Positions 1-50,610 of a DNA stretch of 50,610 nucleotides are shown here, piece after piece. A program made the position numbers and the translations under genes. Position 1 is the stretch's first letter, and every line of letters starts with the position of its first letter. The DNA is taken from the IMG/VR virus record IMGVR_UViG_3300020045_005352, positions 1 through 50,610 of that record. One strand, given 5' to 3'. The notes below the pieces were generated by a model. It was not told where the DNA came from and did not search any database. It saw nothing but the letters and a program-made list of their open reading frames with translations. The stretch is from a virus (taxonomy: Duplodnaviria > Caudoviricetes).

Positions 1-78
1 CTACATTCCTTGTTTCCATTAGCTTCGACTCACTGACCTACTTCGAATTTTTTCATTCTCTCCCCCTTGTTTGTGTGT
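1..78 (-). repeat. Inverted copy of 823-900 (RBS and 5' end of the 845..1012 gene), cut by the window edge
   Basis: Reverse complement of 1-78 matches 823-900 except two adjacent bases (AAA codon becomes TGA). Confidence 0.95.
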
Positions 79-96
79 TAGTAGTGTGCATGTTCT

Positions 97-124
97 ACTT
101 AACATAATTAAGATTATAGGACAT
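97..124. other. dif: dif-like XerC/XerD recombination site
   Basis: ACTTAACATAA-TTAAGA-TTATAGGACAT, 11-6-11 layout. The left arm reverse-complements to TTATGTTAAGT, one mismatch from the E. coli XerD arm TTATGTTAAAT. Intergenic. Confidence 0.85.
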
Positions 125-191
125 TGAAATGCTTTCCTTTATACAGTAAATAGGTGAAAAATTGTGAGAGAATGACCTATCCCTTACCAAC

Positions 192-211
192 TTATCAACA
201 GTTTATCCACA
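192..211 (+). promoter_or_regulatory. Tandem DnaA-box-like 9-mers
   Basis: TTATCAACA (192-200) and a perfect TTATCCACA (203-211) in a non-coding AT-rich region. Confidence 0.45.
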
Positions 212-343
212 AATCCTAATGTTATTGACAATGAAAAAGGATCTGCCTGACAAAAGGTTGTAAAAATATCCATAGCCAGAAAACAGATCCAAACACGCCA
301 GAAAAACACTTTAAAAATAATCCCATTTATTTAAATAATATAC

Positions 344-372
344 TTGACACATAAGATAGTATCGTATATACT
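344..372 (+). promoter_or_regulatory. sigma70-type early promoter
   Basis: TTGACA (344-349), 17 bp, TATACT (367-372), ahead of the first + strand gene cluster. Confidence 0.8.
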
Positions 373-423
373 CTAATCATGAAGAACAAATTAAACAATG
401 AAACGAAAACAAAGGGGGATAAG

Positions 424-804
424 ATGGAAACAATGACCGCAAAGATAGTTGATAGGATAGTTCCTGGCGATTTATTCGAAACATCATGGGGTTATGATCA
501 AACCAACTATGATTTTATAGTTGTACTTTCAATGAGTGCTTCAGGAAAGACGGCGAAATGTCAGAGAGTACACTGTAAAAACATGGGAGCAAGTGGGATT
601 GATGACTTGTTAAAGCCTATGAATGAGCCCTTTGGTGATGTATTTACCATGCATGTTAGAGAGGGTTATAAAGGGGATCTGAATTTGAAAGGTTCATACC
701 CTTTTTGCCACACTGGAAGCATGCAGAATACTAGGCTTGATAGATTTAGTCGTGTGGAAGTAGATAGAGTTTATGCCCAGACTAATTCAATGTTTGGACA
801 CTAA
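424..804 (+). CDS. Hypothetical early protein
   Basis: ORF 379..804; AAGGGGGA RBS favours ATG 424; contains SWGYDQTNYDF. Confidence 0.7.
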   Translation: METMTAKIVDRIVPGDLFETSWGYDQTNYDFIVVLSMSASGKTAKCQRVHCKNMGASGIDDLLKPMNEPFGDVFTMHVREGYKGDLNLKGSYPFCHTGSMQNTRLDRFSRVEVDRVYAQTNSMFGH

Positions 805-844
805 TAAAATGACAACCACAACACACACAAACAAGGGGGAGAGA

Positions 845-1012
845 ATGAAAAAATTCGAAGTAGGTCAGAAAGTCGAAGCTAATGGAAACAAGGAATGTAG
901 GATATTAAGATATTATTCAGAGGGAATGGTAGAAGTGCGCTTTTGGTCAGGCTTTCGCCACGTTGGTGATGCTTGCGTGCCAGAGTGTGATATCAAAGCA
1001 ATGGAGGCTTAA
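845..1012 (+). CDS. Small hypothetical protein, possibly SH3/KOW-like barrel
   Basis: AAGGGGGAG RBS then MKKFEVGQKV; the FxVGxxV start is typical of small beta-barrels. Confidence 0.6.
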   Translation: MKKFEVGQKVEANGNKECRILRYYSEGMVEVRFWSGFRHVGDACVPECDIKAMEA

Positions 1013-1016
1013 TTCA

Positions 1017-1289
1017 ATGACAACACAAGAAAACGGCGAGCGTATCAGCGAAGCGTTAACGGAAAAAGTGAGACTACAAAAAGAGAGGCAGTCTTTACTC
1101 AAAAATGAGATAGGCGATAAATGCTTTGCGGATAGTATCACGGCGGACGTCGAGCATAATCACGTTATCTTGAGGGCGGAAGTTGACGGCATATTGTTTG
1201 AAAGTGACGAGTATGACGGGGATTTAAAGGCGTGGTTACAAGCGATCATAGACAGGGGGCATGATTGCTCAATGGGCAAACTTAACTAA
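1017..1289 (+). CDS. Hypothetical protein
   Basis: ORF 963..1289; ATG 1017 follows a GGAGG RBS. Confidence 0.65.
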   Translation: MTTQENGERISEALTEKVRLQKERQSLLKNEIGDKCFADSITADVEHNHVILRAEVDGILFESDEYDGDLKAWLQAIIDRGHDCSMGKLN

Positions 1290-1305
1290 AAAAGAGGGGG
1301 ACACA

Positions 1306-1746
1306 ATGACAACACAAGCGACAAGGTTTTGGAGTAGAGTCCTTAAAACTGATACTTGTTGGCTATGGGAAGGAGCGAAGAATAGCTGGGGATATGGTCA
1401 ATTCTATCCTAATGGGAGAAAGTCTCAAGTAAGAGCGCATAGGTTTGCTTTTGAAGAGACTAAAGGAAAAATACCCAATGAAATGGTGCTAGATCATTTA
1501 TGTAAGAATAAAGCTTGTATTAATCCTAGTCATTTAGAAATTGTTACAAGTCGAGAAAATACCTTGAGAGGAGAAAGCCCACTTGCAAAATTTGCTCGTC
1601 AAACTCATTGTTTAAGAGGGCATATTCTTGATGAGAAAAATACTTATTACCCAACACCATTTAAAAGATATTGCCGTAAATGTAGGATTATAAGACAGCG
1701 TAAACATAGACAGAATAAAGCTAATAGACAAGCGGAAGGGGTGTAA
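1306..1746 (+). CDS. HNH homing endonuclease
   Basis: RFWSRV..CWLWEG..GYG..AHR..LDHLCKNKACINPSHLE..EN, then a THCLRGH/CRKC tail. Confidence 0.92.
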   Translation: MTTQATRFWSRVLKTDTCWLWEGAKNSWGYGQFYPNGRKSQVRAHRFAFEETKGKIPNEMVLDHLCKNKACINPSHLEIVTSRENTLRGESPLAKFARQTHCLRGHILDEKNTYYPTPFKRYCRKCRIIRQRKHRQNKANRQAEGV

Positions 1747-1748
1747 AT

Positions 1749-1910
1749 ATGAATAAGCCAATCAAGTATATTGATGACCTGCCTTTGGACGCAACACACT
1801 CTTTGAGAATGCTCAAGGATATATTCAAGGGTACGAGCTTTGAGAGTCAAGTCAATGAGCAATTCCTACGCAACTATAACGAGGGTAAAGAGAGGGGGGT
1901 GGGGGAATGA
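1749..1910 (+). CDS. Small hypothetical protein (53 aa, below the ORF-track cutoff)
   Basis: Read by hand: MNKPIKY..ERGVGE*; fills the gap and overlaps the next start as ATGA. Confidence 0.55.
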   Translation: MNKPIKYIDDLPLDATHSLRMLKDIFKGTSFESQVNEQFLRNYNEGKERGVGE

Positions 1911-2149
1911 GCAAGGATATATACGAGAAGATTCAAGATAGTCTACCCGAACATATAGAGAACTACTTTCGGGATAGTGGGACGGATAAGACGGATAAGG
2001 AGCTATTAGACTTTATCTGGGACAATCCGAAGGCTTGGGAGACTTTGAAAGACTTCATAGCCTCAAGCAAGCTAGGTGACAAGATAGTCGAGAGAGTATA
2101 TCAAGCTATGCCAGAAGGAGGGGAAAGAGAGTATGACAATGACCGCTAG
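1907..2149 (+). CDS. Hypothetical protein
   Basis: 80 aa ORF, G-rich RBS, overlaps both neighbours. Confidence 0.6.
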   Translation: MSKDIYEKIQDSLPEHIENYFRDSGTDKTDKELLDFIWDNPKAWETLKDFIASSKLGDKIVERVYQAMPEGGEREYDNDR

Positions 2150-2588
2150 GATACTGGTTTTATGCCTGTTTTCCTTGATTCTAGGCGTGATACCTGCTAG
2201 AGCCGATATATCAGACGAGCAGGCCATTAAAGCCATCCTAGGCGAAGCTAGGGGCGAAGGTTGGGAAACAGATCAGAATGGAAAGAAGTTCTATACTGAC
2301 CAGCTTAACTATGAAGCCATGTATGCCGTAGCCTGTGCAATACGCAATAGAGGCACATTAAGAGGGGTTTATGGGGCAACTGCTAAGACAGAGCCTATAA
2401 GCCCAGAACTATGGCAGAGGGCGTCTAAAGCTTGGTTTAATAGTGAAGACGGAGGGGATATTACACTTGGGGCAACACATTGGGAGAACATAGGCGCTTT
2501 CGGGAAGCCTTACTGGGCTAAGAATATGGCACAGACGGTTAAAGTGGGTAACCATAATTTCTACAGAGAATCTAAACGCACATCATAG
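2133..2588 (+). CDS. SleB-like cell wall hydrolase (Hydrolase_2) with signal peptide
   Basis: ILGEARGE..AVACAIRNR..DITLGATHW..VGNHNFY; hydrophobic N-terminus ending in ARA. Confidence 0.88.
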   Translation: MTMTARILVLCLFSLILGVIPARADISDEQAIKAILGEARGEGWETDQNGKKFYTDQLNYEAMYAVACAIRNRGTLRGVYGATAKTEPISPELWQRASKAWFNSEDGGDITLGATHWENIGAFGKPYWAKNMAQTVKVGNHNFYRESKRTS

Positions 2589-2596
2589 GAGATAAC

Positions 2597-2752
2597 ATGG
2601 CAAACAAACAGAGAACATTTACCTTCCCAATCACCCCTGACTTTGCGGAGGACTGGAAGAAGTTTCAGGAAGTAGCAAAGGGGGAGAATAGGTCAGCGTC
2701 TTACCTAGTTAGGGATGTACTGAAGAAGTATCTTGAGGCGGTGAAGGCTTGA
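2597..2752 (+). CDS. Ribbon-helix-helix (Arc/CopG-like) regulator, 51 aa
   Basis: Read by hand: MANKQRTFTFPIT..FQEVAKGENRSASYLVRDVLKKYL; AGGAG RBS. Confidence 0.8.
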   Translation: MANKQRTFTFPITPDFAEDWKKFQEVAKGENRSASYLVRDVLKKYLEAVKA

Positions 2753-2916
2753 AGAGGTGGCGGGAACGCTGTACGTTCTGCCTGAGATTGTTCCCAAATA
2801 CTGATGTTAATAGTATGGTATGTTTAGATTGTCTCAGGGAATATATTGCCCAGATAGCACCAAACAATTCTGGGGTAGACACCAAGCTTTTAAAATAACT
2901 ACCTTTTTAATAGAAC

Positions 2917-2939
2917 AAGGCTAGACTAAAACTAGCCTT
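2917..2939. terminator. Hairpin between convergent transcription units
   Basis: AAGGCTAG-7 nt-CTAGCCTT with T-rich flanks on both strands. Confidence 0.5.
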
Positions 2940-2946
2940 TATATTC

Positions 2947-3113
2947 CTCGTTACACTACACCTGTACTTCTTCTCTCTAAAGAGTAACATGGGTGTAACG
3001 GAAAAGGTGTAACGAGACTACAAAACAGCATATAAAGCATTGGAAAATTTAGTACTTACGTTAAAAATGAGACCCTGTTTTATCGTTACACCTAACAATT
3101 TCTGGGTGTAACG
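2947..3113. repeat. Five GTGTAACG copies in both orientations; candidate replication origin
   Basis: Copies at 2949-2956(-), 2993-3000(+), 3007-3014(+), 3084-3091(-), 3106-3113(+), spanning the helicase 3' end. Confidence 0.7.
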
Positions 3114-4001
3114 TATCGAGGAGGGCTGAATTGCGTGATGAAATTCGTCAAAAGTGAACTTCTTTCCGTTCGTTTTACAGCGAGTTATGAAAGAGTGAGA
3201 TTTTTCAACGGCGTTAATTTCTGCCTGTTTTTCTGACATAGAAAGGGTATAAGATTCAGCGTGGAAGTCCATGGAGAATTTCTTTAGCATGGTTGAATGG
3301 GAGTCCTTCTTTAAGGACATTATGCATTTATTGTCTGATTGGGTGAGGTAGTACATGCCAGTCACATGGGCTTTTAAGAATTGGCTACCCATAAATGGAT
3401 CAGACTTTGGATAATATTTTCCCTCAGCAAAATCATTGGTATTCTTTAATGTGTGGTGGTTAAACCAATTAACACAGCCAAAATGTTTTTGAATACGAGC
3501 AGAGAATTGAGCAAACATTGTGGCATCTTCGCCATCAGATAGACCACCTTTTACCATCGCATAGATTGGGTCAAATACTATGATATCGGGTTCTAAGCAA
3601 AATCTTTCTATACGTTCGATTAGAGCTGCTTCATCTTTCGGGTCAAGAACATTTATACCTATTGTTTCTTCATCGATGTAGATATTGTCGTAGTTGATGT
3701 CGATGATTTGCTTCATATGTTGCATACGTTCTAAAGGTTCCTCAACACCACGCTCAGTTAAACAATAATAAATTTTAAGTGGACGAACTGGTTGAAAGAA
3801 GCCAAAGACGGGGAGTCCTGCGGAAGCTTGAAGTGCCATACAGAGACTTAAAACTGATTTTCCAACACCAGGGTCAGCATAAACCATTATGACTAATTTT
3901 TCGTATATAAAGTTTTCAACAAGTGGTTGGCGGGGAGATATTGGAGAATCTACTAACTCTTTAAGTAGAAGACCAGTATAAGGGGCTTTAGTATTGTTCA
4001 T
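3018..4001 (-). CDS. RecA-fold helicase, RSF1010 RepA/AAA_25-like
   Basis: Walker A YADPGVGKS, Walker B IIVFDP, NHHT and FMGSQ motifs. Confidence 0.85.
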   Translation of the reverse strand: MNNTKAPYTGLLLKELVDSPISPRQPLVENFIYEKLVIMVYADPGVGKSVLSLCMALQASAGLPVFGFFQPVRPLKIYYCLTERGVEEPLERMQHMKQIIDINYDNIYIDEETIGINVLDPKDEAALIERIERFCLEPDIIVFDPIYAMVKGGLSDGEDATMFAQFSARIQKHFGCVNWFNHHTLKNTNDFAEGKYYPKSDPFMGSQFLKAHVTGMYYLTQSDNKCIMSLKKDSHSTMLKKFSMDFHAESYTLSMSEKQAEINAVEKSHSFITRCKTNGKKFTFDEFHHAIQPSSIRYTQKLLGVTIKQGLIFNVSTKFSNALYAVL

Positions 4002-4025
4002 TAGGGCTTAATCATAGATGAAAGG

Positions 4026-4112
4026 ATTCTATCACAAAATAATTCCTTGTCAAACTGTTATTTACAGAATTTGTAAATAGATGTTGACAGCTTTAGTGCT
4101 TTAGTGTAGATT
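4026..4112. promoter_or_regulatory. Back-to-back sigma70 promoters with a central palindromic operator
   Basis: Leftward TTGACA (4053-4048), 16 bp, TGnTAGAAT; rightward TTGACA (4084-4089), 17 bp, TAGATT; TATTTACA-5-TGTAAATA at 4059-4079. Confidence 0.75.
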
Positions 4113-4134
4113 ATCAATTACAAAGGAGAAAGAA

Positions 4135-4338
4135 ATGATTCTAGCGAGCAAGAATTTAAAGAAGTATCTTGAGATTGCACAGATATCAAATACAGAGTTT
4201 GCGGAGACCATTGGATTTGATACCGCCACAGTCTCACAAGTTTTGAGTGGCAAAGAAGAACCCTCTAAGAAGTTTATAGAACAGGTGATTCTTAAAACTG
4301 ATATGAAGTTTGATTCAGCATTTGAGGTGTCTGAATGA
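4135..4338 (+). CDS. XRE/Cro-like HTH regulator
   Basis: ISNTEFAETIGFDTATVSQVLSGKEEPS; 67 aa. Confidence 0.9.
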   Translation: MILASKNLKKYLEIAQISNTEFAETIGFDTATVSQVLSGKEEPSKKFIEQVILKTDMKFDSAFEVSE

Positions 4339-4814
4339 GTTGGAGAGATAAGCTTAAATGGGGTGATGAAAGCTTGAAAACTCCAGAACATGATGCTTTA
4401 GTTCTTTGGTTAAGAGACAATTTATCTTCTGTGATAGATAGCTTGAAAATTTCTCCAGAATATAAGATGGACACGCCTATTATAGAGTATCCAATAACTA
4501 ATAAACACTCCTCAATTTTATGTTTTATTGATTTGAAAGTTCTTATTGAATACATGGAGAAAGTAAGAGAGAACTTCTCCTATAAGAATCAATTAGGATT
4601 GTTATTTGAAGTAAAACCTAAAATTGAATCGTTCGGAGAGATTCTAAGACAGCTTCATTCTTATAAGATTTATTATGAAGCTAATTGTGGTAATAATTTT
4701 GGAACTGGTAAGTGTAAAGTTATTGTTGTCTCACCAGATAAAAGATTTAGAGAAGATATTGAATCTCAAGGCTTTGGATTTATCAATCCTGATGATTTTG
4801 TGGTAAAAGAATAA
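4335..4814 (+). CDS. Hypothetical protein, probable PD-(D/E)XK nuclease fold
   Basis: IEYPI..FIDL..LFEVKP..LRQLHSY. Confidence 0.55.
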   Translation: MSWRDKLKWGDESLKTPEHDALVLWLRDNLSSVIDSLKISPEYKMDTPIIEYPITNKHSSILCFIDLKVLIEYMEKVRENFSYKNQLGLLFEVKPKIESFGEILRQLHSYKIYYEANCGNNFGTGKCKVIVVSPDKRFREDIESQGFGFINPDDFVVKE

Positions 4815-5015
4815 ATGAACTCCATCCGCCGTCTATGCAGGAAGTGTGGGCATCTTTATACTTTCAAATGGCATGGAAATGATTTGAGGACACAGGCAGA
4901 GTATGACATCTGGAGCCTAGATTACACGATACACAAGCTAGAACATATAAAGGAGGAAGTCTATGAGTCAAGCCTTAAGTATCGTACATCAGTTACAAAT
5001 GGCAGAGTTGGCTAG
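4815..5015 (+). CDS. Small hypothetical protein (CxxC)
   Basis: 66 aa ORF abutting the upstream stop. Confidence 0.45.
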   Translation: MNSIRRLCRKCGHLYTFKWHGNDLRTQAEYDIWSLDYTIHKLEHIKEEVYESSLKYRTSVTNGRVG

Positions 5016-5154
5016 AATAGTTGATAAGTTTCTGGAGTTAAAGCCAGAATACTCGGGAGCTTTCTGGGATAGTATGCAGTTTGCGGAGTTTGTGATGGGG
5101 AGGTTTGACAAGATAGAGTTGGAAGAATTGGAAAAGGTAGTCTGCCCCTTCTAA
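4963..5154 (+). CDS. Hypothetical protein
   Basis: AAGGAGG RBS; TAATG overlap with the next gene. Confidence 0.6.
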   Translation: MSQALSIVHQLQMAELARIVDKFLELKPEYSGAFWDSMQFAEFVMGRFDKIELEELEKVVCPF

Positions 5155-5780
5155 TGCCTACTACTAAGCAGGAAAAAGAATCTGGTTGGCTATCAGTCAC
5201 AGAAGTCCTAGACGCTTTCATCCCCAAGGGATTACTTGCTTGGTACCTGAAAACAGGGGCTAAGGAAGCTAAGAGGCTTGGGACGGTGGCTATGAAGATA
5301 GGCTCAAGAGTTGATGAGTTAATTCAGGCTGATATAAATGGAACTAAGCCAAAGTTCTATCCTAAGGCTAATGAGATTGAAGTGGCTAATTGTATGGATG
5401 CTTGGCACAAATTTAAGCAAGATTATGACCCCATCATTGAAGCTTGCCAGATAGAGGTTAAGTCAGAAGAGCAGAAGTTGGTAGGACATATTGATCTAAT
5501 CATGGATGGCAGAGTTGTTGACATCAAATGTGCTTCCTCTATTAAGCAGAACTACTGGTTACAAGTAGCTAAATATCTAGACATGAAGAACATGACAGAG
5601 CTAGTGGATAGCACGGCAATACTGAGGTTAGACAAGAACCTTGGAACCTATCAATTCATGGTAGATACGCAAGCCAAGATTGATAACAAAAAGTGTGTAG
5701 AAGTGTTCGATGGGCTACTAACGGCCTATCGATTTTATAATCCTCCAACGGAGGAGAAAGAGGAGATATGTCAAACGTAA
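5154..5780 (+). CDS. PD-(D/E)XK exonuclease of the recombination module
   Basis: LSVTEVL..GSRVD..GHIDL..VVDIKC..LQVAKY. Confidence 0.85.
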   Translation: MPTTKQEKESGWLSVTEVLDAFIPKGLLAWYLKTGAKEAKRLGTVAMKIGSRVDELIQADINGTKPKFYPKANEIEVANCMDAWHKFKQDYDPIIEACQIEVKSEEQKLVGHIDLIMDGRVVDIKCASSIKQNYWLQVAKYLDMKNMTELVDSTAILRLDKNLGTYQFMVDTQAKIDNKKCVEVFDGLLTAYRFYNPPTEEKEEICQT

Positions 5781-6547
5781 TACTGCTTCCAACGGAAGCT
5801 ACAGAGACAGGGAATGTGTGGGCTTGCCAGAAGTTTGGAGTCTTAGGGGCACCAGGGATAGGAAAGTCTGGGATAATGGCAAGGGGAGAGAAGACGCTTG
5901 TTATTCAAACTGAGGCGGGGCTTAATCACATCAAATGTATGAAGGTTATTTGCCGAAGCTGGCAAGACTGGGAAGATATTTGGTCAGCTTTGATTAAGGC
6001 GAAGCAGGCTAAGACATTGAGCTATGACACCATTGGCATAGACACTATCGACAACTTTGTTGATTTTGCCAATGATGAGGCTGTCAGCAGAGGGCAAGCC
6101 AAGTACAAACAGGCAGACATCAATACAGTTGGAGATATTCCTAATGGGGCTGGCTGGTCATGGGCGACAGACCTTGTTAAAAACGCCTTTGAGAAGTTGG
6201 AGAGTCTTGGAGTATGTGTCTACTACATAGGACATCTTGAGTATAAGGAAGTTAAACAGCCAAACAATGTATCAATCCATAAGCAGACCATTGGCATTGG
6301 TGGTAAGACGGGAGGCTTCCTAGTCGCTTGGCCTGACCACTTGCTTAATATTGAAGCCAAACTCCAAGGAGATAAGATTTTAAGGAAAGTTCGTACTATC
6401 CCTACAGCGACCATGGACGCTAAATCAAAGGGGGCAGTAATACCGAACGGGTTCGAGCTCCTATCACCCGAGAGCCTAACAGCAGATGGGATAACTAAGT
6501 CGGACATAGAGAACTTCCAACGGATACGTTCTCTGTTCAAATCATAA
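5768..6547 (+). CDS. Sak4-like (AAA_24) ssDNA-annealing ATPase
   Basis: GAPGIGKS, IQTEAG, YDTIGIDTID, IGH, AKS; lies between exonuclease and SSB-like genes. Confidence 0.85.
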   Translation: MSNVILLPTEATETGNVWACQKFGVLGAPGIGKSGIMARGEKTLVIQTEAGLNHIKCMKVICRSWQDWEDIWSALIKAKQAKTLSYDTIGIDTIDNFVDFANDEAVSRGQAKYKQADINTVGDIPNGAGWSWATDLVKNAFEKLESLGVCVYYIGHLEYKEVKQPNNVSIHKQTIGIGGKTGGFLVAWPDHLLNIEAKLQGDKILRKVRTIPTATMDAKSKGAVIPNGFELLSPESLTADGITKSDIENFQRIRSLFKS

Positions 6548-6556
6548 GGAGTCAGC

Positions 6557-7054
6557 ATGTCATTAGTAGACCGCTTGAAAGAGTCTGGATTTAAGCCTGA
6601 GAAGTCAACAGAAGGGGAGTTTAAACCGCTTGAAGGGGTTTATGCCACTCAGTTTGTTAAGGCAGATGAGAAAGAAGCCAAAGATAAGGGAGGCAGACAG
6701 CTTCAAGTTGAGCTTAAGATAACTGAAGTGTTGGCCGGATCAGTATCTCATTCTAAATATAATGAGTTTAGGAAATATCTCCAGTTGGAAGGAGATGAGG
6801 CGGTTGATAAGAAGAAGGGGTTGCCCTGGATTATCAATGCTTTATTTACCGCAGGAGTTGAGGTTTCTGGCGGTACGGATGAAGAACTTATCCAGTCTAT
6901 CAAAGACGCTCTTGGCACAATGATTTATGTCAGAGCCTATGGATTTACTCCAGAAGATGGAGATAAGTCTTACCAAATGTTTGTGGTTATGAAGGAAGAT
7001 AAGGCTATGAAGAAGGCGGAGGAAGTTAAGAAGAAGCAGGGACATCCCCTCTAA
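6557..7054 (+). CDS. Putative ssDNA-binding protein (DUF669-like)
   Basis: FKPLEGVY N-terminal pattern; position after Sak4. Confidence 0.6.
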   Translation: MSLVDRLKESGFKPEKSTEGEFKPLEGVYATQFVKADEKEAKDKGGRQLQVELKITEVLAGSVSHSKYNEFRKYLQLEGDEAVDKKKGLPWIINALFTAGVEVSGGTDEELIQSIKDALGTMIYVRAYGFTPEDGDKSYQMFVVMKEDKAMKKAEEVKKKQGHPL

Positions 7055-7555
7055 ATGATATTGGTCTGTGACAGTCGTGAGCAAAAAATGTTGGATTTCT
7101 CAGGGATTGAAGGCATAGAGAAGATAGAAGAAATGGGGCTTTCATTCGGAGATTACACCGCTATTTGCCACGACCGTCCAGTACCAATAGTTTTTGAGAG
7201 GAAGAATTTGCAGGATTTGTTTGGGACTATGACATCTGGGTATGAGAGGTTTAAGAGAGAGATGGAGCGGGCGAAGGTGTCCAATATGAAGCTGATACTC
7301 ATAGTTGAGGGGACATATACCGATGTCTGGAATGGGACGGATTATAGTCAGTTTTCAGGTGAGTCGATGATTAAGAAGTTGCACATGCTCCAAGTGCGTT
7401 ACGACCTAGAAACAGTTTTTACGGAGTCAAGGCGGGTGATGGCTAGATACATCGCTGGGTTATTCTCTGCGGTTGAGAGGAATTGGGGTAAAGATTCCAC
7501 CTTAAAAACTGGTTTAAAAGAAAGTTCTACCGGCGTTAATAATATCAAAATATGA
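7055..7555 (+). CDS. ERCC4/XPF-family nuclease
   Basis: DSREQ..GDY..FERKNLQDL..RFKREMER..LIVEG. Confidence 0.92.
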   Translation: MILVCDSREQKMLDFSGIEGIEKIEEMGLSFGDYTAICHDRPVPIVFERKNLQDLFGTMTSGYERFKREMERAKVSNMKLILIVEGTYTDVWNGTDYSQFSGESMIKKLHMLQVRYDLETVFTESRRVMARYIAGLFSAVERNWGKDSTLKTGLKESSTGVNNIKI

Positions 7556-7656
7556 GTGTAACACCTTCCGATAGATACCTCTGTGAGGAATGTGGGTTTA
7601 GGACGGGGGATTATTGGGAGTATCAAGTTCATCAATGTAAAACAAAGGAGAATTAA
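7552..7656 (+). CDS. 34-aa single zinc-finger microprotein
   Basis: Read by hand: MSVTPSDRYLCEECGFRTGDYWEYQVHQCKTKEN*; ATGA overlap upstream, TAAATG junction downstream. Confidence 0.6.
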   Translation: MSVTPSDRYLCEECGFRTGDYWEYQVHQCKTKEN

Positions 7657-7863
7657 ATGAGCATTACCCTTACCGATTCAGATGTTAAGAAAATCAAGGC
7701 ACTTCACAAAGAGAATATGGATAGCTTGTTGAAAGTTGTGGACGGAAATGTCAACACTTCCAAGCCTCAGCCCATTACCCACAAGAACGCTTCTTGTCTT
7801 GTGGCAAAGGCTATCGGCAATCAGATCGCAATACTGAATGTGATTAATAAGGCTAGTGCGTAA
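7657..7863 (+). CDS. Hypothetical protein
   Basis: AAGGAG RBS, 68 aa. Confidence 0.65.
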   Translation: MSITLTDSDVKKIKALHKENMDSLLKVVDGNVNTSKPQPITHKNASCLVAKAIGNQIAILNVINKASA

Positions 7864-7890
7864 TCATTCGTTGGGGAATTAAAGTTACAT

Positions 7891-7963
7891 GAGGTCTTGG
7901 CCTGACAAAAGCAGAATGTCAGGAGGAAGCCAAAGAGTGCTGGGTGAAAGTCCTGGGGGCCTC
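7891..7963 (+). ncRNA. Candidate structured RNA 1
   Basis: Closing stem GAGGTC/GGCCTC; inner TTGGC/GCCAA and CTGACA/TGTCAG; 3' hairpin CTGGG-TGAAAGT-CCTGG. Confidence 0.5.
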
Positions 7964-7986
7964 GCCTAAGTTTAGCAAGAAAAGAT

Positions 7987-8072
7987 TGGCATACCTGTCA
8001 TTGGGCGAATGACAACTCCTAGAGGCCCCAAAGCCTCGGTTTGCATCACGGCAGGCGAATCCTGCTATGCCA
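7987..8072 (+). ncRNA. Candidate tRNA-like structured RNA 2
   Basis: Closing stem TGGCATA/TATGCCA; hairpins TGTCATT/AATGACA and GAGGC/GCCTC; T-arm-like GCAGG-CGAAT-CCTGC. Confidence 0.5.
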
Positions 8073-8107
8073 CAAGATTGGCTGGCAAAGCTAGAAAAGG
8101 AGAAACG

Positions 8108-8437
8108 ATGTTAGATAATTTCAAGGCAGAAAATTGGTCAGACCCAAATGGTAATCCGCATGGCGGTTCTGTTCGTGGAACTGGTCTTACGATTGATTGG
8201 CAGAATGGGCCTCTTGGTCGTGGTGCCGAAAGGATTGAACCGAATGGGGCTTTTGTTGAAACAGTAATTGCGGCAGTAGTGCAACGTATTGAGTATTACC
8301 AGACAGCAAACAATAAAAAATTTGCTTGCAGGGAAAATGCTCTCGCTATCACGAAACTTGAAGAAGCCTTGTTGTGGCTGAACAAGCGGACACAGGACAG
8401 AGAAAAAAGACAGGTTGAAGGAACACACACAGTTTAA
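8108..8437 (+). CDS. tad1: Tad1/Acb2-family anti-defence sponge protein
   Basis: WQNGP..NG..ETVI..RIEYYQ..FACRENALAITKLEEALLWLNKRTQDREKRQVEGT; AAGGAG RBS before ATG 8108. Confidence 0.85.
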   Translation: MLDNFKAENWSDPNGNPHGGSVRGTGLTIDWQNGPLGRGAERIEPNGAFVETVIAAVVQRIEYYQTANNKKFACRENALAITKLEEALLWLNKRTQDREKRQVEGTHTV

Positions 8438-8534
8438 CTATGGCTTGCCTAGCCAACTTATTAAACCTGAAAATGTGGAGGGTGGGAAGTGAAAGGAAGT
8501 ATGGGTATGGTGTGAGCATGTTGAATGGGTTGTT

Positions 8535-8771
8535 ATGAATAATGACCAATACGGAAGAAAAAGTGGTTTTGGAGCCATGACTAACCCCTCCAACTCCCTC
8601 ACAAGGGTTGATGAGAGGTGTGAGTGTGGACATGAAGAATCTAAGCATGGCAATATTATATGGAAATGTGCAGGTTACAAAGACATTAGCGGATATGGAC
8701 ATTATTCAAAATGCCATTGTGAAAAGTATCGCCCCAAACCCATCACCACATCTAAGCGAGGTAAGAGATGA
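8535..8771 (+). CDS. Small Cys/His-rich protein
   Basis: CECGH..H..C..CHC. Confidence 0.55.
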   Translation: MNNDQYGRKSGFGAMTNPSNSLTRVDERCECGHEESKHGNIIWKCAGYKDISGYGHYSKCHCEKYRPKPITTSKRGKR

Positions 8772-8977
8772 GTAAGTTATTCGCATTGAAGTCAGGAGAT
8801 ATTTTTAAGTTGTCAGGAACTCGATTTGAGTTTAGATCAGTAAAGAATAAATTTATGCCAACACTTGGCATAGTACCAAACGCTATTTGTAGAAATCTTG
8901 ATGAAGACAAGGTATCTCTGTTCACAAAAAACTTTGAAGTTGAATTAATTTCCCCACCCACCAGAAGAGGAGAGTGA
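8768..8977 (+). CDS. Hypothetical protein
   Basis: ATGA overlap, GAGG RBS. Confidence 0.55.
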   Translation: MSKLFALKSGDIFKLSGTRFEFRSVKNKFMPTLGIVPNAICRNLDEDKVSLFTKNFEVELISPPTRRGE

Positions 8978-8978
8978 G

Positions 8979-9281
8979 ATGAGAGATGTTGAATGTCCGT
9001 ATTGTGGTAAGGGTATTGAAATAGATCACGATGATGGTCAAGGTTATGCCGAGGATAAAGTTCATCAGCAACAATGCTCGGAATGTGATAAGTATTTTAC
9101 TTTTACCACGAGCATTTCTTACAACTACGATGTTGAAAAAGCTCCTTGTCTTAATGATGGCGAACATAATTGGACGCCTATTATAAGCACTCTTAAGGGT
9201 CGTGAAAGATGCTCTTATTGTGATGAGGAAAGAATTTCAGATGAAGAGCTTTATAAAAAATCTCTTAGATGTGAAGCATAA
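8979..9281 (+). CDS. Zinc-ribbon protein
   Basis: CPYCG..CSECDK..C..H..CSYC. Confidence 0.7.
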   Translation: MRDVECPYCGKGIEIDHDDGQGYAEDKVHQQQCSECDKYFTFTTSISYNYDVEKAPCLNDGEHNWTPIISTLKGRERCSYCDEERISDEELYKKSLRCEA

Positions 9282-9295
9282 CCCCAGGAACCAAC

Positions 9296-9712
9296 ATGAA
9301 AAGTGAGCCAGAAATTATAGTTTCAGATTGTGATAAGACTTTCTTTCTCTCTCATTCATGGATAGTTGGTAATAATGGGTATGTTTATTTAAGAGGTGGA
9401 AGAACTAAAGGAAAACAATGTCTCTTGCATCGTTTGATTTTACAAGCAAAAACAGGTGAAGAAGTTCATCATAAAAACAATAATCCCCTTGATAACAGAC
9501 GAAATAATTTGGAATTAACAACAGCCTCAGAACATCAAAAACATCATGTTTATGGTCTTATTGAAAGAAATGTTGGTAGGAGAAAACACTCATTAATTGG
9601 GAACTGTGAAAATTGTAAGGCTGAATTTAATAAAAATTATTATCATGCAAAAAATAATAGATTTTGTTCAAGAAAATGTTCCGCTTTGTTTAATTGGAGG
9701 AAAAGAAAATGA
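9296..9712 (+). CDS. HNH homing endonuclease
   Basis: GYV..LHRLI..VHHKNNNPLDNRRNNLE; C-terminal CxxC..FCSRKC. Confidence 0.92.
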   Translation: MKSEPEIIVSDCDKTFFLSHSWIVGNNGYVYLRGGRTKGKQCLLHRLILQAKTGEEVHHKNNNPLDNRRNNLELTTASEHQKHHVYGLIERNVGRRKHSLIGNCENCKAEFNKNYYHAKNNRFCSRKCSALFNWRKRK

Positions 9713-9939
9713 ATAAATCTGAGCCAGCGTTTCCAAGTCATGGAAGTATGGGAGAAGTTTGTTACGAAGGCATGACCCTCCGTGATTACTTTGCGGCGAA
9801 GGCTATGCAAGCATTGAGTGTAGATTTATACTTCGGAACAGTAAGCAAACCAGAAAATCCTTGGGCTTGGGTAGCAACTGAATCTTATAAAGCCGCAGAC
9901 GCAATGCTCATCGAGAGAGCGAAGGAGCCAACGCCATGA
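9709..9939 (+). CDS. Conserved phage hypothetical protein
   Basis: PAFP..GMTLRDYFAAKAMQ..Y..ADAML, a common phage family pattern. Confidence 0.8.
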   Translation: MNKSEPAFPSHGSMGEVCYEGMTLRDYFAAKAMQALSVDLYFGTVSKPENPWAWVATESYKAADAMLIERAKEPTP

Positions 9940-10421
9940 ATCAAGAAGGGAAGATGGGGAATGAGCCACTAATAAAGATTGGGCTAATACAGTATCCAGT
10001 TGAACAGCTTCTTCATGGCTGTAAACCAGAGCTTGAGCCTTGCGATAAGTATATGTGGGAACATTGTAACGAGACTATCCAAGAAGCCCTCTCCCAGAAG
10101 GACAGAGAGAAGGAGGAAGCTGTTAATAAGGTTCTCAAAGAACAGCATGAGATTCAAAATGGGCTAGCTAAAGATATTCAACATTACACTCATGTTGCCG
10201 AGGATGTTGAAAGATTAGAAGCGGAGGTTGGGAGGTTGAAAGAAACCAACGAATTATTAAACGACTCCCCCTCCCTCGAAGCCTTCAATAAACAACAGTC
10301 GGTGCTTAAGGCAGGGTTGGAGGCAATAAAAATGTATGTGGATGGAGATAAAACCGCTACAGATCAGTGGAACGCATTAGTTAAAGTCTTACGCCAAGCC
10401 AAGGAAGCAGGGCTTTTGTGA
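9936..10421 (+). CDS. Hypothetical coiled-coil protein
   Basis: 161 aa ORF coupled to neighbours. Confidence 0.6.
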   Translation: MNQEGKMGNEPLIKIGLIQYPVEQLLHGCKPELEPCDKYMWEHCNETIQEALSQKDREKEEAVNKVLKEQHEIQNGLAKDIQHYTHVAEDVERLEAEVGRLKETNELLNDSPSLEAFNKQQSVLKAGLEAIKMYVDGDKTATDQWNALVKVLRQAKEAGLL

Positions 10422-10858
10422 AAGTTGTAGAATATTTTTTAGATGAAATTAGTAACAAAACTTTTAAGACAAAAGAAGAAGCTATTAAATCAGAGAAAAA
10501 GAATGGCGGAATAAAAAAACTGTTTGGATTCTGGAAGAAAGCTGGGGATTTTAATTGTGATAACTCAAGGTGCTTTCAGAGAAGTGATGTGGATTATCTA
10601 AGACTTCAAGACGCTCTTGTAAAAGCTGTTACTGAATATGAACCTTGGATAGCCAAGCACTATGAAAAACATGGTGGCATTTCAAGAGAGCATATGCAAT
10701 CAGGTTTTATTATTGGTAGGTTTTTAGATGACGGAGGGTCTGAACTTTATCATTGGTATTGCATACTCTCTAATGTTTGTAAAACTTGTTTCAGAGAGTT
10801 TAATCAGCCTTACGGAGCAAATCATTGCACACATACAAACAAGGCTTTACTACCTTGA
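10418..10858 (+). CDS. Hypothetical protein
   Basis: 146 aa ORF, GTGA overlap. Confidence 0.65.
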   Translation: MKVVEYFLDEISNKTFKTKEEAIKSEKKNGGIKKLFGFWKKAGDFNCDNSRCFQRSDVDYLRLQDALVKAVTEYEPWIAKHYEKHGGISREHMQSGFIIGRFLDDGGSELYHWYCILSNVCKTCFREFNQPYGANHCTHTNKALLP

Positions 10859-10902
10859 CTCAAACCTCTTCTCAAGGCTTTCAACGTCAGAAGGAAGAGA
10901 GT

Positions 10903-11109
10903 ATGAGAGCAATAAGAAAGTATTCCCCAAAGATTTCAAAAGGAACTAAGGCGGCTTCCTGCGTAGTCTGTAATAAAATCTTTACAAGAGACACCTACAA
11001 TTTCTATCTTAATTCTCGTGGCTATGGAGATGGACTTTCAAGAGAATGTAGGTGGTGTGTGCTTAAGAAGAAGAAAATTGAGTGGAGGAATAGAAATCAT
11101 GTCAAATAA
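10903..11109 (+). CDS. Small zinc-finger protein
   Basis: CVVC..FY..DGL..CRWC; start chosen after AAGGAAGAG. Confidence 0.55.
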   Translation: MRAIRKYSPKISKGTKAASCVVCNKIFTRDTYNFYLNSRGYGDGLSRECRWCVLKKKKIEWRNRNHVK

Positions 11110-11266
11110 TAGTAAATCTAATAGGTGTAAGAAGTGTGGGTATAAGGTTTATTCTAGCAGTCATACAGGCAAGAAGGTGGTGTATAATCTTTTGAATAGT
11201 AGAGAGCATAGTTGTGCTCGGATAATTGAGGCTAGGAGGAAGCTTGAGAGTACTGTTCAAAGATAG
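11099..11266 (+). CDS. Small zinc-binding protein
   Basis: CKKCG..HSC; GGAGG RBS. Confidence 0.5.
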   Translation: MSNNSKSNRCKKCGYKVYSSSHTGKKVVYNLLNSREHSCARIIEARRKLESTVQR

Positions 11267-12281
11267 TAGATACCACGGCCAGCGTCAATGGGAAAAGCCA
11301 GTTGACATATACCCAGCCCACTTAAGCATGTTCTGTACCTATCTTAGGAACCAGGGTCATGAGGTTGTATGGTTTGGTAAAGATGATGGAAAATTTGACA
11401 GGATTATAGAATCAGATGAGCAGATAGATGTTGAGTTTGATAAGCTTCCTTTGCCAGATAGAAGATTAACTAATTCGATGAATCCTAAATATCTTTCATA
11501 CGGAAATTATAAGATGTCTAGGGGTACACACTATTTGTCTTCTAATCTTTGTTGGTGGGCAGGAGAACGTGGGTGCATATTTTGCCACGATTCTAGCCGA
11601 ATAATTGAAGGTGAGCCTAGACGAGTTAGATCCGTTCAACATGTTATTAATGAGATAGAAGACTGCGTAAGACTTACTCACAATGAGGCTTTTGATGATG
11701 CTGGAACTATACCTATAAATGAGTGGCTTCATGATTTTTGCAATCAAATGATTAAGAGTGGACTAAACAAGAAAATAGTGTTGGGGTGCAACCTTAAGCC
11801 AATAAAACAAGACTTTAAGCTAATGAAAGAAGCTGGATTTCGATTCATTTTGGTTGGTGTAGAGTCGGCAAACCAGAAGACTATAGACATAATTCAGAAG
11901 GGCCAACACTCAGAAAAAGTAGTAGAGAATCTAAAAGCAATGAGTGATGCTGGTCTTGAACCACACGCCACCTTTATGCTGGATTGCCCAGAAGAAACAG
12001 ATGAAGATTGTATGAGAACTGTAAAGTTGGCTCATCATCTCCTTAAAAAAGGTTATGCCAAAACAGCTCAAGCAAGTGTATATAGTCCTCCACGCACTCA
12101 ACCTGACCCAAAGTCTAAGGGTCACAGATATATTCCTATGATTTATGAAACGTACAAGTCTCCGCAGTTTTGGTACCACAAGTTTAAAGACATACGGAAA
12201 ATAGAGGATGTCACATATTTAATCAGAGGAGGCAGACTTGTCGCAGAAGAATACATCAGGAAAACGTTCAGGGTTAGATAA
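11244..12281 (+). CDS. Radical SAM enzyme related to the B12-binding class, with a shortened N-terminal domain
   Basis: CWWAGERGCIFC, RSVQHVINEI, FDD, MKEAGFRFILVGVESANQ, PEET; TTG start after GGAGG. Confidence 0.88.
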   Translation: MRVLFKDSRYHGQRQWEKPVDIYPAHLSMFCTYLRNQGHEVVWFGKDDGKFDRIIESDEQIDVEFDKLPLPDRRLTNSMNPKYLSYGNYKMSRGTHYLSSNLCWWAGERGCIFCHDSSRIIEGEPRRVRSVQHVINEIEDCVRLTHNEAFDDAGTIPINEWLHDFCNQMIKSGLNKKIVLGCNLKPIKQDFKLMKEAGFRFILVGVESANQKTIDIIQKGQHSEKVVENLKAMSDAGLEPHATFMLDCPEETDEDCMRTVKLAHHLLKKGYAKTAQASVYSPPRTQPDPKSKGHRYIPMIYETYKSPQFWYHKFKDIRKIEDVTYLIRGGRLVAEEYIRKTFRVR

Positions 12282-12393
12282 GCAGATTGAAGAGGCTCAA
12301 AAGCAGTATTCAGAGCTTCTGGCTAAGATGAAGGCTATAGGAATTAAGATTAATGATTTGGTGAGTAAGAGGTATAAATAAAAGGAGAATATA

Positions 12394-12573
12394 ATGGATG
12401 ATAAAATGATGATTGCACTAACAAAGTTTCTTGAATCTGGAGGAACTTTGGCTCTATGGGGTATCTTAATTTGGCAGGGATTGGCATATTTGAAAGTATT
12501 GACAGTTGCATTTTTCGTTTTTTCTTGTGTATGGTTAATGTCCAAGACAGTTATAAAGGCTAGAGTAAAATAA
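12394..12573 (+). CDS. Small membrane protein (59 aa)
   Basis: Read by hand: MDDKMMIAL..ARVK*; AAGGAG RBS; hydrophobic. Confidence 0.6.
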   Translation: MDDKMMIALTKFLESGGTLALWGILIWQGLAYLKVLTVAFFVFSCVWLMSKTVIKARVK

Positions 12574-12752
12574 TGCAAGACAGCTTCATTGTTTTAATTG
12601 TTCTATCAATATTTTATCTTATATTTAATGGAATATGTTGCTTTATTCTAAATTCTATTTTGGATAAAGAGTTAGATTATCAAGAAAGTATAGTTTATTT
12701 CTATACAGGAATATCTATATTAGGGCTCATAATTTTAACAACCATAATTTAA
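12573..12752 (+). CDS. Small two-TM membrane protein (59 aa)
   Basis: Read by hand: MQDSFIVLIVLSIFYLIF..LGLIILTTII*; TAATG overlap. Confidence 0.55.
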   Translation: MQDSFIVLIVLSIFYLIFNGICCFILNSILDKELDYQESIVYFYTGISILGLIILTTII

Positions 12753-12774
12753 TAATGGAAATCAGGGTGTAAAA

Positions 12775-13194
12775 ATGAATAATGTAATACAAAGAGGTTG
12801 CGAAGCTGAATTACTAATTGCTGCAGAAGCTATTAAACATGGAATTGTAGTATCTAAACCACTTTCTCATTCTAGTCCTTATGACTTTATTTTTGACAAC
12901 GGAAAAAATGTATTAAAAGTTCAATGCAAGAGAGCATATAAAATGAAAGGTTGGAATAATAAAATAGATTCTTTGTGTGTAGAAAGTAGAAGAAGATATG
13001 GCTTTAAAAAAAATGGAATAAAAATGCAAGGTAAACCATATAGATACAACGATTTTGATGTATTGGTTGCTTGTGAACCTTTAAAAAATAGATTTTGGAT
13101 TCTACCATTTAGTTTTTGTAAGAACTTTAAGTCTGGTATTTACCTAGATACTAAGAAATCAAATATTTATTTGAATAATTGGAAAATGATATAA
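12775..13194 (+). CDS. PD-(D/E)XK homing endonuclease (PDDEXK_5 / I-Ssp6803I-like)
   Basis: RG..AE..G..VSKP..PYDFI..KVQCK..Y..DFD; very AT-rich. Confidence 0.88.
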   Translation: MNNVIQRGCEAELLIAAEAIKHGIVVSKPLSHSSPYDFIFDNGKNVLKVQCKRAYKMKGWNNKIDSLCVESRRRYGFKKNGIKMQGKPYRYNDFDVLVACEPLKNRFWILPFSFCKNFKSGIYLDTKKSNIYLNNWKMI

Positions 13195-13270
13195 ACAATA
13201 AAACGGAAACTCTGTGAAACTCAGAGGCTCAGTCCTGAACGGTAAAGCCCGAATACAAATAAAGGAGAGG
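13166..13270 (+). promoter_or_regulatory. Cobalamin riboswitch (compact, class II-like)
   Basis: GGAAA-CTCTG-TGAAACT-CAGAG-GCTCAGTCCTGAACGGTAAAGCCCGAATAC matches the cobalamin core; loop TCCT is complementary to the AGGA of the downstream RBS; it precedes a BtuB-like gene. The 5' boundary is uncertain. Confidence 0.85.
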
Positions 13271-13271
13271 T

Positions 13272-15047
13272 ATGAAGAAGCTAGTGTTGCTACTGTTGTT
13301 ATCAAGTCCTGCCTACGCCCACAATGGAGAATACCCTGATTTGGATTGTCAAGATTGTACGTTGGATCAGAGGATAGAGGTGGCGTCTGAGGTGCCTATG
13401 GTTCAGTCAGAGTCGGGCAAGTCTACGGATGTGTTGGATTCTTACCTTATAGACCAATATAAAGAGACAAGAGTGGTAGATAACCTCTCTGGGATTCCTG
13501 GAGTTGAGACTAAAAATGCTGGTGGGATATCTACTGTGAGAATCCGAGGTATGCGTTCCTATGATACCAAGTGGCTATACAATGGCGTGCCTATGAAAGA
13601 CCCTACCGAGCCACAGAGTAGCTTCACTCCCTTTGTGGATAACCTGTTAAATATGGGGACAACTGAGGTACAGGTGTTGAAGGGAGTGGGGTCAACGATC
13701 TATGGGTCTGAAGCCATGGGAGGGGTTGTTGATATTGAGCCCCTAGATACACCTTGGAGTTATCAGCAGGAAGTCGGGCATGAGTGGAAAGAAGCTCTCA
13801 CAAGCCCTTACGGGAGTGTAGTTAGGCTTGATAGCCGAGAGTCAGATAATACAAGCTTTAATGTGGGTCACAAGTGGGAAAAAGTAGAACTCTGGGGATT
13901 GTTCATAGATGCAAGTAGTCCAATCAACAACTCGCCATACATCATGGCTAATGAGGTTCACACCGATGAACACGATGAAAATAACAGAAGCGAAGAACGG
14001 TTTGTACATGGGGGAGCAAAGGTTGCACTCGGAGAATTTGGGCAATGGACTGTCTCTGGTTCAGAGTCCAGAAGGAGATTTGTCTTTCTACCGAATGAAG
14101 ATGGTTCGGACTTCTATTCGGACGGGACTTTTACTGGGGATAGTATTTACTCTGATTTGCGCTTTAGTGGCAACCTGGGTACTATTGGGTGGACGTATCT
14201 GAGGGATTGGTATAAGTTTGAGACAGGGGAAGAAGAAGATGAGATTGACAGGTACCAGAATGATTTCTATGTGGAGAAGAAGATTGAGATTGGGAAGGTA
14301 GACTTATTGCTAGGAGGTAGAGAAAGTTTACATGAGAGTACCAAGGCGAGGTTACTATTTGATGTGTCAGCTGTCTATCATGTCGATAAGTCTCTATTGG
14401 TTCGCATACACACAGGGAGTGGATATAGGGCTCCTAGTTTATATGAGCTTAATGGGGCATTCCTGACTGACTTCGGACGCTTTGAGATTGGGAATCCAGA
14501 GTTAAGTCCTGAGAGGTCTACGAGCTTTGATGTGGGAGTGCAGAAGCAGATTGGAGATTTAATCACTCTAGGAGCCACATACTTTAGTAATACAGTCAAG
14601 AATAGGATAGGCTTCGTAGGTGGGAATTATGGGAACATGGAGGGGGATTATAATCCTCATGGAGTAGAGGCGTACTACGAACACTTTTTGTTTGGGTGTG
14701 CGTCAGCACGCATTGCTTATACTAAGACTTGGGCAGAGAATCTGATTGATATCGGGCAGAATAGCTTTGATTTATCACTCAGGGTTGAGAAGAAGAAGTG
14801 GAATGCGAGTGTGAGGGCGAGGATTAGGGATAAGCACACCATTGAACTCTTTGACTATGATACCTTTGAGGTAGATAGGGTGAAGGAAGATGGGTCAGTG
14901 GTGGTGGATGTGACTGTGGGCTACAAGGTTAAGGATAATGTTGAAATCTATGCTAGAGCCGAGAATCTATTCGGTGAGGATTATGAGGTTGGGGCTTATA
15001 GACAGAATGGGGCGAGAGTATATGGAGGAGTAAAGGTGGCACTATGA
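13272..15047 (+). CDS. btuB: TonB-dependent outer-membrane receptor, BtuB-like
   Basis: Signal peptide; plug motifs IPGV..VRIRG..NGVP..VLKG..STIYGSEAMGGVV; barrel motifs GYRAPSLYEL, GNPELSPE, ENLF; substrate inferred from the riboswitch. Confidence 0.9.
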   Translation: MKKLVLLLLLSSPAYAHNGEYPDLDCQDCTLDQRIEVASEVPMVQSESGKSTDVLDSYLIDQYKETRVVDNLSGIPGVETKNAGGISTVRIRGMRSYDTKWLYNGVPMKDPTEPQSSFTPFVDNLLNMGTTEVQVLKGVGSTIYGSEAMGGVVDIEPLDTPWSYQQEVGHEWKEALTSPYGSVVRLDSRESDNTSFNVGHKWEKVELWGLFIDASSPINNSPYIMANEVHTDEHDENNRSEERFVHGGAKVALGEFGQWTVSGSESRRRFVFLPNEDGSDFYSDGTFTGDSIYSDLRFSGNLGTIGWTYLRDWYKFETGEEEDEIDRYQNDFYVEKKIEIGKVDLLLGGRESLHESTKARLLFDVSAVYHVDKSLLVRIHTGSGYRAPSLYELNGAFLTDFGRFEIGNPELSPERSTSFDVGVQKQIGDLITLGATYFSNTVKNRIGFVGGNYGNMEGDYNPHGVEAYYEHFLFGCASARIAYTKTWAENLIDIGQNSFDLSLRVEKKKWNASVRARIRDKHTIELFDYDTFEVDRVKEDGSVVVDVTVGYKVKDNVEIYARAENLFGEDYEVGAYRQNGARVYGGVKVAL

Positions 15048-15250
15048 AAATTGACAATCTAATCTTTTGTATATTCTACTTCTTTTGGGCATTGTCAGGA
15101 ATTATCCCAGTAGTTTGGTTTCATAAGAAACACAAGAATCCAGGTGTCTATGGGTTAATAATTTTTGCTTTGATAATGGGTCCATGCATGATTTTAGAAG
15201 CTATAGAATTTGATAAAAGAGAAGAAGAAAGACATGGTAAAAAAATATGA
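15044..15250 (+). CDS. Small two-TM membrane protein
   Basis: Two hydrophobic segments; ATGA overlap with the receptor gene. Confidence 0.65.
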   Translation: MKIDNLIFCIFYFFWALSGIIPVVWFHKKHKNPGVYGLIIFALIMGPCMILEAIEFDKREEERHGKKI

Positions 15251-15269
15251 AAATGGCAATCCTTGAGAT

Positions 15270-15620
15270 ATGGTGTGCGTTTTATGGAGCTATGCCTTGG
15301 ATAATAGGAGCGTTGACGTTATGGCTGGGTATACGGTTACTGAAGCACCGCAGGTAGAATATTTTAATCTTAATCTTGATGAGAGTGGGTTCTTCTTTCT
15401 GATAAAGCCAGATTTCTCTACTGGTAAGATTCAGGTTGTGATTAAGAATGATTTAGAGATTAAAGAAGTAGTTACTGGGAATAGATGTCAGGATATTTAC
15501 AACTACATCATATTCAACTATGAGCAGTATCTATCCAAGCTTCATTGTTGCTATCTAGGCAAAGAGCTTAAGAAGGCGGAGATTGCTATGGTTACAGGTG
15601 GGAGTTATTATCAGGAATGA
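15270..15620 (+). CDS. DUF4346-domain protein (start uncertain)
   Basis: LDESGFFFLI..DIY..HCCYLGKELKKAEIAM..G..Y.QE. Confidence 0.75.
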   Translation: MVCVLWSYALDNRSVDVMAGYTVTEAPQVEYFNLNLDESGFFFLIKPDFSTGKIQVVIKNDLEIKEVVTGNRCQDIYNYIIFNYEQYLSKLHCCYLGKELKKAEIAMVTGGSYYQE

Positions 15621-15643
15621 AGCTTAATCCATTCCATAATTAC

Positions 15644-16366
15644 TCAGACGGAAGCCTTGCTTGTAGGTGGGGAGACCACGGGGATTGTATCAACTTGAAG
15701 TGTAGGTGTGATTGCCACTTTCTTCTTAAGAAGGAAGATAAAACCACGGGAGAAGAGTGATGGGAACCTATCCGCAAGGAATTGATGAATGGGCTCTGGT
15801 ATCAACTTTAATATTTGACCAACCCAAGGCTGCTTTGAACCAAGAGCAGTTGGAGACACGTAATATAATTGCTTCGCCGTCTGAAAACCTGCGCTTTCTA
15901 GGAAAGATTTGCCTTGTTTCAGACTCGGGAGGTGCAAGTGTTTACCTTGACCTGCAAAGCAGTCCCCGTCAACAATCCCAAAGAGACATCGAATCCTATG
16001 AAAAGCACTTGCTTCATTGGGTAGAGAAACAACTAGGTAGCCCTCTTCAGGAAGGCTCTTATAAATGGATTCCAAACTATCGAGCGGGTCAAGAAGATGT
16101 TCAAGAGTCTCAAGGCAAAGAGCAAGGTTACAAGGAATAGGTTCAAACCCGTGGTTTAAGTCCATCACTTTAGTCTCTTTATGATAAGCCTTCTGGTCAA
16201 TCCCGATATACTTAGTATTCCTAGGGAAATACTTCCTAGCCTCCCAGGTGAAGCAACCTACGTCTAATATGGTGGAAGGATTCTTGTCATCCTGACTTAG
16301 GTATGGGAGAAGAAGTCGTGCTGACTTCATCACCCTGTCACGGGCGTATTTGTCTTTCCGATACAT
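15644..16366 (-). CDS. Class I SAM-dependent methyltransferase
   Basis: ILDVGC, YIGID, ETLEHL, GYLVVSLPN; start put at ATG 16366 (frame open to 16480). Confidence 0.9.
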   Translation of the reverse strand: MYRKDKYARDRVMKSARLLLPYLSQDDKNPSTILDVGCFTWEARKYFPRNTKYIGIDQKAYHKETKVMDLNHGFEPIPCNLALCLETLEHLLDPLDSLESIYKSLPEEGYLVVSLPNEASAFHRIRCLFGIVDGDCFAGQGKHLHLPSLKQGKSFLESAGFQTAKQLYYVSPTALGSKQPWVGQILKLIPEPIHQFLADRFPSLFSRGFIFLLKKKVAITPTLQVDTIPVVSPPTSKASV

Positions 16367-16382
16367 ATTATCCCAAGGAGTT

Positions 16383-17456
16383 TTATCCGTGGAGACCGAT
16401 GGAGAGGTATCTGAGGAGGCGCTTGATATAGTATGCTCTAGGTGTCCTAGAAAAAATAAAGTTAAAAAGCTCCCTATCACTTATCACCCTTCTTTCTTGT
16501 ATTTTTCTTCTTTTCTTTGCGGTAGCGGGATATCTCATGATTGATTGACTCAATCCACGGAATATGTTCACTCCCTGGGTCACTTTTAAAGTGCAAATCA
16601 TAGCAAGTCCAGCAATAATCCAGCAGGTTATGTGTATAGGCAATATTCTCCATAGCATCTTTCCTCCTAAATTCTTCTGAAGCATCACAATGTAGTTTCG
16701 GCATCCGTTGAGGTGAACCCTTGATGAGGTGTAGTATTCTTTGGCTGGTTTGAATTTAGTATTGAAAGCATGATATCCAACAGCTTCAGGCACGAAGCAC
16801 ACTCGAAAGCCGGTAAGCCACACCCGCCATGAGAGATCAGTTTCTTCTCCCAAGATTTCAAAGTCCTCATCGAAGCCTCCTACTTTAAAGAATATTTCCT
16901 CACGCATTATGCAAGAGGCGGATTTACCTGCAAGGATGGTGGAGTGATAGTCATACTGTCCAGTATCTACATCATTCTGCCCTGCACGAGACCAGATGAA
17001 GCCAGTAGCTGTTAGGAAGCCGCCTGCTTCATCGAATCGGTTCCTATTCTCCATGTTGTACAGCTTTCCGTATGCCATACCTACTTGTGGGTTGGAGTCC
17101 ATGAATTGCTTATACTTGAGTAGGCAGTCTGAGTTAATCTCAACATCATCATCGAAGAAGGCTAAGTATCTGCCACTGGAGATTCTAGCTCCTGAGTTAC
17201 GCTTAGAGGCTGGGTATTGGTCACCACTGTGTACCTTGCACCCTGGGATACCTGTGACAGCTAGGTGGTCATCGGAGGTGATGATGATAATCTCATAGGT
17301 CACACCAATGGATTTCTTGACCGACTCCACAAACTTATGCACAAAGGTGCCTTTATGGTGGCAGCAAATTATTGAGATTTCAAATGGATACTTTAAAGAT
17401 TCCGAAGAACTGCTTCCTGATTTTGTCCGCATTGTAATCCAGTTGGTAGTATTCAA
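16383..17456 (-). CDS. GT2 glycosyltransferase
   Basis: ISIIC..RNSGA..YLAFFDDD..GGFDEDF..EETDLSWR; true start may be about 60 nt downstream. Confidence 0.92.
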   Translation of the reverse strand: MNTTNWITMRTKSGSSSSESLKYPFEISIICCHHKGTFVHKFVESVKKSIGVTYEIIIITSDDHLAVTGIPGCKVHSGDQYPASKRNSGARISSGRYLAFFDDDVEINSDCLLKYKQFMDSNPQVGMAYGKLYNMENRNRFDEAGGFLTATGFIWSRAGQNDVDTGQYDYHSTILAGKSASCIMREEIFFKVGGFDEDFEILGEETDLSWRVWLTGFRVCFVPEAVGYHAFNTKFKPAKEYYTSSRVHLNGCRNYIVMLQKNLGGKMLWRILPIHITCWIIAGLAMICTLKVTQGVNIFRGLSQSIMRYPATAKKRRKIQERRVISDRELFNFIFSRTPRAYYIKRLLRYLSIGLHG

Positions 17457-17631
17457 TCATTACGTTAAGCCCTGTGCCGGAGATGAAGGCTAGGGCATTC
17501 TTGCCTACTTCCATACGTTCTTTGTGAGTAAGCCCTTCCGCATTGGCGTCATGTCTATTGCCAAAGATGTAAGAAGCGGACACAAAGGTATCCACTAGGC
17601 TTGATAGAGCCATGGTGGTAATAAATACCAT
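17380..17631 (-). CDS. Hypothetical protein
   Basis: ATG 17631 within ORF 17380..17814; fills the gap between two genes. Confidence 0.5.
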   Translation of the reverse strand: MVFITTMALSSLVDTFVSASYIFGNRHDANAEGLTHKERMEVGKNALAFISGTGLNVMIEYYQLDYNADKIRKQFFGIFKVSI

Positions 17632-17641
17632 GTTTCTATAG

Positions 17642-19063
17642 TCAACCTGTACCGTAGCGAGGGTTGAGCCAGAGGTACTTGATGGGTGTTTGCACCCATT
17701 TATCAAGTCTCTTGCGAGAGTAAGCGAATTTGACCCTGCTTCTGTCAAGGGATTCTCCGTCTTTGTTTGATTTAAACCAGTCATGCTCACCAGAGCCGTC
17801 TGGGTTATTGTCATTACGCCATTTTGCCATGAGTTTTAACTGCATACCACCTGAGTAACCGAGGGTTCTAAGGCGGTTGATATGACCTGTGAATAAAGGG
17901 TAAGGAAGCCCAGAGACTCGTTCATCAGACTTTAAGTTAGCCTGTAGATACCTAGTTAATGGGGTGTTAAAGGCTCTAGAAGGCTTCTTTGGTAGCTCGG
18001 AGTATGGCAGAGTGGGTATTAGGTCAGAATTGTTGTACCAGAGGTCAAAACAGGTGATGATTATTAATGCCAGGATAGCCTCGGTAGGTAAGTGGAGGTC
18101 CTTGAGGTTCGCTGTCGCCCACCATCCAAGAGCAAATTGGAAAGTGAAGCTAAAGCGGGCAGGGATTCTAGGAAGGTGCTTGGATAGGAATCCTAGCATT
18201 AAAAGGAGACTTACTACGGCGAGTATCCAGACTCGGCTTGTCGAAGCCCTTGAAGAGATTAGGACAAGCGGGACAATTCCCACGTAGTAAGAGGTTTCCC
18301 AGTAGCCAATCGCAAGCGACTGAGACCTGAAAAGTTTGGGGAAGATGAGACTGCCTAAGTGCCACCAGGGGACTTTGCCTATGGTAGATACCTTGTGGGT
18401 ACGGATAGTCTTAGGCAAGTATTTAATGAAAGGAATAAGCTGTGGAAGGCCTATTAATATACCCAATGGAACCCACATGAGGTTCCGACCCCACAGTAGG
18501 GACGCAAGTCCACTCACGCCAAGCGTCTGTATTCCTAGAGGGTAGTAGCCTGCTAATAGGGTCATACCACAGCTTAAAGATGAGAGCCAAAGATTGTTTG
18601 TAGATATACCATAGAGAAGCCATGGGAACCAAGCTATGGTGTAGAGGATACAGGGTTGCTGTTTGATGTTGTAGGCAGAGTAGGTGAGGACAAGTGCTCC
18701 AAAGACTGACACGAGTGGGCTTGTCCAGGTTGAAATAAGAAGAAACCAGCCAATAGAAGCCAAAAAAGAATGACAATGTTGCATAGCAACAAACACATTA
18801 AACATTCTATCTTGTCCCAATTTCCTTGTAAGCATTGCGGATATTTTATGAGGAGGGTAAAAGCTAGAGAGCACAGGATGAGCATTAGGAACGAGCCAAA
18901 AATAATCACGTTTATCTCCTCTACCTTGATGTATCCATGATGGAAAGAACGTTGAGAGTAATTCACTGCGAGCCATACTGAAAGGATTACTGTAGACCTT
19001 CCAGAAGAATAATAGGTGGAATAGACCTAGAAAATAGAAGGGTAAGCCTGCCAACTCGTACAA
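17642..19063 (-). CDS. Multi-TM membrane protein, YfhO/GT-C-like
   Basis: Many TM segments; FYPP, WFPWLL, LAGY, QLIP, YVGIVPL, RIPARF patterns. Confidence 0.7.
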   Translation of the reverse strand: MYELAGLPFYFLGLFHLLFFWKVYSNPFSMARSELLSTFFPSWIHQGRGDKRDYFWLVPNAHPVLSSFYPPHKISAMLTRKLGQDRMFNVFVAMQHCHSFLASIGWFLLISTWTSPLVSVFGALVLTYSAYNIKQQPCILYTIAWFPWLLYGISTNNLWLSSLSCGMTLLAGYYPLGIQTLGVSGLASLLWGRNLMWVPLGILIGLPQLIPFIKYLPKTIRTHKVSTIGKVPWWHLGSLIFPKLFRSQSLAIGYWETSYYVGIVPLVLISSRASTSRVWILAVVSLLLMLGFLSKHLPRIPARFSFTFQFALGWWATANLKDLHLPTEAILALIIITCFDLWYNNSDLIPTLPYSELPKKPSRAFNTPLTRYLQANLKSDERVSGLPYPLFTGHINRLRTLGYSGGMQLKLMAKWRNDNNPDGSGEHDWFKSNKDGESLDRSRVKFAYSRKRLDKWVQTPIKYLWLNPRYGTG

Positions 19064-19872
19064 TTCTTACAAGCTCCTTTGTATATCTTGTTTAAGTGTT
19101 CTTGCCTGATTTCTTCAAGCCTCTTAGACTTCCAAACCTCTTCCATTGATGATTCTGGATACTTCCCAAGGACTTCATATCCGAGTTGTGGGACATTGCA
19201 ACAGAAGGTAATTTCGCCATTCCATCGCACAGCCGGTGCAAGCCAGAGGTGGTAACAGGGGTAGCGAGAGGGAACTTTATCCCCACTAATCCCCCACTTA
19301 TTAACATCTATGTTTCCTCCATAATTATGCAAATGCTTTATTTCAACCCTTGGGAACGTCTTCCACTTTTCAAACTCTCCTTTCGGCGTTTCTTCGACGA
19401 GCAATCGAACCATCCCGATTTTCTTGAGTACCCCAATGGTGTGAGAGTCAAAGTTATTTTTCCTCCAGGACCAGATAATCCTATCCACTCCACATGCCAG
19501 GAGGTCTCGGGAGAATTTGTTAAGAACCGTTCCATTCGTCGTGAGAAGGATTGTATGTCGCTTGTCTTTTTCCTTAATGTATCGTATAGCTTCCAATATT
19601 CTGGGGTAGAGGAGGGGCTCGCCGAAAAGGTGTAGAGAGAAGGAGCGTGGTCCATAGTGGTTGCACTCATCGATGATGCTTTTGAACATTTCAAAGTCCA
19701 TGTCCTCCTTACGTTTCTCTCTCGGGCAGTATTCGCAGGAGAGGTTGCAATTTGCGGTGGTCTCTATAAAGATGTGTCTAGGAAACTCTCTGTCAATATA
19801 AGCTTGAGCCGCTAATTTATATACTGGCGTCGGCAGTAACCGGACTAGCGGAGTTAGCGACGTTATTTTCAT
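19027..19872 (-). CDS. Radical SAM/SPASM-domain protein
   Basis: CNLSCEYC, FGEPLL, TTNG; C-terminal C..G..CC..CKNC. Confidence 0.92.
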   Translation of the reverse strand: MKITSLTPLVRLLPTPVYKLAAQAYIDREFPRHIFIETTANCNLSCEYCPREKRKEDMDFEMFKSIIDECNHYGPRSFSLHLFGEPLLYPRILEAIRYIKEKDKRHTILLTTNGTVLNKFSRDLLACGVDRIIWSWRKNNFDSHTIGVLKKIGMVRLLVEETPKGEFEKWKTFPRVEIKHLHNYGGNIDVNKWGISGDKVPSRYPCYHLWLAPAVRWNGEITFCCNVPQLGYEVLGKYPESSMEEVWKSKRLEEIRQEHLNKIYKGACKNCTSWQAYPSIF

Positions 19873-21289
19873 TACGGGTTCTCCACGAGTCCTTCATTTT
19901 GCTTTCGGGAATCATTGTCATTTTCAACAAGGATATCCCTGCCGAAGCATACCTCTTAAACTGACCAAAATTACGCACTTCCTTGATTCTGTCAACGACG
20001 AAGCTAGGTTGTAGGTAAAACTTACCGTAGAACCAACGCAGGTGGCTCTCCAATTCTTTACGGGTATAGATTGAATCCCAAAGCGGGGGGCGGAAGTCGT
20101 CGTTAATCTTGCGGGCATAGTCCCTCCATGGGTCTCCTTGGACTACTCCTTCCTGAAGTGCTCGGAGATAGATTTGGGTTGCGGGGAAAGGAGAGAGGAT
20201 GGTCATTTGCATGAAGTCGGGCTTTATTCTCCTTGAGACTCGTAGGGTGTCTTTTACGTCCTCCATGGTCTCTGTGGGATTACCCATCATGAAATAGGCG
20301 AGGGTCTTGATGCCGTATTTCTTACAGAGGTCAAAGGCTTTCTCAACCTGCTCTATGGATGTACCCTTCTGCAATTCCTTAACTACTCTAGGATTCCCAG
20401 TCTCTACACCAAAGTGAATACGCTCACAGCCTGCCTCTTTCATGGATTTCAGGAGTTCTTCATTGACTACATTGACTCTAGTTCTAACATCCCATTTAAT
20501 CTTAATATTCCGCTTCTTGATCTCATCACATATCTGTTGCACCCTTTTCATGCTCACCGAGAACGTGTCATCATAGAAGAAGATTTCTTTGATCCCGTGA
20601 TTCTGGCACCATTCCATTTCGTCTGCGACCCTGGAAGCGTCCATGGCTCTAAAGCCTTTTCCAAGAGCAGGGCGGTCACAATAAGCACAACTAAAGGGAC
20701 AGCCACGAGAGCTAAAAGCAGTAGTAGTAGGAGTATCGGCAGAAAGAACAGAATAGTATTTATCAATATCAGTAAGTTCACGAGCGGGGAACGGGAGTTC
20801 ATTTAAGTCCTGTATGAATTTTTCTTGGCGGTAGATTCGGTTAGTTGCTTTGCCTAGAGCGATGTCTTGGCAAAGAGTGTCCATGGTTATTTCGCCTTCA
20901 CCGACTATGACGTAATCGGCGTTTAGTCCATCCTTTTCGAAGCATTCCTCTGGGTAGATGGCGGTATGAGGCCCACCGATTACAATAGTAGTTTTGAGAC
21001 GCTTACGGATTTCTTGAATGGTGAGTTTTACATCAACGAGGGTAAATGTCATGGCGGTTAAGCCCACGATATCTGGCTTGAATTGCAATACTTCCTCGGC
21101 TACTTCTGCATGGTCTTGACCAGAGGCTTGGGCGTCAATAACCTTAACTTCATAATCCTTCGCCTTGAGACAAGCCGCCATGTAGAGAATTCCGAGGGGG
21201 GGATAAATACCTTGCTGGTCCTTGATGATAACGGGGTCGTTACCGATTAATTCGTAGGTGTTGGGAACGTTAATCAGGCATATTTTCAT
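19817..21289 (-). CDS. B12-binding radical SAM enzyme (class B methyltransferase-like)
   Basis: PPLGILYMAA..PDIVG..GGPH..GEGE..LPFPAR..SRGCPFSCAYC..DDTF..GVETG. Confidence 0.95.
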   Translation of the reverse strand: MKICLINVPNTYELIGNDPVIIKDQQGIYPPLGILYMAACLKAKDYEVKVIDAQASGQDHAEVAEEVLQFKPDIVGLTAMTFTLVDVKLTIQEIRKRLKTTIVIGGPHTAIYPEECFEKDGLNADYVIVGEGEITMDTLCQDIALGKATNRIYRQEKFIQDLNELPFPARELTDIDKYYSVLSADTPTTTAFSSRGCPFSCAYCDRPALGKGFRAMDASRVADEMEWCQNHGIKEIFFYDDTFSVSMKRVQQICDEIKKRNIKIKWDVRTRVNVVNEELLKSMKEAGCERIHFGVETGNPRVVKELQKGTSIEQVEKAFDLCKKYGIKTLAYFMMGNPTETMEDVKDTLRVSRRIKPDFMQMTILSPFPATQIYLRALQEGVVQGDPWRDYARKINDDFRPPLWDSIYTRKELESHLRWFYGKFYLQPSFVVDRIKEVRNFGQFKRYASAGISLLKMTMIPESKMKDSWRTRNENNVANSASPVTADASI

Positions 21290-21846
21290 GTGAGCCTTTG
21301 GGTTCCTGGATATTGTTGTATCAAAGTTTCTAATAATAGTAAAGCTTTATTCGGTTTACTATACCATAGTTTACAGAAAAGGTTAGTGGGATTCGTACCG
21401 CCTACTATGTCGAAAGGGTGGAGGTAGAATATCGGGTCATTGGGAATCTTAGTTTTAAACCACATGTGCTTGAGTAATCCTACGTGACCTTTCGGGTTGG
21501 AGTAGATGTCTTGGGTGATGTAGTTGAATTTTGGCGCTCTATATCTCGCTTCTTTGCCAACATACTGTAGCGATAAATCTTTGTCCGCTTGTCTCCTAAA
21601 GCTTTCTTTAAAGACCGTGTGGAAATGACCATGCGATCCGACTTCGTGGCCGAGACCCCTAATGCTTTCAATAAGTCTAGGGTAATCTGTCGTGAGCTCT
21701 GTGGAGATAAAGAATAATCCACGTATGGAGCGTTTTTCAAAAGCTCGAATAATTTTAGGCAGTCCTTCCTTGATTCCTCTGTGCTCATTGGTTCTACCTC
21801 CCCAATCTTTTTCAACATCTACCGTCCAAGTAAACTTCTCATCCAC
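21286..21846 (-). CDS. Polysaccharide deacetylase (NodB/CE4-like)
   Basis: TVDVE, GHEVGSHGHFH, YRAP, YLHPFD. Confidence 0.88.
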   Translation of the reverse strand: MDEKFTWTVDVEKDWGGRTNEHRGIKEGLPKIIRAFEKRSIRGLFFISTELTTDYPRLIESIRGLGHEVGSHGHFHTVFKESFRRQADKDLSLQYVGKEARYRAPKFNYITQDIYSNPKGHVGLLKHMWFKTKIPNDPIFYLHPFDIVGGTNPTNLFCKLWYSKPNKALLLLETLIQQYPGTQRLT

Positions 21847-22553
21847 TTTCTAAACTTTCTTGTGCGTAATGCTAGACCTACCCAAGTGATGTAATAGAGA
21901 GTAACCAAGCCATCCTTGACCACTTTTACATGAGATTTGCCAGAGGCTCTAGGTTGTACATCTATTGGAAAGTAGGTCATCTTATGACCATCTGTGACCA
22001 TAGCCATAGTGAGGCTAGTTGTGAAGCTAAATGTGTCACAAAGGATTGGAGAGTAGTTAATAGCTGATTGGCGGTCAAATACTCTCATGCCTGAGTTTAA
22101 GTCACTAAGGTAATGTCCTGAAATACATGAAGCTACAAAGTTTAATACCTTTCTTCCCCACCACCGAGTTAATCTCTCATTGAGGTTCCAACGCTGACCA
22201 ACGACCATCTTTAAGTCTTCGTCAAGTTTATAGATGGTGTAGAGTCTGAGTACATCGTTGACTAAATGCTGGCCATCTCCGTCCATCGTACAAACTACTG
22301 GATTAGTAGCTTGTTTGATACCCTCTTTGATTGCGTAGCCATAACCCATGTGGGGTTGATAAGTGTGGTAGTAAATGTCATCTGGCAAGTCCATGGTTTG
22401 ACCGTCATCGACAATGATAACTTCTGCACCTAGAAGTTTCAGCTCACAGTAAGTCTTTGTGACTAACTTTGGGTCTTCATTAAAACATGGGATAACTACC
22501 GACAACCCCTCTAGTGACGAGAAGCTCTGAGTGCGAAGTATAGGTTGAGCCAA
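21819..22553 (-). CDS. GT2 glycosyltransferase, polyprenol-phosphate sugar synthase (DPM/GtrB-like)
   Basis: VVIPCFNE, IVDDG, GYGYAIKEG, MDGDGQH, DLNSGMRVF. Confidence 0.9.
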   Translation of the reverse strand: MAQPILRTQSFSSLEGLSVVIPCFNEDPKLVTKTYCELKLLGAEVIIVDDGQTMDLPDDIYYHTYQPHMGYGYAIKEGIKQATNPVVCTMDGDGQHLVNDVLRLYTIYKLDEDLKMVVGQRWNLNERLTRWWGRKVLNFVASCISGHYLSDLNSGMRVFDRQSAINYSPILCDTFSFTTSLTMAMVTDGHKMTYFPIDVQPRASGKSHVKVVKDGLVTLYYITWVGLALRTRKFRKWMRSLLGR

Positions 22554-23053
22554 TTTGTGTATGTCTCCAGTTTAAACACCTTAGATACTTCCGAGAGTAT
22601 CTTGGCGTGAGAGTTGCGGATGTTCTTATCTTTGATTAGTTTGTAATAGAATCGGCTCTGTGGTGTATCCATGGGAGAAGCGATTATTAGCTTAGAGTCC
22701 TGTTTCATCATACCTTTGAGAAGATTGAGAGTGTGGGGTAATTGGCAGAATTCCAATACACTACAGCACACTATCACATCAAACTTCCAGCGTTTGTCTA
22801 TGATGTCGTTGATGTCGAATTGTTTAACAAAGAGGGCTCGCTTCTTCAGCTCTGGAACCAAGATTCCCTGACCTGAGCCGAAGTCTAGGACGTTGTGGAC
22901 TGTAATCTTTGGGAATAAGTTTAAAGCCATGCGGAGTTTATGGCGGTAAAATAGTCTGTAGGGAAACTTATAATACTTATCCACAGCAAAGTTCCCTTTG
23001 CCCTCAAGGTGCTTTATCTCGTTATAGGGAGGAAGCGTAAGGCGGTGTAGCAT
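22511..23053 (-). CDS. Class I SAM-dependent methyltransferase
   Basis: VLDFGSGQG, FDVIVCCSVLE. Confidence 0.88.
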   Translation of the reverse strand: MLHRLTLPPYNEIKHLEGKGNFAVDKYYKFPYRLFYRHKLRMALNLFPKITVHNVLDFGSGQGILVPELKKRALFVKQFDINDIIDKRWKFDVIVCCSVLEFCQLPHTLNLLKGMMKQDSKLIIASPMDTPQSRFYYKLIKDKNIRNSHAKILSEVSKVFKLETYTNWLNLYFALRASRH

Positions 23054-23256
23054 ATTAATCCTGTAACTGTGATTGCGGTCAAGAATGTCAGTACCTTATC
23101 AAAGATATAAAGTTTCACAGCTTCTTTCATAACATCTCGTACTGGGATGTTAAGTTTCTCCATACGTTCTATGAGTTCTGTGGAGTCATCGATGAGAGGC
23201 TTTAGGGTGTACTCTATGAAAGCCCCAAAAGGCTTAGGGTCAGGTGAGAGTTGCAA
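23014..23256 (-). CDS. Small membrane protein
   Basis: C-terminal TM helix. Confidence 0.55.
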   Translation of the reverse strand: MQLSPDPKPFGAFIEYTLKPLIDDSTELIERMEKLNIPVRDVMKEAVKLYIFDKVLTFLTAITVTGLICYTALRFLPITR

Positions 23257-23614
23257 GGATATCGTGTTCCCTAATTAACTGGAGGTCTTTACCATTGTGC
23301 TTAAAACGTTGTCCAGAGTGTTTACCGAAGCGAACATTAGTGCCAACCTCCAGATGAAGTTTGGTAGTGGGTCCCCTTGAAACTATCACCCCTGTCTCTG
23401 GAAGATTCTCATAGTAAGCTTTAAACTCCCCTGGGATTTCAAGGAGACCATCATATTTAGCCGGAGGGTCAGTCTCTACCAAATACAGGTCATTTAAAAC
23501 CTTCAAAGTGGGTGAGGGTGATTTCTCCTGCTTCGTTGATTTCGTAGACCGCGCCGCACCAGTGGCACGTGTAGCGGATTTCACCTGAGACTTTTTCAAG
23601 TTCTTTTTGGTCAT
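23240..23614 (-). CDS. groES: GroES-like co-chaperonin (true start probably near 23506)
   Basis: LKVLNDLYLVE..GLLEIP..GVIVSRGP..VGTNVRFGKHSG..LIREHDILA. Confidence 0.82.
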   Translation of the reverse strand: MTKKNLKKSQVKSATRATGAARSTKSTKQEKSPSPTLKVLNDLYLVETDPPAKYDGLLEIPGEFKAYYENLPETGVIVSRGPTTKLHLEVGTNVRFGKHSGQRFKHNGKDLQLIREHDILATLT

Positions 23615-23642
23615 TAGGACAGAACCTCCCCGTTTTGGTCAT
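23490..23642 (-). CDS. Small zinc-ribbon protein
   Basis: FCPND..YTCHWCG; ATGA overlap with the upstream GT. Confidence 0.5.
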   Translation of the reverse strand: MTKTGRFCPNDQKELEKVSGEIRYTCHWCGAVYEINEAGEITLTHFEGFK

Positions 23643-24595
23643 ATCATTCGCTGATTTTTCATCCATAGATATATCCATACCCACGCCCGATAGGCGTATG
23701 TTCTCAAGCCTTTTTGGATCCACTTGCCTTCCCATTTCTTTTGGAAGTAGATAAAGTTTTCCCAGCGGTGTTTTGTTTTAAGCCTAGATGTATAGATTCC
23801 GCTTGTTGATGGTCTATGCTCGAGTGAAGCTTTTTGGGTATACCATAGCTTACCTTTGTACTTAAGGTTGAGTGCGAGGTCGACTTCACACCATTCTGAG
23901 GTTCGAGTAAAATGGAGGTCGTATCCTCCACAAGCGACAGTCTCTGTCCTTCGCACCGCCATATTGCAGGCTTCCAAGTAGTCAACTTCACCTTCATAGC
24001 AGGCTCTATCGTCGCATGAAGCGAGCGAGGGCGTTCCGGAAGGAGAAAGGTATCCAGGGCGACTTGCCTGCCCATATAGGAACAACTTATCATGTAGGTC
24101 TTTGAACCATTTATATTTGAAGATATCTCGGTTAAGTTTAAATTCAGAACTGATTTTGGTTGGACCTGAGACACCTACAATACCCTCCCTGAAACTACTA
24201 ATGACACCTTCCAACCAATTTGGCGGGCAATAAACGTCATCATCAATAAACGAAACAATATTTCCTCTTGCGCTCCGAAGCCCTTTATCCCGAAGTTCTG
24301 ATAGATTGCCTTTTTCTGTAATGAGGATGACCTCAAAATCTTTGTAAGTTTGGTGGCAGAGAGAGGTAAGTGTTTCATTTAGCGACTCGGGGCGACCGTA
24401 GGTGCAGATGACGATTGAAACAGCTTTCCTATGAATAATCTCATTACTAGGAATCCGTACGTAAATACCGTCATTAAACATATCAAGGGATGGAGAAACC
24501 ATGCCTTGTCTTGAATCTTCGAGTAGCCTCGTATCGAAAGGTACAACGGTTCCACGAGGGTTAAGCTGAAGAAAATGAAGAGTAGGAATCGACAT
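23639..24595 (-). CDS. GT2 glycosyltransferase (true start probably downstream)
   Basis: VSIVICTYGR..FIDDD..CNMAVR..GGYD..EVDL. Confidence 0.92.
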   Translation of the reverse strand: MSIPTLHFLQLNPRGTVVPFDTRLLEDSRQGMVSPSLDMFNDGIYVRIPSNEIIHRKAVSIVICTYGRPESLNETLTSLCHQTYKDFEVILITEKGNLSELRDKGLRSARGNIVSFIDDDVYCPPNWLEGVISSFREGIVGVSGPTKISSEFKLNRDIFKYKWFKDLHDKLFLYGQASRPGYLSPSGTPSLASCDDRACYEGEVDYLEACNMAVRRTETVACGGYDLHFTRTSEWCEVDLALNLKYKGKLWYTQKASLEHRPSTSGIYTSRLKTKHRWENFIYFQKKWEGKWIQKGLRTYAYRAWVWIYLWMKNQRMI

Positions 24596-25254
24596 ATATC
24601 CCTCGGTTGTTTGAAGTCTACTAAGTGCCAGCGACGGTTCTTATTAAAGGCGTGTTGGAGTCCGTAGCGGTAGCGCTTACGGAAGAAGGAGAAGATGTTG
24701 CCGCCTGTTTTGTGCCATATAGGATAATCAGTAGTAACTCCAAATACGCCTTCTGTTGCTTCAATAGCATTATCAATGTGATAATAGTTATCTAGGTCTG
24801 TTTTTTCAATCAAGTCCTTACGAATAAAGAATCCATTATCTCCAATAGCGCCTTTAAGATTAGTCTTATAGTTAGCATGAGAACGCTTATCATTCTTACC
24901 CATGTAATAAGAGAGTGGGTCATTACCTCCTATGAGTGCAAAGTATCTATTCAATATGTCATCCGAAAAAGAATGATAATAAAGAGCTGATTGCCAAAAC
25001 CCTTCCTTAGCACAGCTATAAGCATAAGAAAGATGGTCTTTATGCATTAGCTCATTATCACTCGCCAATATCCCAATCACTTCCCCCATAGCTTTCCTGA
25101 TACCAATCGCTTTAGCGCTTTCCGACGTTCCTTCCGTAATAACCAAAGTTTCCATATCATCTTTTGGGAAATCTTGAGCTTCAATGGAACGTAGAAGTTC
25201 CGCCAACTTTGGGTCATTTTTATCTCTACAGGGGATTACTAGACTTAATCGCAT
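24379..25254 (-). CDS. GT2 glycosyltransferase with C-terminal TM helices
   Basis: LSLVIP..LLRSIEAQD..GIRKAMGE..ASDNE..GDNGF. Confidence 0.85.
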   Translation of the reverse strand: MRLSLVIPCRDKNDPKLAELLRSIEAQDFPKDDMETLVITEGTSESAKAIGIRKAMGEVIGILASDNELMHKDHLSYAYSCAKEGFWQSALYYHSFSDDILNRYFALIGGNDPLSYYMGKNDKRSHANYKTNLKGAIGDNGFFIRKDLIEKTDLDNYYHIDNAIEATEGVFGVTTDYPIWHKTGGNIFSFFRKRYRYGLQHAFNKNRRWHLVDFKQPRDICRFLLFIFFSLTLVEPLYLSIRGYSKIQDKAWFLHPLICLMTVFTYGFLVMRLFIGKLFQSSSAPTVAPSR

Positions 25255-25423
25255 CTAAAAATTCCTGATAAGTTATTAGCCATTTATGTTCTGTACAGAA
25301 ATCACCCTGCCATCCTTGTCTAAAATAAACTAAGATATAATTTCCTTTATCTACAACATAAGTCAAAAAGTCCATATTGAAATACTTTTCTTTATGAACC
25401 TTCTCGAATTTAACTAGTCTCAT
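25226..25423 (-). CDS. Hypothetical protein
   Basis: 65 aa ORF overlapping both neighbours. Confidence 0.55.
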   Translation of the reverse strand: MRLVKFEKVHKEKYFNMDFLTYVVDKGNYILVYFRQGWQGDFCTEHKWLITYQEFLDAIKSSNPL

Positions 25424-26360
25424 CAGCCTTTACCATGATTTCCACGAGTTCAGCAAATCTTACTTTGGGTTCCCAGCCGAGGACTTTCTTCGCTTTCGAG
25501 TAGTCGCCTCTAAGATAGTCCACTTCCGATTGACGTTCCATTGTCGGATTTTGTTCATAGACATCCCAGAAATCCACCCCTCCAGCTTTACAGGCGGCTT
25601 CAAGCCACTCTTTAACAGTGTGAACTTCATTAGTGGCAAGGATGTAGTCATCGGGTTTATCTTGTTGTAGCATAAGCCAAGCTCCCACCATGTACTCTGA
25701 GGCAAGCCCCCAATCTCTCGAAGCGTTGAGGTTGCCAAGAATAATCTTTTTACCTGTGGCTTTGTACTCGGCAATACCTTTGGTGATTTTCCTTGTGACA
25801 AATTCTTCTCCCCTCCGAGGGCTTTCATGGTTGAACATGATTCCACAAGAGATGTGCATATTATAGGCTTCCCGATAGTTCACCGCTTGGTAGTGTGCGA
25901 AGGCTTTGGCACAGCCATAGGGTGAGCGTGGGTAGAAGCGAGTGGTTTCTTTTTGGGGTGTTTCTTGGATTTTACCGAACATTTCGGAAGTCGAGGCTTG
26001 AAATATCCTTGTTTCTCTGTGGAGAGTTCTAGCAGCTTCAAATAGGTTAAGAGCTCCAAGTCCAGTTGCTTCAACGGTTGCAATTGGAGCTTTGAAAGAA
26101 TACTGTACAAACGATTGTGCGGCGAGATTGTAGATTTCATCTGGTTTGGATATGTTGATTGCATGTTCAAGGCTTGACTTGTCGGTCAAGTCTCCTTCTA
26201 TGAGTTTCAGTTTATCTTTGATGTGGTTGATACGCCAATGGTTTGGAGAGGCTGAACGGCGGACTAAGCCATAAACCTCATATCCTTTTTCAAGGAGTAA
26301 ATCTGCCATGTAAGAAGCATCTTGGCCCGTAATCCCCGTGACTAAAGCCCTTTTTTGCAT
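25410..26360 (-). CDS. gmd: GDP-mannose 4,6-dehydratase
   Basis: ALVTGITGQDASY, NLAAQS, QASTSEMFG, PRSPYGCAK, FNHESPRRGEEFVTRKI. Confidence 0.97.
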   Translation of the reverse strand: MQKRALVTGITGQDASYMADLLLEKGYEVYGLVRRSASPNHWRINHIKDKLKLIEGDLTDKSSLEHAINISKPDEIYNLAAQSFVQYSFKAPIATVEATGLGALNLFEAARTLHRETRIFQASTSEMFGKIQETPQKETTRFYPRSPYGCAKAFAHYQAVNYREAYNMHISCGIMFNHESPRRGEEFVTRKITKGIAEYKATGKKIILGNLNASRDWGLASEYMVGAWLMLQQDKPDDYILATNEVHTVKEWLEAACKAGGVDFWDVYEQNPTMERQSEVDYLRGDYSKAKKVLGWEPKVRFAELVEIMVKADETS

Positions 26361-26758
26361 TTTATAAATACTCCTTTTTTATTCCTAAGCTGAGTTTTTA
26401 CATGTTCTTTTCTGTGCTCAGAATTAGACATAATTTGAAGATTAGATATTTTATTATCTAACACATTTCCATTAATATGGTGAACATTTTCAGATGACTT
26501 AAGCTTTCTTCCAAGATGTTTTTCCATTAAAACTCTATGTAAGAACTGTCCACTAGTAACTCTAAGATAACCCCAATTATGCCCTCTTCTTAAACCATCT
26601 TTATAATTAGCATGATTCTTGCCAACATTAAATTCATGATAACATTTTCTAGAACAAAACTTTTTAACTCTAAAATCGGATAATTGTCTACAGCTAAACC
26701 TATCAAAATTACCACTACAATTCTTACACTTCTTTGAAGGTAAAATTAATTTACTCAT
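26342..26758 (-). CDS. HNH homing endonuclease
   Basis: FCSRKC..HRVLMEKHLGRKL..VHHINGNVLDNKISNL. Confidence 0.92.
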   Translation of the reverse strand: MSKLILPSKKCKNCSGNFDRFSCRQLSDFRVKKFCSRKCYHEFNVGKNHANYKDGLRRGHNWGYLRVTSGQFLHRVLMEKHLGRKLKSSENVHHINGNVLDNKISNLQIMSNSEHRKEHVKTQLRNKKGVFIKCKKGL

Positions 26759-27090
26759 TTGTAGGTATCCGTATCTTCTTTAGAGTAAGGTTTGGTTAAG
26801 AATGTGAAGAATGAGCCTGTGAGACTGAGACATTCTAGTGTATGGCGTTCCTCAGGCTCCACCATGAAGAAGTCTCCACGCCCAACTATTTGACGCTTCT
26901 TGTTGATATCAAGCATGAATGAGCCTTTGATGATGTAGAAGTATTCATTGGTAATCTTGTGGTAATGATCACCAAGGAAGGCTCCCTTACTGGCTTCATA
27001 GATGTTAATCTGCTTGAAGTCTGCCGTGACTAACTGAAGGAGGGTTCTTCGGTTGTCCTTGTGGATATCTTCTGGTAAGAGAGTTTTCAA
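26755..27090 (-). CDS. Cupin, NDP-sugar isomerase/epimerase-like (FdtA/WxcM-like)
   Basis: HKDNR..KQINI..GDHYHK..EYFYII.G..PEERH; beside gmd. Confidence 0.75.
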   Translation of the reverse strand: MKTLLPEDIHKDNRRTLLQLVTADFKQINIYEASKGAFLGDHYHKITNEYFYIIKGSFMLDINKKRQIVGRGDFFMVEPEERHTLECLSLTGSFFTFLTKPYSKEDTDTYK

Positions 27091-27260
27091 TTCTGAGGTT
27101 GTCCTGAGTTTAGGATTGCTGAGAGGCGTTGGTTAATCATTTGGAGTTTGGCTTGAGCGATTTCAATCTGAGTTACTAACTCACCTTTTTGAGCGAATAG
27201 ATTCTGAATCTCTTGACCAGGGGTATTAGGTTGGGGCTGATTAACAGGGGTAGCGGTCAT
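27087..27260 (-). CDS. Small coiled-coil protein (57 aa)
   Basis: Read by hand: MTATPVNQ..SGQPQN*; AAGGAG RBS; coupled at both ends. Confidence 0.6.
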   Translation of the reverse strand: MTATPVNQPQPNTPGQEIQNLFAQKGELVTQIEIAQAKLQMINQRLSAILNSGQPQN

Positions 27261-29036
27261 TTAAACTCCTTGGGTTAGACTCTTGAGTAAAGAGTCGGTG
27301 GTTAGGTTGCGGGCTTGGTAGACTAGAGGTAGATTGGCGTTCTTGGTGTTTGAGATTACTGTGAGAGCATTGTTGGCGTCATTGATAGATGTGATAAGTT
27401 CATTCCGGCGTTTCTCATCCTTGGTTCCTAAGAGTTCAAGTGTAAGTCTCTGACGAAGATCTAAAAGTCTTAATTCCTCACTTAAGACTAACCTCATAGG
27501 ATTCTCAATCCAAAGTTTAAGTTCTGCTAATTCCTTGCCCCAATCAGCCTTGAAGTGGCAAATCTTAGCATTGACGCATTTCTCAAGATATGGGAGGGCT
27601 TGACGTAGGAGGTCAAGTCCTACTGGGAAGTTACCTCGCTGAATGTGAAACATGGCGTTAGATTTGTGATGAGAGTAGATGTTATAGAAAACAACATCAT
27701 AATCTGGATTAAGCTGAATACCTGTATGCCAATTATCAAGAGCTGTTCCTAACCTACCAATTCTGATATTGGTTACTCCTAAGTTCCCCATAGCTACTTC
27801 AGAATTAGGAAAGTTCCAGACATTAGAGTTGTAAAATTCCAACTCATTCTCATAAGTTTTTAAATGTGCCCATGTTCTCATAATAGCTATTCCAAAGATT
27901 AGAGTATAAATGTAGATATAGCTCTGTAAGAAGTAAGCAACAATAATGCATGTTCCTATAGTAGGAATCATTAAATAGCGTTCTGTCACAAATTGCTGTA
28001 TTGTAACCCAATTTAAAAATATAAATAAGAATGACACAAACCATATAAGACCAAATTTAATTGCAAATACAGGTGTTATAAAAAACCAAATAGTTAAAGC
28101 AGCTATTACTATAATTCCTAACAAAAAGTATTTATCTTCTCTTTCTATTGATTCCTGATAGTGATAACCCCAAGAATGATAAAGACCCATTCTTCTAGGA
28201 AATAAAGTGTGCTTTAGATAGTAGAGAAGTGTTTTTGTAGCTACAATAATTTTACGAGGCTTGAGATAAGTTGAAGCCCCCATAGACTGCTTCTTAAACT
28301 CATCTGTGCGAAGTTTTATTGTTTCACGAACAATCTTCAAACCCTCAGCAATTGATATTAAAAAAGCTACGATAGCAAATAGATAGTGTCCAAGAAACAG
28401 TAATATTGCCCATGAAGCCAATGCTACAAATAGAGCATTTACAGCTAAAACTTGGATTACTGAAAAAATAATTAGGATAAGAATTGTGACTAATAAATTT
28501 GGCTCTTGAAGGGTGTAATACCAAACAGTTAAATTAAGACTTAGTGTAATCCATAGTAAACTAAGTGGATATCCTAAACCCGAACACCAAGCGACACCTT
28601 GAGTAACAACTGGATGAACTATAAATAAAGCACAAGCCAAGAAAGCTACCCAGTTTCCTATAAGATTTGAGAGTAAACCATAAGTTGATATAACTGCCAA
28701 ATTAAACACAAATATTGAAAGAAAATGATGGCGAGAAGCTACTTTTCCGCATGGAATAAAATCACCTTTTATAATCTTACCATCTGGTCCTTGCTGATCT
28801 GGAAAACGATTCTTAGAAGGAAATGTGCCACCACACACCCAAAAACGCAGCCAACGTGATATCATTCCATATTCTTTACCTTGTAACTTTCCGTCATACT
28901 CCGCAATTCCGGCCAAGTCATCGGATACAAAACCGCCTTTAAAAAGAAGCCAACCATAGGTTACATACACTAGTAATGTAAGTAAAATATACGGATAAAA
29001 AGGAATTAGATTTTGATGGATTAATTCAATAGACAT
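27261..29036 (-). CDS. TMTC-like GT-C glycosyltransferase with TPR tail
   Basis: FVSDD loop after TM1, LFIVHP..V.W, ERYLMIP, then TPR-like NLGV..A..GIQLNPDY. Confidence 0.82.
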   Translation of the reverse strand: MSIELIHQNLIPFYPYILLTLLVYVTYGWLLFKGGFVSDDLAGIAEYDGKLQGKEYGMISRWLRFWVCGGTFPSKNRFPDQQGPDGKIIKGDFIPCGKVASRHHFLSIFVFNLAVISTYGLLSNLIGNWVAFLACALFIVHPVVTQGVAWCSGLGYPLSLLWITLSLNLTVWYYTLQEPNLLVTILILIIFSVIQVLAVNALFVALASWAILLFLGHYLFAIVAFLISIAEGLKIVRETIKLRTDEFKKQSMGASTYLKPRKIIVATKTLLYYLKHTLFPRRMGLYHSWGYHYQESIEREDKYFLLGIIVIAALTIWFFITPVFAIKFGLIWFVSFLFIFLNWVTIQQFVTERYLMIPTIGTCIIVAYFLQSYIYIYTLIFGIAIMRTWAHLKTYENELEFYNSNVWNFPNSEVAMGNLGVTNIRIGRLGTALDNWHTGIQLNPDYDVVFYNIYSHHKSNAMFHIQRGNFPVGLDLLRQALPYLEKCVNAKICHFKADWGKELAELKLWIENPMRLVLSEELRLLDLRQRLTLELLGTKDEKRRNELITSINDANNALTVISNTKNANLPLVYQARNLTTDSLLKSLTQGV

Positions 29037-29464
29037 TTACGCTTACTATTTTCTGAAAGTTCAATAAAGCGACAATTCGATATTTCGTAATTGCTACTAC
29101 TATCAACTCTATCAATTGATGGGTGGTTTAACTTGTTAGCTTTATCTCTAAACCATAAATATTTGACTTGCTCTAGCGTGAGAAGATTCTTAATTCCTTT
29201 TCCACCATACCATTTATAGCCTTGATAATTAGGGTTATTGAAACGCCAATTAACATGAAGAAGAGTCCGCACCCAAGGCCTTTCCTTAAGATATTTCTTT
29301 CGATAAGCAGCTATCTTAGGATTTTTTAATTGGTATTTAGAAGTGATTGCATACTGACACTTTTTACACCTAGAAGGATAACTCGGATAAAATTCCAAGA
29401 AGGATTTTTCTATTCCACATTTACGGCAGGTTTTAAGTTGGGGAGTGGTAATGGCTTCTATCAC
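29021..29464 (-). CDS. Putative HNH-like homing endonuclease
   Basis: CRKC..CKKC, YGGKGI, SIDRVD..Y..SNCRFI..EN. Confidence 0.8.
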   Translation of the reverse strand: MIEAITTPQLKTCRKCGIEKSFLEFYPSYPSRCKKCQYAITSKYQLKNPKIAAYRKKYLKERPWVRTLLHVNWRFNNPNYQGYKWYGGKGIKNLLTLEQVKYLWFRDKANKLNHPSIDRVDSSSNYEISNCRFIELSENSKRKCLLN

Positions 29465-29558
29465 AAAACTTAATTTACCACCTTAATAAGTGTTAAGTCA
29501 ACAAAAATCTACTTGTATTTTAGATTGTTATGGTAGATACTTTAGGTAGGAGATTAAT

Positions 29559-29648
29559 ATGAATATCTTAGATATTATGTTCTGGGGAGGTTTAATCATG
29601 ATGGTAATAGGTATAGCTTTTTGTTTACTAGATGAAATTGTTGGATAG
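29559..29648 (+). CDS. 29-aa single-TM peptide, opposite to the late operon
   Basis: Read by hand: MNILDIMFWGGLIMMVIGIAFCLLDEIVG*; AGGAG RBS; TTGTAT-17-GATACT upstream (29513-29541). Confidence 0.6.
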   Translation: MNILDIMFWGGLIMMVIGIAFCLLDEIVG

Positions 29649-29650
29649 TT

Positions 29651-30898
29651 TTACCTCCCACCAAACATCTTATTTAATAAAAGCGAACCTCCCACAGTAG
29701 CAGCTCCATATCCTGCAGCTTTTTTTCCTCCCTTTCTAATACCCCTAGCACGTTTAGCCGCTTGAATTGAGGATAGAAATTTGTTTCCACCGCCAAGTCT
29801 TTTAAGAGATTCTTTATCTTCGATGTCTAGTTTCTTATCACTAAGAATCTTAGTTTCTGTAGGCTTCCTCTGAAAATCCAATGTATGCTTATTAACACGC
29901 TGAACGTCTTGAATAAATGGCTTAAAATCAGCTGTAATACTTTTATAAGCATTTCCAAATACTTCTTTCCTGCCTAAGACATCATCAATTTTATCATAAA
30001 CATCTTGTAATACTTTTCCTTCTGGGCCTCCAAACGAAGAGGCTTTCTCAAATATTTCCTGTTTTAAAGTATGAAGTTTTTGAGCAGTCATAGTAGGAAT
30101 CCTATCAAATAGACTTTCAACATACTTCCCACCAGCCGATGTAGCATCAAATTGATCTGCCTTGTTCACGATTTGACCTAAAATTTCATCAGAGTAACTA
30201 GGATTTAAAAAAACATCAGTAGATTTCTTAAGAACTGTATCATAACGTTTATTGAACTCACCAAACTTTGAACCAATAGTTTTTGAAATATTACCTGCTA
30301 AGCCTTTTGCAGCTTTGGCTCCTCCAAATAAATGACCTATAGTTTTACCAACTGGAATTGCCGCACCTCCTAGTAAAGCTGTCCCACCTATCTCAGCGGC
30401 TTCTCTACCTAAAGAAGTTTTGCCTGATGCAAGTTCGACTGGTGACATAGACGCTTGTTCTGCTGCAGCTATACCAGCTCCTCTTAAAAATGGAGAAGTT
30501 GCCTTGGGAATAATTTTACCAGCCATTTTTCCTACTGCGGCTGGTCCACCACCAGGCATAAAAAGACCTCCAATGTCACCAACAGTTCTGCCTATTTGCT
30601 CTCCAGCCCCTTGAGGTTTAAGATAATCCTTAGCTCCTTGCGGTAAAGTTTTATCCATAACTAAACCTGGAAGTCCAAAACCTGCTGTATTAATGAGACC
30701 TCCAGCAGCTTGCATATGAGGACCTAAAACTTCTCTACCAATTCCCATAGCCTTCTTTAATAAACCTTCAGAACTACCAATATTTCCAGGAGTACCCTTT
30801 AAAGATTTAGCATTTTCATAGGCATCACTAATATCATCAGGAGAAGGATTCCCTTGAAAGTTTATAACTGTACCATCATCGAATTTTACTTTAGCCAT
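29651..30898 (-). CDS. Putative internal virion / DNA ejection protein
   Basis: Gly/Ala-rich helical sequence; last in the run of genes after the tail module. Confidence 0.65.
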   Translation of the reverse strand: MAKVKFDDGTVINFQGNPSPDDISDAYENAKSLKGTPGNIGSSEGLLKKAMGIGREVLGPHMQAAGGLINTAGFGLPGLVMDKTLPQGAKDYLKPQGAGEQIGRTVGDIGGLFMPGGGPAAVGKMAGKIIPKATSPFLRGAGIAAAEQASMSPVELASGKTSLGREAAEIGGTALLGGAAIPVGKTIGHLFGGAKAAKGLAGNISKTIGSKFGEFNKRYDTVLKKSTDVFLNPSYSDEILGQIVNKADQFDATSAGGKYVESLFDRIPTMTAQKLHTLKQEIFEKASSFGGPEGKVLQDVYDKIDDVLGRKEVFGNAYKSITADFKPFIQDVQRVNKHTLDFQRKPTETKILSDKKLDIEDKESLKRLGGGNKFLSSIQAAKRARGIRKGGKKAAGYGAATVGGSLLLNKMFGGR

Positions 30899-30902
30899 TT
30901 TT

Positions 30903-31673
30903 TCACTCGATTGTATAACCTACACCTGTTCTAGTTTTATAAGAATTTCCTGCTGGCATTTCTTGAGAAGATTGATTTTGAAATGATGCCTGGTCACTTC
31001 CACCTTTATAAGGGTCATAACCCATCATTCCGCCTCTTTTAGCTTCTATAAACTCGTGATACTTTTGGACAGCTTGTTGGACATCACTAATTATCCTGTT
31101 CTTGTCTTTACCAGAGACATTAAATAAATTGAAAATAATCTGTTTCTCATTATTAGAAAGTGCTTTACCACCTTCTGAGAATACTGTATTAGCTTTAATA
31201 CTATTGAGAGAACTTTGTAATTGGGCTAAGTCTTTATTACCAAACGTAAGAAAAGCCTGACCTGAATCTACAGCCAAACCTCTCTTAGCACTTTCAAAGT
31301 TATCTTTTCCTTCCAAAACTCCTCTACTAACTAATTGAGTTAAGTCTCTAACACCTTTATCTATTATTGGTACATTACCAAAAGTTCTAGCTTCGCCTTC
31401 ACTAAGTTCAGGATTTAATGGAATAGTTAAATTACCAAACTTTCCAGTAGTTCCAGTTGGTAATTTACCTCCCATAGATTTAAGCAAAGCATTCATTTGT
31501 CCTTGTTCAGCAGTAGAGGCCTCTGCATCATACCTCGCATCAATCGCCTTCTTCTGCCCATATAGCTGTAGTTCTCTCTGAGACTTTCTCTCCTCTTCAT
31601 AAGGGTCTGGATAAGCACCAATCATATCCTTGGCGGCTTTGAAACCTTTGAATATATCAAATCTTTCAGGCAT
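30903..31673 (-). CDS. Putative internal virion / DNA ejection protein
   Basis: Position; helical; GGKALSNNE pattern. Confidence 0.6.
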   Translation of the reverse strand: MPERFDIFKGFKAAKDMIGAYPDPYEEERKSQRELQLYGQKKAIDARYDAEASTAEQGQMNALLKSMGGKLPTGTTGKFGNLTIPLNPELSEGEARTFGNVPIIDKGVRDLTQLVSRGVLEGKDNFESAKRGLAVDSGQAFLTFGNKDLAQLQSSLNSIKANTVFSEGGKALSNNEKQIIFNLFNVSGKDKNRIISDVQQAVQKYHEFIEAKRGGMMGYDPYKGGSDQASFQNQSSQEMPAGNSYKTRTGVGYTIE

Positions 31674-31684
31674 GGTAGTCTCCT

Positions 31685-33118
31685 TTAAAAGAAGCTTTTA
31701 GCTTGGTCATAAATACCACGACCCTGTTGAATCATATTGCCTACAGCTCCTAATGCTCCGCCTTCATCACGAGGTAGTTCAGATTGAGTAATGGAGCTTG
31801 TTTCCGTAGATTTGCCATACATCTGTTTTAGCTTCATAGCTTCATCATAACTCATAGCTGTATTGAACATAATAGTCTGGATGTCCATATCAGCAAGTGC
31901 ATCTAATTGCTGGTATTCTCTGTCACTAATAGCAAGATTTGTTGTAATCATTTCTTTTCTATTTTGTGCAAGAGCATCGGCACGACGAGTGGCTTGGCTA
32001 TCTTGCAGAGCTTGATAGTCTCTAGCAAACACAGAGTCATTCTCGATGTCAGCACCAGGTCGAATGTTCTTCCAGCGATTACGGAAATCATGGAGTTCTT
32101 GAGCGTCTATCTTGTCAAAATCCCTATTGATAGCATCTTGGAGAGCAGGGTCCATTTCCATCATGTTGTCTCTAAAGTTAAAGTTCTTTACAGCTTGAAC
32201 ACTAGGGAGTTGTGAGACATCAGGCATTTGAATACCTGAAGGATAGCCACCTTGCATACCAGACTGAGAACCACTAAACATGGACATAATCTGCTGTCCC
32301 ATGCCTAAACCTTTAGATAATCCACCCATGAGGTCAAATCCCTTACCACCTTGAGCTTGAGGTTGCTGAGGAGCTTGAGTCATCTTGCTTGTGTCAGCAG
32401 GTGCCTGTGGTGCTTGCGGTGCCTGGGGAGTAATCTTTGGTGTAGCAGGAGGAGTCCAACTTCCAGAAGCTCCTTTACCACCAAATTGACCACCACCAGG
32501 GTTGAAGGCTTGCATGATAGGCGACTGGCTTAGTTTATTAGTCCCAAACGGAGACAAAGCCCCAGCCGAAGCCCCACTCTGAAGCATGGAGAAAGGCTGA
32601 ATACTTGACCCAGGAGCAGACTTAAAGTAGTCCATAGGAGCACGTAATGCGGGATTTGAGGCACCTGCGGCGAGCATGCCACCTTGAGGATTAGCTCCCC
32701 CTTGGAAGCCACCACCGAAGCCCATGGCTTTACTTGCGCTACCTGCGAGGCTACTTATACCTTGACCTATGGAACTCGCCGCTCCACCGATGGATTGACC
32801 GAGGTTAGAGCCTAGTTGCCCGACTCCTTGGGTTATTCCAGAAGCGGCGTTGGATAGCCCACTACCCACAGCACTAAAGACGTTGCCGAAGCCCTTGTAA
32901 TACACCCCTTTTCCATCATGGTGGATTTCATCTCTATCAGCACCGATTAAATGCTCTAGCTCGTGGTTAATGAGGTATTTCTGGAGTTCTGCATTGGCAA
33001 CATAGCGGACATAAGCTGTGTTCTTGTTGGTATCAGCAAGTCCAAGAGACATCCCTACTTCCTCATAGGGAAGCTCCTCGAATTCCTTATCTGAGAGTAT
33101 CTGGATTTGGTAGCTCAT
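31685..33118 (-). CDS. Putative ejection protein with N-terminal HExxH mini-domain
   Basis: INHELEHLIG..GVYYKGFG, then a G/S/Q/A low-complexity region. Confidence 0.7.
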   Translation of the reverse strand: MSYQIQILSDKEFEELPYEEVGMSLGLADTNKNTAYVRYVANAELQKYLINHELEHLIGADRDEIHHDGKGVYYKGFGNVFSAVGSGLSNAASGITQGVGQLGSNLGQSIGGAASSIGQGISSLAGSASKAMGFGGGFQGGANPQGGMLAAGASNPALRAPMDYFKSAPGSSIQPFSMLQSGASAGALSPFGTNKLSQSPIMQAFNPGGGQFGGKGASGSWTPPATPKITPQAPQAPQAPADTSKMTQAPQQPQAQGGKGFDLMGGLSKGLGMGQQIMSMFSGSQSGMQGGYPSGIQMPDVSQLPSVQAVKNFNFRDNMMEMDPALQDAINRDFDKIDAQELHDFRNRWKNIRPGADIENDSVFARDYQALQDSQATRRADALAQNRKEMITTNLAISDREYQQLDALADMDIQTIMFNTAMSYDEAMKLKQMYGKSTETSSITQSELPRDEGGALGAVGNMIQQGRGIYDQAKSFF

Positions 33119-33729
33119 CTACCTACCCTCCCCCCGTAGAAGCCTTTAGAGAAGTTACCTTGATTACCTTGTTCTTGGGTGAGGTCGGGTCTAAGTTTAT
33201 CCACATGGCTTCCAGCAAGTTGCCCACCAAGAGCACCTGTACCACCCGAAGCACCCTGCCCAGGACCAGTAGAGATATTTGGAGCCGCAGGACCTGTTTG
33301 AGAAGGACGGAATTCAGGAGACGGCATACCTTGATTAAATCCACTAAAGCCTTGACCTGGTTGTCCTGAACTTTGCTGTTTCATAGCACTTTTCTGACCT
33401 TGAGCCCCGAATAATGCACCAGCACCTGCGCCTGCAGCAGGACCAATACCTGGGATAAAACTAAGAGCTAAAGGTATAATGCTTTGGAAAATTTCCCCGA
33501 ATCCCTTGTAATAAACTCCATTGCGGTAATGGTCAGAGTGTTCTCCCCCATGACCCTCGATTAAATGCTCAAGTTCATGGTTGATAAGATACTTATTGAC
33601 CGCATCCGACTGTGTGTAACGGACATAAGCAGTCTTTGTAGCAGGGTCAGCGACCCCTAAAGACATCTCCATTTCTGGGTAAGGTAGTGATTCAAACTCC
33701 GCATCCGACAGTATTTCTACTTTGTACAT
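33115..33729 (-). CDS. Putative ejection/pilot protein with paralogous HExxH mini-domain
   Basis: INHELEHLIE..GVYYKGFG, then a hydrophobic Gly/Ala stretch. Confidence 0.7.
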   Translation of the reverse strand: MYKVEILSDAEFESLPYPEMEMSLGVADPATKTAYVRYTQSDAVNKYLINHELEHLIEGHGGEHSDHYRNGVYYKGFGEIFQSIIPLALSFIPGIGPAAGAGAGALFGAQGQKSAMKQQSSGQPGQGFSGFNQGMPSPEFRPSQTGPAAPNISTGPGQGASGGTGALGGQLAGSHVDKLRPDLTQEQGNQGNFSKGFYGGRVGR

Positions 33730-34120
33730 TGAGAGGTCTCCTTCTCTTTATTTTAACATGGGGTCCGAGGGGTGCATGGTAGTAGTGACCTTCCAGGACA
33801 TTAAAGTTAGTCTCTATTGCCTCCTGGAGTAAACGGCGTATTGGAAGTTTCCAATTTTGGCAAATCATTTTGTCTATGAATATCTGTTTTCCATCGGGAT
33901 TATCTGGCTTTATTTCCCAAAGTCCTTTGTGGAGGTGTTCTTCCCAGTTGTCTGTGAGGAAGTAAGTAAGTACGGCTTTAACAAAGTAATCCTCTTTGAT
34001 TATCATTACACGTTTACGACGCAACATCTCTTCAAAATAAGCCTTAAAATTATCATATTCTTCGGGATTAATTTGATAATCCCATGAGTTGAATACTTTG
34101 GCTAAGAGGTCAAATGTCAT
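33692..34120 (-). CDS. Putative acyltransferase-fold protein (GNAT/HlyC-like)
   Basis: Sits where podoviruses often carry a GNAT-like gene; DNPDGKQIFIDKMI resembles the HlyC-type G..WIID strand. Weak. Confidence 0.4.
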   Translation of the reverse strand: MTFDLLAKVFNSWDYQINPEEYDNFKAYFEEMLRRKRVMIIKEDYFVKAVLTYFLTDNWEEHLHKGLWEIKPDNPDGKQIFIDKMICQNWKLPIRRLLQEAIETNFNVLEGHYYHAPLGPHVKIKRRRPLNVQSRNTVGCGV

Positions 34121-34779
34121 ACGACCTTTCTAAATGAAATATAGGAACCTGCTTTAATCGAACCTGCAGCCACAGCTCCTACTACATTAGCCGCAAAAGT
34201 TAGGGACCCTGCGCTAGAAGCACCAGTTTGAACAGTTCCTGAAACTTGCAAGTAATTAGCTGTGCTTGCCCCAAAGAATCCAGAGCTTGTTTGGGTATTT
34301 ACAGCATTTATATTTTCTTTAACAACTCCACCATTTGAGCTAATTCCTAAGTATCTCAATACTGCTGTACTTCCTCCAGGAGCATTTATATTGAAGTTTT
34401 GACCAGCTGTGCCACTAGACGTAGAAGCGAATATTTCAAATGTCCATGTTTCTGATACTGCCATCTGGAATGATAATCCAGCAATTATGGTGGGGTCATT
34501 GAATAAAGTATCTGTAGATACTATTGAAGTTCCAAGACCACCAACAGTGCCAGCGTTATATTCAATAAAATCCCAAGAGTTGATGTTGTAGAAATAGAGA
34601 CGTTTAATTGTGCCACTAGCAAAGAATACAAACTCTCCGTTTCTAGCTGTCCAGGAAGGTGGTGTGTTGGCTACAACTTGACCTGAATACTTCCCATAAT
34701 TCAGTATATTGGTCACGTCTTCTTTGAAGTTTTCGGCTTCGTTGCTTAGCTTTGAAAGATTGTAGTCATCGACCTTCAT
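34117..34779 (-). CDS. Virion structural protein (tail needle/fibre-like)
   Basis: S/T/G-rich beta sequence following the tail nozzle gene. Confidence 0.6.
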   Translation of the reverse strand: MKVDDYNLSKLSNEAENFKEDVTNILNYGKYSGQVVANTPPSWTARNGEFVFFASGTIKRLYFYNINSWDFIEYNAGTVGGLGTSIVSTDTLFNDPTIIAGLSFQMAVSETWTFEIFASTSSGTAGQNFNINAPGGSTAVLRYLGISSNGGVVKENINAVNTQTSSGFFGASTANYLQVSGTVQTGASSAGSLTFAANVVGAVAAGSIKAGSYISFRKVV

Positions 34780-35321
34780 ATTAGTTTGACAAACATTTCA
34801 TGTTTTGATATAATAGCTCTATAAAAAGGATAAACCCAATGGACAGAAAAGAATACCAAAGTCAGTATCACAAACTTTATAGAATAAAGAATAAAGAAGA
34901 ACTTGCTAAGAAAAGAAAGGCTTATTACCTTAGAAATAAAGATAAAATTCTTCCTCAAATGAAAAAATACAGACTTGCTAACATTGAAGAAAAAAGAGAA
35001 TATGCCAGAAACTATGTAAGAAACAAATGGGCTAACGATTCTGCTTTCAGAGAAAAACAAACTAAGTGGCTTAAAGAGTATAGAAGAAAAAAAAGAACTA
35101 AGCTTATTTACAAAAACTATAGAGAAATTCATAGACTTAAAATAAATTCTAGAGCCACTCTTAAAAGAGCCATTGATAATGGAGATATAATAAAACCTGA
35201 ATCTTGTGACAACTGTAGAACAAAATGCATCCCACAAGGACATCATCATAAAGGGTACGAGAATCCGTTGGCTGTTATTTGGGTGTGCTCTAAATGCCAT
35301 GCCATTCTCCATCGCAAACAT
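34776..35321 (-). CDS. Antisense bridge ORF spanning the inverted HNH gene
   Basis: 181 codons; the start overlaps the upstream stop (TAATG) and the stop overlaps the downstream start (ATGA). Confidence 0.5.
   Translation of the reverse strand: MFAMENGMAFRAHPNNSQRILVPFMMMSLWDAFCSTVVTRFRFYYISIINGSFKSGSRIYFKSMNFSIVFVNKLSSFFSSILFKPLSLFFSESRIVSPFVSYIVSGIFSFFFNVSKSVFFHLRKNFIFISKVISLSFLSKFFFILYSIKFVILTLVFFSVHWVYPFYRAIISKHEMFVKLI
34786..34814 (+). promoter_or_regulatory. Full-consensus sigma70 promoter, antisense to the late operon
   Basis: TTGACA (34786-34791), 17 bp, TGnTATAAT (34809-34814). Confidence 0.9.
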
Positions 35322-35324
35322 TAA
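34839..35324 (+). CDS. HNH homing endonuclease in inverted orientation
   Basis: Basic N-terminal repeats; KPESCDNC..GHHHKGYENPLAVIWVCSKCHAILH; AAAGGA RBS. Confidence 0.88.
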   Translation: MDRKEYQSQYHKLYRIKNKEELAKKRKAYYLRNKDKILPQMKKYRLANIEEKREYARNYVRNKWANDSAFREKQTKWLKEYRRKKRTKLIYKNYREIHRLKINSRATLKRAIDNGDIIKPESCDNCRTKCIPQGHHHKGYENPLAVIWVCSKCHAILHRKH

Positions 35325-36805
35325 ACTCCTTTCCCAATACCCATGTTATTCAGGTAGTAATCCACCCTTGTTAATTCCCACGGATCGGCTGTGTTACTTG
35401 ATGAAGAAAGCCTGTATTGATAGATATTCTGAGTGACAGGAATGTCTACTGAGTGCTTGATTTGAGTAAGTGAATTTGATTCAACCAAGTTTATACGAGA
35501 TTTTGTAACTGAGAATACTGAGTTAAAATCAAGGCGTTCTTGGTAAACCAATGTCCCTGAAGATGTGGGAGTGAAGTACATATCTATCTTTTGGCTTTTA
35601 TTAACAGCCCCTGGGAGTCTATTGAATAAGAATGGGGAGTCATAAACGTCATTGATAGGTACTTTGATGTCAGTATTTCCTGAGTTAAGTACATGGATAC
35701 GCCCCGAGCGGTCACAAGCCATGAGGTAACTACGACCGCCTGATTGAGCCATAGCCATGGATTGAAATAGTTGGTTAGAATAGGGGTACATGGCTAGGGT
35801 GCGACCATTTAGGACTAAGGCATGGGTTGTTTCTGTGGAGCCAACGCCTATGGCTAAATTAAGGCGGTATTCCTGTTCATTGCGGTCTACTTCAGCATTG
35901 GAGACTATGAGTCCTGAGCCAGCATAAGAAATCTTCTCCATGGCAAATTCACAGAGGCTATTATCATTTTCTACGTTGTCTGAACCAATTAAATCATCAG
36001 AACCGTCGAATATTCTTAAACGGCGTGACCAATCCAAACCGACTACTACTTCACCGTCCTTTAAGGTTATCTTCTTCACGGTACGTGGTACATAACCCCA
36101 GTCCTTAATTTCAAGGTAGGACCAGTCTGGATTACCGCCTACGAAGGTTACACGATAAAGGCGGTAGCGTGTGGAGACATAGAGACGTTTACTAAGGATG
36201 AATGCACAAGTTATCTCATCATCCGCAGAAGAGGGTATCTCAAAGAAATCAGGCCAATCAGAGGTTAATTGAAGAGACTCATCGGCGTAGAAGAAGCCGC
36301 GAGGGCGTGTGGCACTATTGAGTAGAATTAAGAATCCTTGATAATTGATACAGTATTTGGTGGCTGGAGCTGAACCTGGGGCTAGGGATAAAGCGAATGT
36401 TGAACCTGAACCAGCCCAATAGAGAGGTTGGTCATAAGCGTCAGAGGTACAGATTAAAACGTTCTTTGAGCGTTCTAGGTATTGATAGCTTTGAGTCCTT
36501 GTGGTCATTATGGAAGCGAAAGTTATGCCAAGATTTGTAGAGGCGGATATTCCTGTGCCATGAGCGACTACGAGCCACCGCAAGTTAGTAGCCCCAAAAT
36601 CAAACATAGCCCAGCCAGCGGTACCTGCCAAGGCGACTGTATTCATGGTTGATGAGCCTAAACGCTTCTGTATAGAATCATCAAAAGTCCACTTGACGTT
36701 CATACAGTTTGAAGAATCATCTCTGCTACTATCCAAAATGTCGGAGCCAGTGTAGAGACCCTTTTTAAAACTGTCCTGCGTTATAGGTTGTACGCTGCGT
36801 ATCAT
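35321..36805 (-). CDS. Tail nozzle / DNA stabilization protein (tail tubular B, P22 gp10-like)
   Basis: 494 aa beta-rich; NCMNV..IQKRLG N-terminus; follows the adaptor gene. Confidence 0.75.
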   Translation of the reverse strand: MIRSVQPITQDSFKKGLYTGSDILDSSRDDSSNCMNVKWTFDDSIQKRLGSSTMNTVALAGTAGWAMFDFGATNLRWLVVAHGTGISASTNLGITFASIMTTRTQSYQYLERSKNVLICTSDAYDQPLYWAGSGSTFALSLAPGSAPATKYCINYQGFLILLNSATRPRGFFYADESLQLTSDWPDFFEIPSSADDEITCAFILSKRLYVSTRYRLYRVTFVGGNPDWSYLEIKDWGYVPRTVKKITLKDGEVVVGLDWSRRLRIFDGSDDLIGSDNVENDNSLCEFAMEKISYAGSGLIVSNAEVDRNEQEYRLNLAIGVGSTETTHALVLNGRTLAMYPYSNQLFQSMAMAQSGGRSYLMACDRSGRIHVLNSGNTDIKVPINDVYDSPFLFNRLPGAVNKSQKIDMYFTPTSSGTLVYQERLDFNSVFSVTKSRINLVESNSLTQIKHSVDIPVTQNIYQYRLSSSSNTADPWELTRVDYYLNNMGIGKGV

Positions 36806-37914
36806 CTGCGATAGTTGTAATCATCCGTTATCATTGAAATTTCTTGTGAGTAAGTGCGAGTTTTGTAGATTCGCTTACCGTCACTCAAGACTTCGGCAAG
36901 CTGGATTTTGTATGATTCTAAAGCCGGATCGTCCTTATCCGCCGCAAGTTGCAAGAGTGTTCCATAGAGAAGTGCAGGGTGCATACGGGTTGGAATGTCA
37001 GGCATGGAACATATAGTATAACCTGTTGTACCTACGCCTGAGACTCCAAAGGCTACTGATAAAGTAAGGCTAGAGTTGTGGGTAATACTTTGGATTCGGT
37101 ACCACTCGGAATCTGCACCTGTTCCAAGAACGTCTATACGGAGATAGTCACCTGTCTTGGCTTCGGTGAAGAAGGTTGTGCCTGCGCTTCCTACGACTGC
37201 CGTGGCTAGAGAGTTAATAGTTACAAAACCAGAGGTAGTCTCACGCATTGGGACAAGTCTTTTGATGTAGTCGTAAGGCAGAGATATTGTGGACTTAGGA
37301 GGCGGATTGAATTCTACCAGAGTACGCCCATTGGTATCGGTTCCGAATTGCCTACACATTGTGGGTAAGTCTTGTGGGGTGGCACTATAGTCTCGGTTAA
37401 ACTCTTGAGGAGATTTCTCTGGTATCTGTGTGGGTCTATTGCCTACGAATTTAGTGACCCCTTGGTCTTTAAGAAAGCGGTCGAAGTCTGTTGCTAAAGG
37501 ATAATAAGGGGCAAATATATCATAACCAACACTCGTGACATTTTGAGTGCCAGAGAAGGGTGGATTTATGCTCAAAGAGTTTGCAGCTACATAAGTTACG
37601 TCATAGACATAATCGTTGCCATCTATGCGGAGTTTTCGGCCTGTGAAGTCTGCGGTTAAGGCTACATCTGAGGAGAATACTACGGTTGTGCCACCAGTCA
37701 CCCCTGTGACTGTGCCTGTGTTGTAGCGTGGAGTAAGGGTCAAGGCTGAGGAAACCATGAGGAATGACCAGTCCTCTTTGCGAGGGAGTTCTCTCACGTA
37801 AACATCATTGACTATGCCACGAACCTTTTTTTCTACATCTGCCGACTCACGGGCAAGTTCTGAGGCTCGTTCGACTATTTCGGTAAAGGGTATCTCGCTT
37901 ATATTTTTTGCCAT
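36802..37914 (-). CDS. Head-tail adaptor (tail tubular A-like) with inserted beta domains
   Basis: Helical N-terminus ..DWSFL, YPLATDFDR, PDIP..H.ALLYG C-terminus; two GTVT-type inserts. Confidence 0.75.
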   Translation of the reverse strand: MAKNISEIPFTEIVERASELARESADVEKKVRGIVNDVYVRELPRKEDWSFLMVSSALTLTPRYNTGTVTGVTGGTTVVFSSDVALTADFTGRKLRIDGNDYVYDVTYVAANSLSINPPFSGTQNVTSVGYDIFAPYYPLATDFDRFLKDQGVTKFVGNRPTQIPEKSPQEFNRDYSATPQDLPTMCRQFGTDTNGRTLVEFNPPPKSTISLPYDYIKRLVPMRETTSGFVTINSLATAVVGSAGTTFFTEAKTGDYLRIDVLGTGADSEWYRIQSITHNSSLTLSVAFGVSGVGTTGYTICSMPDIPTRMHPALLYGTLLQLAADKDDPALESYKIQLAEVLSDGKRIYKTRTYSQEISMITDDYNYRR

Positions 37915-38193
37915 TTACGCCTCAACTGTGTAACTCTTAAAAGTGCCATTTGGTGTGTGTTCCTCATAAATCTTATAGTTAGTCTGATTACTTTTAAAAA
38001 TAGCCTCAATATCATCATAGGTGCGTTTAATCTCACTTGGATCAGTTACTCCACCAATAGTCACTTTGAATCCTATGTACTCAGTACCGAACGGGGAAGT
38101 AAGTCTCCCCTGCTCGATACGAGTGTTGGCGACTAACTTTAATAAAGAGACAAGCTGTTCAAGCCGCTTTAACGCTGTCTCTATTTGTTTTTT
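37915..38193 (-). CDS. Start-less open frame of 92 codons; candidate -1 frameshift extension of the holin-like gene
   Basis: Open from the A_AAA_AAC heptamer to TAA 37915, which abuts the next ATG; first GTG is about halfway in. Confidence 0.6.
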   Translation of the reverse strand, partial: KKQIETALKRLEQLVSLLKLVANTRIEQGRLTSPFGTEYIGFKVTIGGVTDPSEIKRTYDDIEAIFKSNQTNYKIYEEHTPNGTFKSYTVEA

Positions 38194-38375
38194 GAGATGC
38201 CTAGTCTAATAAACGCAGGGATAATATCCTGCAAAATTTGTTTACCTAAGTCCCAAATAGCGGTACTTGTGAAGTCTGCTTTCTGTAAGAAAGCCCCCAA
38301 AGCAATAAAAACAAGCCCTGTGACTGCCAAGTATGTTTTCTTACCGCTTAACCATGCTGATAGCGCACCCATCAC
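38181..38375 (-). CDS. Holin-like small membrane protein
   Basis: WLSGKKTY followed by a TM segment and ..FIRLGISK; Met-Met start after GGAGG. Confidence 0.7.
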   Translation of the reverse strand: MMGALSAWLSGKKTYLAVTGLVFIALGAFLQKADFTSTAIWDLGKQILQDIIPAFIRLGISKNK

Positions 38376-38381
38376 TACCTC

Positions 38382-38582
38382 CTATTTTAAGAACTTCATT
38401 ATGAACTCAACGAACACGACTATGCCTATACCCCCATAGACTATTTTTCTATGGAATTCTAGGTCTCTTTCCACTTTTGCGAAACGAGAGTCATCCTTTT
38501 TATCATGAACATCTGTCCATTCACGGATATGTTTAACATCTCCGCTTATTCCGATTAGAAGGTCGTGGTCGCTTGAACTCAT
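38382..38582 (-). CDS. Small membrane protein (coiled coil plus C-terminal TM; XhlA/holin-like)
   Basis: HDLLI..DVKHI..HDKKDDSRF, then a TM helix. Confidence 0.6.
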   Translation of the reverse strand: MSSSDHDLLIGISGDVKHIREWTDVHDKKDDSRFAKVERDLEFHRKIVYGGIGIVVFVEFIMKFLK

Positions 38583-38608
38583 CTCTCGCCTTTCATTACT
38601 GTCCAAAG

Positions 38609-38869
38609 TCAAATAACACTCCAAAGCATTTTTACATCTTCAGGTTTAAGATTATAGTCTCTATTATCTAGGCAATCCTTTCTTATAACTTCAAATAATT
38701 TTGTTGGAAAATCATTTAATAAATTCTTTACCTCTATAACACTATTTAGTTCATAGATTCCTACATAGCCATCGGGATTTCTATAGAGAACATTAAAGTT
38801 TACCCTAACCAAGTTATTCTTAATGTCACACGATTCAACAGAGTTAAAACTGAGTAAAATAGCCTTCAT
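38609..38869 (-). CDS. Hypothetical protein, possible tail-fibre accessory
   Basis: ATGA overlap with the upstream fibre-like gene. Confidence 0.55.
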   Translation of the reverse strand: MKAILLSFNSVESCDIKNNLVRVNFNVLYRNPDGYVGIYELNSVIEVKNLLNDFPTKLFEVIRKDCLDNRDYNLKPEDVKMLWSVI

Positions 38870-39963
38870 GCTGAAGTTTTAATCAAAAATTCTGCAAAGT
38901 TAGCAATCAAGACGCTTCCTCCTGTTTCTACAGATACTGGCATACCATCACTAAATGGTCTTACCACTTGGACACCTGCGCCGGGAACAGTGTTGCTTGA
39001 ATTTCCCATAAAGATAGGATAGATAGAGTTGGATGGAATACCTTTAATTGTTGAGGCAGCTGTGCCTGTGTGAATACCGAACCAGTAAAGAGTATTTGAA
39101 GAAAGAACTTGGCTTGTAAAAAAGTCTGTTATAAAACCAGTAGAGCCTGCCATTATTCCACTCGTAGCAATACTCTCAAAAGGGTAGGTAACCGCATCTC
39201 CTGAATTAGTATAGATCCCTAATCTTAAAAGAGCACCAGCGGCAGTGGAGGCAAAAAATACTCCTACTTGACTCATTCTAAAGCTGGTAATAACAGCCAA
39301 TGGAATAAATATCATAGAATCTGCACCAATTGTAATGTTGGCATTTGAAGCAGAACATTGCCTTCCTGGGATAACTCTACGCTCAAATTGGCTCCCTAAA
39401 TTCTGGCTTCCTATTAAAAGATAGTATGGAAGATATTTTTCAACAGAAGAAGCCCCACCGCCTCCAGTAATTGCGTTTATGAAAAGATTTGAGCCTGTGA
39501 TGTGGGTTGTGACACTTGAGCCGGGTCTTATGTAAACAGCGTTGGTATACTCAGCATTAAAGGAACTAAGCACATAAACAGCGTCTTTTCCTGCAAGACC
39601 AGCGGAACCAGCAAAAGTGCTTGTTACCGCATTAATGAACATATTGCTTCCGGTTATATGGGTCGTCACGGAAGAACCTGGACGGATGTAGACTGCATTC
39701 GTATATTCAGCATTGAAGGAGCTTAAAACATATACAGCGTCCTTACCAGCTAACCCACTAGAAGAAGCTCCAACACTTGTTGTGGCATTTAAGTAATAAT
39801 TACTTCCTGTAATGTGGTGGGTCATGCTTGAGCCTGGAACAATTACAAGAGAGTTTGGGAGAACCGATTCAGTCGAAGTGGTTAGGTAGTAAAGCCCTGT
39901 GCCAGCTAGACCACCTGAGGCTGAAGAAACACTGCCACCACCAGCGGGGGGATAGTATGGCAT
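38866..39963 (-). CDS. Tail fibre/spike-like protein with internal repeats
   Basis: S/T/G-rich; three ~52-aa repeats, then a C-terminal beta domain (LRLGIY..YWFG). Confidence 0.7.
   Translation of the reverse strand: MPYYPPAGGGSVSSASGGLAGTGLYYLTTSTESVLPNSLVIVPGSSMTHHITGSNYYLNATTSVGASSSGLAGKDAVYVLSSFNAEYTNAVYIRPGSSVTTHITGSNMFINAVTSTFAGSAGLAGKDAVYVLSSFNAEYTNAVYIRPGSSVTTHITGSNLFINAITGGGGASSVEKYLPYYLLIGSQNLGSQFERRVIPGRQCSASNANITIGADSMIFIPLAVITSFRMSQVGVFFASTAAGALLRLGIYTNSGDAVTYPFESIATSGIMAGSTGFITDFFTSQVLSSNTLYWFGIHTGTAASTIKGIPSNSIYPIFMGNSSNTVPGAGVQVVRPFSDGMPVSVETGGSVLIANFAEFLIKTSA
39472..39756 (-). repeat. Protein-level tandem repeat, 156-nt period
   Basis: 39756-39628 and 39600-39472 encode 42/43 identical residues. 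Confidence 0.95.
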
Positions 39964-40679
39964 TATGTGCCCTCCGTTATCTGAGCATTCCCGTCAGCAG
40001 TTCCCCAGACACCAGTGATAACACCTGTATAAGCTGGGGCTGGGAGTTCATAATAACCGCTCGAAACCATCATAAGAGTAAAGTCACTCACCTTTGCTCC
40101 AGAACCAAGTTTTAAGAATAATGGATTGGCTGAAAAGTTATAGGCAGCGAATGTACGTCTAACAGCATTTGCGGCAGCAAGTACAACGGTTCCTATTGTG
40201 GAAACGATTATTTTTGAGGAGGTGGCGGCAAAACTTGAATCAATAGCGTTGACAACCCAGCCAGCACTATTGACTATGCTTGTTGAACCGACACGAACAC
40301 CTAGTTCGCCTGCGGCATTAACATTTGCGCCTCTTTCATTTAAAGCCGCATCTCGGATGTTTACAAAGAGTCCTCTTAATGCGTCAATGCGTAGTATACC
40401 AAGGTTACTATCAAATACTGTGCTGTTTGTGTCTAGACGTTCTCCCATAATAGGAACGCCTTTAGAAACACCTGCTGAATAAGCTGTTATATCAACCGCA
40501 GAAACTGTGTTACTTTGAGCGATTATCCAGCCTGCTGAATTTATGATATTTGTGGTAATCCCAGCAGTGTTAGAGACTGCTACAACCCAACCAGCGGAGT
40601 TGACTATAGAAGTAGAACTAGCACCAGCACCTTGATTAACTACCCATACTTGAGTGGCATCACTACGAGTTTTAATCAT
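39963..40679 (-). CDS. Virion structural protein with three I(V/I)NSAGW motifs
   Basis: Motif occurs three times; C-terminal N..RR..N......LFLKLG beta domain. Confidence 0.65.
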   Translation of the reverse strand: MIKTRSDATQVWVVNQGAGASSTSIVNSAGWVVAVSNTAGITTNIINSAGWIIAQSNTVSAVDITAYSAGVSKGVPIMGERLDTNSTVFDSNLGILRIDALRGLFVNIRDAALNERGANVNAAGELGVRVGSTSIVNSAGWVVNAIDSSFAATSSKIIVSTIGTVVLAAANAVRRTFAAYNFSANPLFLKLGSGAKVSDFTLMMVSSGYYELPAPAYTGVITGVWGTADGNAQITEGT

Positions 40680-41161
40680 TTCTTTTTCCCATTGAGACGA
40701 GCTATTGAGTCAAAGGTTGCGTCTTCATAGATTTTCTTCTTTAAGGCTTCAATGTTTCCTGTCATTACAGGGAGGAGTAAATCCCATGTCTTTGAGACAC
40801 CCAAACTGAAGGCTTCTGTCCATACGGCGGTTGGTGAGGCTTTAGCCTCCAATAGCTTGATTTGAGCCTTAAGGTCGTTGTCTGCTTTTAATAGTTCAAA
40901 TTTCCTCTCTGCTACACGAACCTCTAATTCCTCAATTTCAGCTTGTCTTATGCTTAACTTTGCAGAACGCATTTCTATTTCTAATTCTTTAGCTGAGAGA
41001 GAAGCTTTACTTGCTTCTATTGCTTGTCTATCCTGTTCCAAGTGTTCCTCAAGATCTGCTTTCAATTCTTTTTCTCTTGCAGAGTATTCACGGCAAATGT
41101 CATCCTGCCGCTTCTCCCACCATTCTTGCTTCCACTTCTCTTGAAGTTTCTTAAACATCAC
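40676..41161 (-). CDS. Coiled-coil protein
   Basis: Long E/K/L heptad region. Confidence 0.7.
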   Translation of the reverse strand: MMFKKLQEKWKQEWWEKRQDDICREYSAREKELKADLEEHLEQDRQAIEASKASLSAKELEIEMRSAKLSIRQAEIEELEVRVAERKFELLKADNDLKAQIKLLEAKASPTAVWTEAFSLGVSKTWDLLLPVMTGNIEALKKKIYEDATFDSIARLNGKKK

Positions 41162-41454
41162 TCCTCCACGCCGAAGTAGATTTTGAAGGTGTCATCTAGG
41201 CTGGCGTTAGTGATATTGAACACATAGCGTCCTGACATTGGGATAGATGTAACATCATTAAACTCACCTGTATTGAGTCCGTAGTCCATGACGTTGAGAG
41301 AGCTGGCGTCAGTTAGATTGGCTCTGAATACAGTGGTTGATGTTGCCGCTTGGACTATCACTTGGCGACACACACCCCCAGGGATATTCAAGCTGGTTGA
41401 GCTTGTTGCCCCTGAAGCTGTTGTTACGGTTGCTCTAAATTGATATACCGTCAT
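41158..41454 (-). CDS. Small beta-rich virion protein
   Basis: S/T-rich; coupled within the structural operon. Confidence 0.65.
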   Translation of the reverse strand: MTVYQFRATVTTASGATSSTSLNIPGGVCRQVIVQAATSTTVFRANLTDASSLNVMDYGLNTGEFNDVTSIPMSGRYVFNITNASLDDTFKIYFGVEE

Positions 41455-41801
41455 GCTAAGTAAATGTACGCTGTGCCAGCCACCAATGTCGGAACCTTCA
41501 AGTCACTCGCTCTGTATCCTAATGGGAAACTCACAGACACAGGATTTACAGATTGAACGACACCTGCGCCACCTGTTCCAACTAAAATGCCAGTTACAAA
41601 TGAATTTGAGGTGAACACTACATCTGTGGATGTGTTTAACTGCGTAAGAATCACAGAACCAAGTGTGCTTATTGAGACAAAACTTATCGTCTGAATCTTG
41701 AAATCATCCAGGTGGATTACCTGATTGGCTGAAGTAAGAACAAACGCATTTCCCATGGCACTATCCACGATAACCACATTACCCACTAATCTATTCATCA
41801 A
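41451..41801 (-). CDS. Small beta-rich virion protein
   Basis: GGAGG RBS; coupled. Confidence 0.65.
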   Translation of the reverse strand: MMNRLVGNVVIVDSAMGNAFVLTSANQVIHLDDFKIQTISFVSISTLGSVILTQLNTSTDVVFTSNSFVTGILVGTGGAGVVQSVNPVSVSFPLGYRASDLKVPTLVAGTAYIYLA

Positions 41802-42349
41802 ATACCTCCGTTTTGGACACGAGAGGTCTCATGCCATAAGTTGTCTGTTCCTGAAAACATAGCGTTGAAAATTGAGCCTGAGTTCATAATGAATTGTTGT
41901 CCTGCGATTAAAGCTAATCCATTTCCATCATCCAAAGTGATGTTACTGCCTACACATTGAATACTCATTATTTGCTGACCACGACCCGCAGAAACTTGTG
42001 GATTGGCTGAGATGTTTACTGCGGTATTAGAGCCTGTGACGTAGATAGTTGAGGCTTGAGAAGCTGTGATGCCGCCTGCCGCAGTTACATACTGAATGGT
42101 TATATCGTGACCAGAGGGGACTGTGGTCGTAAGAGAGTTAGCCCTAGGAGACCCTGATATATCCGCCCCACCCAACGATTTGGTTGAGGGAGGCGGAGTA
42201 TCAAATTCATCAGGAGCTATGGTTAGACCTCTCTGGGTGATAGATGTCCACTTCTTATGGAAAGTAGTCCCATCGAAGCGAAAGTTATCAAACCCAGATT
42301 GGTCGCTGGTTTCCTTTAACCATGTAGTATTCTTACGGTTTCTCGCCAT
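41798..42349 (-). CDS. Putative virion protein
   Basis: SDQSGF N-terminus; beta domain ending WHETSR. Confidence 0.65.
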   Translation of the reverse strand: MARNRKNTTWLKETSDQSGFDNFRFDGTTFHKKWTSITQRGLTIAPDEFDTPPPSTKSLGGADISGSPRANSLTTTVPSGHDITIQYVTAAGGITASQASTIYVTGSNTAVNISANPQVSAGRGQQIMSIQCVGSNITLDDGNGLALIAGQQFIMNSGSIFNAMFSGTDNLWHETSRVQNGGI

Positions 42350-42358
42350 AAAAAACTA

Positions 42359-43060
42359 TTAGATTATGCCAATAATTGAGGCACCTGTGCTAGGTCCGAT
42401 AAATAACCACCGACTAGCGGACGTTTTAATAAACTGTATGGCGGCATTCGTGGATATTTCAAATGCGTTTGTGCCTACAAATACTAAGTTTCCACCAGTC
42501 ATTAATTGAACAGTGATACCGCCTGTATTAAGAGCTGTTGGTGAAGCAAACGTAACTGTTTGACCAATATAGCCGCCACTGATAGCTTTGATCTGTTGAG
42601 CACCAGACACACCTTGAAATAAGACTACTTTTGTCCCATTGTCGATAGTTACTCCACCAGCAGTACCGAGGAGAACTGCCACGAAGTCACTACGGCTAGG
42701 AACACCACCACCCACTTCAAACCAATTTCCCCTAGAGTGCATGAGGTCGGTAAAAGCGTTAGCAGATGCTAATTGGCTGCTTCCCTGAAGGAATATGGAG
42801 CCAGCGTTTGCAATTGTGGTGCTAGAGTTCAAACTGAAAACTCTTATAACTTTGCCTTCATAATTGACTAGGTTGTTGGCTGTGTTATCTAAGATGAAGT
42901 TCGTGATGTTTACAGCACCCGTGTTATTGACGTAGAACAATTCTCCGTTTGTAACGTTTGGAGTTGTCTGACCTGAAATATCTCCGGCAGTTGTGCCTCT
43001 GTAATTAAACTGATTGACGAAACCTAGTGCCGAGCCATACGGCGTTCTTGAGGGATACAT
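42359..43060 (-). CDS. Putative capsid-associated protein with two related beta domains
   Basis: ITNF..G..I..GSIFL..WFE and IKAISGG..GQ..GGNL..W halves; strong RBS. Confidence 0.65.
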   Translation of the reverse strand: MYPSRTPYGSALGFVNQFNYRGTTAGDISGQTTPNVTNGELFYVNNTGAVNITNFILDNTANNLVNYEGKVIRVFSLNSSTTIANAGSIFLQGSSQLASANAFTDLMHSRGNWFEVGGGVPSRSDFVAVLLGTAGGVTIDNGTKVVLFQGVSGAQQIKAISGGYIGQTVTFASPTALNTGGITVQLMTGGNLVFVGTNAFEISTNAAIQFIKTSASRWLFIGPSTGASIIGII

Positions 43061-43077
43061 TTGATTCTCCTTTTTAT

Positions 43078-43119
43078 TACCATGCCCCTGGGAGTTTTAA
43101 GCCCCCAGGGGGTGTGGTA
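43078..43119 (-). terminator. Strong GC hairpin after the capsid/LAGLIDADG genes (attenuator or mRNA stabiliser)
   Basis: CCCCTGGG/CCCAGGGG core with TACCA/TGGTA extension; no U-tract on the coding strand. Confidence 0.5.
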
Positions 43120-43122
43120 GGT

Positions 43123-43725
43123 CTAATGACCGTTTATATCTTTCCAAGCAGGAATTCCTAATGAAATCCTGTGGTTAGAACGAGTGTAGTGAACTATTTT
43201 CTTACACTTTACAGAACAGTAAATCTTCTTTGAAGAATCTTTTGAAGTACGCTCAAACTTCTTACCACATTGAGCACAGTCAAAAAACCCTAGTGAAATA
43301 ACCTCTTCCTTGAAACTATAACGTACCTTCTTAAGTTTCTTTAATCTTTGGTAACAAGATTCGTAGAATTTAAGAAGTTCATCAGAAACAGGAGCTGAAG
43401 CATTATTAAACTGCCTTTCTAGGAAATCTAATAACACTTCAGCTTGTTCCTTTTTCACCACTAGGAATGGTACTATTTGTGGCAAACAGTTGCGTATTTC
43501 ATTTGTTGATAAACTAAGGCTATAGCAACCACGGCCCTTTCCCTGCTCTACTATTTTCCCGCCAATGATACTTTTTAAAAACTGCAACATCGGCACATGA
43601 GTATTAGCAATAGCAAGAAAACCACGATATCCTAGATACTTATTTCCTTTCCTAGGATATTTGCCAACAACCAAAGTTCCTTCACCATCAATCAAACCTG
43701 CAACGTAAGCTAAGTTAGTTTCCAT
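43123..43725 (-). CDS. Free-standing LAGLIDADG homing endonuclease with C-terminal zinc finger
   Basis: LAYVAGLIDGEG, PFLVVKKEQA, CAQCG..YCSVKC. Confidence 0.93.
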   Translation of the reverse strand: METNLAYVAGLIDGEGTLVVGKYPRKGNKYLGYRGFLAIANTHVPMLQFLKSIIGGKIVEQGKGRGCYSLSLSTNEIRNCLPQIVPFLVVKKEQAEVLLDFLERQFNNASAPVSDELLKFYESCYQRLKKLKKVRYSFKEEVISLGFFDCAQCGKKFERTSKDSSKKIYCSVKCKKIVHYTRSNHRISLGIPAWKDINGH

Positions 43726-43726
43726 A

Positions 43727-43750
43727 AGCCACCTCCTAGTGGCTATTATA
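43727..43750 (-). promoter_or_regulatory. RBS-sequestering hairpin preceded by a TATAAT box
   Basis: Coding strand reads TATAAT-AGCCAC-TAGGAG-GTGGCT-T-ATG. Confidence 0.65.
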
Positions 43751-43752
43751 CA

Positions 43753-44673
43753 TTAAGCTCCTGCACTATGGAAGAGCGAGTTTGGTTTATTGACCTCGAC
43801 TGAGAAACGGAAAGTTACTTTAAACTTCGCATCACCAGTTTCGAAATCACCATCCTGTGCAAACGTAGCTTTCCGACGAAGGTAAGCAATAATTCCACCG
43901 TTCCCGTGCGGAGGGTCGGCAACAAGCGTGAAGGCATCTGTGTCCGTAAGGAACGGAGATACCACAAGCTGAAGATTTTTCTCCTTGATGGTGTTGATGG
44001 AGTTATTAGCGGATTCAGGGTCGTAGGCAGAGTTCAGGAGTTCCTTGGCTTTCCAAGCGTTAGCTTGGTTCACCCAGATTTCCTTCGCCTTGATTATCTG
44101 AATCTTCCCTGTGTCGTCACGAGTATTCTCGAAGGTATCGAGAGCCGCCTGCAATGAGGTAGCCGAGAGGTCGGAAGCGGGAGTGAGAAGATTGTCCCAC
44201 GTGCCACCACGAAGTCTCGTCTTGCCTGTTGCAAAGATAGCCCCACCAAGACCGTCGGTATGAGTGGAGGTGCCAGTACCAGAGTTGATAATGTCATGCG
44301 TTAAGACTTCGAGAGTCTCATTCGTAGACGAACCAAGCTCTTTCATAATGGCTTCCATTTCGGTAGGGATTTCAGAGTAGAGAGAATCTTCGATGAGTTC
44401 CTCTGTAATCTTGACACCCAGACCGAAGGTACGATGGCTCCAACGTTTTGTTGGACCCTGTACCATATCATCATAGTCGATAGCTTGACCTTCAGGTTTA
44501 AACGGAACGAGGCCCAGACCTGCAAAGTAGGCGCCCTCCTCGAAGGCACGCTTACTATTTTTTACTTTGGCAATACGCTTCCAGAGCTGTTCGCTTGACT
44601 TTGGCTGATAGGCTTCAGACGCAAAGACGAACAAGCCAGGAACGACTGCCTTTTGAAAGGTAGATCGATTCAT
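43753..44673 (-). CDS. Major capsid protein (Mu gpT-like, HK97 fold)
   Basis: SKRAFEE..G.G....KPEG..I.YD..H.TFGLG..ITEELIED..DG..LSATSL..P.LTDTDAF..DFETG. Confidence 0.92.
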   Translation of the reverse strand: MNRSTFQKAVVPGLFVFASEAYQPKSSEQLWKRIAKVKNSKRAFEEGAYFAGLGLVPFKPEGQAIDYDDMVQGPTKRWSHRTFGLGVKITEELIEDSLYSEIPTEMEAIMKELGSSTNETLEVLTHDIINSGTGTSTHTDGLGGAIFATGKTRLRGGTWDNLLTPASDLSATSLQAALDTFENTRDDTGKIQIIKAKEIWVNQANAWKAKELLNSAYDPESANNSINTIKEKNLQLVVSPFLTDTDAFTLVADPPHGNGGIIAYLRRKATFAQDGDFETGDAKFKVTFRFSVEVNKPNSLFHSAGA

Positions 44674-44687
44674 GTCATGTTCTCCTA

Positions 44688-45332
44688 TTAACCAGGTAAG
44701 CCGATGGCCCCACCGGGACCAAGATTCAGCGGACCGTTCTGGTGAGAGTTAATTCTTACCACCCACTTACCGAAGTTGGCGGCTGTGTTCAAAGTACCGT
44801 CTTGATTGACACTGTCGTACAAGGCTACAAGGGAGAGAACTCCGCCTGTATCATTGGCAACAGTCGAGCTATCAAGAAGCACATTTGCGATACCAGTTGT
44901 GGCATTTCCATTGGTCGTAACAGCTGTCAGGTAGACGAAAGAAATTGTCTGACCGATAGACTGCACAGAACCAATAGCTGCACCACCCGTATCTGATTCA
45001 CAAACGTAAAGCTGATCGGGGTCGTCACACACGGCAACAAAAGCGTTGTTTCCAGAAGGAAGGAAGGGACCTCTCGTTGTAGAATTCTGCAACGTGTCCA
45101 TACCCCCGGGAAGAGCCGCTTTGTCGGCATCCAAGAAACCTAAAGTCACACCGAGAATACCAGACATATCAGCTACGGCCGCAACCTGCACCTGACCTGA
45201 ATTATTCAGGACAACAGGCTGGTAGCGGAACATATTGATAGCGGTATTGGCTCGGTAGTAGGTTACCCGAATATTACCGAAAGGTTGCCTAAGTGGCCGT
45301 AACCCCATTAGGGATTGTTCGTCATTAGCCAT
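44688..45332 (-). CDS. Capsid decoration/cement protein
   Basis: MAN...GLRP, V.DDPDQLY, VVRIN.H; directly upstream of the capsid gene. Confidence 0.7.
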   Translation of the reverse strand: MANDEQSLMGLRPLRQPFGNIRVTYYRANTAINMFRYQPVVLNNSGQVQVAAVADMSGILGVTLGFLDADKAALPGGMDTLQNSTTRGPFLPSGNNAFVAVCDDPDQLYVCESDTGGAAIGSVQSIGQTISFVYLTAVTTNGNATTGIANVLLDSSTVANDTGGVLSLVALYDSVNQDGTLNTAANFGKWVVRINSHQNGPLNLGPGGAIGLPG

Positions 45333-45346
45333 TTAGAACTCCTAGA

Positions 45347-46009
45347 TTATTGTTCAGTTTCTTTTATGTCGTTGTCGGGGGTGACAACTATGCCTCTGGG
45401 CTTTTCATTATCATTCTCGGCAGCCCCTAAGTCCGGTTTGTAGTAGTTTTCTCCCCTATCTTCCCAGTGGCGTAAGTCCTGCACTGGGATATTGCGAACT
45501 CGCTCACGGCTTATTTGGGCGGGGCGTAAGCGAATCTCTTCTGCACGCTTTCTAGGCATGAAGGCGAGAATTGCGTCACCACGTTCAATGGAGCCGTTTG
45601 CGGTAAATAAATGTTTGGGTAGAGTTTTGAATAGTACCCGATTGACGAATGACCAGCCGATTACGTCTAGGGCGTGGTCGATAGAACGTTTCTTTTTGTT
45701 GATCCAGCGGAAAGAGTATTGCTCGCCAAAGGCTTCGAGTTCTTTAGGGAGAGAAAGTATATGCCCCTTATTCTCGAAGTCCTGCATGACTTTAAGGTCA
45801 ACCTCTGCGGCAGTCTTAGGTTGTTCCTTCATGCGTTCGTGAAGGTAGGCGTCTGTTTCTGAGACTAGGACAAGAGGAGCTTGGGCTGGAGCTTCTTGTT
45901 TAATAGGTTCAGGGAGAGTGGCTACGGGAGCCTCAACTTCATGTTCAACTTCCTTCACCACTTCTTTTTCCGCAACCTTAGTGTTTCCCTTCATAAAAGG
46001 ATTAGCCAT
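45347..46009 (-). CDS. Conserved head-module protein
   Basis: FRWIN..GW..V..GDAILAFMP; GGAGG RBS before ATG 46009. Confidence 0.7.
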   Translation of the reverse strand: MANPFMKGNTKVAEKEVVKEVEHEVEAPVATLPEPIKQEAPAQAPLVLVSETDAYLHERMKEQPKTAAEVDLKVMQDFENKGHILSLPKELEAFGEQYSFRWINKKKRSIDHALDVIGWSFVNRVLFKTLPKHLFTANGSIERGDAILAFMPRKRAEEIRLRPAQISRERVRNIPVQDLRHWEDRGENYYKPDLGAAENDNEKPRGIVVTPDNDIKETEQ

Positions 46010-46010
46010 A

Positions 46011-46805
46011 TTAAACCTCCACTCCTTGTCTGCCACCAGCCGCTTGTTTCTTCAGCATGAGGGCGTAGTCTTCATAACGCATGTTGTGATTGTCGCAGAG
46101 TTCTTTTTGTTCTCTGGTTAAACTGATTTTGTTGGGAGAGCCAGCGCCATTGGAAGGTTTGGGAAGCGTTGTAGCTCCTGTTCTCACTTGGCGGTTTACT
46201 TCTTTCTCCACAGCTTTCCTAGAAACTTCATCAAGACGCCCCTCATCCCGAAGTTCATCTTCCATGTCACGCATAGCGAGGATTGGACCTCTATCATTGC
46301 GGAGGTAGTCTTGATTCTGATTGAGTATTCTCATGTATTTCTTGGCTATCTCGCTATCTTGGTCATTAATATCAGGATATTTGGCTAGAACCTTTTGTTT
46401 GGACTGTTCTAGTAAGGTAACTTTTTGCTGTTCTAATTTAGCTTGATAATCTTGCTGGATTTGAATCCTACGCTCTGCCTGGGCTTCCTCACGGGCAAGA
46501 GTGCGGACAGCTTGCTTCCAGTCTTTCTCGACCATTTCATCATAAGGGTCTTTAGCGCCATCCTGCTGAACCCTCTGTGGAGGTTGATATTGTAAAGCGT
46601 CCAACTTCTTAGATACTTCCTGAAACTGTCTCCCCATGTAGGAGAGTCCATTGAGTTGTTTCCTAATCTTCTCAAGGTCATCCACCGTTACATACTTCGG
46701 CTCAGAAGAAACTGGTGCAAGATTTATGGGCTTGTCTAAATCTACCTCAATGCCCTTATCCTGCGAGTCGTCTATAGCTACTTCTGGTTTTAAGTCATCT
46801 GCCAT
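46011..46805 (-). CDS. Scaffolding protein
   Basis: Acidic helical protein between portal and capsid; LTREQKE..M..EDYA C-terminus. Confidence 0.75.
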   Translation of the reverse strand: MADDLKPEVAIDDSQDKGIEVDLDKPINLAPVSSEPKYVTVDDLEKIRKQLNGLSYMGRQFQEVSKKLDALQYQPPQRVQQDGAKDPYDEMVEKDWKQAVRTLAREEAQAERRIQIQQDYQAKLEQQKVTLLEQSKQKVLAKYPDINDQDSEIAKKYMRILNQNQDYLRNDRGPILAMRDMEDELRDEGRLDEVSRKAVEKEVNRQVRTGATTLPKPSNGAGSPNKISLTREQKELCDNHNMRYEDYALMLKKQAAGGRQGVEV

Positions 46806-46814
46806 TTGTATCTC

Positions 46815-47072
46815 CTAATAGTTAGGGTTAACGTCTTCTCTCACATGAGAGAGTTTTTCTACTTCGCTTAATATATATTCTATACCGTCTACCTGACCCT
46901 GGTTGTAAGAGGCACGGTTAAAATCCTGTTGTCGGAGAAGGCTGGCTACTTCCGTTTTTCTGCGTAGTAAGAGCTTGCGCCAATGCTCCTCCAGTATTTT
47001 CCATCCCCTTGTTTGGGTCAGACTCCGGATTGCCTGGGTCTTTTCCACCAGCTCCGCTTGCTGAAGCTCCAC
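46815..47072 (-). CDS. Small conserved protein downstream of portal
   Basis: L..T.GWKIL..YNQG; AGGAGG RBS; overlaps the portal 3' end by 155 nt. Confidence 0.65.
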   Translation of the reverse strand: MELQQAELVEKTQAIRSLTQTRGWKILEEHWRKLLLRRKTEVASLLRQQDFNRASYNQGQVDGIEYILSEVEKLSHVREDVNPNY

Positions 47073-49203
47073 CTTTACCTCCTGGGTTCTGAATGAGTTT
47101 CATCATGGCTTGCATCATCATTTGGTGTTCTTGCATGTGTTGTTGGTTGTATTGGAGAATCTGCTGAACCAAGTTAGGGGCTGTAGCCTGGAGGAGTTTC
47201 AAGCTAGGAGACTGCATAAGCTCCATGTGCTTCTGCAAGTGGAGAATATGGTTCTCTGAGATATTTGCCTTGACCCTATCGAAGTCACCTTGCACCATGA
47301 GAGTATTCTCGTCCTCTGGGTCATCGATGTCATCGAGCTTGGGTTCAGGGCCGAGATACTCCACGGGGTCTTTGCCATAGGACTTAAGCAAGTCGGCAGT
47401 CACCTTGTAAATCTTAATCGGGTCAGTAGCGACAAGGACATTCTGAAGCAACAAGGAATACATCATCGTTGCCATTTGACGTTCTGTTTCCTTGGAACCC
47501 ATGGTGGGGTCGTTGAGAATGTAGGCGTCAAACTCTCCTGCTAGCCCTTCTGTGGTAAGCTCATTCTCAGGAAATATCATCTCACCCTTTTCACCGAGAA
47601 CTCTAGTCTCCATTCCAGGAGGGATGTTGAGCTGAATGAGGTCAAATATCTGGGTGACTATCTTGGCGGCTGAAACTTTGAGACGTTCAGAGGGGCGAGA
47701 GAATCTAACCTCTGCTGACTGCATGATAGCGTTGGTACGAGTGGCTGTACCTGAGCCTCCGACTATCTCTGATTCTCTACCCATGACGTAGCTTGACGCA
47801 GCCGTTAGGCGTTCCACATATTCCATGACTAGGCGTATGGCATTGAGTAGGCGGTCAGTATTAATGTCAAAAGGCGGGAAGTACACATTGCGACTTGGGT
47901 CAGTAACAGGAGTCATACGATTCGGAGCAATCTGGATTACTGGAGCATCCAAATCCCCCGAAGGGTCATAGAACCCAGGCTTTAAAACGGAGAGGGTGTT
48001 AGCATCTGTTAATTGGTTAAAGATGGCGTCGATTTCCTCAGCCAGTTCTTTCACTTGGTCTAATACACCCTCCCCGAATAGTTCATCGATGTGGTTGAGA
48101 TAGGAGCCGTACTTGGTGAACTCGATGGGGCGCTTGCCAGACTTGGTCACATCCTTCATGCGGACACCGCCCAGATATACATTATGCTCGGCAGATATCA
48201 TCATGCGGACTGAATCGTTGTAGCCTGAGCCATCTACGTCATAGTGACCGTACCAGCGGATAATTTTGACGGGGATGTTACGCATCTTGATTCGGCGTAT
48301 CTTCTCAAGTTCTATAGGGTCAGTAGCATTGGATGGATTCTTAATGATGATGTATTTGGACAACTCTTTCGTCACACCGATAGCTTGACCCCTCTTTTCC
48401 ATATCTTCTAAGTCTTTAAAGAGTATCTCTTCCTCGATTAACACGGGGTCAGTCTGAATATCTCTGGAACCCTTCATGAGGAGAACTGATTCCTTCTTAA
48501 GAATCCTCGTCTTAGTCCTCTCAATCCGCCTAATCTTCTTCTGCTTCTGAATGGCGGGCGTACCATCTTGATTGATAAGAGGCTGACCTGTGGCTTCATC
48601 AGTGATAGGTATCTCTTCCACATCTCCCATATCCCGCTCTTCCACTTCCCAACAAGATTCAACGAGAGTGTCTCCATACCCGCAAGTATGCTTGACCCAG
48701 TTATCAAAGAGTTCCCTCATGGGAGACCAGACTTTAATCCACCAGGACATTAGTTTCTCAATGCGCTCAACTCTGGGAGTATCGGTAATCTCACCTGGAC
48801 GCCAGCGGGTTAAGTCTTCATTCCAGACAGCGGAGAATAAACGAGAATGGAGCATTTCAAGGATGGCGGTACCGATGCGAAGGGAACGATTAGAGCAGAA
48901 TTTCCATGGGACTTCTTTAGCTTCCCTTTCACCTGTGTACAAGTCATTGATTCTCTTCATCCAAGCTTCGAAGTCTAGCTTCTCACCCTTGGCAGTAGAG
49001 CCGTAGTTACGGGAGTTTCTATCTTCCTTGGCTTTCTCATAGTCATCCTTGATGACTTGAACGAGTACATCTGCGAGTTCTTCATCAACGGGGATCTGAA
49101 CAGCCTTAAGAGCTATGTCCTTAAAGTTTATAGGTGGCTTCTGTTGGGGAGCTTCTTGAGGTACAGCCCCTCCCATCATCTCATCTTTAATCTCACGAGC
49201 CAT
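46918..49203 (-). CDS. Portal protein (podovirus-type)
   Basis: 761 aa; PWKFCSN, FGEG..N..D, TAT..MQ, H..H..H and a Q/M-rich tail; lies between terminase and scaffold. Confidence 0.9.
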   Translation of the reverse strand: MAREIKDEMMGGAVPQEAPQQKPPINFKDIALKAVQIPVDEELADVLVQVIKDDYEKAKEDRNSRNYGSTAKGEKLDFEAWMKRINDLYTGEREAKEVPWKFCSNRSLRIGTAILEMLHSRLFSAVWNEDLTRWRPGEITDTPRVERIEKLMSWWIKVWSPMRELFDNWVKHTCGYGDTLVESCWEVEERDMGDVEEIPITDEATGQPLINQDGTPAIQKQKKIRRIERTKTRILKKESVLLMKGSRDIQTDPVLIEEEILFKDLEDMEKRGQAIGVTKELSKYIIIKNPSNATDPIELEKIRRIKMRNIPVKIIRWYGHYDVDGSGYNDSVRMMISAEHNVYLGGVRMKDVTKSGKRPIEFTKYGSYLNHIDELFGEGVLDQVKELAEEIDAIFNQLTDANTLSVLKPGFYDPSGDLDAPVIQIAPNRMTPVTDPSRNVYFPPFDINTDRLLNAIRLVMEYVERLTAASSYVMGRESEIVGGSGTATRTNAIMQSAEVRFSRPSERLKVSAAKIVTQIFDLIQLNIPPGMETRVLGEKGEMIFPENELTTEGLAGEFDAYILNDPTMGSKETERQMATMMYSLLLQNVLVATDPIKIYKVTADLLKSYGKDPVEYLGPEPKLDDIDDPEDENTLMVQGDFDRVKANISENHILHLQKHMELMQSPSLKLLQATAPNLVQQILQYNQQHMQEHQMMMQAMMKLIQNPGGKGGASASGAGGKDPGNPESDPNKGMENTGGALAQALTTQKNGSSQPSPTTGF

Positions 49204-49204
49204 A

Positions 49205-49357
49205 TTACTTCCTCTTTTTAGATTTCTTTAAAACTGGTTCAGATTCTTTGATTTCAATAGGGGCAGTCAGCAATGACTGAATAGCCTCATTCAAAGCATC
49301 TAACTTCTGAGGAGCACCCCAATTTTGCCAATCATGAGAATCAATCTTGGGTAGCAT
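49205..49357 (-). CDS. Small hypothetical protein
   Basis: AAGGAG RBS then MLPKIDSHDW. Confidence 0.55.
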   Translation of the reverse strand: MLPKIDSHDWQNWGAPQKLDALNEAIQSLLTAPIEIKESEPVLKKSKKRK

Positions 49358-49521
49358 TAACTTTTCTCCTTTGAAGTTACTCCACTCTTTGCTTTGCCTT
49401 CCCAAGAAGTCTGGGGAGAATTCTTATTATTACCTGAAACTCCACTCGACTTATTAAACGTCTTACTCCCCTTTATCGTCCCCCGATTTCCCAGCTTCGA
49501 TTTGGACTCTGCCATTCCCAT
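49357..49521 (-). CDS. Small basic S/G/K-rich protein (54 aa)
   Basis: Read by hand: MGMAESKSK..KEKS*; AAGGAG RBS; TAATG overlap. Confidence 0.5.
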   Translation of the reverse strand: MGMAESKSKLGNRGTIKGSKTFNKSSGVSGNNKNSPQTSWEGKAKSGVTSKEKS

Positions 49522-50119
49522 TTTTAATCTCCTTGGCTATTTTCAGTTTACTGAGTAGAAACTTCTCCCGCTCGGCTAATTCCTCATCGGTCATACTGTT
49601 GTACTGCACATTCAAAATGTTGAACTGATTAAACTCATGCTTCTCAGTTTCTTTTCTTTGCTGCTCTGCGGCCATGACTATTTCTTTAACATTCTTGTTC
49701 TTTAGAGCTAATTTACTCGCCCTCTCTATCCTCTCTAATCTAACACGCTTGTAGTACCCTGCTACGGATTGACGCTCGGATTCAAATTCTTTGCGAGCTT
49801 TTTCTATGACAGGAATCCAGACTACAGACTTTTTGAAACCTTGGATTGTCTGTGTTGGATTTTGGAGTTTTAATTCAAACTCTTCCTCAAAGTCATGGGT
49901 GATTTCTACCGAGTTCATTTGGCGTCCAATACACTCGGCTATGAACATTTGTTGTTCGTGGGTGAACCTTTCATTTTTTTCCTTCACTCTTATTTTCTTA
50001 CTAGGAATTTCAGCGGGGAGGTTTTCAATAGGAGATTCAGGTTGTTCGACCTTAGCCTCTTCGACCACTTCCTTCTTCTTAAAAGGATTGATATTAGTAA
50101 GGAGCTGTTTCAAGTTCAT
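49463..50119 (-). CDS. Putative terminase small subunit (DUF2280-like)
   Basis: MFIAECI..EEEF..W....EKARKEF..KRVRLERI..EQQRKE, then SMTDEEL. Confidence 0.6.
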   Translation of the reverse strand: MNLKQLLTNINPFKKKEVVEEAKVEQPESPIENLPAEIPSKKIRVKEKNERFTHEQQMFIAECIGRQMNSVEITHDFEEEFELKLQNPTQTIQGFKKSVVWIPVIEKARKEFESERQSVAGYYKRVRLERIERASKLALKNKNVKEIVMAAEQQRKETEKHEFNQFNILNVQYNSMTDEELAEREKFLLSKLKIAKEIKNGNGRVQIEAGKSGDDKGE

Positions 50120-50610
50120 AGTGTTTACTCTCCATTTTTCCATGGGTGGGATTACTCATGCAGAGGTATCTGACACAATCAGCTCCGTGAGTATCCTTGT
50201 CTTTCGGTTTCTCTTTTGGGTCACGTTCTCCTGCAATCTTACCTATCCATTCTTCGTACTGATGGTTCTGGATGGAGTGAATGGTGAGGGGAGTCCTAAA
50301 CTTGTGGAAATATAGCTTGGGCTTATTGGTGAAAGAGATAGGTTCCCTCTTGTTATAGTGAAGATACTCCTTAACCTTGAGTCTACCTTCGTCCTTGGGG
50401 TCATCGCCTTCAGTCCACCCACCACATCCACATTTGGCTAATTCTTGAATGAAGTTTCTACCAGTAGTGATAAGAGGACTCCTACCAAAGTTAGGGTCAA
50501 TGAGACGCCGTCTCATGCGGTAGCCGTTGTCCTTCTCTACCTTCTTGATGAGGTTAGCCAGCTCCTGCACTGTACAATGGGTAGACAGCTCACTATGCAC
50601 AAATACATCA
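50094..50610 (-). CDS. terL: Terminase large subunit, C-terminal nuclease domain (5'-truncated by the window)
   Basis: IDP..G...VKEYL..KPKDKDTHGADCVRY. Confidence 0.88.
   Translation of the reverse strand, partial: DVFVHSELSTHCTVQELANLIKKVEKDNGYRMRRRLIDPNFGRSPLITTGRNFIQELAKCGCGGWTEGDDPKDEGRLKVKEYLHYNKREPISFTNKPKLYFHKFRTPLTIHSIQNHQYEEWIGKIAGERDPKEKPKDKDTHGADCVRYLCMSNPTHGKMESKHYELETAPY

Follow-up and report, generated by a model that had tools for sequence, protein, structure and literature searches.

Tyrosine recombinases place different demands on the two parts of their target sites, in that the centres of the partner sites must match and the arms need only bind the proteins. The plasmid sites cer, psi and pdif serve multimer resolution by XerC and XerD, and phage P1 relies on Cre and loxP. 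In the latter case, a tyrosine-recombinase site belonging to a tailed phage, with a 13-8-13 layout and identical arms, circularises and resolves the phage's own DNA. A third arrangement is that of IMEX such as CTXphi, whose genomes are inserted at the dif site of the host by its XerC and XerD proteins. Within the excerpted text of the open-access literature that was searched, the viruses described as using host Xer are filamentous phages, microviruses and double-jelly-roll phages (PMC12715192, PMC3091885, PMC7062461, PMC9226527, PMC6744903), and no tailed phage using Xer or dif-like sites was found there.

The DNA analysed here, called the window below, comprises an entire IMG/VR virus record (50,610 bases), whose ends are classed as linear and whose completeness is put at 95% by CheckV. 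It is best explained as the genome of an SU10-like podovirus of roughly 52 kb. Close to its left end, in non-coding DNA, positions 97-124 carry a 28-base dif-type site, which reads ACTTAACATAA TTAAGA TTATAGGACAT on the plus strand and ATGTCCTATAA-TCTTAA-TTATGTTAAGT on the minus strand. The latter order runs from a XerC-type arm (114-124, ATGTCCTATAA) through a six-base centre (108-113, TCTTAA) to a XerD-type arm (97-107, TTATGTTAAGT), giving an 11-6-11 layout with an inner ATAA...TTAT symmetry. On the plus strand, 10 of 11 bases of the arm at 97-107 agree with the Vibrio dif motif on its XerD side, as that motif is printed in the excerpted text of PMC12715192. The arm at 114-124 would be the XerC arm, a name given from its position relative to the conserved XerD-type arm. 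A sigma-70-like promoter (344-372) lies 220 bases downstream of the site.

The two arms differ greatly in significance depending on whether they are considered singly or together. When the pattern ATAA-N6-TTATGTTAAGT was searched with up to two mismatches, the window gave one match against 0.34 expected, and at least one match was present in 31 of 100 shuffles. Thus, the XerD-type arm with its inner ATAA, taken alone, is within chance and not significant. Both arms together significantly exceed chance. In a two-arm scan the site has no mismatches at 20 scored positions and is the only one in the window with up to four arm mismatches, a threshold at which shuffled windows yielded 0.185 sites each; by arm and centre layout and by inner symmetry, it belongs with the dif-type XerC/XerD core sites. 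By a hand estimate, a random split 20-mer would be expected to match about once in 596 Gb. The exact 28-mer had no match in viral_contigs, and no DNA similarity was found between window positions 1-4000 and the phage collection.

The origin of the arms becomes apparent upon comparison with bacterial genomes. Searching one genome per prokaryote species with the window arms and a free six-base centre gave matches in at least 120 species genomes, and 23 loci among the matches listed (121 sites recovered) are identical at all 22 arm bases. The XerC-type arm thus has exact host matches when paired with the XerD-type arm. Fifteen of these exact-arm loci have readable titles: ten are Bacteroidota, two are labelled Planctomycetia, two are labelled Omnitrophota, and one is a MAG labelled Rhizobium. 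The matched host site is single-copy in all five Bacteroidota genomes checked. Along a complete Pedobacter chromosome, most windows to the left of the site have positive GC skew (7 of 11), and all those to its right have negative skew (9 of 9). A single-copy site at the switch from positive to negative skew, as seen in this one chromosome, indicates that the host sites are chromosomal dif sites and that the phage copies both of their arms. The arms therefore match a single-copy terminus dif of plausible hosts, with the terminus position taken from the one complete Pedobacter chromosome. A dif site was predicted in 19 of 19 Bacteroidetes genomes according to the excerpted text of Kono et al. 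(PMC3025954). The description in the earlier note of a dif-like 11-6-11 site with a near-consensus XerD arm was thereby confirmed and extended to both arms, which equal host dif at 22 of 22 bases.

The centre is another matter. Among the matches listed, the 121 host sites have the centres TTAATA (51), TTTATA (27), TTTACA (21) and a few others, and none of these centres is within two mismatches of TCTTAA. Every sampled host centre differs from that of the phage at three or more of the six positions, with position 2 among them on the XerC side, and positions 4-5 on the XerD side. Centres from Omnitrophota (TATATC, TGTATC, TGTATG and others) are also unlike TCTTAA. A 19-mer made of the phage centre and the inner arms was found at 23 loci in species genomes (genome_contigs), with a best match of 25 of 28 bases, and none of these 23 carries the phage's XerC-type arm (the GTCCT arm). 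A comparison of the 28-mer with host dif sites, as the earlier note had recommended, thus succeeds for the arms and fails for the centre, which matches no sampled host. The phage site combines host arms with a private centre.

The arms were also used to narrow the range of hosts. For this purpose a 22-position arm pattern with up to two mismatches was applied to two phyla, in place of a loose 18-position pattern that had matched 136 of 301 Bacteroidota and many controls. The stricter pattern matched 39 of 181 Omnitrophota genomes, five of them exactly (one being the genome chosen as the centre of the set), with no control matches, and 29 of 301 Bacteroidota genomes, one of them exactly, with three control matches. 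The Omnitrophota label rests on the title of G417, and the MAG labelled "Planctomycetia" (G416) falls in the same phylum set. Two arm variants carried by relatives of the phage are present in the Omnitrophota records and in none of the 29 Bacteroidota records: ACGTCCTATAA in 22 of 40 and TTATGTTAACT in 9 of 40. Furthermore, of 48 ATG-start ORFs in the window, 29 follow a Shine-Dalgarno-like motif, compared with 15% of random positions, and the early promoters are sigma-70-like. Both Shine-Dalgarno motifs and sigma-70-like promoters are unusual for Bacteroidota. Because the arm variants track Omnitrophota and the phage uses such motifs and promoters, Omnitrophota are favoured over Bacteroidota. 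Judged from these sequence features, the host is probably a member of the Omnitrophota, with Bacteroidota a distinctly weaker prospect. The idea in the earlier note that the site might identify the host therefore holds to the level of phylum but does not give a unique answer, since exact arms are present in both Omnitrophota and Bacteroidota. Whichever phylum is correct, suitable proteins are available, as two strong Xer paralogues are encoded in all five Omnitrophota and all five Bacteroidota genomes checked, and the candidate hosts have one dif. Another possible host clue was examined and set aside. The window encodes a 591-aa TonB-dependent receptor with Plug and beta-barrel domains (13272-15047), which is an unusual cargo gene for a phage. 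It has no close relative in genome_contigs, and at 25-37% identity it matches 44 of 251 Bacteroidota (E<=1e-10) and 34 of 151 Acidobacteriota genomes (a tally that includes G469), so it is uninformative.

The gene content of the phage bears on how such a site might be used. Searches with Pfam and PHROGs revealed no tyrosine or serine recombinase among 66 ORFs or among 30 further small or unassigned ORFs, and neither PF00589 nor PF00239 matched the window translated in six frames. The earlier note had reported no recombinase in the window, and this observation stands. Thus, no recombinase of the phage's own is encoded in 50.6 kb, with 1-2.6 kb unassembled. Genes for a CI-type repressor, for partition or for a plasmid-type replication initiator were likewise not recognised among the window ORFs. 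The only candidates are a Cro-like HTH protein (4135-4338) that scores 21.8 bits against a cut-off of 23 and is therefore sub-threshold, and a weak RHH protein (2597-2752).

The genes of the window are divided between the two strands. The early arm (379-15620, plus strand) is complete in the window, lacks a recombinase gene, and is headed by the promoter at 344-372 (TTGACA and TATACT separated by 17 bases; 11 of 12 positions); comparable near-consensus promoters are seen by eye in L003 and L004. The remainder (15644-50609, minus strand) holds genes for glycan modification and radical-SAM enzymes, tail genes, a capsid gene (43753-44673), an SU10-type portal gene (46918-49203) and the end of the large terminase gene (TerL). 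The terminase piece at 50094-50609 encodes the C-terminal 171 residues; by tblastn, residues 333-502 of the 502-aa TerL of the relative G003 correspond to window positions 50609-50097. About 332 TerL codons and the remaining intergenic DNA are thus missing between the end of the window and position 1. The CheckV value implies that up to about 2.6 kb is absent, so that the unassembled portion is about 1-2.6 kb, of which about 1.0 kb must be the 5' part of TerL. With the two ends joined, the site falls where the terminase gene and the early arm diverge.

Several other features of this genome deserve mention. Within the structural strand, the block at 15644-27090 encodes glycosyltransferases, methyltransferases, a B12-binding enzyme, SPASM radical-SAM enzymes, a GDP-mannose 4,6-dehydratase, a deacetylase and a cupin; it is common to the relatives and probably modifies a glycan, on either the virion or the host surface. 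A 142-aa ORF (8009-8437) matches the Acb2/Tad1 hairpin domain at 26.8 bits, which is borderline against a cut-off of 27, and also matches phrog_2428, and its product may be an anti-CBASS or anti-Thoeris sponge. Five genes of homing-endonuclease type, HNH in kind with one LAGLIDADG-like, are located at 1261-1746, 9296-9712, 26342-26758, 29021-29464 and 43123-43725. In the relative L270, an insertion is suggested by a terminase match that is broken into 868-996 and 1441-2706.

The immediate surroundings of the site include an inverted repeat. Positions 1-78 pair with 823-900, are 97% complementary with two adjacent mismatches, and represent a decayed inverted copy of the start of the gene at 845 (its RBS and 18 initial codons), in which a stop follows the eighth codon. 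This left repeat arm ends 18 bases from the dif-type site and reaches the contig end, and the two repeat arms enclose the site, the early promoter and a gene for a 141-aa protein. The repeat could have arisen by true inversion or duplication, and might then mark an invertible segment, or else by fold-back during assembly. The enclosed gene (379-804, plus strand, with ATG at 424 the likelier start) is the first early ORF and the neighbour of the site, and all of its 109 homologues are hypothetical proteins. It was considered as a candidate Xer accessory factor and rejected. Across 100 loci with a homologue (80 metagenomic and 20 viral; 454,688 bases), the dif-like site is present only in L003 and L444, which are apparently one phage, and the other dif-like matches (3 found, 1.24 expected) are at chance level.

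Related phages provide a test of whether the site is retained. Portal and capsid searches of IMG/VR revealed a clade (G001-G004, G571-G573 and several fragments) whose members have structural and glycan genes in common, and TerL homologues are present in all of these relatives. A two-arm scan of 40 viral loci (330,553 bases), with up to four mismatches, returned seven matches in six loci; about 1.2 would be expected by arithmetic from the shuffle rate. Sites located upstream of TerL, with up to 4 of 20 arm mismatches, are present in five of ten evaluable relatives and comprise four distinct sequences, and the shuffle rate predicts only about 0.009 such sites per 2.5-kb region. With TerL placed by tblastn and its start positions estimated, these sites are 271 (G003/L277), 441 (L270), 389 (L274), 1139 (L275) and 652 (L279) bases upstream of the gene, the last having the same sequence as that of L275 over the 50 bases printed. 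The corresponding region has no site in G001/L269, G004/L278 or L280. In G571 there is a doubtful, noise-level candidate about 185 bases from TerL (ATGTCCGATAA-GGTATC-AAGTGTTAACA, 5 of 20 mismatches). An apparent D-D site in G573 proved to be an 8-4-8 palindrome that is present twice. This phage has neither a dif-like site nor a recombinase, and the two direct copies of its palindrome (AACATACC-AAGC-GGTATGTT and a variant; L534, 87-185), located upstream of TerL, may represent another kind of protein-binding element in this position. Relatives whose upstream region is cut by a contig end were left uncounted (L261, L263, L264, L267, L268, L271, L272/L273 from G002, and G572); G002 has a doubtful match to the XerD arm only, at 49728. 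Runs of C are found in the TerL-upstream region (L405 1-40, L407 10540-10579, L409 15815-15830) and poly-C at both contig ends of G002, which probably explains assembly breaks in this clade. Overall, the conservation that had been called for in relatives was found as a positional site in half of the evaluable phages, and in the other half the site is absent or doubtful.

The phage sites also differ among themselves. When read from XerC-type to XerD-type arm, the XerD-type arm is conserved (TTATGTTAAGT, TTATGTTAACT or TTATGTAACGA), whereas the XerC-type arm and the centre vary across the seven sites and the printed flanks cannot be aligned by eye. None of the seven centres equals a common host centre, and orientation relative to TerL is not conserved. 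A further example comes from G005, an SU10-like phage that has only the 141-aa gene in common with the window and carries GCAGTACATAA-TTAGTA-TTATGTTAAGT in its own divergent region. Beyond these phages, among other viral contigs (L144-L260) that share ATAA-N6-TTATGTTAAGT, 26 of 119 sites also have a XerC-type arm with up to two mismatches, against about 4.5 expected by a hand calculation. Several of these 26 two-arm sites are on contigs of 31-49 kb that are unrelated to the clade, only 1 of 5 of which has a tyrosine recombinase, and many others are on contigs of 4-10 kb. As far as sequence can indicate, dif sites of host type may be common among uncultivated viruses.

Two relatives encode recombinases of their own. 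G003, a circular-type assembly with direct terminal repeats, has a portal protein 52% and a capsid protein 64% identical to those of the window; its first early gene encodes a 295-aa Xer-like recombinase (XerC model, 2e-34, below the cut-off of that model) with no relatives in viral_contigs besides itself. Its site, ACGTCCTATAA-TAGATA-TTATCGGACGT, is palindromic, consists of two XerC-type arms and lies in a 1.1-kb gap before TerL. G571 is 100% complete by CheckV, its capsid protein is 81% identical to that of the window, and it encodes a 308-aa Xer-like recombinase about 2.4 kb into the early arm, for which the nearest solved structures are XerC-like, XerA, XerH and XerD. The two recombinases are only 22% identical to each other. 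Five fragmentary relatives, which are 11-39% complete and therefore uninformative, gave no match to PF00589.

From these data we infer host XerC and XerD binding, the recombination partner and the purpose of the site as follows. Host XerC would bind 114-124 and host XerD would bind 97-107. Strand exchange would then be expected between phage copies, which share one centre, and would be disfavoured with the host dif, because the host arms should recruit the host proteins and the private centre should allow efficient crossing only with copies of the site itself. The putative site might in this way convert dimers or multimers of a circular replicating or persisting form to monomers, or alternatively close a terminally redundant genome into a circle, and relatives that have both an Xer-like recombinase and a site at the same place would perform the same job with their own enzyme. 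Recombination among phage copies, for multimer resolution or circle closure, is our tentative choice of function, held at somewhat less than an even chance. The identity of both arms with host dif, the private centre, the sites upstream of TerL in relatives, the Xer-like recombinases of G003 and G571, the complete early arm without a recombinase, the failure to find integrated relatives and the two Xer paralogues of the candidate hosts count in its favour. Other observations count against it. The site is absent or doubtful in five of ten evaluable relatives (G001, G004, L280, G573 and G571) and so is not a core function, and no conserved accessory sequences lie beside it. Multimer resolution is not obviously needed by a phage that packages its DNA from concatemers. 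In addition, recombination by XerC and XerD at the chromosome requires FtsK at the septum, which raises the problem of how a phage site would be activated. A persisting circle is also unsupported by the gene content, given the lack of recognised partition and replication-initiator genes and a Cro-like HTH protein that is sub-threshold.

The competing explanations draw on much of the same evidence. Under IMEX-type lysogeny, a circular phage genome would be inserted at the host dif by host XerC and XerD, and the site would be the attP. This is rather unlikely, even though it accommodates both a 50.6-kb sequence free of recombinase genes and a full-length dif mimic with host arms. It is also the case that attP centres of IMEX such as CTXphi and VGJphi often differ from that of dif, which counts in favour of integration, and the centres of G003 (TAGATA), L270 (TATAAA) and L274 (TAAATA) differ from the host centre TATATA at a single base. 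Precedents in the excerpted text of two papers include full-length 28-base dif-like attP sites in non-tailed IMEX phages (PMC12715192) and integrase-less microvirus proviruses flanked by dif-like sites in Bacteroidetes (PMC3091885). However, the window centre differs at three or more of six positions from every sampled host centre, no species genome was found in which these arms flank TCTTAA, and no repressor was recognised. Searches for an integrated relative point in the same direction. Portal peptide patterns revealed no relative in species genomes (genome_contigs), and capsid relatives were found neither in 401 Bacteroidota genomes nor in 39 genomes of the Omnitrophota order with exact-arm dif. 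Among 531 capsid homologues, those listed (120, with 65-92% identity) are all on contigs of 54,153 bases or less, many of them 49-54 kb. The only bacterial-genome match for this capsid family (621 genomes searched) is a 4,889-base contig (C76; L559/L560) in the Omnitrophota MAG G754, one of 181 Omnitrophota genomes, whose capsid protein is 36% identical. These searches covered sampled genomes and short metagenome contigs, in which no relative integrated at dif was found, and they speak to "not found" and not to absence. The earlier note had proposed that the phage either integrates at dif or persists as a circle resolved by Xer. What appears from sequence to be a genuine Xer-type site, together with the lack of a recombinase, agrees with that proposal in part; both uses are putative, and integration at dif is the less favoured of the two.

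A different possibility is that the site is the attP or resolution target of a phage Xer-like tyrosine recombinase encoded in the unassembled part, which the earlier note had named as a finding that would overturn its proposal. That G003 and G571 each encode such an enzyme near this region, and that up to about 2.6 kb may be missing according to CheckV, lend this explanation some credit. Nevertheless, it is quite improbable. In both relatives the gene is in the early arm on the early-gene strand, and the equivalent arm of the window (from the promoter at 344 to 15620) does not have it. About 1.0 kb of the gap has to be TerL, and the DNA between site and TerL is non-coding in G003 (271 bases) and G571 (about 185 bases). 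Synteny with these two phages therefore suggests that the gap most likely holds the 5' end of TerL and a spacer. Also, the window arms are a host pair of XerC type and XerD type, unlike the palindromic same-arm pair of G003. Perhaps instead the site has no role in recombination, and is a relic of a recombinase module or of captured DNA, a decoy for XerC and XerD, or a regulatory site beside divergent promoters. Its patchy distribution among relatives, its inconsistent orientation to TerL, the promoter in the same intergenic region and the evidence for rearrangement provided by the inverted duplication at 1-78 can all be reconciled with an unused site. A relic would be unlikely to keep 22 of 22 arm bases while the flanks and centre diverge, and full two-arm sites have recurred at this location in distinct phages, which points to selection, so that disuse is an unlikely explanation as well.

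Recombination among phage copies would have several implications. This would be the first tailed phage to depend on host Xer proteins, and it would provide a handle on host identity for a phylum with almost no known phages. It is conceivable, albeit doubtful, that an SU10-like clade with genomes of 50-54 kb, whose hosts are probably Omnitrophota, retains a site-specific recombination module next to its terminase gene. Some members would encode their own recombinase, whereas others, the window phage among them, would have lost that gene and carry a mimic of host dif with a private centre, leaving circularisation or resolution of the genome to host XerC and XerD. A clade that alternates in this manner between an Xer-like enzyme and a host-type dif mimic at a fixed position would show recombinase outsourcing in Caudoviricetes. 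The arm variants of the clade, which track the dif variants of Omnitrophota, might also serve as a sequence-based host predictor for this mostly uncultured phylum. The system would be simple to reconstruct at the bench, requiring only a 28-mer and two host proteins.

Among known systems, the closest in sequence is the chromosomal dif of Omnitrophota and Bacteroidota, with which the phage site shares its 11-6-11 layout and both arms. The pattern across phages, with a conserved XerD-type arm and a variable XerC-type arm, is also that of dif sites. In contrast, the TCTTAA centre was not seen in the sampled hosts, and the phage site adjoins a terminase gene and not a replication terminus. The attP sites of IMEX viruses (CTXphi, VGJphi and TLCphi, dif-type DJR viruses, and Bacteroidetes microvirus proviruses) are similar in being dif mimics of viruses that lack an integrase, although the excerpted accounts describe those viruses as small, non-tailed and present as integrants at dif, in some cases next to an Xer activator gene, xafT (PMC12715192, PMC3091885). 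The window phage is instead tailed and roughly 52 kb, no integrated relative was found for it, and its neighbouring gene is not linked to dif-like sites. The plasmid sites cer, psi and mwr and the pdif sites of Acinetobacter resemble it in having a XerC/XerD core with a non-dif centre on an extrachromosomal replicon. They differ in that cer and psi have accessory sequences and pdif sites are paired, whereas the seven phage sites, with flanks compared by eye, have no conserved accessory sequence, occur singly in each genome, and are not accompanied in the window by recognised maintenance genes. Finally, P1 Cre/loxP is a system in which recombinase gene and site belong to the same genome. The window phage departs from it in having no recombinase in its 50.6 kb and two different host arms, but its relatives G003 and G571 follow it more closely, as each carries a recombinase gene and a site, doubtful in G571, in the same region.

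Follow-up and report, generated by a model that had tools for sequence, protein, structure and literature searches.

A BtuB-like outer-membrane receptor behind a candidate cobalamin riboswitch in the glycan-gene neighbourhood of an uncultured tailed phage

The window analysed here is a whole IMG/VR phage record (IMGVR_UViG_3300020045_005352; 50,610 nucleotides) with a CheckV completeness of 95%. It contains capsid, portal, Sak4 and primase/helicase genes and is a near-complete genome of an uncultured tailed phage. The features discussed below are as follows (G001, G002 and G004 are related phages).

11226..12281, plus strand: derived class-B-type radical SAM enzyme, 351 aa (PF04055, E 1.4e-14)
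12775..13194, plus strand: PD-(D/E)XK endonuclease (PDDEXK_5; PF11645, E 1.9e-16)
13166..13263, plus strand: class-II (AdoCbl-II / AdoCbl-variant) cobalamin riboswitch aptamer with an 8-bp closing helix (RF01689 and fold)
13263..13274, plus strand: Shine-Dalgarno sequence AGGAG (13263-13267) and start codon (13272-13274), read from the sequence
13272..15047, plus strand: BtuB-like TonB-dependent outer-membrane receptor, 591 aa, intact (Plug, E 2.9e-15; TonB-dependent barrel, E 2.6e-28)
15044..15250, plus strand: 68-aa protein with two hydrophobic/transmembrane segments (weak sub-threshold Pfam match only)
15270..15620, plus strand: DUF4346 (PterinBD-DUF4346) protein (PF14251, E 1.5e-10, 42.2 bits against a cut-off of 29.6)
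15644..16480, minus strand: SAM-dependent methyltransferase, last gene of the minus-strand glycan cluster (PF13489, E 7.6e-12)
16383..17456, minus strand: family-2 glycosyltransferase (Pfam; orthologs 34-50% identical in G002, G004 and G001)
17642..19063, minus strand: 473-aa protein inside the glycan cluster (orthologs in G004 and G001; no Pfam or NCBIfam match)
19027..19872, minus strand: radical SAM / SPASM-domain enzyme (PF04055, E 1e-11; PF13186, E 2.9e-9)
19817..21289, minus strand: full class-B (B12-binding) radical SAM enzyme, 490 aa (PF02310, E 1.2e-25; PF04055, E 7.6e-30)
21286..26360, minus strand: rest of the glycan-tailoring cluster (Pfam; conserved in part in relatives), comprising a polysaccharide deacetylase, a GT2, a methyltransferase, a Cpn10-like protein, a second GT2 and a GDP-mannose 4,6-dehydratase

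The riboswitch and the genes for the receptor, the 68-aa membrane protein and the DUF4346 protein form a 2.45-kb operon (the cassette) at the variable edge of the conserved glycan cluster, convergent with the methyltransferase gene. The slot is bounded by the radical SAM gene at 11226..12281 and the GT2 gene at 16383..17456, both with conserved, syntenic counterparts in G001, G002 and G004; in related phages the same slot is filled by other glycan genes. The endonuclease, which has no ortholog in G001, G002 or G004, may be a mobility gene, and the 5' strand of the closing helix of the riboswitch falls in its terminal codons. Judged from sequence, the phage thus arranged appears to carry its own B12-type outer-membrane importer behind a B12-sensing RNA switch, near B12-dependent sugar-modifying enzymes.

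An Rfam gathering scan of the whole window gave a single match, to RF01689 (AdoCbl-II) at 13187-13262 on the plus strand, with a score of 37.6 bits that exceeds the gathering score of 36.5 by 1.1 bits (E 2e-5 for the whole window and all families; E 4.8e-9 in a single-family search). An earlier note on this sequence had placed a cobalamin riboswitch, starting at 13166, about 15 nt before the receptor gene. The riboswitch stands and its start is accounted for by the closing helix, which pairs 13166-13173 with 13256-13263 in both the MFE and centroid folds; the spacing requires correction, as the aptamer ends 9 nt from the receptor ATG at 13272. Core motifs are common to this element and a natural RF01689 riboswitch of 71.9 bits (L309), which also precedes a TonB-dependent receptor gene, in a 1.2-Mb alphaproteobacterial genome. 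The P3 helix is eroded (four of five P3 pairs are absent from the Rfam alignment), the aptamer folds no more stably than shuffled sequence (z 0.65) and a 31-nt A/U-rich insert separates the 5' strand of the closing helix from the core.

The Shine-Dalgarno sequence begins immediately 3' of the closing helix, unlike in L309, where there are 83 nt with a separate hairpin. The element can be compared with env8HyCbl (Johnson 2012 as cited in Polaski 2016, PMC5028336). The two share the Rfam family and the junction and L5 sequences, and translational control is expected in both; the Shine-Dalgarno region of the window contains GAGA, which in env8 L13 (G96-A99) is the kissing-loop tetranucleotide. 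In contrast to env8HyCbl, P3 is mostly missing, the A/U-rich insert precedes the core and there is no room for the 7-nt linker and P13 hairpin because the Shine-Dalgarno sequence starts directly after the closing helix. According to the same source, the studied class-II switch requires the ribosome-binding site in the P13 hairpin, linkers of 0-4 nt give no regulation, and RF01689 (env8HyCbl) favours hydroxo- and methylcobalamin over AdoCbl (PMC5028336). Given this departure from the studied design, the element in the window could be a non-functional relic or could work by a different geometry. The riboswitch control that had been proposed therefore holds as far as an RF01689 match above the gathering score, and is qualified by a borderline score, an eroded P3 helix, an atypical expression platform and the presence of the riboswitch in only this phage among those examined.

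The receptor gene is intact, as had been reported, with no stops, and encodes a signal peptide, a TonB-box-like RIEVAS segment, and plug and barrel domains. Its top NCBIfam family is TonB-B12, although far under the cut-off of that family; it falls well below both BtuB equivalog cut-offs (88.5 against 599.7 bits and 71.1 against 836 bits), and a heme/hemoglobin receptor family nearly ties (81.5 against 88.5 bits). The top 11 Foldseek PDB matches of an AlphaFold2 model (pLDDT 73.4) are all E. coli BtuB, at about 19% identity, and the matches include the complex with colicin E3 (PDB 1ujw). In the tree, the receptor belongs to a tight clade (support 100/99) that includes 15 metagenomic proteins and the receptor of an unrelated phage, G009. 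This clade is nested (92/95) among cobalamin-riboswitch-linked receptors of BtuB type, apart from the E. coli siderophore receptors (FepA, CirA and FhuA), as the earlier note would predict; E. coli BtuB itself falls outside the riboswitch-linked set. RF00174 lies directly upstream of the receptor in 21 of the 30 loci of the nearest cellular or metagenomic relatives (9/11 and 12/19), which, together with the TonB-B12 assignment and the structural matches, points to a BtuB-type receptor.

The clade was found neither in 185,579 reference species genomes, where the best full-length identity is about 23-28%, nor in a JGI metagenome scan, and it looks virus-specific. It is diversified: the closest relatives of the receptor are 39-54% identical, and an alignment of 17 members has 58 invariant columns, with the plug, TonB-box-like segment and barrel conserved in all 17. 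The window holds no TonB_C, ExbD, MotA_ExbB, FecCD or Peripla_BP_2 domain, in agreement with the earlier failure to see TonB/ExbBD or BtuCDF.

The two smaller genes of the cassette are also as previously described. The ATG of the 68-aa protein overlaps the receptor stop codon (ATGA), and the two genes appear to be translationally coupled; there is no counterpart of this protein beside the G009 receptor. The public gene call for the DUF4346 protein is 99 aa, giving a start at 15321, which is likely to be the true one. Outside the window, a receptor of the clade, P0007, and a DUF4346 protein, P0114 (63% identical to that of the window), are each a singleton on a contig recorded with one and the same length, 45,552 bp, and with the same sources; independent carriage by such a contig is probable. 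In cells, a B12-radical SAM homolog was near the DUF4346 gene in seven of 80 loci and a TonB-dependent receptor in none of the 80; cellular DUF4346 shows no tie to B12 uptake. DUF4346 may nevertheless handle the cofactor after import, because in phages it is found repeatedly alongside receptors of this clade and elsewhere it is fused to pterin, one-carbon and corrinoid enzymes.

Both B12-type radical SAM enzymes that had been noticed were recovered. The protein at 19817..21289 has the B12-binding and radical SAM domains, with the canonical CxxxCxxC segment visible in the alignment. That at 11226..12281 has B12-radical SAM families as its best NCBIfam matches, through the radical SAM core only; it is 58, 43 and 34% identical to its orthologs in G001, G002 and G004, respectively, and, compared with the 483-aa G004 ortholog, is short of about 100 residues in the B12-binding domain. 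The SPASM enzyme is 56% identical to its G001 ortholog. The gene content suggests that the phage lineage carries a conserved glycan-tailoring cluster whose enzymes include radical SAM proteins of the cobalamin-dependent class B. Methylcobalamin is an intermediate in the cycle of class B radical SAM methylases, and the ligand preference of RF01689 would fit such enzymes; this is counted in favour of the best reading.

B12-binding radical SAM genes are present in seven of eight related phage records (4/5 and 3/3), whereas the receptor and DUF4346 are each found in none of the eight, and neither riboswitch family was found in any of the five related records tested. The lineage therefore has the importer as an optional addition, not as an integral part. 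Among 50,697 cultured-phage records only two have B12-radical SAM homologs, both copies of one phage. G009 shares just five BLAST-detectable proteins with the window: the clade receptor (33% identity, E 3e-91), a B12-radical SAM enzyme, a SPASM radical SAM enzyme, a further radical SAM enzyme and an HNH endonuclease. It further encodes a DUF4346 homolog, a SAM synthetase and its own glycan cluster. The G009 receptor gene sits within a run of phage genes that all point the same way, about 38 kb from DUF4346 and more than 25 kb from the B12-radical SAM gene; it has only about 31 nt upstream of it and no riboswitch at E <= 1. G009 thus combines the clade receptor with DUF4346, B12-radical SAM, SPASM radical SAM and SAM synthetase genes independently. 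For the proposal of an importer supporting B12-dependent tailoring, the parts are real, phage-borne and found together again in G009, as the co-occurrence check had anticipated; the distribution in the relatives tells against a fixed association.

The closest known arrangement is bacterial btuB under a cobalamin riboswitch (E. coli/Salmonella; RF00174 or RF01689), in which a B12-sensing leader likewise directly precedes a plug-and-barrel receptor and the same logic, repression at plentiful B12, is expected; the RF01689-receptor pair of L309 is a further natural example. The version in the window differs in being phage-encoded, in having no btuF/C/D or tonB alongside, in the low identity of its receptor to E. 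coli BtuB and to the cellular relatives found, and in having a stripped-down RF01689 instead of the RF00174 of the nearest of these. The cofactor genes cobS/cobT are auxiliary metabolic genes of cyanophages and cobaviruses and similarly are host B12-metabolism genes that presumably sustain a B12-dependent step in infection, but they act in intracellular cofactor assembly and not in outer-membrane uptake under a dedicated metabolite sensor. Huge (Lak-type) phages, which have genomes of >200 kb and gut Prevotella hosts as opposed to the 50 kb and B12-specific context here, also encode a 22-strand TonB-dependent receptor; the portion of the report available proposes receptor interference and gives no substrate, riboswitch or B12-enzyme link (10.64898/2026.10.24.761521). 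The glutamine riboswitch of the OM43 phage Melnitz is, like that of the window, a metabolite-sensing RNA borne by a phage of aquatic bacteria, and its description terms riboswitches 'a rare feature in phages'; here the ligand class is cobalamin and the controlled gene a transporter, and it is the host, not the phage, that has the cobalamin riboswitch-btuB pair described for Melnitz (PMC9004378).

The cassette could be read in several ways. A BtuB look-alike might remodel the outer membrane of the infected cell, for superinfection exclusion or as a decoy for phages or colicin-like toxins, serving no nutritional end and with the riboswitch as inherited baggage. BtuB is a common receptor of phages and colicins, the clade looks virus-specific, as expected under phage-phage conflict, and the G009 receptor has no riboswitch. 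In addition, receptor-level interference has been proposed for the TonB-dependent receptors and other β-barrels of huge phages (10.64898/2026.10.24.761521, 2026 preprint). We nevertheless consider remodelling unlikely: conservation of the plug, TonB-box-like segment and barrel throughout the clade points to selection for transport, a decoy has no need of a B12-repressed switch, and the rare B12-radical SAM genes together with DUF4346 in both receptor-bearing phages are left without an account. Equally improbable, in our view, is a neutral or recent passenger, in which a host btuB operon was captured, perhaps via the neighbouring endonuclease, with no adaptive role and a decaying riboswitch. 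The variable cargo slot beside that endonuclease, absence from all eight relatives, the borderline score and eroded P3 of the riboswitch and the codon usage of the receptor gene (r 0.47, third lowest among 30 genes) are consistent with such a capture. However, the receptor is intact and its clade diversified, no cellular donor was present among the reference genomes, and the nearest cellular receptors have RF00174 and not RF01689, so simple copying in recent times does not explain the cassette; its independent occurrence in G009, and probably in the 45.5-kb contig, speaks for selective retention.

Import of something other than cobalamin for the phage metalloenzymes (another corrinoid or precursor, heme or a metal complex) is less probable again. 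The missed equivalog cut-offs, the near tie with the heme family, the position of E. coli BtuB in the tree and the several iron-sulfur radical SAM enzymes of the phage would allow it, but a cobalamin-class riboswitch precedes this receptor gene as well as most of those of its nearest relatives, and the best structural matches are BtuB. The least probable reading by far is a chimera, with host DNA misjoined into a viral contig or a prophage flank. The window is a metagenomic assembly, and the artefact does occur: the IMG/VR contig L002 is a prophage end, in which a host RF00174 riboswitch and receptor come after a large serine recombinase. Here, the cassette is internal, with 13 kb of contig on one side and 35 kb on the other; the early genes scanned include no integrase, and the receptor clade, missing from the searched reference genomes, occurs in a second phage. 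Host contamination is made very unlikely for the cassette by its variable slot between genes in an order shared with relatives and by its phage-like GC content (receptor GC 0.453 and GC3 0.459, inside the range of the phage).

We favour, with a probability of roughly 0.55, a feedback-controlled cofactor-import module that supports B12-dependent glycan tailoring by the phage, and for it we infer cobalamin binding, transport and expression timing along the following lines. The operon would be transcribed with the plus-strand early/replication module. At low free cobalamin in the infected cell, the Shine-Dalgarno sequence after the aptamer would be open and the receptor translated; with plentiful cobalamin bearing a small upper ligand (hydroxo- or methyl-), the folded aptamer would mask it and switch translation off, as suggested by the RNA family and by where the Shine-Dalgarno sequence lies. 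The receptor, with its signal peptide, plug, barrel and TonB-box-like segment, would be exported and take its place in the outer membrane of the host. Host TonB-ExbBD would power uptake and a host inner-membrane system would complete import, the phage encoding no such partners. Judging from co-occurrence, the imported corrinoid would then load one or more of the phage class B radical SAM enzymes, which would tailor a glycan. Taken together, the analysis suggests that some phages supply a cofactor needed by their own enzymes.

The elements described in the earlier note are all present in the 50,610-bp record: an RF01689 (AdoCbl-II, class-II cobalamin) riboswitch, an intact 591-residue TonB-dependent receptor, a protein with two transmembrane segments, a DUF4346 protein, a full B12-binding radical SAM enzyme and a derived relative of it. 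The record is a linear, complete IMG/VR entry with a CheckV completeness of about 95%. Genes on the plus strand (379-15620) form the replication and early module, while those on the minus strand (15644-50600) comprise a glycan-tailoring cluster followed by the structural genes.

Features of the window (positions, strand, description)
1261-1746 (+), HNH endonuclease, early region
9296-9712 (+), HNH endonuclease, early region
13166-13263 (+), riboswitch
13272-15047 (+), TonB-dependent receptor
15044-15250 (+), 68-residue protein
15270-15620 (+), DUF4346 protein
19817-21289 (-), full class B radical SAM enzyme (PF02310, E 1.2e-25; PF04055, E 7.6e-30; CxxxCxxC motif seen)
43753-44673 (-), major capsid protein
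46918-49203 (-), portal

A Sak4-type annealing protein and a primase/helicase are also encoded, as are further nucleases (the two HNH endonucleases, one exonuclease and one ERCC4-type nuclease); no integrase was found among the genes scanned and no tRNA in the window. The capsid family numbers 531 proteins at E <= 1e-20, many of them from contigs of about 50 kb, and a capsid search of the species genomes returned a single distant match (32%, in a Pseudomonadota MAG). Judged by its capsid, the phage belongs to a widespread uncultured lineage. Among 50,697 cultured-phage records there was neither a DNA match to the cassette region nor a protein match to the receptor or the DUF4346 protein. Two further genes of the glycan-tailoring cluster were noted. 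One, in the middle of the cluster, encodes a Cpn10/GroES-like co-chaperonin (23240-23614, -; PF00166, E 8.7e-7); the other encodes a 473-residue protein (17642-19063, -) with no Pfam or NCBIfam match, which is kept in the glycan clusters of the related records G001 and G004 (32% identity).

Related IMG/VR records were found by portal and capsid searches, and the window was compared gene by gene with three of them (G001, G002 and G004). All four share the structural module and the glycan/radical SAM cluster. The cassette lies between two conserved genes, a radical SAM gene (11226-12281, +) and a GT2 glycosyltransferase gene (16383-17456), so that this synteny places viral genes on both sides of it rather than a prophage flank. 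The same slot in the relatives holds genes for a GT2, a HAD hydrolase, an epimerase and a methyltransferase, and it can therefore be regarded as a variable edge of the glycan cluster. The GC content of the receptor gene (0.453; GC3 0.459) is within the phage range; its codon-usage correlation (0.47) is low, the third lowest of 30 genes, yet also within range. As far as can be judged from sequence, the cassette is a genuine part of the phage, and we give almost no credence to an assembly artefact, against which the conserved flanks speak. Immediately 5' of the riboswitch, and overlapping the closing helix, is a PD-(D/E)XK endonuclease gene (12775-13194, +). This enzyme and the two HNH endonucleases may be of the homing type, which could explain the entry of cargo into the slot.

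The IMG/VR contig L002 (12,774 bp) was considered as a second viral riboswitch-receptor case. It carries a large serine recombinase (7109-8644), a classical cobalamin riboswitch (RF00174, 9578-9794) and a receptor from 9920, and was rejected because this arrangement is a prophage-host junction in which the riboswitch and the receptor are host flanking DNA. The L002 receptor thus sits at the end of a prophage, whereas the window cassette is internal. L002 is nevertheless catalogued as viral, so automated counts of viral btuB genes should be treated with care.

The receptor is intact from its ATG at 13272 and has Pfam plug and barrel domains, a signal peptide and a TonB-box-like segment; the features that define BtuB (a plug, a 22-strand barrel, a signal peptide and a TonB box) are thus found in it. 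An I-x-V-A-S segment is conserved across the receptor clade and, from a by-eye comparison with the known motif, we take this to be the TonB box. The AlphaFold2 model (pLDDT 73.4) shows the plug and the barrel, and Foldseek places E. coli BtuB at ranks 1-11 (E 2.4e-25 to 5.9e-22; TM-score by target 0.64-0.73) with siderophore receptors below it, a ranking to which similar size contributes. The BtuB equivalog models are not passed (TIGR01779, 88.5 against 599.7 bits; NF007926, 71.1 against 836 bits), although TonB-B12 is still the top NCBIfam family, with a heme-receptor family close to it at 81.5 bits.

A database search returned 16 relatives of the receptor at 39-54% identity, all of them metagenomic. 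Below them there is a gap in score, from 355 bits (or 415 bits if only full-length members are counted) to 119 bits, where the cellular proteins begin; some of these carry the source name 'vitamin B12 transporter'. In the species genomes (one each for 185,579 species) and the JGI metagenomes, the full-length relatives found reached only about 23-28% identity, and IMG/VR scans with the receptor, as a single protein or as an alignment, gave distant matches or the otherwise unrelated phage G009 only. An RF00174 riboswitch lies directly 5' of the receptor in 21 of the 30 such loci checked (9/11 and 12/19), several of the remaining loci ending before the upstream region.

A maximum-likelihood tree was built from 35 rows, including four E. 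coli references; L002 (fragmentary ORF) and P0017, a partial relative of 384 residues, were dropped. The window receptor, 15 metagenomic relatives and the G009 receptor form a clade (100/99) that falls inside the riboswitch-linked group (92/95) and is separate from E. coli FepA, CirA and FhuA. The suggestion that the receptor belongs with cobalamin rather than siderophore transporters is borne out to this extent, but E. coli BtuB is itself outside the riboswitch-linked group, its long branch joining those of FepA and CirA (95/75). What identifies the window receptor as BtuB-like is accordingly its riboswitch linkage, its fold and its HMM rank, not a grouping with E. coli BtuB. As in its nearest relatives, the window receptor has a cobalamin riboswitch upstream, here of the RF01689 class. 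The clade appears to be confined to viruses, and the substrate of the window receptor is probably cobalamin; some other substrate, to which the neighbouring heme-receptor score might point and against which the riboswitch linkage and the fold would count, is quite improbable.

RF01689 is the sole above-threshold Rfam match in the window (13187-13262, +; E 2e-5), and the riboswitch named in the earlier note was thereby recovered. The match is full length (1-81 of 81), and its score of 37.6 bits exceeds the gathering score of 36.5 by just 1.1 bits. Of the pairs in the Rfam alignment, four of six are kept in P1, the other two being mismatched, and one of five in P3. The minimum free energy and centroid folds both contain an alternative closing helix of eight A/U-rich base pairs (13166-13173 with 13256-13263); the fold energy of the region is not better than that of shuffled sequences (z 0.65). 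The aptamer core (the GGAAA junction, the L5 loop, and the AACGGU and CCGAAU segments) matches both the family consensus and an alphaproteobacterial riboswitch-receptor locus, L309. The window RNA is predicted, from its family, to bind cobalamin with a small upper ligand.

L309 comes from G127, a 1.2-Mb genome and the only one above the RF01689 cut-off among 151 sampled from the Alphaproteobacteria; the L309 riboswitch (locus positions 1501-1593, 71.9 bits) precedes a TonB-dependent receptor starting at 1677. According to PMC5028336, the studied member of the family, env8HyCbl, prefers hydroxo- and methyl-cobalamin over adenosylcobalamin and represses through a kissing loop between L5 and a hairpin, P13, that bears the ribosome-binding site; regulation requires L13 to sit in a stem-loop and is lost when the linker is 0-4 nt long. 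The window switch does not have the P13 hairpin with a ribosome-binding site after a linker of about 7 nt that characterizes the studied class-II design. Its Shine-Dalgarno sequence (AGGAG, 13263-13267) abuts the closing helix, and only 9 nt separate the end of the Rfam aptamer from the ATG, whereas 83 nt, with a separate hairpin, precede the start codon in L309. Given this unusual placement relative to both env8HyCbl and L309, the window switch would be either a more direct design or a relic without regulation. In a direct design, the closing helix and possibly a contact between L5 and the Shine-Dalgarno sequence would hide the latter. The tetranucleotide GAGA, which pairs in env8, is present in the window Shine-Dalgarno sequence, so that direct docking of L5 could take place. 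Promoter and terminator predictions for 12200-16600 did not stand out from those for shuffled sequence (14 found, against 10.8 on average in the shuffles, and 3 against 2.0). The shared Cbl-II core was found in no stretch of IMG/VR by a motif scan; the pattern is narrow and this is therefore weak evidence of rarity.

The second radical SAM gene, 11226-12281, does not qualify as class B: its B12 domain is mostly deleted, with about 100 residues of that domain missing relative to the 483-residue ortholog in G004 (L196:2013-3464, -), and its cysteine motif is Cx7CxxC. The G004 ortholog likewise has Cx7CxxC in place of the canonical CxxxCxxC, and the two class-B-derived enzymes may form a phage subfamily of their own.

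None of the eight related records (G001-G008) encodes the receptor or the DUF4346 protein, and neither RF01689 nor RF00174 was found in the five that were tested. B12-binding radical SAM genes are present in seven of the eight, often two or three per genome, the exception being a 20-kb fragment. The lineage as a whole is thus characterized by the enzymes, to which this phage has added the importer. Of the 50,697 cultured-phage records just two, which are copies of one Streptomyces phage, contain homologs of the B12-binding radical SAM enzyme. That both phages with the receptor have such genes is thus unlikely to be due to chance, with the proviso that the background rate may be different in uncultured aquatic phages.

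The other receptor-bearing phage, G009 (58,665 bp; loci L299-L301), was found by an IMG/VR search with DUF4346. It is otherwise unrelated, in that only five of its called ORFs match window proteins at E <= 1e-4.

Features of G009 (positions, strand, description)
15553-15813 (-), DUF4346 protein
25707-26828 (-), SAM synthetase, directly beside the B12-binding radical SAM gene and within the glycan cluster
26822-28228 (-), B12-binding radical SAM enzyme
53237-55135 (-), receptor

The G009 receptor is a member of the window receptor's clade, with 33% identity to the latter (E 3e-91) and a score of 500 bits with the clade profile. About 31 nt lie upstream of it, and no riboswitch was detected at E <= 1. 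A SPASM radical SAM protein and a further radical SAM protein are also encoded, and the glycan cluster includes a GT2, a GT9 heptosyltransferase, two GT4 enzymes, methyltransferases, a GHMP kinase and a nucleotidyltransferase. With a SAM synthetase and a receptor of this clade, G009 appears to provision both radical SAM cofactors. The idea that importer and B12 enzymes co-occur across viruses therefore holds for G009, which has the receptor, DUF4346 and a B12-binding radical SAM enzyme, but it does not extend to the eight relatives, nor does the riboswitch extend to G009. A 45,552-bp contig is a likely third case of receptor plus DUF4346: the receptor relative P0007 and the DUF4346 homolog P0114 (63% identical to that of the window) are each a singleton on a contig of that length from the same two sources. 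Separately, a capsid relative (P0163, 78% identical) and a DUF4346 homolog (P0133) are both recorded on a 36,733-bp contig from the same source, with no receptor relative recorded there, which suggests that another member of the window's phage lineage carries DUF4346.

The public gene call for the window DUF4346 protein is 99 residues long, corresponding to a start at 15321. Nineteen DUF4346 proteins (alignment A2, standalone proteins of about 100 residues) share the invariant C-terminal motif AYLGKELKKAEI ... YYQE. An atlas comparison shows DUF4346 fused to thymidylate synthase, DHPS-like pterin-binding, MtrA (corrinoid-binding subunit) and ferredoxin domains; the profile has no significant PDB match, and a full-text literature search found no papers on the family. 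Standalone cellular forms come mainly from Omnitrophota, Planctomycetales and DPANN archaea. A B12-binding radical SAM homolog lies near DUF4346 in just seven of 80 cellular loci (L202-L281), against none of 80 receptor loci in a control set that is not taxon-matched, and a general linkage between the two was rejected. A TonB-dependent receptor was near cellular DUF4346 in none of the 80 loci; the data do not support a role in B12 uptake. That DUF4346 handles a pterin, a one-carbon unit or a corrinoid cofactor is a reasonable guess. The 68-residue protein has two hydrophobic segments, and its start overlaps the receptor stop codon (ATGA); it gave no informative match and has no counterpart beside the G009 receptor.

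Taken together, these data are best read as a phage auxiliary module in which a B12-type cofactor would be imported through an outer-membrane receptor of the phage's own making, under the control of a cobalamin-sensing leader, and would supply B12 radical SAM enzymes in glycan tailoring; we put the probability of this reading at slightly above one half (roughly 55%). As the earlier note remarked, the window encodes no TonB/ExbBD or BtuCDF system (TonB_C, ExbD, ExbB, a FecCD-type permease and a BtuF-type binding protein are all absent), and import would rely on host TonB and host inner-membrane transport. We infer both the timing of cassette expression and the delivery of the cofactor to the radical SAM enzymes. 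A bolder version, which we offer tentatively and lean against, is that a virus-specific BtuB-like lineage moves with DUF4346 between unrelated phages and is kept only where B12 radical SAM chemistry runs. The result would be a cofactor-provisioning kit comprising import, handling or recharging of the corrinoid by DUF4346 and, in G009, SAM synthesis, placed here under a minimal riboswitch that hides the Shine-Dalgarno sequence without a P13 hairpin.

Two further readings rank lower. Receptor remodelling or exclusion leaves the cobalamin-type leader and the accompanying B12 enzymes to be accounted for; we regard it as unlikely. We hold a similar opinion of the cassette as a neutral passenger with a decaying switch: the eroded P3 helix and the borderline score would fit decay, while the intact receptor speaks against it.

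Auxiliary metabolic genes of phages are known for photosynthesis, nucleotides and some steps of cofactor assembly, and B12 is a scarce, traded vitamin in aquatic communities. To our knowledge, phage glycan clusters with class B radical SAM enzymes are almost unstudied. The components described here are all of known kinds, and it is their combination in one phage that appears to be new. The literature searches turned up neither a vitamin uptake receptor that is encoded by a phage and gated by a metabolite nor a phage riboswitch-btuB pair, although the supplements of the huge-phage preprint and of PMC5028336 may list further receptors or expression-platform variants. Phage-encoded TonB-dependent receptors (10.64898/2026.10.24.761521) and phage riboswitches (PMC9004378) are known separately. 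If the import reading is correct, the window would provide a natural cobalamin switch of very small size, which may not need a P13 hairpin to work, a receptor clade seemingly confined to viruses and the first functional lead for DUF4346. Some phages would then be limited by B12 during infection and would answer by importing the cofactor, and viruses would control the uptake of B12 from aquatic communities by infected cells.

What the first reader, a model, noticed from the sequence alone, without database searches (positions are those of the whole stretch)
34776..35324. Antisense ORF forms a translational bridge across an inverted homing endonuclease
Seen: the HNH gene sits backwards in the tail operon. 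Its opposite strand is stop-free for 181 codons despite being AT-rich, starts exactly in the tail-nozzle stop (TAATG at 35323-35319) and ends exactly in the next gene's start (ATGA at 34779-34776). That next gene has no SD-like sequence upstream. Inference: the ORF carries ribosomes across the insertion, keeping translational coupling and avoiding polarity, so the selfish gene is tolerated without splicing. The hydrophobic product may be incidental.
Basis: partly seen in the sequence, partly recalled or inferred. Interest (0 to 1): 0.75.

Follow-up and report, generated by a model that had tools for sequence, protein, structure and literature searches.

The report
Antisense bridge ORF across inverted endonuclease
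A selfish endonuclease gene sits backwards between two phage tail genes, and its opposite strand is kept free of stop codons from one tail gene's stop to the next one's start; the same layout recurs in other phages, so it looks like a selected way of letting ribosomes read across the insertion.

Summary
A 181-codon ORF (35321..34776, -) starts in the upstream tail gene's stop (TAATG), covers the whole inverted HNH gene (34839..35324, +) and its promoter, and ends in the next gene's start (ATGA). It is not chance. The HNH has 0 of 16 Leu/Ser codons of the three kinds (TTA, CTA, TCA) that would give antisense stops, with P between 3e-5 and 1e-3.

The layout recurs. Of 6 complete inverted HNH cassettes in this phage group, from three HNH families at three gene junctions, 5 carry such an ORF. 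Two (window, L094) have the exact double overlap; L045 ends in ATGA and starts 5 nt after the upstream stop. L053 is closed.

In a wider sample, 11 of 12 inverted HNH genes have at least 85% of the antisense frame open, against 2 of 44 co-oriented ones.

In HNH-free relatives the two tail genes mostly abut or overlap: 52 of 70 junctions.

Translation of the ORF, re-initiation and protection from polarity remain inferred, because no expression data exist.

The closest published analogue is the same-strand "hidden HNH" of the ShiLan methylase insertion.

Verdict: a real feature and a new variant of a known kind.

The parts
35321..36805 (-). Upstream tail gene (494 aa, nozzle/P22 gp10-like by a language-model lead only). 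Its TAA (35323-35321) overlaps the bridge ORF's ATG. Its last codons contain AAGGAG, 4 nt before that ATG.
34776..35321 (-). Bridge ORF, 181 codons, codon-aligned antisense to the HNH gene. It runs from TAATG at the upstream stop to ATGA at the downstream start. The product is Phe/Ser/Ile-rich and has no homologues.
34839..35324 (+). Inverted HNH-type (His-Me finger) endonuclease gene, 161 aa, 32% GC, PHROG 2340. Its TAA (35322-35324) overlaps the upstream tail gene's stop by 2 nt (a 4-nt overlap of the two ORFs, 35321-35324). It has no TTA, CTA or TCA codon.
34786..34814 (+). The HNH gene's own sigma-70 promoter, TTGACA-17-TATAAT with TG before the -10. It is the only 12/12 match in the genome (0.02 expected). 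Its -35 box lies 7-12 nt from the downstream tail gene's ATG, leaving no room for an SD there.
34826..34830 (+). AAGGA Shine-Dalgarno of the HNH gene, 8 nt before its ATG.
34780..35325 (.). Approximate extent of the cassette (about 546 nt) relative to the closest HNH-free relatives L028, L050, L029 and L088. There about 10 nt (CGCTGTAGCC in L028) occupy this place. The cassette supplies the upstream gene's stop and the bridge ORF's start and stop. The downstream start is ATG here but ACG in three of the four relatives.
34117..34779 (-). Downstream tail-operon gene (220 aa). Its ATG overlaps the bridge ORF's TGA (ATGA), and it has no SD-like sequence upstream.

Best explanation
An autonomous HNH homing-endonuclease cassette (consensus promoter, SD, HNH gene) is inserted backwards at the stop/start junction of two translationally coupled tail genes. 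On the late-operon mRNA the cassette reads as one 181-codon ORF. A ribosome ending the upstream gene at UAA restarts at the overlapping AUG (UAAUG, AAGGAG 4 nt upstream) and translates across the whole cassette. It stops at UGA, which overlaps the downstream gene's AUG (AUGA), and restarts there. This relay replaces the direct coupling seen in HNH-free relatives. It also keeps 540 nt of otherwise untranslated, U-rich RNA covered by ribosomes, protecting against polarity and decay. Selection acts only on 'no stop codon' and on the two junctions; the Phe/Ser-rich product is a by-product. Shown: the anatomy, the non-random lack of antisense stops, its recurrence and its link to orientation. Inferred: translation, re-initiation and relief of polarity.
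For: The anatomy is exact. Codon statistics give P between 3.5e-5 and 1.3e-3 for the HNH part and 0.17 for the spacer.

Controls within the genome: the 3 other HNH genes, all co-oriented, have 6, 9 and 9 antisense stops.

Controls among homologues in phage records: of 12 fetched, all co-oriented with their neighbours, the 11 with an annotated CDS are all closed.

In the same phage group, 85 loci hold 6 complete inverted HNH cassettes (window included) and one partial one.
- Window, L031 and L094 (family A, 38-42% identical to the window; L094 at a different junction) and L045 (Pfam HNH_3) each have 0 antisense stops among 8-20 Leu+Ser codons.
- L006 (HNH_3, third junction) has a 163-codon ORF with its own GAAGGAG that ends 3 nt before the next ATG.
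- L094 repeats TAGTG...ATGA, and L045 ends in ATGA.

In a wider sample of 79 viral loci, the inverted genes L099, L102a, L102b, L105, L134 and L157 are 91-100% open, with ORFs of 128-190 codons. The 35 genes called co-oriented have a median of 0.45 open and none is fully open.

Pooled, 11 of 12 inverted against 2 of 44 co-oriented are at least 85% open (Fisher 6e-9), and 6 of 12 against 0 of 44 are fully open.

Baseline for ordinary genes: 0 of 57 at GC below 0.40.

HNH-free relatives are directly coupled at 52 of 70 readable junctions.

No promoter-like or terminator-like site lies on the operon strand inside the cassette.

Bridge proteins diverge faster than the HNH proteins, 30-31% against 38-42% identity.
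Against: - There are no expression data. No sequencing run could be listed and the host is unknown.
- L053 carries a family-A inverted HNH at the same junction with 7 antisense stops, open for only 74 codons.
- L149 (GC 0.55) has one stop in the middle. It was left out of the Fisher count; with it the count is 11 of 13.
- In the distant examples the ORF ends 11-126 nt before the next start, and those genes have their own SD. Exact re-initiation coupling is therefore not general, even if ribosome cover is.
- The inverted family-A genes cluster on the tree: the label needs only 4 changes, 2 of them forced (quick tree). The 12 cases are thus not independent and the Fisher p is too small.
- Orientation classes came from ORF-length heuristics followed by my inspection, which was not blind.
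- The operon-strand RNA over the cassette has C 0.159 and G 0.154, which is not a typical C-rich, G-poor Rho site.
- A 181-aa hydrophobic by-product could be costly.
Confidence: 0.7

Rival explanations
1. Ribosome cover only. The ORF is selected because translation across the cassette prevents Rho-dependent termination, RNase attack or pairing with the HNH mRNA. The downstream gene then starts independently, so the ATGA overlap is not needed for re-initiation.
For: In L031 and in 8 of 8 distant inverted cases (6 of them non-redundant) the ORF stops 11-126 nt before the next start, and SD-like sequences precede several of those starts. The feature common to all cases is coverage of the cassette, not the exact junction.
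Against: In the window, L045 and L094 the stop overlaps the start as ATGA, and in L006 it lies 3 nt before the start. The window's downstream gene has no SD. HNH-free relatives use stop/start overlap at 43 of 70 junctions. The RNA composition is not rut-like.
Confidence: 0.17
2. The antisense ORF encodes a protein with a function of its own, for example a small membrane protein. The cassette would then be a true two-strand overlapping gene pair.
For: The ORF has SD plus ATG and was the gene called by the source's gene caller. The product has hydrophobic 19-residue stretches.
Against: It has no homologue among 5.8 billion proteins. Bridge proteins are less conserved than the HNH proteins they overlap. 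ORFs opposite three unrelated HNH families cannot be one protein family, and their composition is simply the complement of Lys/Arg/Glu-rich HNH genes. L006 and L045 lack long hydrophobic stretches.
Confidence: 0.06
3. Chance, or a codon-usage quirk of the HNH lineage. The codon-aligned antisense frame is generally the most open, and this HNH happens to prefer CTT and TCT.
For: The aligned antisense frame is known to hold the longest shadow ORFs (recalled, not tested here). Inverted family-A genes cluster on the tree, so a shared bias is conceivable. Two co-oriented genes, L111 and L113, are 0.98 and 0.91 open.
Against: P is at most 1.3e-3 for the window alone. Family-A members are only 36-42% identical, so synonymous sites are saturated. 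Two other HNH families show the same bias when inverted (L045 and L006: 9 of 10 and 9 of 11 Leu are CTT). L053, in the same clade, uses TTA, CTA and TCA freely. L145, also in that clade, has 5 such codons; its orientation was unresolved (class '?+', downstream flank co-oriented). Codon usage in the HNH gene cannot explain the open spacer or the exact junctions.
Confidence: 0.04

Closest known systems
ShiLan-domain 'hidden HNH' insertions in mycobacteriophage DNA methylase genes (Arsenault, Gosselin and Gogarten 2025, PMC11855218; I read the abstract, sections 1.3 and 4, and term passages)
   Same: An HNH homing endonuclease insertion is tolerated without splicing because a reading frame used by the host gene stays free of stops across the whole insertion. 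Distribution among close relatives is sporadic.
   Different: There the HNH lies on the same strand, out of frame, inside a host ORF, and is read as part of the host protein; how the HNH is expressed is unclear. Here the HNH is on the opposite strand with its own consensus promoter and SD. The open frame is a separate ORF bounded by stop/start overlaps between two genes. That paper does not contain the words antisense, reverse, opposite or complement.
Translational coupling by overlapping stop and start codons in phage operons (for example nrdA/mobE UAAUGA and the gp44/gp62 clamp-loader genes of T4, as reviewed in PMC2988022; passages read)
   Same: The same junction motifs (TAATG, ATGA) occur, and the downstream start lacks an SD. 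In HNH-free relatives the two tail genes are joined this way.
   Different: Classical coupling links two functional genes directly. Here a 181-codon ORF with no apparent function of its own is placed as a relay between them.
Free-standing homing endonuclease genes of T-even phages and the ways they limit harm to neighbouring genes (PMC2988022; passages read)
   Same: It is an intergenic HEG with sporadic distribution. The review states that an invader must fit into the host's expression programme, and that a promoter in opposite orientation would create antisense transcripts. T4 segD is noted as lying in antisense orientation.
   Different: No antisense pass-through ORF is described there. T4 HEGs are mostly co-oriented and regulated by promoters, terminators and hairpins.
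Group I introns and inteins carrying HEGs
   Same: They meet the same evolutionary problem: making a selfish endonuclease insertion neutral for host gene expression.
   Different: Those remove the insertion at the RNA or protein level. Here nothing is removed and the insertion is simply translated through.
Shadow ORFs, or antisense overlapping genes in the codon-aligned frame (for example PMC8850804; search listing and abstract only)
   Same: A long ORF lies antisense and codon-aligned to a real gene.
   Different: Here the evidence points to selection on openness and junctions, not on the encoded protein.

Membership tests
Free-standing HNH (His-Me finger) homing endonuclease gene | HNH / beta-beta-alpha-metal motif with catalytic His and zinc-binding Cys pairs | tested here: inconclusive
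   PHROG 2340 'endonuclease' matches at E 8.6e-21. Invariant C123, C126, H135, H136, C150, C153, H154 and H158 appear in a 12-sequence alignment. The model (pLDDT 90.9) ends in strand-strand-helix. Homologues are annotated HNH or homing endonuclease. Against this: no Pfam hit, no PDB sequence hit, and Foldseek found nothing at E <= 0.001, with HNH structures 5h0m and 6ghc only at E 4.4.
Free-standing HNH (His-Me finger) homing endonuclease gene | Sporadic presence among close relatives at a conserved site | tested here: met
   The gene is absent from L028, L050, L088, L029 and L030 (69-86% nozzle identity). It is present at the same junction in L031, L053 and L055 (50-63%).
Free-standing HNH (His-Me finger) homing endonuclease gene | Site-specific cleavage of the HEG-less allele and homing | not testable with these tools
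   This needs enzyme assays or co-infection crosses.
Translationally coupled gene pair or relay | Stop codon of the upstream cistron overlaps or abuts the start codon of the next | tested here: met
   TAATG at 35323-35319 and ATGA at 34779-34776. The same holds in L094; L045 ends in ATGA.
Translationally coupled gene pair or relay | Downstream cistron lacks an independent ribosome binding site | tested here: met
   No SD-like 4-mer or longer lies within 25 nt upstream of the 220-aa gene. The space is occupied by the HNH promoter's -35 box.
Translationally coupled gene pair or relay | Downstream translation depends on translation of the upstream cistron | not testable with these tools
   This needs reporter fusions or stop-codon mutants.
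ShiLan-type pass-through HNH insertion | A host-strand reading frame stays open across the whole insertion | tested here: met
   181 codons are open, and 5 of 6 cassettes in the group show this.
ShiLan-type pass-through HNH insertion | HNH encoded on the same strand, out of frame, inside the host ORF and read as part of the host protein | tested here: not met
   The HNH is on the opposite strand. The open frame is a separate ORF between two genes.
Functional antisense overlapping protein gene | The protein is conserved beyond what the overlapped gene imposes, or has homologues elsewhere | tested here: not met
   There are 0 homologues. Identity is 30-31% against 38-42% for the HNH proteins.

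The most novel reading that the evidence does not exclude
Inverted homing-endonuclease cassettes may be a distinct, widespread class of 'translation-transparent' mobile elements. Such an element would carry its own early promoter on one strand. On the other strand it would carry a stop-free relay ORF, together with the upstream gene's stop and both coupling junctions. It could then drop backwards into any stop/start junction of a coupled phage operon without splicing. Together with the same-strand hidden HNH genes, this would make 'being translated through' a third general strategy of selfish-element neutrality, beside introns and inteins. It would also mean that gene callers systematically annotate the relay ORF and miss the endonuclease.
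Probability: 0.5. Interest if true: 0.85.

Novelty: new variant of a known kind. Interest (0 to 1): 0.8.

Why it matters
If ribosomes do cross the cassette, this is a simple and so far undescribed way for a homing endonuclease gene to be harmless inside an essential, translationally coupled operon. It needs no ribozyme and no protein splicing, only the avoidance of three codons and two overlapping junctions.

It would explain the extreme CTT/TCT bias of these genes.

It gives a sequence-only signature for finding such elements: an inverted HEG, an open aligned antisense frame, and junction overlaps.

It exposes an annotation trap. In this genome the gene caller kept the 181-aa by-product and dropped the HNH gene, so the endonuclease is missing from a collection of about 15 billion proteins.

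It also offers a natural system for measuring how far termination/re-initiation relays and ribosome cover protect polycistronic phage mRNAs.

Tried and rejected
- DNA search (blastn) of 33600-37000 and tblastn of the 494-aa protein against 50,697 phage records: no match.
- Single-protein scans of viral contigs with the nozzle-like protein (0 loci) and the HNH (1 weak locus, L015). Profiles were needed.
- PHROG 2340 searched in the whole contigs of 5 relatives: 0 of 5.
- Pfam on six window proteins: 0 hits.
- PDB sequence search with the HNH profile: 0 hits.
- Foldseek against PDB: nothing at E <= 0.001.
- The look-up of sequencing runs: first busy, then no run listed and no RNA holder listed.
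- My idea that the bridge ORF's ATG and SD are a relic of the downstream gene's original start: rejected as stated. In the closest HNH-free relatives the junction reads ...GGAGCGCTGTAGCCACGAAGG, so the TAATG lies inside the replaced segment. A donor phage with a TAATG junction remains possible.
- Rho-site composition: C and G are about equal on the operon-strand RNA, so it gives no support.
- The careful tree search did not finish in 288 s, so the quick tree was used.
- Literature: six full-text searches found no description of an antisense pass-through ORF opposite a homing endonuclease. Supplements could not be seen.
Full report
**Setting.** The window is a complete 50,610-bp virus record at 41.9% GC. 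It has an early block on the + strand and a long structural block on the - strand. It has no DNA or protein match for the region of interest among 50,697 deposited phage records.

- A 494-aa gene (35321..36805, -) ends ...GGAAAGGAGTTTAA.
- The last A of its TAA is the first base of the ATG of a 181-codon ORF (35321..34776, -).
- The TGA of that ORF overlaps the ATG of the next gene (34117..34779, -, 220 aa) as ATGA.
- On the + strand lies a 161-aa gene (34839..35324). It matches PHROG 2340 'endonuclease' at E 8.6e-21 and has 9,205 relatives at E <= 0.001 among 1.84 billion representatives, the best at 43-46% identity.
- It has the CxxC...HH...CxxCH...H pattern invariant in a 12-sequence alignment and a confident model (pLDDT 90.9) ending in strand-strand-helix.
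- Pfam, PDB sequences and Foldseek gave nothing significant. 'HNH' therefore rests on motif, PHROG and the annotation of homologues.
- The gene has its own AAGGA (34826-34830). It also has the only perfect TTGACA-17-TATAAT promoter of the genome (34786-34814, 0.02 expected).
- The -35 box of that promoter lies 7-12 nt from the downstream tail gene's ATG. That gene accordingly has no SD, although 46 of 82 roughly called genes do.
- No promoter-like or terminator-like site lies on the operon strand inside the cassette.

**Is it chance?** The two frames are codon-aligned, so an antisense stop needs TTA, CTA or TCA in the HNH gene.
- The genome uses these for 38% of Leu and 24% of Ser codons. The HNH uses them 0 times in 16 (9 of 11 Leu are CTT, 4 of 5 Ser are TCT).
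- P is 1.3e-3 with genome usage, 1.0e-4 with its 7 low-GC genes, 1.1e-3 with 26 late genes, 1.4e-4 with the genome's 3 other HNH genes, and 3.5e-5 with 11 homologues. It is 3.8e-4 with 44 co-oriented HNH genes.
- The 59-nt spacer stays open in 17% of shuffles.
- The three other HNH genes of this genome (1261..1746, 9296..9712, 26342..26758) are co-oriented with their neighbours. They have 6, 9 and 9 such codons.
- Twelve homologues fetched from phage records are all co-oriented. The 11 with an annotated CDS have 1-10 such codons, so none is open.

**Relatives.** A profile of the 494-aa protein retrieved 14 viral and 71 metagenomic loci. Some are the same contig in both collections. The 85 loci break down as follows:
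- 2 lack the gene's 3' end.
- 10 gave no tblastn hit for the 220-aa protein.
- 3 have an insertion of more than 100 nt.
- In the other 70, the downstream start overlaps the upstream stop or 3' end in 43, lies 0-15 nt after it in 9, and lies 16-60 nt after it in 3.
- In 15 of the 70 my rule found no ATG, GTG or TTG.

HNH-free relatives therefore mostly couple the two genes directly.

The closest relatives (L028, L050, L088, L029; 77-86% identity) have no HNH. They read ...GGAAAGGAG-CGCTGTAGCC-ACGAAGG... (L028; L029 and L088 differ at a few bases). The window thus replaces about 10 nt by about 546 nt (34780..35325). That segment includes the upstream stop and the bridge ORF's start and stop.

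**The same junction is occupied by inverted HNH genes in L031, L045, L053 and L055 (L055 is cut by the contig end)**.
- L031 (family A, 42% identical to the window's HNH) has 0 antisense stops. Its ORF starts at TAGTG after AGGAGG and ends 40 nt before a TTG start that has AAGGA upstream.
- L045 carries a different family (Pfam HNH_3; no similarity to the window's HNH). Even so, 9 of its 10 Leu are CTT and 7 of 10 Ser are TCT, with 0 antisense stops. Its ORF can start at a GTG 5 nt after the upstream TAG and ends in ATGA on the downstream ATG. The spacing is the same 544 nt as in the window.
- L053 (family A) is the exception: 7 such codons, and the frame closes after 74 codons.

**Inverted HNH genes also sit at two other junctions.**
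- L094 (family A, 38% identity) lies between the homologues of the 220-aa and 142-aa genes. It has 0 antisense stops and the exact double overlap TAGTG...ATGA.
- L006 (HNH_3) lies upstream of the 370-aa gene's homologue. It has a 163-codon antisense ORF with its own GAAGGAG that ends 3 nt before the next ATG.
- All of these cassettes except L006, where the scan found none, have a TTGACA-like -35 box, a 17-nt spacer and a TAnnnT -10 beside the downstream gene's start.
- In these 85 loci every HNH hit of seven queries was on the strand opposite to the operon: 6 loci, none co-oriented.
- A screen for other inverted genes gave 42 candidate ORFs. Only these 5 HNH genes looked real inside the operon. 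Two further candidates (L002 10699..11220, L056 478..1440) were not followed up.

**Beyond this phage group.** A family-A profile retrieved 79 viral loci, of which 78 had an intact HNH ORF.
- By an ORF-length heuristic, 35 are flanked on both sides by co-oriented genes. None is fully open, 2 are at least 85% open, and the median open run is 0.45 of the gene.
- Genes lying backwards inside an operon (L099, L102a, L102b=L120, L105, L108~L102a, L134, L157) are 0.90-1.00 open. Their ORFs are 128-190 codons long. These begin between -29 and +134 nt from the upstream stop and end 11-126 nt before the next start.
- L149 (GC 0.55) is inverted with one central stop.
- Four loci at GC 0.65 are open but uninformative.
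- Genes at divergent or convergent block boundaries are closed, at 0.14-0.80 open.

**Pooled statistics.**
- Over non-redundant genes, 11 of 12 inverted against 2 of 44 co-oriented are at least 85% open (Fisher 6e-9), and 6 of 12 against 0 of 44 are fully open. Left out were L055 (partial), L108 and L120 (near-copies) and L149. With L149 the count is 11 of 13.
- Ordinary operon-strand ORFs of 120-260 aa give 0 of 57 (GC below 0.40) and 4 of 129 overall.
- Caveats: orientation was called heuristically and then inspected by me, not blind. Inverted family-A genes also cluster on a quick tree (4 changes of the label, 2 forced), so the cases are not independent.
- Against a purely inherited bias: members are 36-42% identical. 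L053, in the clade, uses the three codons freely, as does L145, whose orientation was unresolved (class '?+'). Two unrelated HNH_3 genes show the same bias when inverted.

**Mechanism.** I conclude that the antisense frame and its junctions are under selection.
- In the window, L094 and L045 the geometry fits termination/re-initiation at both ends.
- In L031, L006 and the distant cases it fits ribosome cover with a nearby independent start.
- The product seems incidental. It has no homologue among 5.8 billion proteins. Bridge proteins are 30-31% identical where the HNH proteins are 38-42%. The composition (F 18%, S 16%, I 10%) mirrors a Lys/Arg-rich gene.
- Translation, re-initiation and protection from polarity are inferred. 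No sequencing run could be listed, and the RNA is not C-rich and G-poor.

**Comparison with what is known.** Six full-text searches found no antisense pass-through ORF opposite a homing endonuclease.
- The closest work is the ShiLan 'hidden HNH'. That is a same-strand, out-of-frame HNH inside a methylase gene whose host frame stays open (PMC11855218; abstract, sections 1.3 and 4, and passages read).
- The T4 mobile-element review stresses that invading endonuclease genes must fit the host's expression programme. It describes UAAUGA coupling and the antisense segD, but no such ORF (PMC2988022; passages).
- In passing I found the same-strand version at gene junctions in seven loci of my own sample.

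**Practical point.** The source's gene caller kept the 181-aa ORF and not the HNH, which is absent from the protein collection.

**Verdict.** This is a real, selected feature and a new (antisense, intergenic, relay) variant of translation-through tolerance of homing endonuclease genes. Experimental proof of translation is outstanding.

Noticed in passing
L028:4486-4493, L050:762-769, L029:1870-1876, L088:355-362: In the closest HNH-free relatives, the codon aligned with the 220-aa gene's ATG is ACG in L028, L050 and L029 and GTC in L088. L028, L050 and L088 have no in-frame ATG, GTG or TTG before the next upstream stop; L029 has only a TTG 6 codons upstream. The protein's N-terminus is otherwise nearly identical to the window's. 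This suggests a non-canonical start or some other way of making this protein.
   Followed up: partly
L103, L106, L107, L109, L111, L112, L113 (e.g. L111:2274-3072 around HNH 2336-2848): Seven loci carry closely related, co-oriented family-A HNH genes of about 170 aa at GC 0.33-0.36. Each lies wholly inside a 264-286-codon stop-free stretch in the same-strand +1 frame. That stretch runs from near the upstream (capsid-like) gene's end to just before the next gene's start. This is a same-strand pass-through like the published ShiLan case, but at a gene junction.
   Followed up: partly
window 1261-1746 (+), 9296-9712 (+), 26342-26758 (-): The genome has three further HNH endonuclease genes (PHROG hits E 2e-50 to 1e-12), all co-oriented with their neighbours. 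Two of them have about 30% GC. They served as in-genome controls.
   Followed up: yes
window 3018-4001 (-): A 327-aa gene with weak primase/helicase PHROG hits lies backwards in the early + strand block. Its antisense frames are closed, with longest runs of 37-46 codons.
   Followed up: partly
L102:2279-2686 and 3108-3485: Two inverted family-A HNH genes lie within about 1.2 kb of each other in one operon. Each has its own long antisense ORF (128 and 167 codons).
   Followed up: partly
L099:3087-3160 (-): A tRNA-Thr (CGT) gene sits between the upstream gene and the start of the antisense bridge ORF, next to an inverted HNH just upstream of a 482-aa gene that looked like a large terminase subunit to me (not tested).
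   Followed up: partly
P0010-P0118 (homologues of window 35321-36805): Many homologues of the 494-aa protein are about 720-770 aa long. They carry an insertion of roughly 250 residues after about residue 63, often with Pfam PF13385 (Laminin_G_3). The window's protein is the short form.
   Followed up: no
window 31685-33118 and 33115-33729 (-): Two consecutive genes (477 and 204 aa) share an N-terminal module (...LSD.EFE.LPY...HELEHL...) with an HExxH-like motif, followed by Gly/Gln/Pro-rich low-complexity tails. Relatives have two or three such genes in tandem.
   Followed up: no
window 38214-38233: A hairpin reads as terminator-like on both strands. It lies in the 0.7-kb gap between the 370-aa gene and the upstream - strand genes, and may divide the structural block into two transcription units.
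   Followed up: no
window 19027-19872 (-) / 19186-19635 (+): A 281-aa - strand ORF carries a 149-codon codon-aligned antisense ORF. My greedy gene list wrongly kept the antisense one. It is a reminder that half-length shadow ORFs do occur here at 46% GC.
   Followed up: no
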